Assembly: GCF_963921235.1 (NCBI RefSeq)
Contig: NC_086097.1
Location: 68,696,001 to 68,760,000 of the forward strand
Origin: Mobula hypostoma
Taxonomy: Eukaryota
Direction: 5' to 3'
Length of the DNA: 64,000 nucleotides
Shown: positions 1 to 64,000 of the stretch, in pieces
Layout of the letters: every line of letters starts with the position of its first letter
Position numbering within the stretch: position 1 is the stretch's first letter
Notes under the pieces: generated by a model
Told to the model about the DNA's origin: nothing
The model's input: only the letters and a program-made list of their open reading frames with translations
Databases searched by the model: none
Translations under genes and position numbers: made by a program

Positions 1-510
1 TGCAGAAGAACTTAGATAGATGAGGAGAATGAGAAAGAAGGTGGCTAATGAAATACAATGCTGGAAAGTGCATGCTCATGCACTTTGGTAGAAGAAACAA
101 ATACGCAGATTATTTTCTAAACGGGGAGAAAATCCAAAAATCTGAGATGCAAAGGGACACGGGAGTCCTTGCACAAAATACCCTAAAGGTTAATTTATAG
201 GTTGAGTCAGTAGGTAAGGAAGGCAAATGCAATGTTAGCATTCGTTTCACGAGGTCTAGAGTACAAGAGCAGGGATGTGATGCTGAGGCTTTATAAGGCA
301 CTGTTGAGGCCTCACCTCGAGTACTGTGAACAGTTTTGGGTTCCTTATTTAAGAAAATAAAATGTGCTGGCATTGGAGAGGGTTCAGAAGAGGTTCACAA
401 GGATGATTCCAAGAATGAAATTGTTATCATATGAGGAACATTTGATGGCTCTGGGCCTGTACTCACTGGAACTTAGAAGGATGAGGGGGGATCGCATTGA
501 AACCTTTTTT
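1..510 (+). mobile_element. Decayed CR1-clade LINE, 3' ORF2 fragment
   Basis: Degenerate RT C-terminal motifs (L..ALLRPHLEYCEQFW, LERVQKRFTRMIP) with frameshifts; cut off by the next element. Confidence 0.85.
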
Positions 511-519
511 TGTAGCAGG

Positions 520-3122
520 ATCCTCTTTTGAGCAGTATGGGTGGAAGTCAGGAACAAGAAGGGAGCAGTTACTCTACTGGGGGTATTCTATAGGCCCCCT
601 GGTAACAGCAGAGATACAGAGGAGCAGATTGGGAGGCAGATTTTGGAAAGGTGCAAAAATAACAGGGTTGTTATCATGGGTGACTTTAACTTCCCTAATA
701 TTGATTGGCACCTGTTTAGTTCCCAGGGTTTAGATGGGGCAGAGTTTGTTAAGTGTGTCCAGGACAGATTCCTGTCACGGTATGTGGACAGGCCGACTAG
801 GGGGAATGCCATACTAGATCTAATACTAGGTAATGAACCAGGTCAGGCCACAGATCTCTCAGTGGGTGAGCATCTGGGGAACAGTGACCACCGCTCCCTG
901 GCCTTGAGCATTATCATGGAAAAGGATAGAATCAGAGAGGACAGGAAAATTTTTTAATTGGGGAAGGGCAAATTATGAGGCTATAAGGCTAGAACTTGTG
1001 GGTGTGAACTGGGATGATGTTTTTGCAGGGAAATGTACTATGGACATGTGGTCGATGTTTAAAGATCTCTTGCGGGATGTTAGGGATAAATTTGTCCCAG
1101 TGAGGAAGATAAAGAATGGTAGGGTGAAGGAACCATGGGTGACAAGTGAGGTGGAAAATCTAGTCAGGTGGAAGAAGGCAGCATACATGAGGTTTAGGAA
1201 GCAGGGATCAGATGTGTCTATTGAGGAATATAGGGAAGCAAGAAAGGAGCTTAAGAAGGAGCTGAGAAGAGCAAGAAGGGGGCATGAGAAGGCCTTGGCG
1301 AGTAGGGTAAAGGAAAACCCCAAGGCATTCTTCAATTATCTGAAGAAAAAAAGGATGACAGGAGTGAAGGTAGGACCGATTAGAGATAAAGGTGGGAAGA
1401 TGTGCCTGGAGGCAGTGGAAATGAGTGAGGTCCTCAATGAATACTTCTCTTCAGTATTCACCAATGAGAGGGAACTTGATGATAGTGAGGACAATATGAG
1501 TGAGGTTAATGTTCTGGAGCATGTTGATATTAAGGGAGAGGAGGTGTTGGAGTTGTTAAAATACATTAGGACGGATAAGTCCCCGGGGCCTGACGGAATA
1601 TTCCCCAGGCTGCTCCACGAGGCGAGGGAAGAGATTGCTGAGCCTCTGGCTAGGATCTTTATGTCCTCGTTGTCCATGGGAATGGGACCAGAGGATTGGA
1701 GGGAGGCGAATGTTGTCCCCTTGTTCAAAAAAGGTAGTAGGGATAGTACGGGTAATTATAGACCAGTGAGCCTTACGTCTGTGGTGGGAAAGCTGTTGGA
1801 AAAGATTCTTAGAGATAGGATCTATAGGCATTTAGAGAATCATGGTCTGATCAGGGACAGTCAGCATGGCTTTGTGAAGGGCAGATCGTGTCTATCAAGC
1901 CTGATAGAGTTCTTTGAGGAGGTGACCAGGCATATAGATGAGGGTAGTGCAGTGAATGTGATCTATATGGATTTTAGTAAGGCATTTAACAAAGTTCCAC
2001 ATGGTAGGCTTATTCAGAAAGTCAGAAGTCGTGGGATCCAGGGAAGTTTGGCCAGGTGGATTCAGAATTGGCTTGCCTGCAGAAGGCAGAGGGTCATGGT
2101 GGAGGGAGTACATTCAGATTGGAGGATTGTGACTAGTGGTGTCCCACAAGGATCTGTTCTGGGACCTCTACTTTTCGTGATTTTTATTAACGACCTGGAT
2201 GTGGGGGTAGAAGGGTGGGTTGGCAAGTTTGCAGATGACACAAAGGTTGGTGGGTGTTGTAGATAGTGTAGAGGATTGTCAAAGATTGCAGAGAGACATT
2301 GACAGGATGCAGAAGTGGGCTGACAAGTGGCAGATGGAGTTCAACCCGAAGAAGTGTGAGGTGGTACACTTTGGAAGGACAAACTCCAAGGCAGAGTACA
2401 AAGTAAGTGGCAGGATACTTGGTAGTGTGGAAGAGCAGAGGGATCTGAAGGTACCTGTCCACAGATCCCTGAAAGTTGCCTCACAGGTGGATAGGGTAGT
2501 TAAGAAAGCTTATGGGGTGTTAGCTTTCATAAGTCGAGGGATAGAGTTTAAGAGTCGCAATGTAATGATGCAGCTCTATAAAACTCTGGTTAGGCCACAC
2601 TTGGAGTACTATGTCCAGTTCTGGTCGCCTCACTATAGGAAGGATGTGGAAGCATTGGAAAGGGTACAGAGGAGATTTACCAGGATGCTGCCTGGTTTAG
2701 AGAGTATGCATTATGATCAGAGATTAAGGGAGCTAGGGCTTTAATCTTTGGAGAGGATGATGATGAGAGGAGATATGATAGAGGTGTACAAGATAATTAC
2801 AGGAATAGATAGAGTGGATAGCCAGTGCCTCTTTCCCAGGGCACCACTGCTCAATACAAGAGGACATAGTTTTAAGGTAAGGGGTGCGAATTTCAAGGGG
2901 GATATTAGAGGAAGGTTTTTTACTCAGAGAGTGGTTGGTGCATGGAATGCACTGCCTGAGTCAGTGGTGGAGGCAGATACACTAGTGAAGTTTAAGAGAC
3001 TACTAGACAGGTATATGGAGGAATTTAAGGTGGGGGGTTATATGGGAGGCAGGGTTTGATGGTCGGTACAACAATGTGGGCCGAAGGCCCTGTACTGTGC
3101 TGTACTATTCTATGTTCTATGT
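520..3122 (+). mobile_element. Relatively young 5'-truncated CR1 LINE (APE endonuclease C-terminus + RT), ORF2 broken into 4 pieces
   Basis: ORFs 541-957 (GVFYRPP, MGDFNFP, SDH), 998-2266 ([37 protein letters not shown]), 2220-2744 and 2748-3059; 3' tail TATTCTATGTTCTATGT. Confidence 0.96.
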
Positions 3123-3384
3123 ACATGCCGACTCTCTTCAATCATCAATTCCTTTAACTTCTAATTCCATTAACTGCACCATCCTTGATTTCAAACTGGT
3201 GGTGCAATTACTAGAATTTATCAAAGACAGTGGACTCCCCTACTCTGGAGAAAAGAGTATTGCCTCTCATAATTTTAATGGTTCATCAGTTTCACGTTCC
3301 ATTGCTCAAAACACTGAGTTTTCTTATCTGACTCTTACAAAAAAATGTGACTAGTGACATCTGAAATTTCCTTACCTATTATAT

Positions 3385-3640
3385 TTAATACACCAATTCA
3401 ATAGACTACAGTCAGTGTTCATATGGGCTCCTCTACAATGAGGAAGTCAAAAGCAGACTGAGTGAATACTTCGTAGAACACTTCCACACTGACTACAAAA
3501 CTGACCCTGTCACTTTATTTCTCCATAAACTCCCACTGCAACATTTGTATATTAGTTCTGCTACACTGCTTCAACAAAGCCTGATGAGAATTTCAGGAAC
3601 AGTATTTAATCTAGCATGTTTAGCATAGCTTTAAGGACTT
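3385..3640 (+). mobile_element. Highly decayed Penelope-like element, GIY-YIG endonuclease remnant
   Basis: Translates SQCSYGLLYNEEVKSRLSEYFVEHF, matching the PLE pattern C..CGLLYIGET.R.L..RF.EH. Confidence 0.55.
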
Positions 3641-3689
3641 GGTGATTTCAAGAAACTGTCTATTTCAATCTTTCATCTCGCATGTCCAC

Positions 3690-5220
3690 CATTCGGGTTA
3701 GATTAGTTTATATATACCAAGGTGCAATGAAATTCCTTGCTCTCATGGTTTATAGATTAAATAGTATGTGTGGCAATAATGAATAAAACAATAAATACAA
3801 CAACATGCACAAAATGTTGGAATATTGCAAAAATTGCCAACTGAAGTAGTGCAAAAAAAACTAAGATGACAATAGCAGATTAACCAACAGGTAGAGTTTA
3901 AGAGTATAATCATGTGGCAGTACTGCCAAGAAGAGTGTGTGAAAGAGGTAATTGGTGCAGAAGTCTGACAGCAGTGGGGAAAAAGCTGTTCTTAAGTTTG
4001 GGCATCCAAGCTTTCAAGCTTCTGTATCTTCTCTCAAAAGGTGGAAGAGCATAAAAAATAACTAGGGTGACAAACATCCTTGATAATACTACAAGCCTTC
4101 CTAATTACAAGTGACAAGCTTGTAATTTTAAGGGCTATATTTACTATTCCCTACAGCTTTGGTCTGTCAAGAGCAGAGCAGTTACCACACCATGCTGATG
4201 TAAACCCATCAGAACACTTTCTATTGTTCATCTGTAAAAGTTTGAGAGGATTCTCTTGAACATTCTGAATCTTTACAGACACCCCATATGCTGATGTGCT
4301 TTCTGATCACCGCATCAGTGCAAAGAAACAAGGTGAAGTTCCTGGTGATATGGATGCTAAGGAACTTAAAGCCATCGAATATCTCTACAGCATCTCCACT
4401 AATGAAGCCAGGATTTGTGTTCACCACCACCCCCTGCCCATTGCCAACCCCATTTTCTGAGGCCACCAACCAAATTGCTGTTGTTAAGGTTTATAATTTC
4501 CTTCCTATGCTCCATCTCATTGTTGTTGATTCAGCCAATAAAAGTGTCATATAATCAGCGAACTTTAAAATCAAGTTTGCACTGTAGCTGGTCACACAGT
4601 CATGCATATATAGGAATTAGAGCAGGAGACTGAGCACCAGTATTGAGGGTCAGGGCTAATGAAACATTATGACCAATTCTAACCAAGTGAGGCTTGCTCG
4701 TCAGGAAGTCTTGAAGCCAATTGCAGGTGAGATCTCAAGAGCAAAGTCGAGGAATTTAGAAATCAGTTTATTGGGTACTATAGTAGTGAAATCTGAGCTG
4801 TATTCAACAAATAGCATCCTGATTTAGACATTTTTATTGTTTAGGCAACCCAGGATGGAATATAACATAAGGGAGATGCCATCTTCCAAAGAGCTATACA
4901 CAAACAAGGAGTCGTCGAGATTGTCTCGAAGACAGGTGTTGATGTGGGCCATTGCCAATCTTTCAAAACATTTCATTATGGACAATGGTAAAGCTACTAG
5001 TTGGCAGTAATTGAGATAAGACACTTTACTTTTCTTGCAGACTGGAATGATGGAAATTTTCCTTAAGTAGGTAGGGACAGTAGACTGTTGAGGTAAAAAG
5101 ATGAAAGGCTGACAGTGAGAGTGAAAATAGCTGCCGTTTGATTGGTACACTATTTCAGAATCCCTCCAGGAACTCCATCTGAGCTGGCCGTTTTCTGAGA
5201 GTTTATTCTCATGAAAGCAA
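3690..5220 (-). mobile_element. Decayed Rex1/Babar-like LINE
   Basis: ORF 4824-5237 (IIPVCKKSKVSYLNYCQLVALPLSIMKCFERL) and 4221-4469 (AVEIFDGFKFLSIHIT) are Rex-type RT motifs. Confidence 0.8.
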
Positions 5221-5654
5221 ATATATATCTTGTGCAACTTAAGATGTATGGGACAAATGCTTCTTTGAAAATTTACTTCATTTCTAAATTTTCCCTGTTC
5301 TATTGAACAACCAGAAAAATTGAAATCTGAAATATCTATCTCTCTCCACAGATACTGCCTGGCTTACTAAGTATTCTAACAAATTCTATTTTAAAATTTT
5401 GTAAGGTTTTTAAAGCAGTTAAGTAATATGTTACATTACAAACAGAAAAAACTGGAAATGTTGGCACTGCTCTATTAGATCAATGGAACTACACGTTTTT
5501 TAATCCTAAAATCAACACAATGGACCACAGCACTTCTTTCTGTGCTTTTGAGAGGTGGAACTCATGGGCACTGCATAATATGGGGTGGCTAACATTTAAG
5601 CTAACTACATTTTACTGTGTTAAGGCAAGTTACAAGAAACACTATTTCATTAGA

Positions 5655-6530
5655 CTCAGAATATGAATCAGATTTATTAACAGTATAATACAAAATTGTA
5701 TTGCTGCCACAATACTGTGCAAATACATAACAAATATGATAAATTACAAAATAAATAAATAGTGCAGGGAAAGAGAATATTGAGGTAGTGTTTATGAATC
5801 ATTCAGAAATCTGATGGTGAATGGCGAAGAGACATTTCTCAATCACTATGGATCTTCAAGGTCTTGTACTTCCTGTGTGATGGGAACAATGAGAAGAGTG
5901 TCCTACTGAACATGCTTTATCATTTGTACAGTTTGATTGAGGCACTTCAGGACAGAACTGGATCTGCAGCTGTGGCCTGCAGCCATCAACACATCCCAAA
6001 CAGAATGACTCAGTGGCTCTGGCCACAGCCATCAGCTTCTGAACTGGCTTCATTTGCCTCAGCAGCTAATGACTGTGGAATCACTTTTGGGGCCTCTGAC
6101 GTTTGATGTTTAATGTCTTGTGTGTTATCTGTTTGCTTTTTTGTAGCTTGTGCGATTTGTTATTTTTCGCAGGTTTGATGGCCTTGTTTTGTGAGTTTTT
6201 CTTTAAACAGGTTCTATGGTTTGTAGCTGCCTGCAAGAAAATTAATCTCACGGTTGTATACTGAATATATACTTTGATAGTAAGTGTACTTTGAACTTAC
6301 AGTGAGGGTACTTACAAACGGATGCCATCTTGTTGACGTACCACCTATTGAAGAAGTCCTTGATAGCAAGGAGGTTTGTGCCCATAATGGAGCTGGCTAA
6401 ATCTAAAGTCCTTTGCAGTTTCTTGCAAACTTGTGCATTGGAGGCTACATACCAATCTATAATGCAACCGGCGAGAATGTTCTCAACTGTACTTCTATAG
6501 AAATTGGCAAGAGTCTGAATGAAACCAAAT
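5655..6530 (-). mobile_element. Rex-like LINE 3' fragment, interrupted by a + strand insertion (about 5900-6297)
   Basis: GAATCAGATTTATT tail in reverse at the left end; the LINE sequence resumes after 6297. Confidence 0.6.
5900..6297 (+). mobile_element. Non-autonomous retroelement with a Rex-like 3' tail
   Basis: Ends GCCTGCAAGAAAATTAATCTCACGGTTGTATA...ACTTTGATAGTAAGTGTACTTTGAAC, the same tail as the Rex-like LINEs ending at 31385 and 46230. Confidence 0.55.
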
Positions 6531-7277
6531 TACATTTTTAAGCATGGTATTCTGGGATTTTTAAGCAATGTTTTGTAATACATTTTTGATTGCATATTTC
6601 TATGTAGATGACATTGCATTTTTCTTTATGTACATAATATGTTCCTTTACATTATCTCCTAGGTCCCTTAGATATATGAAGATCTCATGCAGCCCTTAGC
6701 AAATTGCTGGGGGGGGGGTGGGGGGAGAAGAATTTGTGGTTTGTGGGTGGCAAGTATAAAATGACAGTTTGCCATAAGATAAAAGGACTGAGGACCACCA
6801 GAAGGAAAGTTGTAAAATTGTACAGAATTGGAAGGGCAGTGAATTCTAAGATATTATGTGGAAAATGGGGGGATTGCATATGGTATGAATAAATCCAGTC
6901 ACAATCCAGGACTAACAGTTGTCTCAGGATCTAAAAGAAACAGATCAAAAAAACCAGAAAGTAAGTACACAAGCATCAAACGGAGTTGAAAAAGGCCCAC
7001 ATAGGGGAGCATGAATACCCAGGAAAAAAAACAGGTGACCACAGAATGTATAAATACTCACAGAATAATTCTGTACAGAAACAAGCCCTTCTACTCATCA
7101 TGCCAATACTCGCCATCAAACACTATGTGAATGTAAAGGTGACTGAATTAAAAGGCTCTGTGAGGCCGAACAGCTCAATTCGTCATTACTGAAAAGGCAG
7201 TAGTATTGTTGTCAGGCAGATTTTGAAAAATTTTGAGAAGGTATAAGGTTTTCCAAAAAAAAGGGAAGTAATTTTAG

Positions 7278-8625
7278 TCATAGCACAGCACAGAAACAGA
7301 CTATTCTCCCTATCTAATCTATGCCGAGCCATTTAAACTGCCTTCTTCCATTTACCTTAACTGGGACCACAGCGCTCCATACTCCTACTATCCATGTAAC
7401 TATCCAAACTTCATTCAAGTGTTGAAATCGAGCTTACATGCACCACTCCAATGCAGCTCCTTCCGCACTCTCAAGATCCTGAGTGACGAAGTTTCCCATC
7501 ATGTTCCCCTTAAACTTTTCACCTTTCACCCTTAACCCATGACCTCCAGTTGTAGTCCTACCCAACCTCAGTGGAAAAAGCCTGCTTGCATTTATCTTAT
7601 CTATACCCCTCATAATGTTGTATACCTTTATCAAATCTCCTCCCAATCATCTACATTCCAAGGAATAAATTCCTATCCTATTCAATCTTTCCATGTAACT
7701 CAGGTCCTCCAGACCTGGCAACATCCTTGTAATTTTTCTCTGTACTCTTTCAACCTTATTTACATCTTTCCTGGAGGTAGGTGACCAAAACTGCACACAC
7801 TACTCCAAATTAAGCCTCACCAATCTCTTATGCAGCTTCAATAACATCCCATCTCCTGAACTCATACTTTGATTTATAAAGGCAAATGTGCCAAAAAAAC
7901 TTTATCATCCTATCAAACTGTGACGCCACTTTCAATGAATTACGGACCTGCATTCCCAGATCCCTTTGTTCTACTGCAGTCCTCAGTGCCCTACTGATTT
8001 GGTCCTACCAAAGTGCAACACCTCGCACACATCTGCATTAAATTCCATCTGCAATTTTCCAGCTGGCCGATATCCCACTGCAAGCCATGATAGTCTTCCT
8101 CACTGTCCACTTAAATGTTGGTGGCATCCGCAAATTTGCTGATCCAGTTAACCACATTACCATCCAAATCTTTGATACAGACGACAAACAACAACAACAC
8201 TGATCCCGACAGCACTCCATTAATCACAGGCATCCAGTCAGGGAGGCAATCATCTACTACCACTCTCTGGCTTCTCTCACAAAGCCAATATCTAATCCAA
8301 TTTACTACTTTATCTTGAATACCGAGGGACTGAATCTTCTTGACCAACCTCCATGCGGAACCTTGTTAAATTCCTTGCTAATGTCCATGTAGACAACATC
8401 CATTGCATTGCTTTCATCACCTTTCGGGTAACCTCCTCAAAAAATTCTACAAGTTTGGTTAGACACAACCTACCACACACGAAGTCATGCCCACTGTCCT
8501 TAATCAGTCCATGTCCATCCAAATACTCGTATATCCGGTCCCTTGGAATACCATCAATAACTTCCACTACAGATGTCAGGCTCACTGACCTATAATTTCC
8601 TGGTTAATTTTTAGAGCCTTTCCAA
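7278..8625 (-). mobile_element. CR1 LINE 3' portion
   Basis: Minus-strand ORFs MGGDLIKVYNIMRG, WISKFADAT, LVEFFEEVT; CR1 3' end near 7280. Confidence 0.9.
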
Positions 8626-10381
8626 ACAGTTTTCATAGAATCTATCCTTCATGAGTTTCACAACATTTGTACAACTAGACTGGAAGTGGCTGAACAAACT
8701 TCTACCATATTTGGTAATAACAACAGTTTAACAGCGGGAACAGCCAGTTCACAGCTTATCAGAAAAGGAGATTTTTAATGTATACAAGAACGAGTAAGGG
8801 CAGCAGATAACTCCAGATTGTTGGACCAGGCCTAACTATGACAGGAGAAACAGGAGAAATCTGAAACAGTTAACTGAATCTTAGAATATGAGTCAGGCAG
8901 CAGCATGAGAATATTTTGCACTTGTAGAAAGGTCCAGTTTTACCACTATGCAAGAGAATGGTATAATGAGAAAAATCTAACTTGAAAAAAAAGTTTGAAA
9001 GACCAAAGAAATTTAACAGTGACAGAGAAGTGTGTTGTGCAAGAAGAGAGTAGAAAAAGCACAAGAACAGAAATCAGCCATTCAGTCCTTCAAACCAATT
9101 CCACCTTTCAGTTCGAGCACAAATATTTGGTGTATCTTCGTTTATTGGCTTTTTTTAATCCTTTCATATATTTAAAGAATATAAATTACCAATTTCAATG
9201 TCTCAGCCTCACCAGAGTCCAGTAACTTTTGGGTGAAAAGATATTCATTCTTGAATAATCTAGTGCTAATTTCAAAGTTATATAACATTCTTTGGCACCC
9301 TTCATCCAGGCCCTGGACAAACAAGTAGTCTGCAATAGTCTTGAAGTTCTTCAATTATAAGCCTGTAATCTTCTATATTTGATGGCAAATAAAACCTTCC
9401 CATGCAACCTTTTCTCAGAACCATTGTGGCCCAGCATATTCCTGGTGAATCTACAATCACTCCTCCAAGGCTATGTACTCTTTCCATGATGCACAGTCTA
9501 CAACTGAACATAAGACAAATGTCATCTCAATTTGACGAAAGAGCTATAAAAATATTCCAGCTTTTCTCAACTTGCAAATAACAGTGTTTACAGCTCAAGT
9601 TGTTTAACTGCAAATTCAATTAGGCATCTGAGATGACAATGAAAAACAAACTTTCTCTTTAACTTTTAAAGATCAAGAAAATGAGAAAGGCGGAGAAGAA
9701 CAGAGTAAATGCACCAAATCAAGTATAGAAAGATAAATACTGAGAGAGAAAAGCAATTTAATTGAGAAAGATCATTAAGGGAGGAAACGAAAAAATGTAA
9801 AGATCTCATGCGCTGAAAATCTACAATTTAGCATTGAGACTGCAGTTTCAATCTATTCTTTTCCAGGCTGTAAAGATTAACAGTTATTGAAAGTACATAA
9901 TATCGCCAATGTAAATCCATGCATTTTTTATCTTAATCTTCTGTAATAAGTTTAATTAGTTATCAATTTTTAAAAAAGATTCAAAGGGAAATAGATAGTG
10001 TTAACACTTCCATAAGACCAACGAAGATATGGCACAAATTCTTCAACAAGTTTTGATGATTTGAAAATCATAGGGCTTTTATTCCATGTTACAAATACCA
10101 GCTCAATGCTATTTTTCAGCCAGTTTATTCTAACTTAATATCTACTTATAAGAGATGAATTAATGTTACTAACAATTAATCCAAACTGCAATAAATTTCA
10201 TTACTTGTCAAAAATAGCCCATATCCAGCCCTTCTATTATAATTACTACCAGAGTTGGCTATACAGTGAGTTAAATTAGTTCCTGTTTACCAATATAAAT
10301 CAAGATTCATTTACATAAAAAAGACACTGTCAACTTAATTCCCAAACGCTAATTGCCCAAATGTTTCAGATGCTAATACTA

Positions 10382-10850
10382 CGAAGGGTGATTGATAAGT
10401 TCATAGCCTAAGGTAGGAGGAGTCAATTTTAGAAAACCTAGCACATTTATTTATCAACGTAGTCCCCTCCTACATTTGCACACTTAGTCCAGTGGTCGTG
10501 GAGCATACGGATCTTGGATCTCCAGAAAGTGCCCACAGCAGAGGTGATTGATAAGTTTGTGGCCTAAGGTAGAAGGAGATGAGTTATACAGCTCTCGTTA
10601 CATGCACACGCAGTTCAACTCTTTGAGTGATTAGTTTGAAGTTAATAACTCATCTCCTTCTACCTTAGGCCACAAACTTATCAATCACCCCTGCTGTGGG
10701 CACTTTCTGGAGGTCCAAGATCCGTATGCTCCACGACCACTGGACTAAGTGTGTAAATGTAGGAGGGGACTATGTTGAAAAATAAATGTGCTAGGTTTTC
10801 TAAAATTGACTCCTTCTACCTTAGGCCACAAACTTATCAATCACCCCTCA
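10382..10850. mobile_element. Mariner-derived fold-back MITE, copy 1
   Basis: TA on both sides; TIR CGA(A/G)GGGTGATTGATAAGTT; about 205-bp inverted arms encoding the mariner C-terminus WTKCVNVGGDYVEK*; second internal TIR pair. Confidence 0.9.
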
Positions 10851-11251
10851 TATACATTTCAAAACTTATGAAAGAGTTGAAAACAAAGTATCTGTTCCTG
10901 TGAAAATGGAAAGCTCTATAATCTATCTCCCATAGGATTTCAGGAGGACAGGAAGATGGCAATAATACATGCAGGAGAAAAGATTGCAGCACAAGGGTAT
11001 CTCAGTAAGAAAGAAAGGAAAAACTATGAAATGTTCAGCATGTAAAAACAAAATAATGAGGGTATCAGCAAGCACTGCAAAACCAATAAAATAAACTAAT
11101 GTCATTTTTGTTCTGTTGCATATTGTTTAGTAATTTCCTATGCATATTATTACCTCACAATGATTGTGGAATACTTGGAGAAACAAAGCAAATCACAATC
11201 ATATTTTCCATAGATAACTAGAAAATTATTTAACAAATGTCCAACTCTGAC

Positions 11252-12123
11252 TAGGCTGAGCATCCTTATATGAAATGTTTGGGGCCGGAAGTATATCGGA
11301 TTTCAGATTTCTTTGGATTTTGGAATATTTGCATCTATATACCATACCTTGGGAAGGGAACTCAAGTCCAAACACAAAATCCATTTACATTACATACGCA
11401 GCTTATACATATACTCTGAAGGTAGTAATATAATATTTTGATAATTTTGTGCAAGAACCAGTAATGTGTACATTGAACCATCAGAAAGCTATCACTACTC
11501 GACCACCCAGGTGGACAGTCAGTGGCTATTTGGCATCGCCATCATTTCCAACTCCGAATTTATGTGTGACCTTTGTCTTACACTTGTTCATCACATAAGT
11601 TCTGATGCAGCTGTTAAGCACGTTAGACTTTCAACAGCGATGATCTTGGCAAACTTGTCATAAATTTCTCTGTTGCTTTATAATCAGAAAATACTTTATC
11701 ACCACAAACCTTAAAAATTTAATGCCACGCCTTTTCTTAAATTTCTGCAACCACCCTGAATATTCATAATTACCTTCAATTTTCAGTTTGTCATGATAGA
11801 TCTTTGCTTGTTTCATGACCAGCATAGCATTAGTGGCATGTGTTCACTCCGATACTAATGAATCCACTCCTTCAATACATAATCAAGTTCTTGATATTTC
11901 ACTTTACGCACCATCTTTCTATATCTCATTAAATTCTGTTCATTACATATGTGAGGTCACTTCTCAGAATTGCCTGTGGTGCGCAGAGAAGTGCACATCA
12001 TCTGGGAACCTTCCCAGCATCTTCTGCAATTTTCTATTTGTGACATCATGTCAACATTCAAAAATGTTTTGGATTTCGGAAGTTTTCAGACTTTGGAATT
12101 TCAGTTAAGGGATGCTCAACCTG
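11252..12123 (-). mobile_element. Tigger4/Zombi-like pogo DNA transposon, internally deleted
   Basis: TIRs (T)AGGCTGAGCATCC...GGATGCTCAACCTG-TA; subterminal GGATTT repeats; minus strand about 11910-11625 gives a frameshifted CENP-B-type HTH (ELDYVLKEWI..RSEHMPL..MLVMKQAKIYHDKLKIEGNYEYSGWLQKFKKRRGIKFL). Confidence 0.85.
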
Positions 12124-15100
12124 TATTTACTTTTTATTTTAATCTTACTTCGTTGAATTTGTTGTACTGAAACACCTAAGTGATTGTTTTTACTGTTTAT
12201 TGCAAAAGTTTGCACGATTTTTTACGATATTCATAACACTTCTATTAATTTAACCTTCCCTTTCCCACTACACAATACTTACTTCTTGCAACTCACAACC
12301 CTTCCAATGTGCTGCTCTTAATCCATCAACTACAGATACAAGAGACAGTTGAATTATTAAGAACAAAAATTACCAAAATGTTTTCCTTAAAGTGCACAAT
12401 TTCTGCATAGGACCTCTCTGATATAGCTGTACGAGTAAAGGGATCTTCTGCTGATATATACTAATTGGTACATGTTTATTTCAAATTAAGGAAAAATACT
12501 TTGTACATCAATTTAAACATCAAAGATAATAACCACATCTGATGTTTTCTGCTAAAGAATTAATAATCACAGGAAACAAATCTATATTTTAGTTTAGATT
12601 CAGGTTAAGTACCAGACTGGCAACACTTTCTCTAATACATTTAACTAGAATATTAAAAATGTAATAAAAATGACAAAAGGTTTAAATAAATGTGGCAATT
12701 CTCTTCCAAAGAATCTGATATTTATTTGTATGTTATTTTAAAACTTTTCTATTATTATATTGTATACTTCCATAGAACAAAACATAATGTAGCACTCTCA
12801 TTGTTCCTTATCTTCACATGGAACTTCATTGATCTTTCAATGAGTGCTGTGTTGTGTTATAAAGTTATAGTTACAAGTTTCCTGTTTTTGTGATGCAAAG
12901 TATAAACAAGGCCATAAAACGAATGTCCTGGGCCTTGAGTTCTTCTTGATTCTGTTACTGTAAATGTTTTCATGAAAAAAATGTCAAAAAGCAACAAGCA
13001 ATAATTAAACTACAAGAAGCATCCAGTGTTCAAAAATTAAAATATCATATTATACTGCAACTTTATGATTTAAAGCCTTAATACTGTTGAGTGGAACAAC
13101 AATCGTGGATAACAATTAAAGAGTAAACTTAGATAAGATTGTGAGAAAACTCATGCTTCAATTACTATGCATGTCCTGTCCAACTATGATGAAGTCAAGA
13201 ATTAAAAGTGAAAGCAAGCTCTTCAAAAATGTCAAATACATTACACAATTTAAACATTGAGGTAACACAGACCATAAATACATTTTATCACATTTTTTTC
13301 CCTGTGTGTAACAGGGCCAAATTGAAATACTGAACTACATGGCCAGTAACATTTCTGTGATACAGACCAGCCCATTTCATTTTGAATAATTACATCTTCT
13401 CAGCTCGATGAGCAGAATCATTTAAACCAGCTTTTAAAATGACAGCATCAGTGCAAAGAATATATTAAGAAGCATCAAATTAAATATATCCTCCTACAAC
13501 TTATATCAAATTTTAAACCAAGTATTATTTAGTTCCACTCTCAAATTGTGCAGAATAACAAATCACACTCTTTGATTTACCATCTCAGAATACCAAATGG
13601 ATACAGGTGATAAAGAAAGCACTTCAACCAAAGCTATGAAGTTTCTCCTCTAAATTAATTCCATCTTGAAGATTCCAGTCTCTGATAAATTTTCAGAATA
13701 GCATGAAAATATATTTCTGTGCTCTAGTCTGGAAGAATACCAAGGTTTTCTTGCTATAAATGCATTTACTATAATACTACCTCAGCAGAGGAAAAAAGGT
13801 ACATTTAGAATAGGCTCCTTAAAGCTTTGTTGGTCTCAATATTGCATTAAATATAAGACAATTAAGTGAAATTTAAATATCAAACGAGCACAAAATAAAT
13901 TTCTATTAACGTATCGATCACAATATGTTACCATTTTATTATCATAGATAAAATAATCTTTCTCAAGGACAAATCATCGTTTTTCATTCTATAGTGATTA
14001 TCCTGAGTTTCAACCACATGTAGACTACAAGTTAAGCTAATTCCACAGAGATGTTTGACTTTCAATTTATGACGTCATAGCTGTTTTGAGCTAACGTTAT
14101 CTAAAATTACGACTTTCAATCCAAGTCCACTCTAGTGATCTTATTTATCAATTTATTTCTATGATGCTTTTTATTTCTTAAACAAATCCTCCAATAACTA
14201 GACATTTCATACCTTGGCATGACTGAAGCTTGGTAGCAGAATGAAGGTCCTCTGAATAAAGCAGAAAAGATTAACAGAAAAACTTTAAGTTCTTCAGAAG
14301 ATCTACTGCTAGTACATTGTATGACAATATTTGTATAATTGAATGAATAATCCACATCTACAACCCTTCTCTTGAAGCCAATCATTCTTCAGTTTTATAT
14401 TTTATGTCTACTTCAGAATGAATTCAGTTAGTTAGTTATATCCATTTTAAATTAAAATTATATTAATTTGTCTTTCATTTAATTGTATTTAAGTTGGAAA
14501 ATATGTACTTCAACTGCATATTTTGTGGGAACTTTTCCTTAACCTCGTATACTAGAATATAAAGAAATAGGAAGATAATTTGGAAAAGTTTATACTATTT
14601 AAATACTTGGTTGTTCATCTCTATCTTTAGATTAATTTCATTTATCAATCTTGTTTTTGTTTTAAACGTGTCTGCTTGCCTGTCCGTTAATTTTGCAGTT
14701 CGCAACTAATTTTTGTTTGTTTATATAAATATAGATGAACCTTCGCCTCAGACTGTCCTATTAAAAATAGCAAGCTCTTGTCAAAAAAACCTTATTTCCA
14801 GTTTGGCCTAGTGAGCACCGAGCCGTAGAGCAATGGTGGCCTCTCTGTACAGTGTCATAGGCCCTGTCTCTGCAATATAAATGAGGAGAACTGAGAAAAT
14901 CAAAGAGTGCGCTTGCTTTCTTATACAAATTGAAGCGGAACAGGTAAAACTGTGAATAAGACAGTGGCTCTTTGCAAGGATGTGCCCTGCCGGTGACGGA
15001 AGAAAGGGGGGTGGTTACGAGCGGCTTTCACGGCCGGCCACTTACCCCGGCTTTTGGATAAAAGCGGGGGGAGGGGTGGAGAGGTCGTGGTGGCAGTCGG

Positions 15101-15187
15101 TAGCAGGCAGGTCAGAGCCAAACTCCTACCAAAGTAATATGGCATCCAAAAAAAACAGAATCACACCACAAAAACAACTGTCGTTAC

Positions 15188-15237
15188 CGTTCACGTCTTG
15201 AAGGGTCGTGCTGGAAGCCTTGCTTGGTGGGCGCCAT
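15188..15237 (-). CDS. NPAS3: NPAS3 (bHLH-PAS) proximal first coding exon, MAPTKQGFQHDPSRRE-R
   Basis: 50-nt coding exon ATGGCGCCCACCAAG...GAACG|GTAACG. Matches the recalled human N-terminus MAPTKPSFQQDPSRRER and lies downstream of AKAP6, as in mammals. Confidence 0.93.
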
Positions 15238-15760
15238 TTTTTCGTCAGCCGCTACTTTGCTTTTTTTGTTGTTTGATTTTTGTTTTGCTTTTTCTAGCTG
15301 CGGCCCGTTGGTGCAGTGAGAAAGACACGAATACTATTTGAGGAAAGCCATTTCAGAGTTACGGTTAAGTCCAGTCCAACTGTCTGGCTCCGGCACTACC
15401 AGCCATCAGAGAGAAGTGAGAAGCGCTGTGTACAGAGCACGAGTCGGGGCCAACCAGCATGCCAAGAAAAGTAAAAAGAGCCTTGGCTGCACCTCAAATA
15501 ATCCGAAAAAGATTGCATGGCATTAAAGCTGCAAGTGCGGGCTCACAATCAGCGATGGGCATCATCACACCACTGTACTTTCCCGTTGAACCTCGGTTCC
15601 CATTGCGAGAGAAAGTCTTACTGGCTCTCCCCTTGCCTTTTCCCTCCCCGTCTTTCGTTCGCTCCCTTTCCCAGGGACACATACTGTAACTAGCGCAACT
15701 ACGCCACTCACTTGCTGTTTCATTCACTTTATGGGGGAATAGCTAAGACCTGATACAATA
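15238..15760 (-). promoter_or_regulatory. NPAS3: 5'UTR/proximal promoter of the NPAS3 proximal first exon
   Basis: CpG-rich and repeat-free; a YY1-type AAAATGGCG overlaps the start codon. TSS not determinable from sequence. Confidence 0.55.
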
Positions 15761-17919
15761 CCACCGCATATTCAAGGGATTTCATCAACCAAATTTAAAA
15801 GCTCCGTTTTTACTGTATAATATTCAAGCGATAAGTGGCATTTAAAATATCTTGCGTTTTATTTAGAAAAGTCATGTGTTCTTTCATAATAAAAGTCATA
15901 TTCAGCCTAGAAATGTCACCCGAGCTTTTTGGCGTGCGTCTCTGCTATTATTGCTCGGTTCCAAAGGAATGTGTTATCATTATTAGTCTAGCTTGTCTTT
16001 CGTCTGTGATTTAAAAAAACAAATTGGAAGTACTAATAACTATTGTTGCTTCAAAAATATTGTTTTAAAGATGTTCTGCAACATGTTTGTTAACTTGCTT
16101 TGAGATCACCCTGACAACTACTATAAATCTATATGGGGAGTTTCATAACGCATTTCATGTAAATGTATTCAAGTATTAATATGAAGCGTTTTAGTTAGTG
16201 GCAAAGCCAGAAATATTCTTGCTATCGGCTAAAACGTATTCATGCAGATTGGGATTATTAGATGCATCCCATGGATCAATGTCGAACGGCTATTATTTTA
16301 AACTCTGATTTTCACAACGCTTAACAAGCGGCAGAAATCAGCTATCCATAACAAAACATAGAAGTAACTTCAATAATTGAACATCCGTAATGTTTGATTT
16401 CCAGTAATTTTTCCTTCAGCTACGACGCAAACTGTACGCAAGTGGGTGGGAATGTCGGTAGTGATGTAAAAGATTTGTCCAAGTTTTCTTAGATCCATTT
16501 TGATAAATATTGGCAAGTCGATTTATACTCAAATCCACCAAATTTTATTTTTGAAACATTAAAGTATATGTAATGTTTTAATATATGACAATTTTCTTCA
16601 TTTTGTGAGCAGTGGAAGTTCATTTTAAGTCCTCTGTGGTATATTGTGGCTTGCTTTCATTGAGTACGAATTTTAAGGATGGTAAGCTTGTATGTGAAAG
16701 TTAGAGATTTTACATGTTATTGACAAAATCACTGTTGCTAAACTTTTTTATTTACCTTGTAATCGAATGTGTTGTTTGCTAATAAGAAATTAATTAACAA
16801 TCGTAACCAAGTTTACATATTTTAACTTTCAGATACTAGTAATATAAAACAAAATGACAGTGTTGTGGACATAATTAAAATGTTTAAACCTATCTGCTAA
16901 TATTAAACCCTTAAAAGTTGTCCAGAGAAGTCTGGTGTTCTGCGAATTTTTATAAACAAAACTTTTTAAAACATGCTTTTAAGCCATGATTGTAGGAACC
17001 AGTATTGTGCATTTGATAGTCATATTATTGCAATATTTGTTTGCCCACTGGCTAACTTGTAATTCCAATACGGTCACTAATGGATTTTAACACATTGTAA
17101 TGAACACAAATCTGATGATGCATCGATAGTATTACATAGTTTATAGTAAAACTTCATTCCCCAAATGAAAAGAGATCAATTCCAGGATCTTCTGCGATCA
17201 ACTCCGCGACCAAAAATCACAGGGAAAAGATCTTATGCAGAAAAAAAACGGTTTTCTTTGACAATAACAAATTTCTGGACGTGAGGGATATTCCCAGTAT
17301 ATTGGATTTCAAGTTAAAAGATTTTTTTTTGGCTTTTGATCAGAGTTCCTTGGATTTAAAACCAGCTGCTATTAAATATCGGCGTTACGTTAAATGTGAC
17401 GGAGACCTACAAATCAGCTTGACCCAGATTTCTGGATTTACCAAATGGAGTGGAATTTATGATTTTGTTTTTGTTAGACCCTAACTTCCGCAATATTTGA
17501 TGTGGTATATCTGCCCCATGTTTGTTTTCCCTGCGGTCAGTTGATGAAATGGGGCATATTTACGTATTACTTCAATTCTCCCTCTCCCGTCAGCAGAAAT
17601 GTCCGTGCTTCCTCGGGCTGCCACTATCAACCGCCAGTTGCATAACCTGTTTCCACCACAGGTTGGAAGTAGTATGTTAGAATTAACTTTTATGCACTGT
17701 TTTTTTATATAGGAAACGTGACAATTTCATCACGGGTGATCGTGCAAATACATGATGTTTATTCCACCCACTCAGCTCGAAGGGGAACGGTAAATAGTTT
17801 TATATATATAAATAATAAAATGGGAAGATTGAAATGGACGTGTATTTTTAAAGCAGCCGAAGACTTACTGCATGCTTTGCAATGCTGACAATGTGAGAGG
17901 TTGTTTGAGAGACACTTAC

Positions 17920-18071
17920 CGTTGCTGGTAAGATGTTAGCCCCACGTCCTGGGGTGTCCCATTAGCAGCGGCAGCAGCTCTTCCCACTCCAGGTGCTGCA
18001 GTAACCGCACCGCCTCCTCCACTAGTTGCTGCCGTTACTTGTACACTGAAATCCGGGAAAATTCTGATCAT
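17920..18071 (-). CDS. NPAS3: NPAS3 distal alternative first coding exon, MIRIFPDFSVQVTAA...GRAAAAANGTPQDVGLTSYQQ-R
   Basis: Ends TACCAGCAACG|GTAAGT, the same phase 2 as the proximal exon. The peptide matches the recalled mammalian alternative N-terminus MGRAGAAANGTPQNVQGITSYQQR. Confidence 0.85.
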
Positions 18072-18239
18072 CCCCGTACTCGAATCGCCAACGACCAGCT
18101 CCACGGTTGCGGCTGACTTAACTGCGTTTTTTCCTCGAGCAGCAAATTGAACTTCAATCCCATTAGTGATAACTTCCACGCCGTGAGGGTGTGCTGCCCT
18201 TTTATCTTTTCGTTATTTATTTTCTATTTAACACTGCAG

Positions 18240-18625
18240 ATGTCTAGTCGGCGTGAGTCAGCATGCTGATTCCTCTGGGGGGCGGGGGGCAAAGCAAGGA
18301 GGGACAGCAGGACGCTAGGGTTTACGGCTATTAAACTTGCTGCAATTTGCCCGGAGAAAGTGAAGACCAACTTGCCCCTAAACTGGAGACTAGCAATTCG
18401 CTGCTGGTTCGCTGGCACCCAACAGCAATTCTGGCGCGCGGTGCTCCGCAGCCAATCGCACGACTCGCCGGCTTTCGCGCCCTCCTCCTCCCGGGCAAGG
18501 TAGATTGGAGCGCGAGTCGCTCGCGCGCGCGCCTGTGCGCACAGTTTCCGACCGTTAGTCGAGGGGAGAGAAAGAGATCTCAGTTTGGATAAGGTGGCAC
18601 GAGCTGTGCGGCGGGCGAAATTTGT
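18240..18625 (-). promoter_or_regulatory. NPAS3: CpG-island core promoter of the distal NPAS3 exon
   Basis: Densest CpG stretch in the window; CCAAT boxes near 18452 (+) and 18504 (-); GCGCGCGCGC run; GC box near 18280; GTGAGTCAGCA (ARE/MARE-like) at 18253-18263. Confidence 0.7.
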
Positions 18626-19429
18626 TGCAAATCCTTTAAGGAAAGGTCGCTTCTCTCAAGCCTAGCCTGTCACTTTGACGCTACCCGAGTTTTATTTTAC
18701 TCTCCAGTGCGAATTTTTTTATCAAACTATTTCAAAGCGTTTATGTGCACATCCCGATGGAGACAAAACAGAACTTGACCGATTTGCTGGAGATTAAGCT
18801 GTGCGCGTGCACTGAAGTAACATGCATCCTTGATGCCTTAACTTGCACCACCTGTGAGAGCCGATTCGGACAGTTGCTCGCACCAGTCTTTTTTAACCTA
18901 AATACTTGTTGGATGTCCCTGGAGGCCACAAAGTGGCTGCTAGGGATTTTGATTTAATTTTTCTCCGTTGATTAACATTGTCGGTGTAGATCGGTAACAA
19001 TTTTTACGTGTTCCTTATTAAAGTGCAAGCCAACGTGAACAGAACGGTATAGTAGTCCCATTGGGGTTTATAACCGCTATAGAAATATAGAAGGAATGCG
19101 ATTTAACTTTCCGTAGCTGGTTTATAGATTTGGAAATCAAACCATTAAAACAGAGCTACAGGAAAGGATGTCAGTGCCACGCGTCTCTGTGATCCCTGAA
19201 TGGTTTCGTTACACTCTTTACCCTGCCACATCCTGACTGGCCCACTTCTCATATCCATCACCCATTCAATACATCTTTCTTACCTCATCTGGTTCCTCAT
19301 CACGTAAACCAACCGCGTCCCTTTAAGTCCAACCATTCTGACCGGTAACTATTACATAAAATTATGAGAGATCAGAATCAGTGTTATCATTGTCTTGCAT
19401 GGCGTGAAATTTGTTATTTTAGTACTTAT

Positions 19430-19712
19430 GTCAGAGTTTTCTTCCCAGAATAAAAATGTCAAATACTTGAGGACATGGCTTTAAGGTGGAGTGAGGGCGG
19501 TTAAAAGGAGATTTACGAGACACGTTTATTACACAGAGTGGTAGGTCCTGGAACGCGCTGTCAAAGGAGGTGGTAGATGCAGAAACGATAGTGCTGATTA
19601 ATAAGCATTTAGACAGGCAGTATGGAAGGGAGTTGTGATCGCTGTCCAGGCACATGGATTAATTTCGACTCGGATGATGATATCGGAAGCTATTCCTTTA
19701 CCGCACTGTTGC
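19430..19712 (+). mobile_element. Old CR1 3'-end fragment
   Basis: TRGH-like GAGGACATGGCTTTAAGG and TTACACAGAGTGGTAGG..TGGAACGCGCTG match the CR1 3' end at 2860-2960. Confidence 0.7.
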
Positions 19713-21459
19713 AAAAGTTTGGTGGCTATCACCGTACCAACCACTAACTTATCTGTTCTGACAGTGGCTCCTTTCTCTCCTTGTGGGCAACTGCAAGGTT
19801 GATGACCGCGATAAACAGATATGTTTTGCGCATCAAAACAATAATTCAGATGGCGGTATGCTTTGTTCCCCGAGGGAAATGAAACACACTTTCAGTAAAA
19901 GTACTCAAATCTCTGAAACTCTAAACGGCTTTCAGTCTTTAACTAAGCATTTACTAGGCTTTAGTTTAACACTCCGTTAATTTTGAGAGAAAAACGTGCT
20001 TCTATTTTTCAACACATTGTGTTTATGTGTAACGTAATAATGATTAGTCGGTATCGGTTATTTATCGAGTCTTCTTTAGGACTTGCATTAAAACAGTCGA
20101 AAAGATGCAAATATGCCAATCCGTGCAAAAAAAAGAGATGGGTAATCTGTGCCACTAGAAACAAGATATTTTGATTATTCCATAATGTTAGTACAAGAAA
20201 ATGAAATTATACGTCCGTAAATATAATTGTTGATCTTTTGTCATCCGTTTAATCCATATGAATGTTATGTGTCTGAAAATATATTAGCACACTGGCAGAC
20301 CGAAGGCAGACGAACGTTCAATAGGTTGGAGACCCCAGGCGAATAGGAAATAACGGTGTGTTTGCAGCATTAAAATTAATGACATTTTGGTTTGAGCTCC
20401 CGCAAGAATTGAAAGTAACGAAACACCCTGAATGATCGGTTACGGACGATGCACATGAAAGCATGCACCCTATAAACTTTTATTTCATTAATTTCTGTAT
20501 TTTAAATCATTGTAAATTATCTTGGCGTTTTGACTAGATCTCCCAAAGCTTTGAATTTGTCTGGATTCGCAATAAAAGATGGGCTGACGATACGTATAGC
20601 GAGCGCAACACTGCAGGCTGCGAAAGTGCAAGAGCTTCGTCAAATCAGAATTTAAAATCTTAATTCAATTATTATCAGTGATTTGTAGCAGGAATTTTGT
20701 TCCATTAAGTAATGCAAGTATTTTGTTCTTTATTGAGGGAAGATTTAGCTAATATAGAATGGCACTCACTAATATAAGTAGAAAATGGAGTGTGGACATT
20801 CGATCTGGAAGTTTGTAAGCCTCCGTTTTTTTTTACCATCTGCTACAGAAGTTCCCAAGAGCAGATTTTGCTGCCCTTGCAGTATGAGAAGAGAAAATTA
20901 AGGATCTTTAGCTCCATGGCAGCCTATATAGGGGATCAATCAGGCAAATTTGCTTCATCCGTCAGTTCATTTATTGATTTTCTCCAAACTTCTGCATATG
21001 TTGATACCGTTTATTTATATATAATTGACTTTATATAGGACGAATCCGTCCTCATTTTTGACTGTCAACGGAAGAGCTACTTGCAATCAGCATCTGTGTA
21101 ATTCCTCTCATTAGTGTCGTGTTTACGTATTTACTGCTTTGTAGTAACTCGCAGATCGTAATCAGGTCGTCCCGTTTTGATGCAACATGATGATACTTAT
21201 TATGTGCACAGGATCCAAAATGGCACACCCTAAAACCAATTAATGGTGACTACTTCCCATTTGACCTTGAGGAGAAGTGAGGATATCAATGTTGCAAGGC
21301 TATAATTTTGTTGCGGTATTGCATTCGGTACACAAACTGGCGAAGAACATCACCTACAGATAAAAAGAAACTGCAATCATAAATTGAAATAAGAAAATAT
21401 AATTTCCTATTATGTAGCATCTGGAGTTGAGAGTCTGTGGCCTTATTAATGTATGAAGC

Positions 21460-21590
21460 CACAAAAAACTACAGATTCTGGAATCTGGAGGAACAATCAA
21501 CCCGATGCAAGAACTCAATAGGTTGAGTAGTATCTGTGGGAGGAAAGGTATTGTGGGTGTTTTAGATTGAAGCCCATCATTAGAGGAGAA
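21460..21590 (-). mobile_element. Decayed Penelope terminal-repeat unit
   Basis: CTACAGATTCTGGAATCTGGAG...GAACTCAATAGGTTGAGTAGTATCTGTGG is similar to the copies at 57375 and 62860. Confidence 0.55.
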
Positions 21591-21699
21591 AAACTTTAAA
21601 AACGGCCTACTTCGAAGATAGTTCACAATGGAGTAGTACAATAAAAGGTCTAAAGAAGGTTTAGGTGGAAAACGCCCACACTCCTTTCCTCCCATAGAT

Positions 21700-22172
21700 T
21701 TTACGATCTTCTAAATGTTTCTGCGTCCTTGACGCTCAGGATGCAGGTATGGCACCTGGAAGTAGATGATGATTGGCCGTGGCCGGGGCGGACTTCCAGC
21801 AAGATTAAAGCGTCGAGGTCCAAAGCCGAAAATGAGCCTGTGTTCAGTGCCAGCCAAGAAACCCCACCTGAGTCCGTCCCGTTTGACCCGACTCCCATTC
21901 TTCCCGCTATTACAATCGGGCGGGAGGTGCGGGAAGTCTTGGATCACACGCTGCCAAATCGGGAGCAGTTGTGGCTCAGAAGCCATCGGGCTCTAAACCA
22001 GCTTCACTCGCCTCTGCGCTGAACTCGTGTTCTCAGTTACTTGTTTACTTTTAACAGTTGCACGATTTGCCCTATTTGGCACATTAGATATTTGTCGTTC
22101 TTTGTTATGTATGCTGTTTCATAAATCCCGTTTTATTTTTTTTCTCAACCTGCAAGGTAATGAATCTCAAGA
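21700..22172 (+). mobile_element. GC-rich non-autonomous retroelement with a Rex-like tail
   Basis: The 3' part TTGCACGATTTG...GCACATTAG...CCTGCAAGGTAATGAATCTCAAG matches the Rex-like 3'UTR. The 5' part has no recognisable protein homology. Confidence 0.5.
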
Positions 22173-22174
22173 CC

Positions 22175-23402
22175 ATAACACATAGGCGAAGCATTAGGCT
22201 ATTCGGCCCACTAAGTCTTCGTAATTCCATGATGGCTGATCTATTATCCATCAACCCCATTCGCCTGCCTTTGCCCCATAACCTGACTGATTCAGAACCT
22301 ATCAACTTCAGCTGTAAATATACCCAATGACTTTGCCGCCACAGCTGTGGCAATGAATTCCACAGGTTTACAGCCATCTGACTAAAGAAATTCCTCCTAT
22401 AGTCTAAATGGAATCCCTCTGTTCTGTGGTTGTGCCCTCTGGTCCTGGACTCCGCCATACTAGGAAATATCTTCTCCATATTCACTCTATTGAGGTCTTT
22501 CAATTTTCGATAGGTTTCCATGAGATTCTTTCTTCCCCCACACACACCCCCCAAATTCCAGAGCCATCAAACGCCACTCACACATTAGCCCTTTCTGTGA
22601 CCTATCCCGTGAATCTCCTCTGGATCCTCTCCAATGCCAGCACATCTTTTCATAGATAAAGGGCCAAAAACTGCTCACAATTCTCCATGTGTGGTCTGAC
22701 CAATGCCTTAAAAAGCCTCAGCTTTACATAGTTGCTTGTGTATTCTACTCCTCTCAAAATGAATGCCCACATTGCATTTACAATCGACTTAGCCAGCAAG
22801 TTAACCTTTAGGGAATCCTGTACGAGGACTCCCAAGTCCCTTTGCACGTCTGACTTTTGAACTTTATCCCCATTTAGAAAATAGTCTATGCCTTGATTCC
22901 TTCAACCAAAGTGCATGACAACACACTTCCCTACAGTAATCCATCTGTCCATTCTCCTAACCTGTCTAAGCCCCTTTGCAGGCTTTCTGCTTCCCTTACA
23001 TTACCTGCCCCTCCACATATTTTTTGCATTAGTAACAAACTTAGCCACAAAGCTATGAATTCCATCATCTAAATTATTGACATATAATGTGAAAAGAAGT
23101 CCTCCAAACACCAACCCCGTGGCAGTCAACCAGAAAAGGTCTCCTTTATGCTCACTCTTTGCCTCCTGCCAGTCAGCCAATCTTCTATCTGTGCTAGCAG
23201 CTTTCCTGTAATACCATGGACTCTAATCTAATTAAACACCTTGTCAAAGGCCTCCGGAAATTCAGGTAAACACCATCCACTCTCTCTTGTCAATCCTGCC
23301 TGTAATTTCATCAAAGAATTCAAAGAAATATGTCAAGCAAGATTTCCCCTTAAGGAAACCATGCAGACTTTGGCCTATACTATCATATGCCTCCAAGTAC
23401 CC
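22175..23402 (-). mobile_element. CR1 LINE 3' portion
   Basis: Minus-strand ORFs MQRDLGVLVQDSLKV..KALVRPHME and ESRTRGH; same subfamily as 1-510. Confidence 0.88.
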
Positions 23403-26400
23403 TCAAGGTTGCATATTATATACATACTTAGATATTAAATTTACATTGAACTTTGATAATGAGTTCTTCCAACAAATTGTTTGTCGTTCCTTATTAGTGT
23501 ATAGTACATTGTAGGACCAAACTGGTACCAAAGATAGACAAGTTATCAATTACTAATATAATTCCTTAACAAATAGTCCAAAAACACTTTTGTGTTAATT
23601 TGGCAATATTTTGTTAAATTTTTGATTGTTGATATCCCCCATTCCCCACTCCCAACCCCAACACAAATAAATTATGCCAGAAGCACTTATTGTTTGGAAC
23701 TATTGTTTGGCAGTGGATCATTGGATTTCTCTTATTCATTAGTTAGGTACCTCCTCAAGAAAGTCAAATTTGGGCATCAATTTAACTAATCTAAAATATT
23801 ATTGTGATTCCATTTGCAATTATATCACTTTCTTTACACTTTGCTGAAGCCAGCTATACTTTTGAAGTCAATTACAAAATGGTAATTTTCACACTGTAGC
23901 AAATAAATTATTTTTGTTCTAAATTTGGAAACCATTATTGTTGGCAATGAAGTGACTATCAACATGTAATAGCCATGTCAGTTTAAACAAAATGAAAAAA
24001 TCTTGAAGATTTGGTATAATTACTTTCAAATAAATACTGTTATTTAGAAACATACACTGGATATTAATAGAGTATAATTTATTTTTGTGTCATGTTTTAT
24101 AGAATTATTTTGATACAAATCTGACTGGTATAATTACATTGTTTATAATCTTATTGAAAACAATGATTGGAGAAAAATGAAAATGCTTTGAACTTTCTAT
24201 TTCGTTCTATACTTTTATACAAAAATTAAATAATCAATTTTCAATGATCACTTTAAAGTGTAATTTGTTGCACCAAATGATGGAATGATATAGAAAATGG
24301 ATTAAATTCAGTTTTAGAGAATCAGTACCTTAGTGGTTTAGAAGTGAAGGCAAAACTGATCAGAAATCTGTTTGTCAATTATCTGCTATTAATTTGATTC
24401 ATGAATGATTGGTATAACATATCATCATTTGAGAAGGCAATTTTGTTGCTTAGATATTTAATTTACCAATAGAATCCATAAATCATGTGTTCAATTTTTT
24501 ACATAAACATGATTACTTTTAACTCATAAATTTTACTATTCATATTTATATTTATGGGTGTATTAGAAAATAAGCTGGATAATTTAAAATACATTTTGTG
24601 GTAACTGTGTGGAGTTTTCATTTTCAAGATCATTTCTGAAAAAAAGAATAGTCTCTAAATACCTATTGACTAACAGTGTTGCAACAACAAGCAGAAAAAC
24701 ACCATTCCTTAATTTACCCAATATTATGTGCTATAACTCAAACATTCTATTGTTTAAGAATTCAAAAGTTCAATTAATTTATGTATCAATCAATGGATTT
24801 GAATTATTGACTGACTGATTCATTCATTGATGCTGAATAAACACCAAGAATGCTGTATGAGGAATAAGTAGTGAAGAAGTTATTCTATCAAGAGTTTAAT
24901 TGTGATGATAATGCAGATATCAACTATTGGCACTATCATTACAAATACTAGGAAGATATGAATGCTATCTTTTTGAATTAAGCTCCACTATAAGCTTAAA
25001 TTGATAGTGAGTATAATTTTCTACACATGATTCAGATCTAAGGAATCTGCCAATCAATATCATGCAAAAGATCCGTTATACCATTAGATTGATGTATGAC
25101 ACACTTTGTAAGTTGTAAAAACACCTTTTATGATGAAAAATAATAATTTTTTGCCCATTTTAAAGTCCTTTCGTGCTGTCCAAACAATTTTAGACTGATT
25201 TTCAACTTCAAACTCTTTGATATGTAGTTTTTCTTTTCCTCTCTGTAGGTATACCCCTTTGTGATCAATTTATTTTAATTGTCATATGTTTTATTTTGCA
25301 CATCCATATTAAACATTACTTGTTGGTTATTAAGTCAATTTCAAATCTGCCAGACCTTATGGACATTTCTTTCTGCTGTTACATATTATTTTGTTTGAAT
25401 TTATGCTGTCTGGACATCTATGCTCTTTTTAAAGATGCTTTTCATCTTTTTTGACTTAGGTTTTGAAAAAAACATGATACATAAAATTCATCATTAATGA
25501 TTCTATCCTGGAAATTCCTAATGACAGGTAAACAGATGAATGTACACAGAGGAACTTGATATATGTGTGCAGGTGAAAGGAATAGAAAGATTTGTTAATG
25601 GGATACATTACGTAAGGTAGGAGAAAGCTCATATGAAGTTGAAAACTCAACCCATATAGTCTGCCCTTTCTTACAGTACTGTATTGTATAAATTAAATCC
25701 TTTATTTTTTCCACATTTCTTTGCTATAACGATAGAGCTTTAAGATTGTTTGCAAAAGCTTTTGTTTTAAATATTCCCAGGCACCAACTATTTTTTCAAA
25801 TGATATTTTCAGAGCTTTTTCACAAGTTAGTATTTAACTTCTTCAGCATGTTATATAGGGTATTTCTGAAATGTACAATGCCAATTGACATTTTATTTTT
25901 GCTTTCTCAGTACATTCTATGGGTGGAGTGTAAAATACTTCTGCAAAGCATTTTGCAAAGAGAACTTGTTGGTTCAATATTGCAGTTCCAGGTTATGAAA
26001 TTAATTTTCATTTGAATTAAAAATTCACTACTTTAATTTCAAAATATTGCATGAATCTTAAATCAAATGCTAATTTCCACAGAAAACCAAACCCTAACTA
26101 AAATTAAATAGTTAATCATAATCAGTTTATCTTTATCTGTTCAGTCATCCAGATTAAATATTCAAGAGTGACGGATAGGCAACTTTCACCAATTAATATT
26201 GCCAGGTATGGGTAACCTGATAGCTGAGTATACCTTTGTATCTGGTTCTGTGGGATCTGAGGAACTCCAGATTCTTTCTCAGAAGGTGGGTGGCTTAATC
26301 CTGTGGGTCCTTCTGAGTTAACCAGAGAGATCTTCTCCAGCTAAAAAGGACCTAGTCGAGAATGACGTGATAAAACTTTTGGTAGTAAATTTAAGTTCAC

Positions 26401-26684
26401 CCATGCCATACCCACTCAACTGAATGAATTAAAACTTCTTGCTCTAATTCCAATGTTAACACTGATCCTTAGTGAAATGTAAAGCCCAAGAACATTGGAG
26501 ATGTCACATCATTGTTGTATAAAATGGCTTTTCAGCTTTATGAGAATTTGGCAGGTAATGTCATATCAATCTTAGTTGTTTCATGATTTTTATGTTCCTG
26601 CGCAAGATTGTTGCTATAAACTGTAATGTAATATTTTAAACTATGCAGGAAATTTGTCTCTGAAAACCAATAACTCAGTCCATT

Positions 26685-27835
26685 TTGTTGTCTGATAAAT
26701 TAATTTTTATTTGCCAACATTAATTTAACTTTAACCCATGCAATCTATCAGCTTAAGGCTTAATATTTTCCACATCACTGGACGCATTAACACAATACAA
26801 GAAAGCATTGTATATCATTGTACATGAACATTAGCATTTTCTTGTACATATGTACAGAAATTGTACACACAGCATAACCTTGCTATCACATCTCTTTAAG
26901 CCAGCTTTTTAACTGGGAAAAGCCGCTTCTTAACAAAAGGTATCTGAAATACAGCAAGGCACACATTGTTAAAACATTTCTTTTCTTCCCCTTCTTAAGA
27001 AGCAGAAATAATAAAACTGACTGTGTATTGAAATGAAATACATATAATTGCAATGTACAGCACAGTAACATTGTTTTATAAGTTCCAGGGTTGCATAGAT
27101 TGGATCTATGTATTCTATACATTATATTAATTACATAAAAATAAATCAAGGTGTGATAGTTGAGATTCAACATAGAGTTCAAACTAATTCCTGTTATAAA
27201 TATTATGCTACCTGCCATCTATTAAGTTCAAATAATATTCATGGCTCCTCTTGGAATTAGCACATTTAACATAATGAGGCCCACTTTCTGTGAAGGTGTT
27301 TGTTCCCTACAGGTTCTCCCCTAAAATCCAACCATTACTCCTATATGTTAATTGGTGTCATGGCATGACATGAATTGACACAAAATTATAAATCCCCATA
27401 CCTTTCCAAATGCTGTGGTTTCCCATTTAATATCAAAAAGTACCTACACCAAGAGAATGAGGACATTTATAAGCTGTATATCAGAATGGAGGAGGTCCTT
27501 GGAGGTAGCTTAGGACAAGAATCCATGAAGAAGAATAATGATGGATGTTGCTGCAATCTGTTGGTATTACCAACAAGGGAGTAACAGCAACTGCCGTACA
27601 AAAGATCAGCAAAAGCAACCAGATTACCACACCTGCATGAAAAACTCGCATTTGGAAGGAGCTTGTCTTCAAGATCAGTGAGGAAGAGGATGGTTCAGTT
27701 AGATTAGATGTTACCTTGAGAATAGTTGGGCAAAAATGGAGCAAAGATACGGCCAGATTTCTGGAGGGAAAAAAAGAGGCAAATAAATGTTTAGTCAGCA
27801 GCAAAACAATAGAAATGCTTCCTTCGGTCAACATT
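26685..27835 (-). other. AKAP6: Putative AKAP6 terminal (3'UTR) exon
   Basis: Candidate acceptor CTTTGCCTATTTAG near 27836; repeat-free AU-rich sequence; Pumilio site TGTACATA at 26856-26849; AATAAA at 26711-26706 followed by a GT/T-rich element. Confidence 0.4.
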
Positions 27836-29400
27836 CTAAATAGGCAAAGTTATAGCTCCTTAATAAAAACACAAGATTATTAATTAGAATTGGAATTTTA
27901 ATTGGACAGACTACTGAGCTGTTCTTGAACATTGACATCAAATAAAAATGTTTTCAAGTACAAAATATTTCTGTCAGCCACCAAAAATCTAATTACTATA
28001 ACAGTTGTACAGTAAATTAAATTACAATGGCATTAAATCATTGTTAAGCTTTCATAAATTTTTAATAATATCTTCACCAGAGGAGGTAAACTATGATGAG
28101 TGACCTTTCTTTCCTTGCTTCATCCTCAGCTGTGATCTCAAATATGCAGACAACACCCTCAGGTACATATGTCAATATGCAAACAACATTGATTGAAGCA
28201 AAGCCCTGTGATAATGGATACATAAAGCAGCAATTGTTGGGCTTCACATGAATATAAAAACCTGAAGTCATGGCTATCCATAATGCAAAGAGGTGAAATG
28301 CTACAGCCAAAAATATTCACTCTAGATATCCTTAAACCTAATTCATTCTACATTTATTCTGTTATACATGTTTTAAACTTCAGGTTTTTCCTATATCTAA
28401 TAGCATGAAAGCAATAACATCTGGCCAGCCATGGGGTTCGATTTTCACAGTGAAGACTCAGTCTGGGATAATTAAACCATGCAGCAAAGAGCAGGTGCTT
28501 GTGATGAGGATTATGAGGAAATGACTCTCAGAATACAGTTGAAGAGATTAACGTAATGCACATCCCTTGTACAGCTTTTAGGAGGCACTCCAGACATGCA
28601 TTTATTCACCTTCTAAATTAGGCAGAAATAACTCAGTCTAGCTAGTTACCTTTGCTTTTGATCTTGCTTTGTTGCTACTGACCTCTACATTTATACAGAA
28701 ATATGACAGGTAAAAGAAAGAGAAGAGCAGTAAGCAGTGAATTCGGAAAGTAACGAATGATCTGGGAAGTCAAAAGCAATAGTATTTAGTTCAGTACATT
28801 AGCTCTATCTTTTCAAAATAATTTTTCCAAAGGCACTTACTGATAAATGGAGTTTGAACTAATAAATCTCAAGTCAAAGGTACAGTATTATAAAGCATAC
28901 TCAGTTTGATGTCAAACAATTCCTGGGGAGAACTATTGAAGTATTTTGTTTTCTGTTGATTATTAGTACCTTTTCAGACAATTGAAATGAAAAAAACTGG
29001 TTATTATGCAGCAGACTTAAGTAATTGCTGATAGTTCATGCCAGTTTATGGGATAAAAGGCAAGTGACTGATGAGTTTTATGTTGCAGCCCCAGAAACCT
29101 TCAAACTGAAATGCACTAAGGGCAGCTGCGGAGGAAGCAAGCCTGTCAGGAAACAGGAGCAATGGACATTTTGTACAAGCAGAGTAATCTTTCTATTTTG
29201 CAAAAGGATCCAAACTGACTGAGGGTAGATCACAATCCAACAATCTCAAAATATCTTGAATCTTTTAGATCCAGGCTTTGCAAAAGTACTGAAATGCTAT
29301 ATAGTCTTCTGTACAGAGAAAGATTTGCTGTCTAAGGGCTAGTTTAATGGATTTTAATTAGACAAATATTTGCAAAGTAAAGTATATTTAATTGACTCAC

Positions 29401-29550
29401 ATCCTATACCTTGGGTACAGATTTGGCAGCATGAGAATCACTTAGAAGTTCACTGTGGTGGGATACATAAGCTGCAGGTTTGGTTTCAATGGTTTTATAG
29501 TTTTGCTCTTTCCTGAGATTCTGTTTTACATGTTTTTGTGAATTAGAGAT
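29401..29550 (-). CDS. AKAP6: Putative additional AKAP6 coding exon, ISNSQKHVKQNLRKEQNYKTIETKPAAYVSHHSELLSDSHAAKSVPKV* (stop 29406-29404)
   Basis: Acceptor GTGTTTTTTTTTATTTACAG; 48 open codons in phase 0, matching the phase-0 donor at 36414; donor GAT|GTGAGT 3 nt after the stop (alternative AAG|GTATAG at 29410). Confidence 0.6.
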
Positions 29551-30189
29551 CTGTAAATAAAAAAAAACACTTCAGTTATTAGCAGTTTTTGTTCAACTTC
29601 CATTTCCATCAAATTAAGTATAAAATGTAGCATATGATTAAGCCATGTCACATTAAGACCATCATAATAAATCTCTGCATTTAATGTAGTCTTTGCCTAA
29701 CTTCTTGAAATTTCAGATGTCATAGACAGTACTGTGAATATCAACATATGATTATCAAGTTGAATTATTTTCACTATGTGAAAATACCTTATATTTACTC
29801 ATTTAAAAAATTGCATAGAGATTATAACTAGACTGGTCATGAACATTCTTTGTGAGCAAATGTGGAGTTTTACTGTTACATGTTCCTTATCAGTATTGAA
29901 AGAACTGATCAGCTGAGGGAAAAACAGTAATACACTGCTAACTGCTGCAAATTTCAATTTTGTATAGGATATTACTTGTTTTTATTAAATGAGACAGCTC
30001 ATTAAAACAAATCCACTGGTAAAATACTGAGTTTCAGGCACATTTTCCCAATTATATTAACAATGTCTGATTATCATTTCAAATGTGTTAATTTAGATCG
30101 ATCTCCATGAAATTACTTGCAAAACACCACCAGATACAATTGGACATCCCAAAGATTTATCCTTCCAACAAGCACTAACATATTTATAG

Positions 30190-31385
30190 TTTTTAATACC
30201 ATCATCCTCTCAAAACTAATCAGTAAACTCCAAGATCTGGGCCTCAATACTCCCTTGTGCAATTGGATCCTGGATTTCCTCACTTGCAGACCCCAGTCAG
30301 TTTGGATTGGCAAAAAACGTCTCCTCCACAATCTCCATCAGCACAGGAGCACCTCAGGGATGTGTGGTCAGCCCTCTGCTCTACTTGCTTCACACCTATG
30401 ACTGTGTGCTAAGTACACCTCCAACAGCATATACAAGTTTGCTGATGACACCACTGTTGTGGGCTGTATCAAAGGTGGTAATGAATCAGCATACAGGAGG
30501 GAGATTGAAAATTTGGCTGAGTGCTGTAATAACAACAAACTCTCACTCAACGTCAGTAAGAATAAGGAATTGATTGTAGACCTCAGGAGAGGGAAAGCAG
30601 AGGTCCATGAGCCAGTAATCATCAAAGGATCAGAGCCAGAGAGGGTCAATAACTTCAAATTCCTGGGTGTCACTAAGTCAGAGAATCTATCCTGAACCCA
30701 TCATATAAATGTACTTGCAAAGAAAGCACAACAGAGCTTCTACTTCCTCAGGAGTCTGCGGAGATTCCGCATGTCATCAAAAACCTTGGCAAACTTCTAT
30801 AGAAGTGTGGTGGAAAGTGTGCCGACTGGCTGCATTATGGCCTGGTACAGAAACACCAATGCCTTTGAGCGGAAAATCCTTCAAAAGGTAATGGATTCAG
30901 CCCAGTACAACAAACTTAAAGCCCTCCCAACCATTGAGCACATTCACATGAAACGTTGTCGTAGAAAAGCAGCATCCGTCATCAAAGATCCTCACCACCC
31001 AGGCCATGCTCTTTATCTCTCACTGCTGCCATCTGACAGAAGGTACAAATGCCTCAGGACTCGCTGCACCAAGTTCGAGAACAGTTACTACCCCTCAACC
31101 ACTAGGCTCTTGAAGTAGAGTGGATAACTACACTCATTCTACTTCTGCTATTCCCATAACTGATGGTCTCATTTTAAGGACTCTTTACCTTGTTATTTCA
31201 TGCTCGTTATTTATTGCTATTTATTTATATTTCCATTTGCTCTGTTTGTTGTTCATTGATCCTGCTTACAGTTACTGTTCTATAAATTTGCTAAGTATGC
31301 CGATTTGCTAAGTATGCCTACAAAAGAAGAATTTCGGGGTTGTATGTAGTGACATGCATGCTGTCTGATAACAAACTGAACTTTT
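30190..31385 (+). mobile_element. 5'-truncated Rex1-like LINE
   Basis: [54 protein letters not shown]; 3' tail AAACTGAACTTT. Confidence 0.92.
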
Positions 31386-31514
31386 AAAGGAAACAGAGAT
31401 CAGCACTGTGAAGAAAAGGGATCTGGCATTTAGGTTTTTTTTGCCTTTTGTAATAACTTTACAGGTTATGATTATTGCTCACAATTCCAGAATTTACTGC
31501 CATACTCTTGAACA

Positions 31515-34475
31515 AAGAACATAGATCATTATAGCACAGTACAGTACCTTTGGCCCTTGACATTTTGTGGACCTTCTAACCTACTCTAAGATCAATTTAA
31601 TCCTTTCCTCCTACATAGCCCTCCATTTTTATCTCATCCGTGTATCTATCTAAGAGTTTCTTTAATGTCCCTATTGTATCTGCCGCTATCACCAGCCCTA
31701 GCAGGGTGTTCCATACACCTACCACTCTGAGTGTAAAAAAAAGTACCTCTGATATCCCCCCTCTACTTCCCTCCATTAAGAAAATTAAACCTTTACTTCA
31801 ATTAAATCTCCCCTTATTCTCCTAAACTCCAAGAAATAAAATCCTCATTTATTTGACCTTTCCCTGTAACTTGGGTTCTCAAGTTCCAGTTACATCCTTG
31901 TAAATTTTCTTTATACTCTTTCAATTTTATTGGTATCCTTCCAATAGGTAGGTGACCAGATCTGCACACAATGCTCCATATTTGTTCTCATCAGTGTCTT
32001 GTACATCTTCCAAATAACATCCCAACTCCTGTATTCAATACTTTGATTTATGAAGCCCAATGTGCCAAGAACTCTCTTTATGACTCTATGTACTCGTGAG
32101 GCCACTTTCAAGGAACTAAATTCCCATATCCCTCTGTTCTACTTCACTTCTCAGTGCCCTACCACTCACTGTATAAGCCCTACTCTTGTTTATCTTCCCA
32201 AGTGCAGCACCCCACACTTGTCTGCATTCAATTCCATCTGCTATTTTCAGCCCATTTTTCCATCTAGTCTAGATCACACTGCAAGCTTTGACAACCTTCC
32301 TCACTGTCCAGGACATCTCCAATCTGCAAATTTGCTGACTTGTTTACCTTATTATCATCCATATAGAGAACAAACAACAACAGACCCAGCACCGATCCTT
32401 GTCACAGGTCTCCAATCGGAGAGCCAATCATCTACTTACACTCCTTGGCTTCTCCTCTGAAGCTAATGTTGAATCCAATTTACTACCTCATCCTGAAAGC
32501 CAGGTGATTGAACCTTTTTGACCAACCTCCTGTGGAGGACCTTGTCAAAGGCATTGCTAAATTCCATGTAGACAACATCTATTTCCTGTCAGTTTGATTA
32601 GACACAACCTACTAAGCACAAGGCCATTTTGACTATCCCTCATCAGGCCCAGTCTATCCAAATACTTATAATATCCCTCAGAATATCTTCCAATAATTTA
32701 CCCACTATTGATGTCAAACACACTGTCACTGGCCTATAGTTGCCTATCTTATTTTTAGAGCATTTCTTGAACAAGAGAACAACATTAGCTATCCTCCAAT
32801 CCTTCAGCAATTCATCTATGGCTAAAGACATATTAAATACCTCTGCCAGTGCACCTGCAATTTCTGAACTGGCCTCCTGCAAGATCTGAAAGAACACTTT
32901 GTCAGGCTGTAGGGACTTAGTCATGCTAATTATCTTAAAGCAGCAAGCACCTCCTCTTCTCTGATCTGTATATGTTCAATGACCTTATACGTTTTTGCTT
33001 CAGTTCTATAGACTCTGTGTCTGTTTTCCAAGTAAATTTGGATGCAAAAAATCCATTTAAGATCTCCCCCATCTCTTTCAGCTCCATGCATAGATGACCA
33101 CACTGACCTTCAAGTGGACCAATTTTGTTTCTTGCTATCCTTTTGCTCTTAATGTATCTATAGAATTCTTGGGATGCTCCTTCAGTTTGTTTTCCATAGC
33201 CAACTCATGCCTTTTAGCCCTCCTGATGTCTCTCTTAAGTGTTCTCTTGTATTTCTTATACTTCTCAGGTAAGTCATTTGATCGTTTCGGCCTATACCTG
33301 TCATGGACCTTTTTTTTCAGCCAGAACCCCAATTGCTTGAAAATGAAGTTTCCCTGTAGCTGTTTGCCTTGCCCTTTATTCTGACAGGAAGATATAAAGT
33401 CTGTACTCTTAATATTTTACTTTTGAAGGCCTCCCATTTACCAGGCAACCATTTGTTAGAAAACAAACTTTTACAGTCCACACTCGCTGATCCTTTCTGA
33501 TGACATCAAAATTGGCCTTTCTCCAATTTAGAGTCTCAATCCAAGGATCAGTCCTATCCTTCTCCATAATTATCTTGAAACTAATGGAATTATGATCACT
33601 AGGTCCTAAGTGTAGCACCTACACACACATCTGTCACCTGCCCTGTCTCCTGCCCTAATAGGAGATCCAGGATCACACTCTCACCAGTTGGAACTTCTAT
33701 ATATTGATTAAGGAAACTTTTCTAAACACATTTGTCCAACCTTATCCCATCTGGCCCTTTTACAGTATAGAAATGCCAGTCAATATGTGGAGAGTTAAAA
33801 TCAAGTACTATCACAACCTTATTTACCTTGCAGCTGTCTGCCATCTCTCTGCAAATGTGCTCCTCTAAATCCTGCTGACTATTCGGTGGCCCATAATATA
33901 ATCCTATTAACCTTTCTATCATGCATTTCTTATTTCTCAGTTCCACCTATATTTGCTCAGTAGACAAGCCCTCCAATCTGTCCTGCCTTAGCCCTGCCAT
34001 GGCATTTTCCCCAACTAGTAATGCCACCTCTCCCTCTTTAAACCCTCCCCTCTATCATGTCTAAAACAATGGAACCTGGAACACTGAGCTGCCAGTCCTG
34101 CCCGTCTGCAACTAAATCTCACTAACGACTACAATATCATAATTCTTCTTGCTGATCCATGCTCTAAGCTCACCTGCCTTCCTACAATACTCCTTGCATT
34201 GAAATAGACACTACTCAGAACATTCGTCCCACCATGCTCAATCCTTTGGTTCCTGTATTTGTTTGTAGACTGAACATCTTTCCCCACAATTACTCCATCA
34301 TTGTTCTGGCACTCTGATTCCCATCCCCCTGCAACTCTAGCTTAACAACTCTGAAGCAGTACTAACAAACCTTCCACAAGGACATTGGTTTCCCTCCATC
34401 TGAGGTGCAAACTGTCCCATCTGTACACATTCCACCTTCCCCAGAAGAGACTCCAATGATCCAAAAATCTGAACT
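31515..34475 (-). mobile_element. Decayed CR1 LINE(s): a 3' end at 31515-31770 plus a longer ORF1-end/ORF2 piece
   Basis: Minus-strand ORFs IGLYYGPPNS, GPSDHNSISF, DWRIANVVLLFKK..NYRPV, KVASRVHRV. Confidence 0.9.
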
Positions 34476-36413
34476 GAATTTAAATTCCTTGTTGACTATG
34501 ATGAAGTTTGCAGCTGGAGAATTTAACTCAGATAAATAAATAAATAGTACTTAGAGTTAATGCATAGAAATTCAAAAATATGTGCAGTATTAATATTATA
34601 CAGGTGCATGAAATACCTCAGCAAAATACTTCCCCATTTGGTATTTGAGTATCAATATTACTAGTAGAAGGAACAAGATAAAGTTTTGCATAGAACGCAA
34701 AACACCAGGAATTAATTGAAGTTATTGTAAAAACGAAATAATTAAAAAACTTAGAGATGGTTTAGGAGGGGGATGATATTCTACATAGATTTAATATCAA
34801 TCATGTTGATGCATAATTATTGATACCTGCATGCAGTTTTTAAGCTCCATTCAGTTGCAAGTATTTTCTTTGGCTTAAAAGCACCTAAACATTTGGTTAT
34901 CAAAACAGATTTTCAAGATCATCTTAACAAAGGTAAAAGCATACTTGAAGATTTCTGGTGAGGATCCACATTATTAGCTGTTTTCAATATAAAGTCACAT
35001 CTGGAGCTAACTTAGTTTTGACATCCACTTTCAACAGATCATTGTACAAATGTTTTCTGTGTGTTTCAGTGAAACAAGGGCATTTACAAAAAGATGATTT
35101 AGAAAAGAGCGCTGATGCTCACATGGAAAAATTAGGATGAAAACTCAGATTATATTACTAATAAAATAGACTAAACATTTTTCTATAAATAGTAACAAAT
35201 TAAAGCTTTCATAGATGTGTTGGGAAAGTACAGTTTGCAATTAAGAACAATTCTTAAGCACCTTTAGATAGGATTATGATGTATCTCCAAGCTTGATAAT
35301 TCAAATTATTGGACATCCTTCTAGAAAAAAACAATAATTCAGTCTTTTGCACCCTGGACAACAGTGACGTAATCTGGATAACAATTAGGTCTTAGAGGAC
35401 AGGTGCAGAGGCTGCTCCCTAAAATACTTCCAATGTGCATAGGTATCATAAATGGATGGCGGGCTTGATGGGATGAACTGATCTTTTCCTCTCTATTACT
35501 GTGAGTGAAGGTGGGGACTAAGTGTAGTGCTGGCTTATTACCAAGAGATACATATGATAGCCATTCTACATCTCCATTTTCTCAATAAACTGTATCTTTC
35601 AGGCTTGCATCCTGCTACAATTTACTGCTCTGGAGATCAACCTTCCTAGAAGCATGTGTGTCAAGACAGATTCAGTCAAATGATTTACTTTGGAAATAAG
35701 AAGAGGATAATATTGGTGGCATTGCCATACATTACACTTATGACATTTATAGGGAATTCTGGCTCCTTCTGTCCCCACTGAATAATTTCACACATTTTGA
35801 TTGCTTCCTTGTCACTGCCTGGTTAAACTAGGCAAAAGGAGACTACGTGGATCTCCTACCTCTCTTTCTAAAAATATTGTTAAAACGTCCTGATATACAT
35901 ACAATAAGTTCACTGAGCCAATTAACATGTTGGGTATGTAGTTCCTGTACTGTTGTAGTTTAATGCAGATTATAAACAAACATGCATTGCTTCTTGCAAA
36001 TGATTTTAACATCCACTAACAATTCTTCTGTGCCAGATGGCAAAAGGGAAAATTGTTCTCTTTGTCCTGGGTCATTGAGCCAGAGGTCAGACATATTAAT
36101 CACCAAAAAGACAGATAAGTGAAATTTCCAACATTAATTCAAGTGACTTGTCAGTTATTTGAAATGAATTGAAAACTCATAAATAAAGATCTGCTTTAAA
36201 TGGTTATGTTTAATTCTGTCTCCACTAAAATTGCACACTTTCAGGATGTGCTGATTTCAAAACCAGATATTCATGAAATTTTGCAAATGGCTTGGGAATA
36301 AATAAAATAGATTTTTTTAATCTATCCATTTCAAATAGAATATAGTTTCAGTCATTATACAGTAGATTGAGATACAGTAAAATTATACAGTATTAATGTA
36401 GCAAATAACCTAC

Positions 36414-39400
36414 CTCTTTTTGAGACAAATTAAACATCCCATCACAATAATTTTCTTTCCTGTAAAGGATTTCTTTGACTTTGCAATCTGCACCTTGGTT
36501 ATCTTCCTTAATAGCATGACCATTTTGTGAAACATTTGTTTTGGTGCTAGGAGACAAATTGTCTTTTGGTTTCTCAAAATTAATGTCATTTGATTGTACC
36601 TCCACCACTGGATTAATTTTCATACCATGGGACCAATTTCCAGAAATATTTTCATAATTTTCTCTGTTCAATAGAAGTTTACTGGCCTCAACCATTTCAG
36701 CATTTGACATAACAGAGAAGGGCTCATTTTCTGATGAATATTTTGTTCTGTTTCTTTGTGCTGTAGGAAGCAAAGAATTAAGGTAAGGATTTTGAACATC
36801 ACATTCCAATGATTTGTTATCTTCTGGTGGGTTATTTGTTTGATTAATGGGAACAAAGCATGTATCTTGATCCTTAATAACTTTCTTTGTTTCACTCAGA
36901 TTTCTATCACATGTGTTTTGGTCAAATGGTGCCCCATTAATAGTGTTTGATACCACAATGTCTAGTTCATCATTTAACAATGGTAATTCATCCGGAATAG
37001 GGTCCTTTTGTAATGCAGAATCAAATAGGAAGGATTTATCGGATTGTTCTTCATGTAGAAAGTTCTCATCTTCACCATTGTTTTCCAATCTAGCCTCTTC
37101 ACTTAAATCTAACAGTAATGGTGTACTGCTTTTCTCATCTATGCAAGTGTTTACTTCACCACAGTCACTGTCATGTGATGATATGGACAAATAGGAGTAA
37201 AAGTCTCCTTTTCGAAGCTGCAAAGCTCGGTGAGAGTGTTTCAATACTTTTTCCTTGATCTGGGCCACTGATGTTGGACTCACCATTTCAGAGTCCTGCT
37301 GAGATATATTCTTCAGGGCAGAAGATGCCATATCAATTATTTCCTTCACAAAATTATGAACTGAACTATCTTCTTCCCCATCACTATGAGGAATATTAGA
37401 GTGGCACGTACAGTTTGAAATATCTTTTGCACAATCAATGTTAACTTCCTCCAACTCTCTGTTTCCTGAAATATGATGAGATGAAGATACAGCTGAATCT
37501 TTTTTGGCAGTATCTTTATCACCATGGCAGTTAAACATCAATTCTGCATGAGAATCTCGATGTCGTTGTTTTCCCTCATATTCACCAATGGCAGATTTAT
37601 CCCCATCTAATACTTCAACATCAGGAAATGTTTCAAGACTTTTCTTGTAAGTAGGCTCCCCATCAATGTTAAAAGTAGGTGATATTCCATTGTCTTCAAA
37701 ATATATAAGCTTTTTATCCTTCTTTTCGGATTGTGTCATGTTCTGGGGAACAGAAATCTGTTGTGATTCTGTTTTTTGTTCAAATGGTTTATTAAATAAT
37801 TCAGATTTCAAACATTCTGTTGTATGGGTTTTGCTAGTATTTTGCCCCTTTTCAAAGGAATTATGTTTTTTGCCGTCTAACATTCTTAGTTCTTTTTCAT
37901 CTTTTAGTGAAGATTTTTCCACATTGCCATTCTCTACATCATCTTTTAACTGGTGACTAGAGTGTCTGCGAGCTTCTGTTTCAGTCTGCAAGAAATGTCT
38001 TTCTTTTGGATGGAGCAAATTGCTTTTACATTCTTTAAACTCGGGCTGCTTTGATAATGAACTGTTTAAAAATGGATGAAGTGTGGAAGAATTTTTGAAA
38101 GCAGGTAACCTGATACTATTTGGGTCTGCCTTGCAACGATCTCTTTCTCCTGTGTTCAATTTTGGATTCAATTTTTTCTTTCCTTTCTGGGGGACAGAAA
38201 AGATTGGTTTAATCCAGTGGTGGAATTCGTTCTTCATGTAGTCTCTATCTAAAAGACGATTGTTTTCTTCATTAATGTCATCATCAGTAGCAATACTGGA
38301 ATCATCATCATCTTTAATGCACAGTTCCTCTTCAGTTAGTGTAAGGGTTGAACTGGAAAGTAAATCACTATCGTCTTCTTCATCAGTACAAGCAGAAGTA
38401 CAAGATACATTTACAATCATGCTGATATTGGTATCAGCTTCATCAGTTACTGAGTGATTAACACGCTTTTTGAATGATACATTGGAATCCAGAATTCTGT
38501 TTTTATGCACAATTATGTCCTCTGAGCATAAGGAGAGATCATCGCTGCTGCTTAGCTCTGTGAGAGAAGCAGCAGAATCTTCATTTGCTGATGATGCGGC
38601 ATCAAATGATTGCTGTCCAATGAATGACATTTTAAGAGAGTTGCTCTGCAGTGTAATATCAGAAACACTACGTTTTAGTTTTGGACTAATTGGATTCTGG
38701 ATGTTTTCTAAACGTTTCAAAAGGTCCAGTGTTCTCTTGCTTAACTCCCCCACTGCATCACTACTGATACTAATATCCCCTGAACCTTGGAGGCTAAATA
38801 GCTCCTCTGTGATTTTGCAGGGATTACCCCAGCTGTCTAAGGAAGTACTGCGATGGAGATCACCATTTTTGTGATTGTTAGTTCCATGCCTAAATATGTC
38901 ACCAGCAATTGAAAGAGACTCCACAGATGACCTCTGAGACAAAAATGTGAGATCTGTTTCATTTATATCTGGAGATACTCCATTGTCATCTATTTCACTA
39001 GGACCATTTTCAAGGTTAACTCTACTTGATGATGCTGGTAGGCATTTTTCTGATGTAGCCAAGTCTAGTGTACCATCTGGAGATGAGAGTCCGTTTTTAC
39101 AAATAATTTCAACTGGTTTTGGGCTCACATTTCCATTAGGAGTTTCCTTTCTTTCAGTTGTGTGACTTATGCTTAACTCAAGCTCAGGGCCCTGTAGGTA
39201 GGAATAGTCATAAAATGTGAACACATCATATTGTGCCTCCAGATCATTTGAAAAATCCTTTGAACTAATTTTATTCAGATGAAATGGCTGTAGATTATCC
39301 TCATTACTCAGACACTGTGATTGAATTTTTTTTGACAATTCTGTTTCACTTTTTGTTCTTTGTGTTTCTGCTATATTCTTTACTTCATTCTTTCCAAACG

Positions 39401-40052
39401 AGTCTTGCCTTTTACAAATGCATGATTGAATCGGACAATCTTTATGTTTCAGTTCTATTAGGGGGTGCAGAGATTTGCTAGATAGCTTAGTTTGTACTTG
39501 ATCATCATGGTTTGACAGAGAAGTTGTTTCTGCATCACCTTCACTAACTATTCCACTCTCACTCTCATGCCTCAGTGCTAATGGATTGTCCTCTTTTACT
39601 GGAATCAAATCACCCAGTAAGTCTGGCAAAGAATCATCAGAGGAGAAAGAAGAATCTTTACTTGCGCTCCTTCGTAAATTGGTTAAAAGCTTTGCATTGG
39701 AGAAATTTGGTGCATTATTGAAGTATGATGAAGAATCTCTTCCAGGCAGCTGTAGATTATTTAAGCTGTGGTGCTGATGGGAATATGGACAAGAGGAAAA
39801 AGATGGTTCACCAGGACTGTATAGTGATTCTCCAGGCCCACTGCTATAGTGGTCCAACATAAGTTCATCAATGAGATTATTCATAGGTTCAGGTGAAAAT
39901 TTTGATACATCATTCTGCTTGCATGCAAGATCAAGTGTTTCATCTTGGATACCAATCAAATTGTTACTCATGTCTGTTTCATCCCATTCCAGTGAATCTT
40001 CGCCTGAAATATTTAAGTCCATCAGGCCAGGTTCAATACAGCTTAAGGAGAC
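36414..40052 (-). CDS. AKAP6: AKAP6 (mAKAP) giant C-terminal exon, 3639 nt, phase 0-0
   Basis: 1209-aa ORF with AKAP6 motifs LEWDE, HESESGIVSEGD, SKRTLDLLKRLENIQ, KRSVSDITLQS, DDDSSIATDD and the RII-binding helix VHNFVKEIIDMASSALK; acceptor TTTTGTTATCTTCTAG|GTC and donor GAG|GTAGGT. Read-through stop at 36393 if unspliced. Confidence 0.95.
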
Positions 40053-40157
40053 CTAGAAGATAACAAAAATATTTTTAAGTGTTAGTTTTGTTTTAATGAG
40101 CATTGATAAATTAATGAGTAGCATTTTAAACAATATTGAACAAGAAGGCTGTCTGAA

Positions 40158-40252
40158 CAACGCACACAGAGCACTGGAGAAACTCAGCAGGCCAGGCAGC
40201 ATTTAGGAAAAGAGTACAGTCAACATTTCAGGCTGAGACCCTTCAGCAGGAC
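40158..40252 (-). mobile_element. Solo Penelope terminal-repeat unit with a mutated hammerhead
   Basis: Minus strand reads GTC-CTGCTGA-AGGGTCTCAGCCT-GAAA-TG-TT-GACTG; flanked by CTGTCTGAA and CTATCTGAA. Confidence 0.75.
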
Positions 40253-42269
40253 CTATCTGAAGTGGGATTCTTCAGAGCCTAGTACTGTGTTCCTCGTGTT
40301 TTATGATCTATATCAATGATTTAAGGATATAGGGGAAAATTCTAGGTGATACAAAAATTGACTCAAGCATAGACTAAGAATAGGGAAATCAGTCTAGAAT
40401 TTCCTAACACACTAGTATACACTGCACACTTTATTACAATGATATGGTAGAAAGTTTAGATAAGGTTTATGGGCAAATTTATTTCGTTATGGGAAAGCAT
40501 CATCTAGACTGCCATCACTTTCCTCAAATCAGAGGAGGCTAAGGAGAAGTTCAATTGACATCCTGAAAAATATCAGAAGGTACAGAGGAAGGGCTTATTT
40601 CTTTCTGCAGTGAGGTTATTTATGGGGATGAAATATCTGAAACTTACTGTATACATTTATACAGTAAATGTATAATCAAGGCTGAAATCCTTATCACATA
40701 TTTAGAAATATCTGGATGCGCATCCAGATTCCAGACATGAAAGTTAGAGAGTAGAATCAATCAATCTCAATACCGCTTTGTTGGATAGCATGTTGCATAA
40801 ATTTCTGTAAAAGACTAAATAATACACTTGATTTGCCCATAACTGCATGATATTAAGTAATGTGACTTCTCTATATTTTACATAAGACTCGATGGATATA
40901 GTTTCATCAATATATAGGGGGATTGCAAATTCACTGTCATAATTGGGCAAGTTGCGGTTCGTGCGGATACTGTAGTTATTCAATATCATCAAAGTTTGGA
41001 ATATTTTTATTTTTGGGCCTCAGTCAGAGTTAGGGGGTGTGCAGGCTATCTGTTTACTTTGGTGTTTGGCATCCTGCCCATTTGAAGGGGAGGAATTCCC
41101 CGCAAGCCCTTGAAGACTATTTAAAATATGAAGTCACACACCCATCGGTTTTACTGAAAGCAATAAAATACAGAAGTCGGAAGCTAACCAAGAAGTTTTA
41201 AGCAATTCCATGATTTCTTATCGAAGTTACTATAAGAAAGGATGTTAGCCTAGAAATGAGATTGGATGGGGCTATTCAAGTATAAATGTACGCATCATGA
41301 AGTGAAATGCCATTTCTTGGTTTTAATGCATCTCTTTGGGAATTCAATTTGGCACTTTCTATCATGAGTCACGTTTGCATGTCTGATGTGCATCAATTGT
41401 TCTTCCTTTGTTGTTGGTGAAATCAATATGTATTGTCCTAGCAGTTACCCTTGTTTGATGCTGTCTGGTCAACCAAGGCTTTGCTCCAATAAAAGTAAGT
41501 CCGACCCCACTGAGCTCCCACTCAGCCAATCTAGCAATTGACTGCCTGATCCCTGAGGTTCCCAATGGAAGCCCATATCCAACATGGTCCCAGACTCTTA
41601 CTTCATTTTTGATTTTCCCTCTACCCTCTAAGTCCCTGATGCTGGCTGCCTACTCAATGCTTTACCTGTTCATTGATTTTACTATATCCCATCCTATCTA
41701 CCCTAATTTTGAAAGCCATCCTTCTCTGCAGGCCCCAACACTGATCACTGGTTGAAAACCACCATACTTGTGGCTCCACTATTAATTGCTTAGTAGATCA
41801 AAAGACTAACCATTTGCAGCACTGTGACTCTCAATGTCCTGGAGATATCTCTGTCTAGGTTGTCCCCCAAAGTAGAACAATCCATAAGCAACAAGTAAGC
41901 TTCAAGCCATGGATCTTGATGGTGCATCCCCAAGCTGTCTTGGTGCCTTGATGCTGTATCCAGCAGCACATCAGAAGTGCTACCATTTGAGCTTCAGCTC
42001 ATCAGGGTGGAGGTTCCAATGGTCCTGCCCATTATTTCCATTTCATTGCATCCCATTTAGTAATAACTATTTCTCTATTTCTAGCTCTCAGAGCACTTTT
42101 ATCCCCTGCACACATCCATCTTATTCTGATCATGCAGTCCTGCACTTCTACAATAGCCATGGGTAGTTTTCAGTTCTTACCTGATTGCAAGATAGCAATA
42201 GGAGTAAGCTATTTATATTCTCTAATCTAGTCCACAAGTTAAAGTACAAAATTGGCAAAAGACCAAATA

Positions 42270-44280
42270 ACATTAGACAGAAACCTGTAAATGTTGATTG
42301 GGAGACTCTGTTAGCAGGTAAAAGGATGTTTGACAAATGGCAGGCTTTGAAAATTGACATAACAAGAACTCAGTGCCAACAGGTTCCTGTTAGAGGAGAA
42401 GGCAAGGCTGGCAGGATTAGGTAACCCTGGTTGTTGAGGGCCTTTGAGGCTTTAGTCAGGAAAAAGAAAGAGGCATATGTCAGGAGGCATAGGCAGCTGG
42501 GATCAAGAAATGCTCTGAGGAGAATAAAGGATGTACCAGTGCACTGAAGATGGAAATCAGGAAAACAAAAAGGCGACATGAGATATGCCTGACAGATAAG
42601 GGAATGGAGAATCTTAAGACATTCTATAAGCATATATGAAGAGCAAAAGGTTATTGGGGGAGAGATTAAGTCTCATTAAGGTTGTGTGGTTATCTACGCG
42701 TGAAGCCACAGGAGATGAGTAGAGCCTTAAGTGAATATTTTCACCTTTAGTTCTCATGAGGAGGGTAATGGAAGTGAGAGCAACCAGGGAAAAGAACAAT
42801 GATGTTCTGAAACATATCAATATTGTTTAAGAGAAGGTGTTGGTGGCCTTGATGCAGATAAAAGTGGATAAATCTCAAGGACCTGACCAAGTATATTATA
42901 TAACATTGTGTGAAACAAGGAAAGAAACAGCCATGGAAGAGGTACCAGAAGACTGAGGGTGGCTACTTAAGAAGAGCTGCAAAGACAAGTCAAAGAACTA
43001 CAGGCCAGTGAACTTAAATTGTGGAAAAGTTACTGGAAATTATTCTGAGAGACATAGTCTTACTGTATTTGGAAAGGTAAACACTGATTAGGGATAGTGA
43101 GCAAGGCTTTTGAGGATGGGGATCATTTCTCACAAATTTTATTGAGTTTCTTGAAGAGGTGACCAAGAGGTTTGATGAGGGAGGGCTATAGACATGAGCT
43201 AAAGACATTGTCTGTAGATTTTAGCAAGATTTTTGACAAGCTCCTGTATGGTAAACTGATCCAGAAAGTGAAATTGTATTGGATCCAAGGTGAGCGAGCC
43301 AAATGGATATAAAATTGATGGAAAAGGTCAGAGAATGATAGGGGAGTGTTGTTTTCTTTCAGTGTGGACACCACTGACCAGTAGTGTGCCACAGGTATCA
43401 GTGTTTTAACTCCTGCTGTCTGTCATATATATATTAATGATTTGGACGAAAATCTAGGTGGTATGTTTTGGTAAGTTTACAGATGACAGCAAAACTGACA
43501 GTGTAATGGGCAGTGAAAATGTTTGTGTAAGGTTACAAAGGGCCCGAGATCAATGAGGAAATGAGCAAAGAAATGGCAGATGCTGTTTATTTATTTAGAG
43601 ATACAGTGTGGAACAAGCCTTTCCAGCCCACTGAGCTATGCTGCACAGTTACCTACCAATTTAACTCTAGCTTAATCACAGGAACAATTTACAATGACTA
43701 ATTCACATACTAACTGGTATATCTTTGGACAGTGGGAGGAAATCGGAGCACCCAGAGAAAACCGAGGATGCCAGAATTGAGCTCCAAACTCCAATGCCCT
43801 GAGTTGCTATAACGTTGTGCTAACCGCTACACTACTGTGCTCTAACTCCGATAAGTGTGGTGATGTATTTTTTAGAAATTAAACCAGAGTGGAACATACA
43901 CATGGAATGACAAGATCCTGGGGAGTGTTGTAGAATAGAGAGGCTTTGGGGTACCTGTACATAGTTTCCTACAAGTGGTTGTGATGGGTAGATAAGATGG
44001 TGAAGAAGGCATAAGGCACACTTCCATTTGCTGGATAGAAAAATGTGTGCAAGCATTGGGATATCATGTTACAGCTGCACAAGGCATTGGTAAGACTGCA
44101 CCTAGAATATTGCATGCAGTTCTGATCACCCATACTATAGAAAGAAGGTGATGAGAAAGGAGGCTAAGAATTGATCCGACGAGGATTAATAAAGTCATGA
44201 GGGACATAGATAAGATGGATGATCATTGTCTTTTATCTAAGGGTAGAAGAGTACACAGTTAGAGGGTGTAGTTTAAATGC
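42270..44280 (+). mobile_element. Old decayed CR1 LINE
   Basis: Remnants VDWETLLAGK, DKSQGPD, NYRPVNL, FIEFLEEVTK, KFTDD, LVRLHLEYCMQF. Confidence 0.85.
43586..43840 (-). mobile_element. tRNA-headed V-SINE (HE1-like) inserted in a CR1
   Basis: Minus strand: tRNA-like head GTAGTGTAGCGGTTAGCAC, V-domain CTCTGGGTGCTCCGATTTCCTCCCAC, CR1-like tail and (TAAA)n; the host CR1 is continuous across the insertion. Confidence 0.8.
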
Positions 44281-45389
44281 ATGTGTGTGTGGGGGGGTAT
44301 ATTTCAGGGTCAGGGCTTGTGCACTATTGTATTTGAGGCCCAGTTCTCATCCAGGTCAGGTCACTGGACTGCAGGAAGCAAATGGTTGTCATGGACCCTG
44401 CAAATCCTGGACTGTTAAGTGTGGTTATGTAGGGACTGTGGGTAGCAGTCCCTATCAGTAGTTCCTGTCCAGCACAATCGCAATAAGTGTGCAGACTTAT
44501 TAGAAAAATAATAATTTAAACAAAAACAATAAGTTTACAATCCAAATAGGTCCATTATTTTCATAGCTTTTTGTTACAGATTCTTAAAATAACATTTTCT
44601 TCATGCGACAGTCACTTTCCAGAGTCCTAGGGGCTTATTTCTATCCACAGCTTTCTATCAGAGCAGCATGATCTTTCCAAAGTGTTAAAGAGTTGCTTTT
44701 GACAAGGTTAAACTTTTAACCAATATTATTTTCACACTTTCTTGTTGTAAATAAGTAAACAGTGAGATCTTGTAGGCCCATGTTTAATCAAAGGGGTTAT
44801 ATTAATTGTTCTGCATCAAACCAGACAACACTGACAAAGTCATTTGTACCAAGGAAACTGGCAGACCAGACTATTTTGTCAAATAGACTATCAAGCATGG
44901 TAACAAGTATAGTTGATCAATCAATAGTTAGGATATTTGTGTACTCCAAGAGTCAGCCCTCACAGCATTAATTTTGGGTGTCTAGGAACTCTGTCCCCAG
45001 AAGCTTTTAGACTATCTATGTGAATTACTTTGTCCCAGCAAAGGTAGTTGAAAAATATCAGATGCAGATAATGTCAAACTCTAGTAGCAAAACAGTATAT
45101 ATGTAAAAAAGTGTGTGGGATTGTTAATAATGACAAAGGGAATAACAGAAAGACAGGGTGAAAGTAAGAACTAGAATTAATTCCTCAGTCTTCAGTTTCT
45201 ACAATGGAAGACTTGCTTATCTGCAACTCAATGGTCTGTTCTTTTAGTTCATAAGAGCTGTACCTGTGTTTGGAAATCCTTTGTAGTTTATAAATCTTTT
45301 GGAATTTAGAAATCTTTTATAAATCAGAAATCCTCCATGAGTTTTAAATGTGCATTTAAAAACTACATTTTTAAATACATATTAAGTAC

Positions 45390-46230
45390 TATGTTCTGTT
45401 GTGGGCCAAATCAGCATGTAGAAGGGAGATTGAAAATCTGGCTGAGAGGTGTCATAATAACAATCTCTCACTCAATGTCAGCAAGACCAAGGAACTGATT
45501 ATAGACTTCATAGAGTATATAGACTGGCTGTTTCACAGCCTGGTATGGAAACACCAATGCACTTGAATGGAAAATCCTATAAAAAAAATAGTGGATTTGG
45601 CCCCGACCATCTTGGGCAAAGCTTGTGCAGTAACTTAACCAATATTTTTCCATAGCCTATTTCAATTAAATCTTTGACTAATTTTCGAACTCTTGAGAAT
45701 GTTGAGCACATCTATGTGAAATGCTGCCATGGCAAGTCAACATCTGTCATCGGGGATTCTTACCAAACAGGTCATGCTCTCTTCTCACTGCTGCCATCAG
45801 GAAGAAGGTATAGGAGTCTATAACCAGATCCTTGGTCTTGCTGACATTGAGTGAGAGAAGGTACACCACCAGGTTCAAGGACAGTTACTAATACTCAACC
45901 TTCAGGCTCTTAAACAAAAGTGGATAACTTCACTCAACTGAACTTGCCCCCATCATTGAAATATTCCCACAACCCATGAACTCACTTTCAAGGACTCTTT
46001 GTCTCACTTTCACATTATTTATCACTATTTATTTATATTTGCATTTGCGCAGTTTGTTGTCTTTTGCCCTCTGGGTGAACATCTTAGTTGGGTGGTCTTT
46101 CATTGATTATGTTATAGTTATTATTCTATAGATTTGTTGAGTATGCTCACAAGAAAACGAATTTCAGGGTTGTATATGCTGACATATATGTACTTTGTTA
46201 GCAAAAATTTTGTTTGAACTTTGAACTTGA
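45390..46230 (+). mobile_element. Rex-like LINE 3' portion with small internal rearrangements
   Basis: Matches 30480-31385; 45828-45857 is an inverted copy of 45466-45495; tail TTTGAACTTTGAAC. Confidence 0.85.
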
Positions 46231-47749
46231 CTAAATTTAAATTTATATCATTAAAAATAAAATAAACCATTTAAACTATTTTGTTAGCCGGAAGTATCTC
46301 CTTCTGGTTAGAAAGTGGTACCCACCACTCAGTAGTGGGTATTGGCCATTAGACCTCACCACAGAGACTAATCAGGGAAGTAAGCTTGTCTTTGAAGAGT
46401 CAATTGACACAGTATAACTTCCCTATAGTGAAGGTACTGTACCTGCAAATGCCGATATCAGGTAGGGCTTTAAACCTCCTTTTGAATTTAGGGCTTTGCA
46501 GACAGCAAACCCAATACGATCACACTCAAGAGAAGTACACCTTTTGGAGCTGAACCAATTGTCATGTATATAACAGAGGATATTAAAGGAAAATATTGAA
46601 TAAAATCATTATATCTTCTCCAATGAAGTTCAAAGAGTCACTTTGAAGAAAGCATTGCCTGTCAATGTTTATTACACTTTGTATCAAGGCAAATTGTTAT
46701 TTTGCCCTATCACTCATAAACTGCATTTCTAATGGATTAATCTGCTGAGTGTTCAAAAATAAATGGCCATACGCTTCCAGCAGTAAATTTACAGATGCTG
46801 CAGTATTTTCAATTATCAATACATAATCTGAAAAGAAACATAATTTGTCATAAATTAAAAATAACGAATCCTTTAGACTATTATTCAAATTTAAAAGTGC
46901 CTGATTGTCATAATATCTAGGAAATTGCACTTTGAACTTATGTTTTCATGAGGCCACAAACAGCACCAATTTTAAATTGATTTCTTTCTTGAATGCCTTT
47001 ATGTTATGATTGTAAATGATTCTCTCTACATACAACTTTTACTTTTATCAACTTTTAATCAAAGACATTAAAGAAACACAATGCTACAGGCCTCAATAAA
47101 TCTACAGTGTCTTTTTCAATGTTCGTAGCTCAGATTTCCCTTATACTAACATACCCAATACCATATCTCTTAATTGTGGTGCTTTAAAATGATTACTCCC
47201 TCATCACTAAAAGTAGAGAGTACCAGAGATTCATGAGCATTTCATGGAAGCACCTTTTCCTCACTTCAGTCCTAAATAGCTGATCCCTTCCCCTAAGACA
47301 ATGATCTCCAGTTACAGACACACTATCTAAACTGTGAAGGAATATGGTTTTGGTTTTAGTCCGTCACAGTATGTTGCCAGTATTGCCAGATGTGAAGGGT
47401 CTATCTCATATGCACAATGGACTCCAATTACTGTATGTGAAAATCTACACCTCAGAGCAGAGTCCCTTCCTCTAAAGTGCCACTGACAGAAGCAAGCTGA
47501 GCCAGAGCTTTATCATTAGTGAAATCTGAGAGCAATCTTAATAACCTTCAAATATTTCTAACATTCAGTGACCTTTAAAAACTGTAGGTCACACTTGGTA
47601 GAGGTAGCTGAATTCTTTCCACAAGGAGAACTTGTGAACCGGGTGAGTTCTTACACCAATCTGGTAGTTTCATTGACACCACTGATGAGAGTTCTGTTTC
47701 TAAAATTCAACTTAATTACTTGAATTTAAATTTGATAGCACTAATAAAG

Positions 47750-50700
47750 GCTGGGACTTGTATATCAAGAGGGTTGAACTGTATTGTAGCACAAACAACG
47801 TGGAAGAGAAAAGGAGGCATCCACATTTCTTAGCTTTAGTCTCTTATGCAATCTACTAACCCCTGAAAAGCTAGCAAGCAAGACATTTGACAAATTTGTT
47901 ACAATTTTACAAAAGCACTTGAGCAATAAACTGCTGGCAATAGCTGAGAGATTTAGATTTTACAAAAGGAATCAGTCAAAAGATGAAAGCATTTCTGAAT
48001 ACATTGCAGAACTGTGCAAACTTTCCCAGTACTATGATTTTCTGATCAAAGCACTCAAAGGCTATTATCTGAAAGAGACCTAACATTAGAATGGACATTG
48101 ACCATTGTAATATCATTAGAGACTGCAGCAGAACTACAGAAAAGGAGGTTAGAATGTGAAGTGCACAAAATGTTCTGAATAGTGCAAAAAGCCAAAGATG
48201 TTATTGATGTGGCAAATCCTCCCATGATGCATGTAACTGTTGGTTGGAAGAAAAAGTCTGCAGAAAGTGTCATAGACAAGGTTACATAGAGAGAATGTGC
48301 AAGGCAGACAAAAACCACAACCAAGTGAAAAATCTCAAACACAAAACTAAGCAAGTGCATAAAATTACTGAATGTAAAACAGAGTCAAACAACACAATCT
48401 GACAAAGGTGAACTGTCATGCCTAGAACTGCATAGTACAACTGAAGCAGGTCACAAAATCATCATGATCACAATAGATGTGTGGTGTAAAAACTGAAAAT
48501 GGAGTTGGATACAGGGTCAGCTTTGTCCATAATTCCAGAGGATGACTATAACAGACTGTTTTCTAAGATACCATTAGAGAAGACCTCAGTGATGCTAAAG
48601 ACTTAGATTAGTGAAAATGTGTTTCCCAAACGCAAACTAAAAGTAAATGTGACATATGGAAGCCAAACACAACGGTTAGAGTTTTACATATTGAAAAGTG
48701 GAGGGCCAGCATTTTTTGGACATGAATGGTTATGAAAAATCCAACTAGACTGGCACTCAATCAAAGTTCTCAGTGTGATATCAACAGGCAACAGCAGCCC
48801 AAATGGTAGCACTAACCAGAGACTGGCACACCTGCTTAATGTTTATGAGAAGGTGTTTGAGAGGGTATTGGTAAACTCAAAGGCGTGAAGGTCAGAATTG
48901 AACTGGATGAAACAGCAACACCAAGATTCCATAAAGGACATCCAGTGTCTTACACACTTTGTCCTAAAGAGGATGCTGAACTGCAGAGCTTGGAGGTGTC
49001 TGGAATTTTCTCCAAGGTTGGGTGGAGTGAATGGGGCACGCTGTTGTCCTGCTTGATCAAGGAAGGGAAGGCTGGAGCTATTTGCATATGTGGGAATTTC
49101 AAGGTGAGCATCAACCCGATGCTGCGTACTGTGCAGTATCCCCTGTCATGAATAGAAGACATTTTTGCATCTTTGGCAGGCGGTGAGAGGTTTTCACAGA
49201 TTGGCTTATCAGAAGCCTATCTGCAAATGGGGATTGAGGAGTCAAGTGAGGAGTTCCTCACGGTCAACATTCATAAGGGACTGTTCCAGTATAGTCGTTT
49301 CATCTTTGACACCGCATCAGCTCCTACAATTTGGCAAAAAGCCATGGACAAAGTGCTCCAAGATATCACTGAAAACAATGTGACCTTGATGACATCATCA
49401 TGATGGGCAAAAATGATGAAGAGCCCCTTCAGAACCTTTGTAAAGTGCTTACCAGGCTGAGTGAGTATGGTCTGTGTGCAAAGAGAGAAAATGTGTTTTT
49501 CATGAATGAAATCTCATATTGTGGACATGTCATTGACAAACATGGCTTACATAAGTCACAAGAGAAGATTGAAGCAGTGCTGCAGGCACCCAAACCAGAA
49601 AATGTGTCACAACTCAGGTCATACTTCCCCTTGTAAACTACAACCACCAGTTTCTCCCAAACATTGCTACAGTGCTGCATCCTTTGAATGAACTGTTGCA
49701 AACAGGAGCAAAATGGGAATGGTCAGAAAGAGGTGAAAGAGCATTCAAGGAAACAGAGACTAATAACATCAGATGAACTGCTCACCCATAATAACCCATC
49801 CCTGCTCATCAGACTGGCGTGCGATACGTCCCTTTACAGGACATCTCTGGAGCTGTTTTGTCACACATTATGAAAGATGGATCTGAATGCCCAATTGCGT
49901 TTGCTTGAAAATCACTGATGAGCACAGAACACAACTACACACAGGTTGACCGAGACCCTTAGTCTAGTATGGGGAATAAAGAGGTTCCACCATTACTTCT
50001 ATGGACAAAAATTTATGCTAGTGACAGTTCACAAGCCCCTTGTGTCCATTTCAATCCCAGAAAGGAAATTCCAGTGATGACTGCTACCAAGTTACAATGT
50101 TAGGGTTTATTCATAGGAGCCCACTCTTATGACATAAAGTTCAAGGGTACCATGCAACACAGCAACTCTGGTGGCTTGTCACATCTTCCACTATTGGCAA
50201 ATGAAGAAGAAATGTCTTCATACTGTGACCTAGCCGAAGTGTTCCACACCGTATTGGTGGACCAGTTTCCGGTAACAAATTCTAAAATACTAAGGGAAAC
50301 AAGGAATGACCCGACATTGTCTAAAGTCTATGAAATCACCATGCAAGGAGGGCCAGCTTATGGTGGCCCTATGTTTCCAGAGTTCTCAGCAAGACGAGAC
50401 CAACTGTCGGTATGTCAAAGAACCCTGATTTGTGGATCTCGTGTTGTGGTTCCATCTAAACTGTGCACTGGAGTGTTAGAAAATCTGCTGAAGGACACTT
50501 GGGTACAGACAAGATGAAGAGGCTCACAGGGAGTTATGTATGGTGACCGGGAATAGTTAAGTAGATTGAAGACTTGGCCAAAAGCTGTTCAGACTGCTAA
50601 AAAAGTTCAAAATGCACCCCCATATGCACCATTACACTTGAGGAAGTGGCCATCATCACCATGGCAAAGACTACATATTAACTAAGCTGGGCCATTCATG

Positions 50701-52210
50701 GACTCCATGTTCCTGATTGCTGTGGATGCTCATTCAAAATGGCCAGAGGTTATACCAATAAAGTCAATCACGTCAGCAAAGACTATCTCCGCTCTGAGCA
50801 TTATCTTTGCCGGAAACGGCATACCAGAACAAATTGTGAGTGACAATGGACCATGATACACGCCAGAAGAATTCCAACTGTTCATGAAAAAAAAATGGCA
50901 TCAGACATTCCAAGTCAGCTCCTCACTGCCCAGCAATGAATGGGTGAGTTGAAAGGTTTATCCAAGCCTTCAAGAAGTCCATTAAAATGATGGACAAGGA
51001 GTATATTTCTTTAATACAAGGTGGACAACTTCCTTTTTGTGTATCAGAACTCTGTTAATGTGATGACAAATCAAACACCTGTAATGTTGTTCATGAGCAG
51101 GAATCTGAGATCTTGCATAGACTTCCTGAAACCAGACCTCTGGAGGGAAGTGCAGAATAAACAGTTCAGCCAATTGCCAGTGAAGCAGCAAGGAGCTTCG
51201 AGATTGGACAGGAAGTCCTCGTGCTTGATTATGGAGAAGACAGGTGGACACTCATTAGAATAGCTACAAGAACTGGACCACTGATGTACACAGTGGATGT
51301 TGGAAATCAGAAGTAAAGCAGAGGTTAAGTGTGTAATCTTGGAAAAACTCAACCAAATGTGGCAAGAAAGATGGGACAGGTAGGGGAAAGGAAGGCATTT
51401 ATATCAAATACAAAAAAGTGTTGTAGGTACTCGGGTAGGTAGAGGATACAGAAGAGAGGAAACTGTGTGGACTAGGTTAAGGCTGGGGCACTGTGCAAAA
51501 ACAAAACATTGAAAATAATAGGGAAATACCAGACAGGATTGTGTGAGGAATGTCAAGAAGAGGAGTCAGTAGAGCATGATTGAGTAAAGGGATTTAGAAT
51601 GTAAGTCTATTGCACACTCTGGAGCAGAAGGTGGCGGAAATACACCATTAAGCTGGGTGTCAACCGCCGTAAAACAAGACAAAGAAGAAGAAGGAAATCA
51701 GAAGTGGAGACATCATGTGGATGAGATACAGTACTGGATGCTGAACTGAAGAACAAACCTGAGTCGATTGCATCCAATAAAATGGACACATTACAGTCAC
51801 CAGATTACCTCTCAGTGATGATGTCACTGACAGCAATGTGACACCGGAAACGGAGAACTTTGTCTGATGCCACTCCACAGGTCCAAAGGCGCTATCCCGA
51901 AAGAAACAGAGCACCACCCAGAAGAATGAACCTTTAGAACTAAGAAGTTAATTAATGGACTGTCATTGTGAAAGCATGTTTATTTGGAATATGGGTTCAT
52001 GAAAGGGAAATTAAATGTGTGGTACATGTACAGTTTTATGTTCCATTAATCTAAAGGGGGAGGAAGTGTAATGTATGGATCTATTTCACTACATATTGAT
52101 CTGTTATCTACGCATATGCATTGTTCTCTCTCTCTCTCATAGCAATGTGAATACACCAGTTAAAGCCATCTCCCACGTGTGTGCTTTTACTTAGTTGCAC
52201 AGACACAACA
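47750..52210 (+). mobile_element. Decayed Gypsy LTR retrotransposon (gag-pol, 3' LTR; no 5' LTR seen)
   Basis: gag ERFRFYKRNQSKDESISEYIAEL and zinc knuckle; protease ELDTGSALSII near 48500; RT ICGNFKVSIN, EISYCGHVID; RNase H LACDTS; integrase VSDNGP; PPT AAAGGGGGAGGAAG, then TG...CA LTR at 52067-52210. Confidence 0.92.
51315..51692 (+). mobile_element. 5'-truncated Nimb/I-clade LINE nested in the Gypsy
   Basis: Perfect 13-bp TSD GGAAATCAGAAGT (51302-51314, 51693-51705); peptide WQERWD..GKGRHLYQIQ..TRLRLGH..LCEECQEEESVEH; (GAA)n tail. Confidence 0.85.
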
Positions 52211-53099
52211 ATCATCAAACTTAGATATGCAGTATAACAGCTACATCAAAAATAGTTCTGTCCCAGGCACTGGGCCTTGTAAGATTCCACTTTTTACAAA
52301 CTGCCATCCTAAAATGATCTTTTAATTCCTATTCTCTGTTTCCTGTCCATTAACCAAGCTTCAATCCATGCAAATATACTATGCTCAAACCTCCTCTGTG
52401 GCATTGTTGAATTTCTTCTGATAATCTATAAACTGGTACTTTCTTATTTAGACTTCCAGCTACTTCTTTGAAACACTCTAACATAGTGTATTTGTCAAAT
52501 ACATTTCACTTCCTTACAACCTGAAAATAATTAACTCTGTCTAACTATATTACAATTTTTAACATATGCTGACACTGTGGTTGTAATAATGGATTTAGCA
52601 TTTCACCAGTGATAATGTCTGCCTTACTGTTTTGTTTTTCCCTCATTTAATGGACAATTGATTTACATTTGCTATCTTGGAATTCCCTTGTACCATTTCC
52701 AAATCTTGGGAATTTTGGAATTTCTGAAAAATTATCAACACTAACTTTGAAGCTACCTCTTTTAATATCTTGAGAGTTAAGCTATCTGGTCCTGGATGTT
52801 CATGAGACTTTGGTTCCACTAATATTTTCTTTGATAATTTTAATCAATTTGAAATTCCTCAATCTCATAACTTGATGAATCTCTTTTCATCTTTGTTATT
52901 CCATATTATAATTGCTCAATATGCATATACTGTGGATTATGATTAATTGGAACACATAGGGACCATTACATTTTGGCCCAGTTAAGCAGCTGCCCCAATT
53001 AGCCGAGGTTTCATGGAAATAGTTTAAAAATATATTAAAAAAGGCAAAATACCTTTTAACTGAGTAACAAATTATACATACAGAACAAACTAGAACACA

Positions 53100-53565
53100 A
53101 CTGGTGGTTGTCCGTTGTATCCAATGGTGACCAGAAACCTGTGGGGGGAAGGTTTCTGAAGTGGAAAAGCCGTTGCTCTGGAGTAGTTCCACTCTCTCGA
53201 CATTGGAAGTCCGGGTCCAGTGGGATGAGTAGACATCAAAACTGGGGTCTTCCATGATTGCAGTGGATGACCATTACTCCTTCTGTGCCTCAGCATGCTA
53301 TTTGTTCTCCATTTAGTGTTGCAGAACCGTCTTCCAGGCCATTAGATCTCACTGTAGACCTCATCTGCCCAGTCTGCTAGAGTTGACTTCACATACTGTA
53401 CTAGGACAGGCCTATCCCTGTCTCACCGAGGTATGAGACCCACTAGCTACCCTCATCTGATTTAGCTTGTCTGTCGAAGCAGCGTATTGATGTGTGGCTG
53501 CTGTCACATGCAAACAGCTTTCTGGAACCACAGTTGAGAACTGAATGTCTGGTGGGGACCAAAGG
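53100..53565. mobile_element. RTE-related non-coding retroelement fragment
   Basis: GC-richer block inside the Tigger element; CTACCCTCATCTGATTTAGC..GTCGAAGC..CCACAGTTGAGAACTGA..GGGGACCAAAGG resembles recalled RTE UTR-derived elements. Confidence 0.45.
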
Positions 53566-53654
53566 TAACATTCAAGATAATTGTCGATGCTTTCAAATTC
53601 TTCCTAGTTCCTAACTTGTTGAAGTAGTGAACTTTGCATCTTCCTCCTCCTTTC

Positions 53655-53692
53655 CAGTTCTGAAGAAGGGTCTTGGCCTGAAACGTCAACTG
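53655..53692 (+). ncRNA. Minimal type-I hammerhead ribozyme within a Penelope terminal repeat (about 53632-53755)
   Basis: CAGTT-CTGAAGA-AGGGTCTTGGCCT-GAAA-CG-TC-AACTG: stem I CAGUU/AACUG, core CUGANGA and GAAA, GUC cleavage triplet (cut after 53687). Confidence 0.75.
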
Positions 53693-55861
53693 TTTGTTCA
53701 TTTCCATGGATGCTCCCTGGCCTGTAGATTTCCTCCAGCATTTTATGTATGTTTCATCATTTCACTTGCACTCCTGCCCATTTCTGGCACTTCTAAGTCT
53801 GAATGCTTGAAACTGCAGTGAGCATCACAGTTCAGAATTGTCTTACTGCTTATTTCTCGCCAACTATCAGTGACAAAAATCACTGCTTTTTCAACACATA
53901 CACACAACTGATGCTATTAAAAAAAAATTTGTTCTAAGCAAAGTGCAGTCTCTAATGGCCACAAATGTGCACACAACTGATGCTAGTTAGAAAATGTTCG
54001 ACAACAATCTTCTGCCCCAATTAAGTGGCACGTCCCAAATAAACAAAGGGAATCTCGGCTATTTTCATGATTACTTTTTGTTCTTTCAGAGTTGTCCCAA
54101 GTAAGTGACCCAATTAACCGATGGCCAAATTAACTAGAATCCACTGTATTTATTGGATGTTTCCTAAGTTACTAATGATCTATTACTATTTTAAATTTCT
54201 GTTGTTCATAATTTGATTTCATCAAATGTGCTACTCCAGTTATTTAACTTGCTTCTTCAAGTTTATTAATTTATCCCTATCTGGACATTTCTTCACCAGG
54301 ATAAGTATGCTGTCTAATCCACATAGTAGTTACTTTAGTTTTTAGTAGTACTTTACAAAATTTCTATATGTGATGGTATCCTACAGACAGCTTCCTGTTG
54401 ACTGCATGTTTGTTATAGTACTTAGGGTCTTTCAGTCTGAACATCCTTGTATTAAAAAAAAACCTCCAGGGTGAGTGACACTGTACAGCCAAAGATGGAG
54501 AGACAGCAGCTTCCATCACATTGAACAGGAGATGATGAGAAAGATTGCAGGATCTTGTCAGTCAACAAAAGGCACAAATGCTGCCAATCCTAAACAAATG
54601 TCTTCACTCGACAGGCCAGGGAACTGCCCAGAGAACCATATCTCAGCTCTGAGCAGCTGCACCCAGTGCTGTCAGTAATAAATCTTGATACATATAATAC
54701 TATAACGACCACTTTTGGCACTAATTCTGTTAGCACTCTTGTTCCTGAGAACACAGCCTGAGGGCTAAATAATGCTAATAAAACATTAACCAAACACAAA
54801 TTAACACTTTATCCAACCTTTGTCTGATTACATAGAAATGTTTAAGACACATCATACAATTATAATTCTTCAATCTTTTTAAAAGAACTGCAAAATATCT
54901 TTTTGGAAAGCTATTTTCTTTCTGCTTTTCTATATTTTGCTCCATTCATACACTTCAACAAAAATGTATAAAATAAGAAACATGGAAGACAGCATTATGG
55001 AATACTTATTACATGAACAATTATAGAAGAGAAATAATTGTAGACAACACATGGGACAGAATGAAACACAACCAATGAATTAGCTATTAACCTGTCCTTA
55101 TAATTATATAAAAGAACAAATTTGTATTGACATAACAATAAAATTTGGAATCCTTAAATGTGCTTGTTAATGAATTTCTTTCATGTATTAATAAATTATC
55201 TGGCTATGGGCTCAACATTTATCCAACTCACACATGACATTTCACACCTCATAAAATGAGAATTTATCACATATTTTATATGGATTCAATAAAGCAGTGA
55301 TAGGTTGGTTTACAATTACATTATATGGTTTAATCATAGCATTTATATTTTAACCAACTTCAACCAATAGTTTTTTTTTTCTGGACCTTCCACGGTGTTC
55401 CAATTTGGAAGTTGTAAACTGATTAGCATTTGAAATTTTGATAGGTAGCCGGTTCACAATCATACCTGTACTTGCAAAAGATTGACTCAATAGACATCAG
55501 ATAAATACACCAGCTAACACTTTCTCTCTGGTAATATTGAGATAGAGAATGAATCACCATCAAGAGGACTCAGATTTGAAAATCTACTTAATCTGGCCAA
55601 ATACCTAAACTCACTCCTGTTCTAGTCTTGCAGTTGAACTAACCTTTTGTGATTGTATGGATCATAACATTCTTGAAGTTGTTAGTGGTTGAATGTCAAT
55701 TTAATTCAGGAGTTGTAAATATAGCAGCCAGCTAATACAAACAAAATGTCTTTAATCTAGGACAAAGATAGATGCTTGAATGAACATCATTTTCTGAAGA
55801 TACAGCCATCTCTCAATGCAGTCCTCAAAGAAAATGCAAAGGACTAGAGATGTTTGAACCG

Positions 55862-55985
55862 GAACAACGCACAAAGCTCAGGAGGAATTCAGTGGGTCAA
55901 GCAGCATCTATGGAGGGAAATGGACAGTTTACATTTTGGGTTGAGACAATCAATGATGCTACCTGACCTGGGTGAGTTCCTCCAA
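55862..55985. mobile_element. Penelope terminal repeat with an inverted tail (fold-back)
   Basis: GAGGAATTCAGTGGGTCAAGCAGCATC ... GATGCTACCTGACCTGGGTGAGTTCCTCC is an imperfect inverted pair. Confidence 0.6.
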
Positions 55986-56269
55986 TACCTCATCCACCAA
56001 TCCTAAAAGAAGACACTCTTGATTGCCTAGATTCCAAACAAAAGTGTCTGAATTTTTTGAGTTGCCATTGTCTGTTGGGATGAGCTCCCACCATCAAAAT
56101 ACAATTCTGCACATCTACTTATCTACACTCAAAATAGTGAAATAAACTATGTAATTATAAATATTAAAGCTGCAGTTAATCACCCATTGTTTCTTTGTGT
56201 TCAAAATGTATAAAACCTCTCTGTACTTTGAATTCTATGAGATTCTTCCGAGATCATTCCAGAAGATTC

Positions 56270-56858
56270 TTAGAACATACAACTTAGAACAGTACAGCAC
56301 AGGAACAGGCCCTATAGTCCACAATGCTGTGCCAAACTAATTAAATTAGTAATCAAATGATCAACTAAACTAATCTCAGTATCTTTCCATTTCCTACTCA
56401 TCATGTGTTTATTCAAGAGCTCCTTGAATGCCCGATCACATTTGCCTCCACTACCACACCTACAGTGCATCTCAGGCACCCACCACAATCTGTGTAAAAA
56501 AAACTTGCCCCTCACATCTCCTTTGAACTTGCCCTCTGGTCTTAGATATTTCAAGCTTGAGAAAAAAGATACTCCATTTACGCCCCTCATAGTCATAGAA
56601 ACTTCTGTCAGATCTTCCCTCAGTCTCTGACGATCCAGAGAAAACAACCCAAGTTTATCCAACTTTTCCTTATAGCATATGCCTTCTAATCCAGGCAGTA
56701 TTCTGATAAACCTCTTCAAAGCTTTGACATCCTTCCTATCACAAAGCTACCAGAAACAAATGCACTAATTCAGATGCAGCCTAACTAGAGATTTTATAAA
56801 GTTGCAGAGTAATTTCACACTACTTGAACTCAATTCCTTGACTAATAAAGACAAGCAT
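56270..56858 (-). mobile_element. CR1 3' end
   Basis: ORF KRFIRILPGLEG..LGLFSLDRQRLREDL; tail near 56275. Confidence 0.85.
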
Positions 56859-56859
56859 T

Positions 56860-57365
56860 GAAGGAACCATGGTTGACAAGAGTTGTGGAACATCTAGTGA
56901 AGAGGAAGGAAAAAAGCCTACGTAAGGTTTAGGAAGTAGGGATCAGATGTGTCTCTTGAGAGTTACAAAGTAGCCAGGAAGGGGGAACTGGAGAGATCTA
57001 GAAGGGGACAGGGGAAGGCCTTGGTGAATAGGATTAAGGAAAATCCCAAGGCATTGTACATGTACATGCAGAACAGGAGGATGAATAAAGTGAGGGTAAG
57101 ACAATTAAGGATATAAAAGGAAATGTGCCTGGATTCAGAGGAGGTCCTCAATGAATACTTTTCTTTAGTACACACCAGTGAGAGGTACCTTGATGAATGT
57201 AAGGGCAGTGTAGGGCAGGCTAGTATGTTTAATGTCACTGGAGGTCACATGGGATAGATTGCTACTCGAAGTGAGGGAAGAGATTGCTGCAAATTCGACA
57301 ATGATCTTTGCATTCCCACTGGCTACAGGAATAGTACCAGAAGACAGGAGAATGGCAAATGTTTT
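56860..57365 (+). mobile_element. CR1 internal ORF2 fragment, opposite orientation to its left neighbour
   Basis: Aligns by eye with 1127-1712 ([31 protein letters not shown]). Confidence 0.85.
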
Positions 57366-57369
57366 TAAA

Positions 57370-57680
57370 AACACAAGAAAATCTGCAGATGCTGGAAATC
57401 CAAAGCAACACGCACAAGATGCTGGAGGAACTCAGCAGGCCAGGCAGCATCTATGGAAAAGAGTAAACAGCTGATGTTTCAGGCTGAGACCTTTCATCAG
57501 GACTGGAATGGAAGGGGGAAGACGCCAGACTAAGAAGGTGGAGGAGGGGAGGAAGAAGCACAAGGTGCCAGGTGATAAGTGAAACTGGGAGAGGGGGAAG
57601 GGTGAAGTAAAGAGCTGGGAAGTTGATTGGTGAAAGAGATAAAGAGATGGAGAAGGGGGAATTTGATAGGAGAGGACATC
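57370..57680 (-). mobile_element. Penelope 3' region and terminal repeat with a decayed hammerhead
   Basis: Minus strand: polypyrimidine tract, then CAGTC-CTGATGA-AAGGTCTCAGCCT-GAAA-CA-TC-AGCTG, then the CCAGCATCTGCAGA tail. Confidence 0.8.
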
Positions 57681-57681
57681 T

Positions 57682-58330
57682 CATACAACTTCAACATAAC
57701 ATCCTAGCTCCTGTATTCAATACTTTGATTTACGAGGGGTGATTGATAAGTTCATGGCCTAAGGTAGGAGGAGTCAATTTTAGAAAGTTATTAACTTCAA
57801 ACTAATCACTCAAAGAGTTGAACTGCATGCGCATGTAACAAGAGCTGTATAACTCATCTCCTTCTACCTTAGGCCATGAACTTATACTTTTTCTGGAGGT
57901 CCAAGTCGCCGACTTCTACAAAGAAGGGATCCATATACTCTACGACCGCTGGACTAAGTGTGTAAATGTAGGAGGGGACTATGTTGAAAAATACATGTGC
58001 TAGGTTTTCTAAAATTGACTTCTTCTACCTTAGGCCACGATCTTATCAATCATCTCTCGTATGAAGGCAATTGCTCTTTTTACAACCCTATGTACCTGTA
58101 AGGCCACTTTCGAGGAATTATGGATCTGTATCCCTCTGTTCTACCGCATTCCTCAGTGCTCTACTGTTCATTGTGTAAATCCTACCCTTGTTTGTTCTCC
58201 CGAAGTACAACAACCCACACTTGTCTGCATTAAAATTCATCTGCTATTTTCAGCACGTTTTTCCAGCTGGTGCATGTCATGCTATAAACTTTGATAGCAT
58301 TCCTTGTTGTCCCGTATGCTTCCAATTTCT
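57682..58330 (-). mobile_element. CR1 fragment split by a mariner MITE
   Basis: TACTTTGATT-TA-[MITE]-TA-TGAAGGC restores the CR1 sequence seen uninterrupted near 32040. Confidence 0.8.
57733..58059. mobile_element. Mariner MITE, copy 2
   Basis: TA TSD; TIRs; retains a longer transposase C-terminus FLEVQVADFYKEGIHILYDRWTKCVNVGGDYVEK. Confidence 0.9.
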
Positions 58331-58546
58331 TTGTCTATGATGTGTATTTTTAACTGCATTACCCCATAGTTAGATCTGTTTGGGCCAACAATCGTGAATG
58401 TAAAAATAAGAACAGGCCAAAGATTAGAGACAATAAATCAACAGAGATATTTTGTTGATTGAGAAAAATGGGGAAAATATTAGATTTGCTTCTAAATAGA
58501 AACATAAATGTAAAATGAAATGAGCATTGCCAGTAATGCTCGTTTA

Positions 58547-59131
58547 CGAGGGGTGATTGATATGTTCGTGGCCTAAGGTAGAAGGAGTCAATTTTAGAAA
58601 ACCTAGCACATTTATTTTTCAACATAGTCCCCTCCTACATTTACACACTTACGGATCTTGAACCTCCAGAAAATGGCCACAGCTGGGGTGATTGATAAGT
58701 TTGTGGCCGAAGGTAGAAGGAGATGAGTTACACAGCTCTCGTTACATGCACACGCAGTTCAACTCTTTGAGTGATTATGCAGAAAGTTTGAAGTTAATAA
58801 CTTACCTCTTTCTACCTTAGGCCACAAACTTATCAATCACCTCTGATATTATTAACTGATGAGTTATTAACTTCAAACTTTCTGCATAATCACTCAAAGA
58901 GTTGAACTGCATGTGCGTGTAAAGAGAGCTGTATAACTCATCTCCTACCTTAGGCCATGAACTTATCAATCACCCTGTGGCCTCTTTCTGGAGGTCCAAG
59001 ATCTGTATGTTCCACGACCGCTGGACTAAGTGTGTAAATGTAGGAGGGGACTATGTTGAAAAATAAATGTGCTAGGTTTTTAAAAATCGACTCCTTCTAC
59101 CTTAGGCCACAAACTTAACAATCACCCCTCG
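58547..59131. mobile_element. Mariner fold-back MITE, copy 3 (near-complete palindrome, 5 TIR copies)
   Basis: TA TSD; same modules as 10382-10850, with the central spacer also duplicated in inverted orientation. Confidence 0.9.
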
Positions 59132-59159
59132 TATTTTTCTGTAATAGCATTGTCACAGG

Positions 59160-59610
59160 ACACAGCATCCATCGTCAAGGACCAGCACTACCCAGGCCAT
59201 GCTCTCTTCTCTCTGCTACCATCAGGGAGAAGTTACAGGAGCCTCAGGACCCACACCACCAGGTTCAGGTACAGCTATTGCCTCTCAACCATCAGGTTCT
59301 TGAACCCAAGGGAATAACTTCACTCAGCTTCACTCGCCCCACCACTGAACTGTTTCCACCACTTATGGACTCACTTTCAAGGACTCTTCATCTCATGTTC
59401 TTGAAAGTTATCCCTATTTATTTATTTATTATTATCATTGCTTTTTTTCTTTTGTATTTGCACAGTTTGTTGTCGTTTGCACATTGGTTGTTTATCCATC
59501 CTGCTGGGTCTTTCAATGATTCTATTGTGTTTCTTTGATTTACTCTAAATGCCTGCAAGGAATTTCAGGATTTTATATCTGTTCTTTGACAATAAATTTA
59601 CTTTTAAGTA
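59160..59610 (+). mobile_element. Rex-like LINE 3' end
   Basis: IVKDQHYPGHALFSLLPSGRSYRSLRT, followed by the family 3'UTR. Confidence 0.85.
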
Positions 59611-60808
59611 TAAAAGTTCGAAGTAACTTGTACTTCAATGCTTGAACAACAAGCACTGAAATTTAGAAATGCAGTATCTTCTCACTCAGAGAAAAATTAA
59701 GTAAACAGAGAGTTAAGACTTTACAAATATCACAAAAGTAGGTCAAAATAGGTCAAAACGGTTAAACCTACCTCAGGATATATTGTTGGAAGTATTTAGA
59801 TATCTTATATTTGAAGGAAATGCTAATGTTCATGCAACCTGAAAACATTTGCAACAACTGATTAATCATCCTACTTCATGGCTGAAAGAAACAATTGTCC
59901 TATAAAGTTTACAAAGATGCAACTCATTTTTGGACTACACTTAGAAAGAGGAAAATAAGATCTGTGGTAATTAGGGTAGCAACTCTGAAGCAATTGCAGA
60001 AGGTAGTGAATTTGATTCCAAACATGGCTGCTGTTTCTATGGATGTGAAAATGAACATGGAAAGACCACATGTTCTGAGAACATTGGCAAACTTACACAT
60101 GCTGAAACTGAGTAAAAGTTCATTAATGTTAGCCTAGGAACCGCTAAGGGAGGTGGCTACCTTCAAACAACTGACAACCTAGATTTTTATGTTCTTGGTG
60201 TCTGGCCACAGCAGTTCTCTGTGCCTCCTTGTGGAATTAAAAAAGTTGCAATCTTTGACATTTCATGCGAGACAGAAGAGCTCTCCTTTGGCATCAATTC
60301 AGGATATTTTGTTTTGGTTGCCAAAACTGAGAGAACTATCATTGAGTACAGTGGACACATGGGAGGATTTATCGTTGTGTTTTACAGCACCATAAACGAA
60401 GGTTTCTGAAGAAGCATATGTTTTAGATCCACACTGAATAGTGCAAATTGTCCATCATCCAGGAAAGCTCTCAAACAACTTTCGAATATCCATAGACTTT
60501 CTGTGAGTCTTACCAAGTCCTCTGTTTCACTGAATACCTATTTTATACATAGTATTCTGGAAAGCCTTTCAAATATTACTGAATTAGAACTGTCCTTTTG
60601 TCCAGAACTTGGCAAGACCAAAGGTAGAAGTCTGAAGGGAAGTCCAGAGGTCAAAGGCCTAACGTTTGCAAGTTCAGGCCAGAGACTGGAGATTGGAGGC
60701 ATGATATCTGTGAGTCTGAAAGTCCAGGGACAAGGACTGGAAGCCGAGAGGCAGCCTAGGTTTGGAAGCCTGTCTCTGTGTGTGAGTCCATGGGTGGGTA
60801 AAAGAATA

Positions 60809-61101
60809 AAGATTAGCTTTATTTCTCACATATACTGTATTTTGAAATATTGAAACATACGGTGGAATGTATTATTTTGCATCAAATCAAATCAGCAGGG
60901 ATTGTGCTGGGCAAGAATCACCATGCTTCCAGCGCCAACATTGCATGGCTACAACTCACTAACCCTAACCAGACATTTTTAGAATGTGGGAGGAATGCAG
61001 AATACTCGGAGAAAACCCACACAATTAGAGGGAGAACATACAAACTCCTTACACAGCAGCAGGAATTGAACCTGAAATGATGATCGCTAGTGCTGTAATA
61101 G
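60809..61101 (-). mobile_element. V-SINE with a non-CR1 tail
   Basis: Minus strand: B-box GGTTCAATTCC, V-domain GGGTTTTCTCCGAGTATTCTGCATTCCTCCCACATTC, tail AATAAAGCTAATCTT. Confidence 0.7.
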
Positions 61102-61107
61102 GCTTAA

Positions 61108-61188
61108 GGCTGATTTATACTTCTCCGTCAAATGGACACTGTAACCTACACAAGTGGCCTACGCGCGTTGTGAGCATTTATACTTGTG
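61108..61188. mobile_element. Possible PIF/Harbinger terminal fragment
   Basis: TAA followed by GGCTGATTTATACTTCT, with an internal repeat ATTTATACTTGTG; no partner TIR found. Confidence 0.4.
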
Positions 61189-62261
61189 GTGAGACTGTGT
61201 CAGCTCTCTGTGAAGGAGGCATTAGAATGTAACTGTTGCATTTTATTATGAAGACTGGCTGTGGGTGACAGATGTTTGATGGGATAGATCAACATTGCAA
61301 AATGGGGAATTGTGATGGTAGCAGACAGTTAATACAAATGAGAACCGATCTTCAATCTGGGGCAAGGATAACCGCTTGAATAAATGCCATTTTGTAGAGA
61401 GAGAGCCAAATCCAAAGCAATGGTAGAATAAGACAGTTTTGATTGTTTGGATTCCCAAAGAAAGTGCTTGACCACATCAGATGAGATATACTTGTATCAT
61501 AAATATGTAATTCTCCATAGCCACTTGCCTATATCCAAACTTTTGAAATAAACTATGTAATCAAAATTGTATTTAATCACCAGCTGTTATTTCTGAACTC
61601 AAACAATGCAAAACAATATACTCTGAACTCAGGGTGATTCTTCCAGAATGCTTGCTTATATTGCTGAATAAAGGTATTTTAAACCTGCACTTCTCATCTC
61701 CACGTGTCTCCTTCAAAGTCACCGCCACTGCATCAGTCTTTTCAAAGAAGGTTTTGGTTTAAGTGTAGGTCCGATCATAATTTTTCCGTTTTTTAAAATT
61801 TGAACTGGCAATCTTTTCTCTGACTATGTTTCAAATTGTTCCATCTTGCCTCCAGCCACCCATTTGCAGATATTTTGACAGGAGCTGAATATGAAAGAGA
61901 GAGAGAATGACCTAAGGATAACTATATGATGGGGGGTGTTTAGTGATGCTTCAGGACCTTTAAAAGAGCTTGTTGCTGCGGCAGATACAGTGAACTTTGT
62001 ATTCTACCTTAATCATACAAACTGTGGAAATTTGTCATTTGCCTGCTACAGACAAGGCTGTGTATGCTGTGCCAGAGCATGCACAGCCTAAAGCTCCTTC
62101 GCCAGAGAAGTGTGGTCACTTTACACATAGCTGCTCTAAAAGCCTCAGGAACTAGGTCCATCCTCTGAAGTCATGTATCGTGAAGGGAAACAAACCATCT
62201 CTCCTCTTCTTGCATCATTTCCTTTCAAATCTTCTATGTGGTCTGGTTTCCTTTTACTTCC

Positions 62262-62358
62262 CAAAACATACAGTTTGGTAGGTTACTAAATGTTACAAAA
62301 CATACAGTTTGGTAGGTTACTAAATGTTACAAAACATACAGTTTGGTAGGTTACTAAA
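62262..62358 (+). repeat. Perfect tandem repeat, 34 bp x about 2.9, in a V-SINE-like fragment
   Basis: Unit CAAAACATACAGTTTGGTAGGTTACTAAATGTTA at 62262, 62296 and 62330 (last copy partial). Confidence 0.95.
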
Positions 62359-62853
62359 AGTCGATATCTGAAAATTGGGAGGACTCCATAAAGTCCTGTC
62401 ACTCATCATCATCATCTTTGACCATCGGCAATCTGGTTTTCACAGGCATACTGTTTCTATTTGGCTACTGTAAGTTGTACCCAGTGTGTAGAAGAATGGT
62501 AGAGTTTGGGTAGTGCAGAGGGGCTGATATGATGTGGGGAGGATAAAATGGTTAAGGGCAAAATTATTAGTAAGATGGGTTATTGATGTTGGTATAGAGC
62601 AAGGGACCTGTTTCTGTCCTAAATCTCTCCACAGCAATCATGATGGCAAATGCACAGCCTTTTCAATGAGATTCCTTCTTCTCCTCTGACAAAATGGTCA
62701 CCCAACAACCACAATATGATGCCAATCAGAAAGCTGGTAGAAGCCCATTTTCAGTGCAATAAATAGATAGAGTACTAACAATATCAAATGGTGCAGTAAT
62801 AAATAGACTTTTTTCTCCAATCAGTAAAAGCCAAGCAAAGGACTTTATGTCAG

Positions 62854-62989
62854 TCACAGATAAGAGAAAATCTGCAGATGCTGGAAATCCAGGCAAAACA
62901 CACAAAATGCTGGAGGAACTCAGCAGGCTGGAGAGCATCTATGGAAAAAAGTATAGTCGACATTTCAGGCTGAGACCCTTCATCAGGCA
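62854..62989 (-). mobile_element. Solo Penelope terminal-repeat unit with hammerhead core
   Basis: Minus strand C-CTGATGA-AGGGTCTCAGCCT-GAAA-TG-TC-GAC; flanked by the direct repeat GACTTTATGTCAG (62841-62853, 62990-63002). Confidence 0.8.
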
Positions 62990-63039
62990 GACTTTATGTC
63001 AGATAAGACTTTTCCTTTGGCTTCTGCAATTTATCTCAG

Positions 63040-63825
63040 CCTGACGCTATTCACGCTGCGGATGCATGACTGCATTGCTAGATCCAGTTCAAACAGAATC
63101 GTCAAGTTCATTGATGACACAACAATTCTTTCTTGTACAACTGGATCCTGGATTTCCTCACTTACAGACCCCAGTTAGTTCAGATTGGCAACAGCATTTC
63201 CTCAATAATCACCATCAGCACAGGCGCACCACAATGTTGTGTGCTTAGTTCCCTGCCCTACTTGCTTTATACTTAAAACTCTGATGCTAAGTACAACTCC
63301 AATGCCATATTTGTTTGCTGACAACACCACTATTGTTGGCCAGATCAAAGCTGGTGTCAGTCAACATATAGGAGGGAGATTAAAAATCTGGCTGACTGAT
63401 GCCACAACAACAATCTCTCACTCAATGTCAGCAAAAACCAAAGAGCTCATTATTGACTACAGGAAGAGAAAACTGGAAGTCCATGAGCCAGTCCTCATTG
63501 GGGGTCAGAGGTGGAGTGGTTCAGTAACTTTAAATTCCTCTGTGTTATCATTTCAGATCATCTATCCCGGATTTAGCATGCAAGTGCCATTATAAAGAAG
63601 GTACAGCAGAGCCGCTACCTTCTTAGAAGTTTACAAAGATTTGGCATATCTTCTAAAACTTTGACAAACTTGCATCTTTGCCCAGTGGAGAGTACACTGA
63701 CTGATCACATCACAGCCTAATATGAAAACACCAATGTCTTTGAATGAAAAACTCCATAAAAAGTAGCACATACAGCCCAGTCCATCACAGGTAAGGACCT
63801 TCCTCAACATTAAGCACAGTTACTT
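63040..63825 (+). mobile_element. Rex-like LINE fragment(s)
   Basis: [42 protein letters not shown]. Confidence 0.85.
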
Positions 63826-63834
63826 ACTTAATCA

Positions 63835-63948
63835 CTTGTTTGTTTGTTTCTTTCTTTATTTATTGAGTTACAGCGTGGAATAGGCCCTTTGGGCTCTTTG
63901 AGCCACGCTGTCCAGCAATTCACCAATTTAATCCTAGCATATTCACAG
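63835..63948 (-). mobile_element. V-SINE 3' tail
   Basis: Matches 43586-43680; interrupted by the next SINE. Confidence 0.65.
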
Positions 63949-64000
63949 GTGCGTGGCCAAGTGGTTAAGGCGCTGGTCTAGTGATCTGAAGGTCACTAGT
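63949..64000 (+). mobile_element. tRNA-derived SINE head, cut by the window end
   Basis: A-box GCGTGGCCAAGTGGTTAAGGCG followed by tRNA-like arms; sits inside another SINE. Confidence 0.7.

What the first reader, a model, noticed from the sequence alone, without database searches (positions are those of the whole stretch)
53655..53692. Apparently intact minimal hammerhead ribozyme in a Penelope terminal repeat
Seen: CAGUU-CUGAAGA-AGGGUCUUGGCCU-GAAA-CG-UC-AACUG has every conserved hammerhead core base, a 5-bp stem I, a stem II, and the AC-GU mini stem III. Sister copies have a C-G pair at the base of stem I (5' arm CAGUC at 57500, 3' arm GACUG at 40217), whereas this copy has U-A, a compensatory-looking change. 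Established: Penelope-like elements carry minimal type-I hammerheads that cleave mainly as dimers. Inference: this genome hosts a high-copy self-cleaving RNA family. This copy is antisense to the AKAP6 pre-mRNA. The three readable sense-strand copies all carry mutations in the core, stem I or stem III, possibly reflecting selection against cutting the pre-mRNA, though CpG decay also explains them.
Basis: partly seen in the sequence, partly recalled or inferred. Interest (0 to 1): 0.75.

Follow-up and report, generated by a model that had tools for sequence, protein, structure and literature searches.

The report
Solo Penelope-type hammerhead motif, ray intron
The 38-base motif is really there and matches the stripped-down "hammerhead" self-cutting RNA motif that Penelope-like jumping genes are known to carry. 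This copy is a lone, old, 163-base retro-insertion on the antisense strand of an AKAP6 intron, with no partner motif to pair with, so it is most likely an inert relic of an already known kind.

Summary
Observation confirmed. Window 53655-53692 (+) has every conserved hammerhead core base, a 5-bp helix I, a 4-bp helix II and the ACGU mini helix III. It is the only intact motif in the window. Shuffled windows give 0.005 such motifs.

It lies in a 163-nt insertion (53632-53794) belonging to a repeat family with 7 copies in the window. The family is hugely abundant in this species and in three related ones. Its architecture fits published Penelope-like-element (PLE) min-hammerheads and PLE retrocopy geometry.

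The sense copies are all broken, also as said.

Not supported:
- The U-A "compensatory" pair is not separable from neutral decay. One side is a CpG transition, and copy B shows the one-sided state.
- Four sequences give no significant covariation.
- The selection idea rests on 1 copy versus 4, and two of the four were inserted already incomplete.
- No partner motif lies on the same strand.
- Helix II closes with G·U instead of the conserved G-C.
- Rfam models do not see the motif.
- No PLE gene lies in the window.
- No raw RNA reads were available, so cleavage is untested.

The scan had already noted this family in many other windows of this genome. Verdict: a new member of a known kind, of low interest.

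The parts
53632..53794 (+). Copy A: a 163-nt solo retrocopy nested in another high-copy repeat. It consists of 23 nt of upstream terminal-repeat sequence, the 38-nt hammerhead motif and a 102-nt tail.
   Evidence: Contigs of three related organisms join 53631 directly to 53795 (or 53799), which are empty-site paralogues of the host repeat (table 5). nhmmer places the family match at 53632-53788. An inverted-repeat match to copy B spans 53643-53753.
53655..53659 (+). Helix I, 5' arm (CAGUU). U53659 is position 2.1.
53660..53666 (+). Core box C3-A9 (CUGAAGA, N7 = A).
53667..53679 (+). Unpaired A, then the helix II hairpin: G·U, G-C, G-C, U·G with a CUUG loop.
   Evidence: (the MFE of the 38-mer forms it). 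The family consensus has G-C at the closing pair (loose ends at 57465).
53680..53686 (+). Core G12 A13 A14, then A15.1-C15.2-G16.2-U16.1. The palindrome ACGU (53683-53686) can form helix III only with a second copy.
   Evidence: The ACGU/ACGU duplex is worth only -1.7 kcal/mol.
53687..53687 (+). C17. The predicted cleavage is between C53687 and A53688.
   Evidence: Position follows from the standard hammerhead numbering applied. Cleavage was not tested.
53688..53692 (+). Helix I, 3' arm (AACUG). A53688 is position 1.1 and derives from G of a CpG.
   Evidence: (consensus GTCGACTG).
53693..53794 (+). Tail of the retrocopy, running to the shared 3' end of the family, 107 nt after the predicted cut site.
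   Evidence: The corresponding distance is 103-104 nt in copy B and 105 nt in copy C.
57369..57528 (-). Copy B (sense to AKAP6). It is the longest copy and has more upstream C/T-rich sequence. Its motif (57505-57468) is broken: helix III CG>CA, and 1.1 G>A leaves a C/A mismatch.
   Evidence: The 3' end at 57369 comes, table 7.
62854..62989 (-). Copy C (sense). It is a 136-nt insert flanked by a 13-nt target-site duplication (63002-62990 and 62853-62841). It starts at the core box, so it never had the 5' arm of helix I. Helix III is CG>TG.
40148..40266 (-). Copy D (sense), about 100-200 nt upstream of the AKAP6 large exon. The core has A6>C, helix III is CG>TG, and C17>U.
55826..55995 (-). Copy E (sense). 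It is decayed and has no CUGAUGA box. An inverted piece of the tail (55954-55988, +) abuts it, giving a fold-back form.
21458..21602 (-). Copy F, old and decayed, downstream of the last AKAP6 coding exon found.
5301..5377 (+). Copy G, an old decayed fragment.
36393..40049 (-). AKAP6 large coding exon. It fixes the gene's strand.
   Evidence: (243 hits, the named ones nearly all A-kinase anchor protein 6; best is Chiloscyllium, 61% identity).

Best explanation
Copy A is a dead-on-arrival, 5'-truncated retrocopy of the end region of a Penelope-like retrotransposon (PLE).

How the copies arise (inferred from literature). In PLEs the terminal repeat carries a minimal type-I hammerhead with no helix III hairpin. 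The reverse transcriptase starts copying at an internal site roughly 100 nt downstream of the hammerhead. It often stops early going upstream. The result is short copies that share a 3' end and differ at the 5' end.

What copy A is (shown). It is one such 163-nt copy. It landed inside another repeat in the large AKAP6 intron, on the antisense strand. By the luck of where its roughly 15-20% substitutions fell, it still spells a complete motif.

Whether it works (inferred). It very probably does not act as a ribozyme. This class needs a second copy to build helix III and, in the one element studied biochemically, the element's own protein. There is no second copy on its strand within the window. 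Its helix II closing pair has decayed to G·U. In its 163-nt context the hammerhead fold is not the favoured one. It would also need antisense transcription. It has no role for the host gene.
For: Motif and chance:
- The motif is real and unique in the window.
- Chance gives 0.005 per window.

Family:
- There are seven copies in the window with the motif in the same place.
- Summed contig depth over the family is 10^4-10^5 times the single-copy depth in three related organisms. The family is also present in a probable RNA run.
- The consensus from overhangs is a full motif with G10.1-C11.1 and four CpGs.

Retrocopy geometry:
- The 3' end lies 103-107 nt after the cut site in A, B and C.
- The 5' ends differ: 23 nt upstream in A, more than 150 nt in B, and at the core box in C.
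- Copy C has a 13-nt target duplication.
- Empty-site joints define copy A as a discrete insert.

Match to published features (PMC4209133): an extra nucleotide after A9, a short helix I, a palindromic 15.2/16.2, no helix III, and mostly solo copies.

Match to the anole element PAc (PMC11167929): reverse transcription starts 111-118 nt into the ORF and the cut site is 26 nt after the start codon, so about 85-92 nt apart. Cleavage there needs the protein.

Need for dimers: PMC4209133 and PMC6765202.

Inertness of this copy:
- There is no other copy on the + strand except the decayed G, 48 kb away.
- The ACGU duplex is worth -1.7 kcal/mol.
- Stem probabilities fall from 0.9 in the isolated 38-mer to 0.01-0.06 in the 163-nt element.
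- The motif is not better kept than the tail.
Against: - No PLE reverse transcriptase / GIY-YIG gene is in the window. The Penelope link therefore rests on architecture, literature and unverified earlier notes.
- A neutral model gives only 0.3-3% intact motifs at the divergence of copy A. An intact old copy is uncommon, although many are expected among 10^4-10^5 copies, and this one was picked because it is intact.
- If copy A comes from a diverged subfamily whose master had the U-A pair, part of its 'divergence' is inherited and the pair is true covariation. I could not test this.
- The hammerhead-constrained fold of the 163-nt element is only 1.7 kcal/mol above the MFE, so co-transcriptional folding is not excluded.
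- Family RNA seems abundant, so partners in trans cannot be ruled out.
Confidence: 0.8

Rival explanations
1. Copy A is a working self-cleaving ribozyme in vivo. Antisense transcripts through the intron would fold into the hammerhead and be cut after C53687, pairing through ACGU with other family transcripts in trans and perhaps helped by PLE protein.
For: All core positions are intact and helices I and II form in the isolated 38-mer. Family sequences appear in a probable RNA run at high summed depth. The constrained fold is only 1.7 kcal/mol above the MFE. The anole PLE hammerhead cleaves when its protein is present (PMC11167929).
Against: Single min-hammerheads showed no detectable cleavage, and dimers only low activity (PMC4209133). 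No partner lies on the same strand. The intermolecular helix III is worth -1.7 kcal/mol. The G10.1-C11.1 pair is lost. In anole RNA-seq no reads begin or end at the cut site (PMC11167929). Unique intronic bins around copy A are empty or nearly so in the probable RNA run.
Confidence: 0.07
2. The short units are a self-standing non-autonomous family, either monomers of non-LTR retrozymes or a SINE-like element headed by the ribozyme. They would not be mere truncated by-products of PLE copying.
For: Copies are short and numerous, and some start at the motif (copies C and D). Animal retrozymes are reported to derive from PLE terminal repeats, to leave many monomers, and to occur in the one chondrichthyan sampled (bioRxiv 10.64898/2026.07.22.740005).
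Against: There is no tandem head-to-tail array of the unit in the window. The 5' ends differ between copies while the 3' ends agree, which is the mark of 5' truncation. Copy C lacks the 5' arm of helix I, so it cannot have been a ribozyme-defined unit.
Confidence: 0.1
3. Sense-strand copies in AKAP6 lost their motifs because selection removes ribozymes that could cut the pre-mRNA, while the antisense copy escaped.
For: One of one antisense intronic copies is intact, against none of four sense copies. Several sense copies lie in one pre-mRNA and could in principle dimerise in cis. Retrozymes are reported to be depleted from introns in Xenopus (bioRxiv 10.64898/2026.07.22.740005).
Against: Five copies give no power (Fisher's exact test gives about 0.2 by my own arithmetic). 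C and E were inserted without a complete motif. The hits in B and D are mainly CpG transitions. The neutral model predicts at least 90% broken at a divergence of 0.06 or more. The cited preprint contains no strand or orientation analysis. Cleavage by this class is weak even as dimers (PMC4209133).
Confidence: 0.05
4. The match is a chance look-alike with no relation to hammerheads.
For: Rfam's hammerhead models give no hit, even at E up to 10 on a 58-nt stretch.
Against: Chance expectation is 0.005 per window. The same motif sits at the same place in the family's other copies and in the family consensus. The Rfam models expect a helix III hairpin, which this published class lacks by definition (PMC4209133).
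Confidence: 0.01

Closest known systems
Minimal hammerheads of metazoan Penelope-like elements (Cervera & de la Pena 2014, PMC4209133; Lunse, Weinberg & Breaker 2017, cited in PMC6765202)
   Same: It is type I with all core bases. One unpaired nucleotide follows A9. Helix I is short (5 bp). There is no helix III hairpin but a palindromic 15.2/16.2 (ACGU). Copies are found mostly solo, scattered and in huge numbers, and many are decayed.
   Different: Helix II has only 4 pairs, against 6-8 in the schistosome and fly examples. In this copy the closing pair is G·U instead of the conserved G-C. No flanking PLE gene is seen here. Cartilaginous fishes are not named in the papers I could read.
PAc, the Poseidon element of Anolis carolinensis (PMC11167929)
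   Same: The hammerhead lies at the junction of terminal repeat and ORF. Genomic copies end at an internal reverse-transcription start site about 85-92 nt beyond the cut site, against 103-107 nt here. Contig overhangs point to two preferred 3' ends 50 nt apart (57369 and 57419), which recalls PAc's two start sites and optional tail.
   Different: In PAc the ORF starts inside the motif. In the ray copies the ATG inside CUGAUGA runs into a stop after about 15-21 codons, and copy A has no ATG there at all. No protein or biochemical data exist for the ray element.
Non-LTR retrozymes of animals (Cervera & de la Pena 2020, PMC7229834; bioRxiv 10.64898/2026.07.22.740005)
   Same: They are short non-coding units with a type-I hammerhead, related to PLE terminal repeats, and have many monomer derivatives.
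   Different: Retrozymes are defined by tandem head-to-tail arrays that give two ribozymes per transcript. No array is present in this window.
Canonical type-I hammerhead (Rfam Hammerhead_1, RF00163) and conserved intronic hammerheads of amniotes
   Same: They share the catalytic core and the helix I / helix II arrangement.
   Different: This motif has no helix III hairpin, no loop-loop contacts and no Rfam hit. It is antisense to the host gene, part of a repeat, and shows no sign of conservation as a host element.

Membership tests
Hammerhead ribozyme (catalytic core) | C3 U4 G5 A6 N7 G8 A9, G12 A13 A14, A15.1-U16.1, and H17 (not G) | tested here: met
   CUGAAGA, GAAA, A15.1/U16.1, C17.
Hammerhead ribozyme (catalytic core) | Helices I and II flank the core and can form | tested here: met
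   The MFE of the 38-mer is exactly helix I (5 bp) plus helix II (4 bp) at -6.4 kcal/mol. In the 163-nt context the pair probabilities drop to 0.01-0.06.
Hammerhead ribozyme (catalytic core) | Site-specific self-cleavage after position 17 | not testable with these tools
   All 24 runs offered are kept as contigs, which cannot show RNA ends.
Rfam Hammerhead_1 / other Rfam hammerhead models | Score at or above the gathering threshold, with a helix III hairpin | tested here: not met
   There was no hit at gathering. There was none at E<=10 on 351 nt or on 58 nt.
PLE minimal hammerhead (PMC4209133) | An unpaired nucleotide between A9 and 10.1 | tested here: met
   A53667 (best helix II uses offset 1).
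PLE minimal hammerhead (PMC4209133) | A conserved G10.1-C11.1 pair | tested here: not met
   Copy A has G·U. The family consensus from contig overhangs has G-C. The loss is a CpG transition.
PLE minimal hammerhead (PMC4209133) | Palindromic 15.2/16.2 with no helix III hairpin | tested here: met
   ACGU at 53683-53686.
PLE minimal hammerhead (PMC4209133) | A second motif nearby on the same strand to allow the active dimer | tested here: not met
   The only other + strand copy is the decayed G at 5301-5377.
PLE minimal hammerhead (PMC4209133) | Family alignments rich in compensatory changes | tested here: inconclusive
   There are four sequences only. Two cells change on both sides, one of them in non-homologous flank, and 68 of 500 shuffles do as well.
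Penelope-like element | The repeat flanks an ORF with a telomerase-like RT and a GIY-YIG endonuclease | not testable with these tools
   There is no such ORF in the window. Pfam scans of 44 ORFs (every ORF of 70 aa or more in 40.3-64 kb, plus the longest elsewhere) found only a LINE (541-2744) and a gypsy-type remnant (47.9-51.3 kb). Pattern scans of metagenome and viral collections were empty. The rest of the genome was not on hand.
Penelope-like element | Retrocopies share an internal 3' end (tail) downstream of the hammerhead and vary at the 5' end | tested here: met
   The 3' ends lie 103-107 nt after the cut site in A, B and C, and the 5' ends differ. Compare PMC11167929.
Non-LTR retrozyme | A tandem head-to-tail array of units, each with a hammerhead | tested here: not met
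   No tandem arrangement of the unit was found.

The most novel reading that the evidence does not exclude
Minimal hammerheads from Penelope-type retrocopies lose catalytic competence faster on the sense strand of long introns than on the antisense strand. The reason would be that several sense copies in one pre-mRNA can pair through ACGU and cut the host transcript. The U-A pair of copy A would then be inherited covariation from an active subfamily rather than luck.
Probability: 0.05. Interest if true: 0.55.

Novelty: new member of a known kind. Interest (0 to 1): 0.15.

Why it matters
It matters little on its own. It is one more copy of a ribozyme motif that has been known since 2014 to ride on Penelope-like retrotransposons, and the scan had flagged the same family in many other windows of this genome.

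Two modest points go beyond that. First, ray genomes carry this family at very high copy number, shared among related species. That makes them good material for the still open question of whether these minimal hammerheads ever cut in vivo. Second, the geometry of the copies gives independent genomic support, from a distant vertebrate, for the internal-initiation model worked out on the anole element. The relevant features are a fixed 3' end about 105 nt past the cut site, ragged 5' ends, and possibly two preferred 3' ends.

Tried and rejected
- **Rfam cmscan.** I ran it at gathering threshold on the whole window, and at E<=10 on 351 nt and on 58 nt. No hammerhead model responded. I read this as a limit of the models, which expect a helix III hairpin, and not as evidence against the motif.
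- **RNA evidence.** The look-up of sequencing runs offered only runs stored as contigs. Read laying therefore could not show read starts or ends (table 6: none).
- **Orthologous contigs.** Contigs of three related organisms break at the repeats. None bridges copy A, so I could not date the insert or see the state of the U-A pair in other species (table 8).
- **Pattern scans.** Scans for the tail and for the motif in metagenome contigs and viral contigs found nothing, so no outside locus could link the repeat to a PLE gene.
- **Pfam scans.** Scans of 44 ORFs found no PLE gene. A weak RT hit at 49173-49403 turned out to belong to a gypsy-type element with zinc knuckle, RNase H and integrase remnants.
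- **ESM Atlas.** A look-up of the 1209-aa ORF gave only low-score leads. The word-based protein search then named it AKAP6.
- **RNAcofold.** It cannot represent the hammerhead dimer, because helix III between two closed helix I domains is a crossing interaction. I scored the 4-bp helix alone instead.
- **Host repeat.** A search for an uninterrupted copy of the host repeat inside the window found none.
- **Lunse et al. 2017.** The paper is not held in the library. I used the review that summarises it.

Full report
**What is there**

In standard hammerhead numbering it breaks down as follows:
- helix I 5' arm CAGUU
- core C3-A9 as CUGAAGA
- one extra A
- a helix II hairpin (GGGU / CUUG / GCCU)
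- G12 A13 A14 A15.1
- C15.2 G16.2 U16.1
- C17
- helix I 3' arm AACUG

The predicted cut is between C53687 and A53688.

I wrote a descriptor that asks for the core boxes, helix I of at least 4 bp, helix II of at least 3 bp, a palindromic insert between A15.1 and U16.1, and H17. It finds exactly one hit on both strands of the window, and it is this one. Of 400 dinucleotide-preserving shuffles of the window, two gave any hit. None gave a hit with helix I of 5 bp and helix II of 4 bp.

Rfam gives nothing. There was no match at gathering thresholds over the window. No hammerhead model appeared at E up to 10 on 351 nt or on 58 nt. This says more about the models than about the motif. The published class lacks the helix III hairpin that the models expect, and it was originally found with a purpose-built descriptor (PMC4209133).

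**The family**

Pattern searches, alignment and an nhmmer profile find seven copies in the window.

| Copy | Coordinates | Strand |
|---|---|---|
| A | 53632-53794 | + |
| G | 5301-5377 | + |
| B | 57369-57528 and beyond | - |
| C | 62854-62989 | - |
| D | 40148-40266 | - |
| E | 55826-55995 | - |
| F | 21458-21602 | - |

Only copy A is intact. The others fail as follows:
- B has helix III CG>CA, and G1.1>A leaves a C/A mismatch at the base of helix I.
- C has CG>TG and starts at the core box, so it never had the 5' arm.
- D has A6>C and CG>TG.
- E lacks the CUGAUGA box and carries an inverted piece of tail in its place.
- F and G are old wrecks.

**Abundance and consensus**

All sequencing runs on offer were stored as contigs. 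I laid contigs of three related organisms and one probable RNA run on 52000-57999 at 90% likeness.

Summed contig depth over copy B is about 10^5 times the single-copy depth of the neighbouring unique intron in each DNA run. Over copy A it is about 10^4 times. The tool warns that this is not a copy number, so I take it only as 'very abundant, and shared by related species'.

Contig overhangs at 57465 give a family consensus, read on the ribozyme strand, of GGGTCTCGGCCC-GAAA-CGTC-GACTG. The master motif therefore has the canonical G10.1-C11.1 pair and four CpGs.

Measured against it, copy A has:
- a loop change CG>TG
- C11.1>U (CG>TG), which turns the closing pair into G·U
- G1.1>A (CG>CA)
- the non-CpG change C2.1>U
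- N7 U>A

**Boundaries**

Several contigs in all three organisms join 53631 directly to 53795 or 53799 (table 5). These are copies of a host repeat without the insert. Copy A is therefore a discrete 163-nt insertion nested in another repeat. It has 23 nt upstream of the motif and 102 nt of tail.

The distance from the cut site to the 3' end is 107 nt in A, 103-104 nt in B and 105 nt in C. The 5' ends differ widely, and C has a 13-nt target-site duplication. Overhang counts also point to a second, less used family end at 57419, 50 nt short of the main one (table 7).

**What it is**

These features are those of Penelope-like elements.

PMC4209133 describes minimal type-I hammerheads in their terminal repeats. 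They have a nucleotide between A9 and 10.1, a short helix I, palindromic 15.2/16.2 and no helix III. They are mostly scattered as single motifs, thought to derive from truncated elements. Single motifs did not cleave, and dimers cleaved weakly.

PMC11167929 studied the anole Poseidon element and shows several things:
- Reverse transcription starts at two adjacent internal sites 111-118 nt into the ORF.
- The cut site lies 26 nt after the start codon, so genomic copies end about 85-92 nt past the cut site.
- The hammerhead cleaves only with the element's protein.
- Ribozyme-dead mutants still insert.
- No RNA-seq reads begin or end at the cut site.

The ray copies fit this geometry. I could not test the last link, the presence of an RT plus GIY-YIG gene between two such repeats:
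- Pfam scans of 44 ORFs in the window found only a LINE at 541-2744 and a gypsy-type remnant at 47.9-51.3 kb.
- Pattern scans of the metagenome and viral collections were empty.

Earlier follow-up notes of this scan on other windows of the same genome reached the same classification. I treat them as leads only.

**Host gene**

The 1209-aa ORF at 36393-40022 (-) is the large exon of AKAP6. It gave 243 hits with E of 1e-10 or better, and nearly all the named ones are A-kinase anchor protein 6. The best is from Chiloscyllium at 61% identity.

tblastn with that protein places further exons at 29555-29400, 27759-27631 and 27036-26911, all on the minus strand. It finds no credible exon for residues 1-827 in 40050-64000. 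By inference, copy A lies in the intron before the large exon, antisense. B, C, D and E are sense.

**Is the U-A pair compensatory?**

It is a change on both sides relative to the family's C-G. One side is a CpG transition, and copy B shows exactly the one-sided intermediate (C/A).

I ran a neutral simulation with transitions twice as frequent as transversions and CpG transitions ten-fold faster. Among copies that have G1.1>A, 6-13% also have C2.1>U at divergences of 0.10-0.20.

Pair counting on the four alignable motifs gives two both-sided cells, one of them in non-homologous flank. 68 of 500 shuffles do as well.

Copy A's motif differs from the majority of B, C and D at 6 of 34 positions, and its tail at 14 of 65. 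The motif has therefore not been kept better than the tail.

The simulation gives 0.3-3% intact motifs at that age. That is uncommon per copy but yields many among tens of thousands, and this copy was chosen because it is intact. The open alternative is that copy A descends from a subfamily whose master already had U-A. That needs the whole genome to test.

**Is it likely to cut?**

- The isolated 38-mer folds into helices I and II (-6.4 kcal/mol).
- Within the 163-nt element the probabilities of those pairs fall to 0.01 and 0.06, and within 340 nt they fall lower still. The constrained fold is nevertheless only 1.7 kcal/mol above the optimum.
- Helix III must come from a second copy, and the ACGU/ACGU duplex is worth -1.7 kcal/mol.
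- The only other + strand copy is the decayed G, 48 kb away.
- Unique intronic bins next to copy A are empty or nearly so in the probable RNA run.

I put the chance that this copy cleaves in vivo to any meaningful extent at under one in ten.

**The selection idea**

One antisense intact copy against four sense broken copies has no statistical weight. C and E were incomplete when inserted. The disabling hits of B and D are mostly CpG transitions. The neutral model predicts that at least nine in ten copies of moderate age are broken.

The 2026 preprint that reports depletion of retrozymes from Xenopus introns contains no strand or orientation analysis. The idea is not refuted, but nothing here supports it.

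**Verdict**

This is a correct identification of a known kind of motif in a lone, old retrocopy. The interpretive extras (compensation, selection, activity) are unsupported. It is a new member of a known kind and of low interest.

Noticed in passing
window 27481-27651 (-), within ORF 27834-27481: The ORF ends in a KASH-type nuclear-envelope domain (Pfam PF10541, E 2.9e-8). It has a transmembrane stretch and a luminal tail ending in GPPPF followed by a stop. It sits between AKAP6 exon matches at 27759-27631 and 27036-26911, so ray AKAP6 may have an alternative C-terminus with its own KASH anchor.
   Followed up: partly
window 40148-40266 (-): Copy D of the hammerhead repeat lies on the sense strand only about 100-200 nt upstream of the 3' splice site region of the AKAP6 large exon.
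   Followed up: no
window 55826-55995: Copy E is a fold-back. An inverted piece of the family's tail (55954-55988, +) abuts the decayed motif where the CUGAUGA box should be.
   Followed up: partly
window 57369 and 57419 (copy B): Contig overhangs in all four runs pile up at two places 50 nt apart at the 3' side of the family (about 840 and 270 contigs in run X5). This suggests two preferred 3' ends, like the two reverse-transcription start sites of the anole element (table 7; PMC11167929).
   Followed up: partly
window 47900-51300 (+): This is a decayed Ty3/gypsy-type retrotransposon, with a CCHC zinc knuckle and RT, RNase H and integrase remnants in shifting frames.
   Followed up: partly
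window 541-2744 (+); 56915-57222 (+): A LINE with endonuclease and reverse transcriptase domains lies at 541-2744. A 78-79% similar fragment of its 5' part lies next to copy B.
   Followed up: no
window 10375-10855; 57729-59138: A fold-back element with 208-nt arms 95% complementary lies at 10375-10855. A cluster of nested, rearranged copies of the same family lies just upstream of copy B.
   Followed up: no
window 62262-62363 (+): Three tandem copies of a 34-nt unit, two of them identical.
   Followed up: no
copies B and C, core box CUGAUGA: The ATG inside the core box is where the anole element's ORF starts (PMC11167929). In the ray copies that frame stops after about 15-21 codons. A second ATG about 20 nt after the cut site stays open to the end of the retrocopy. 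I read this by eye.
   Followed up: no
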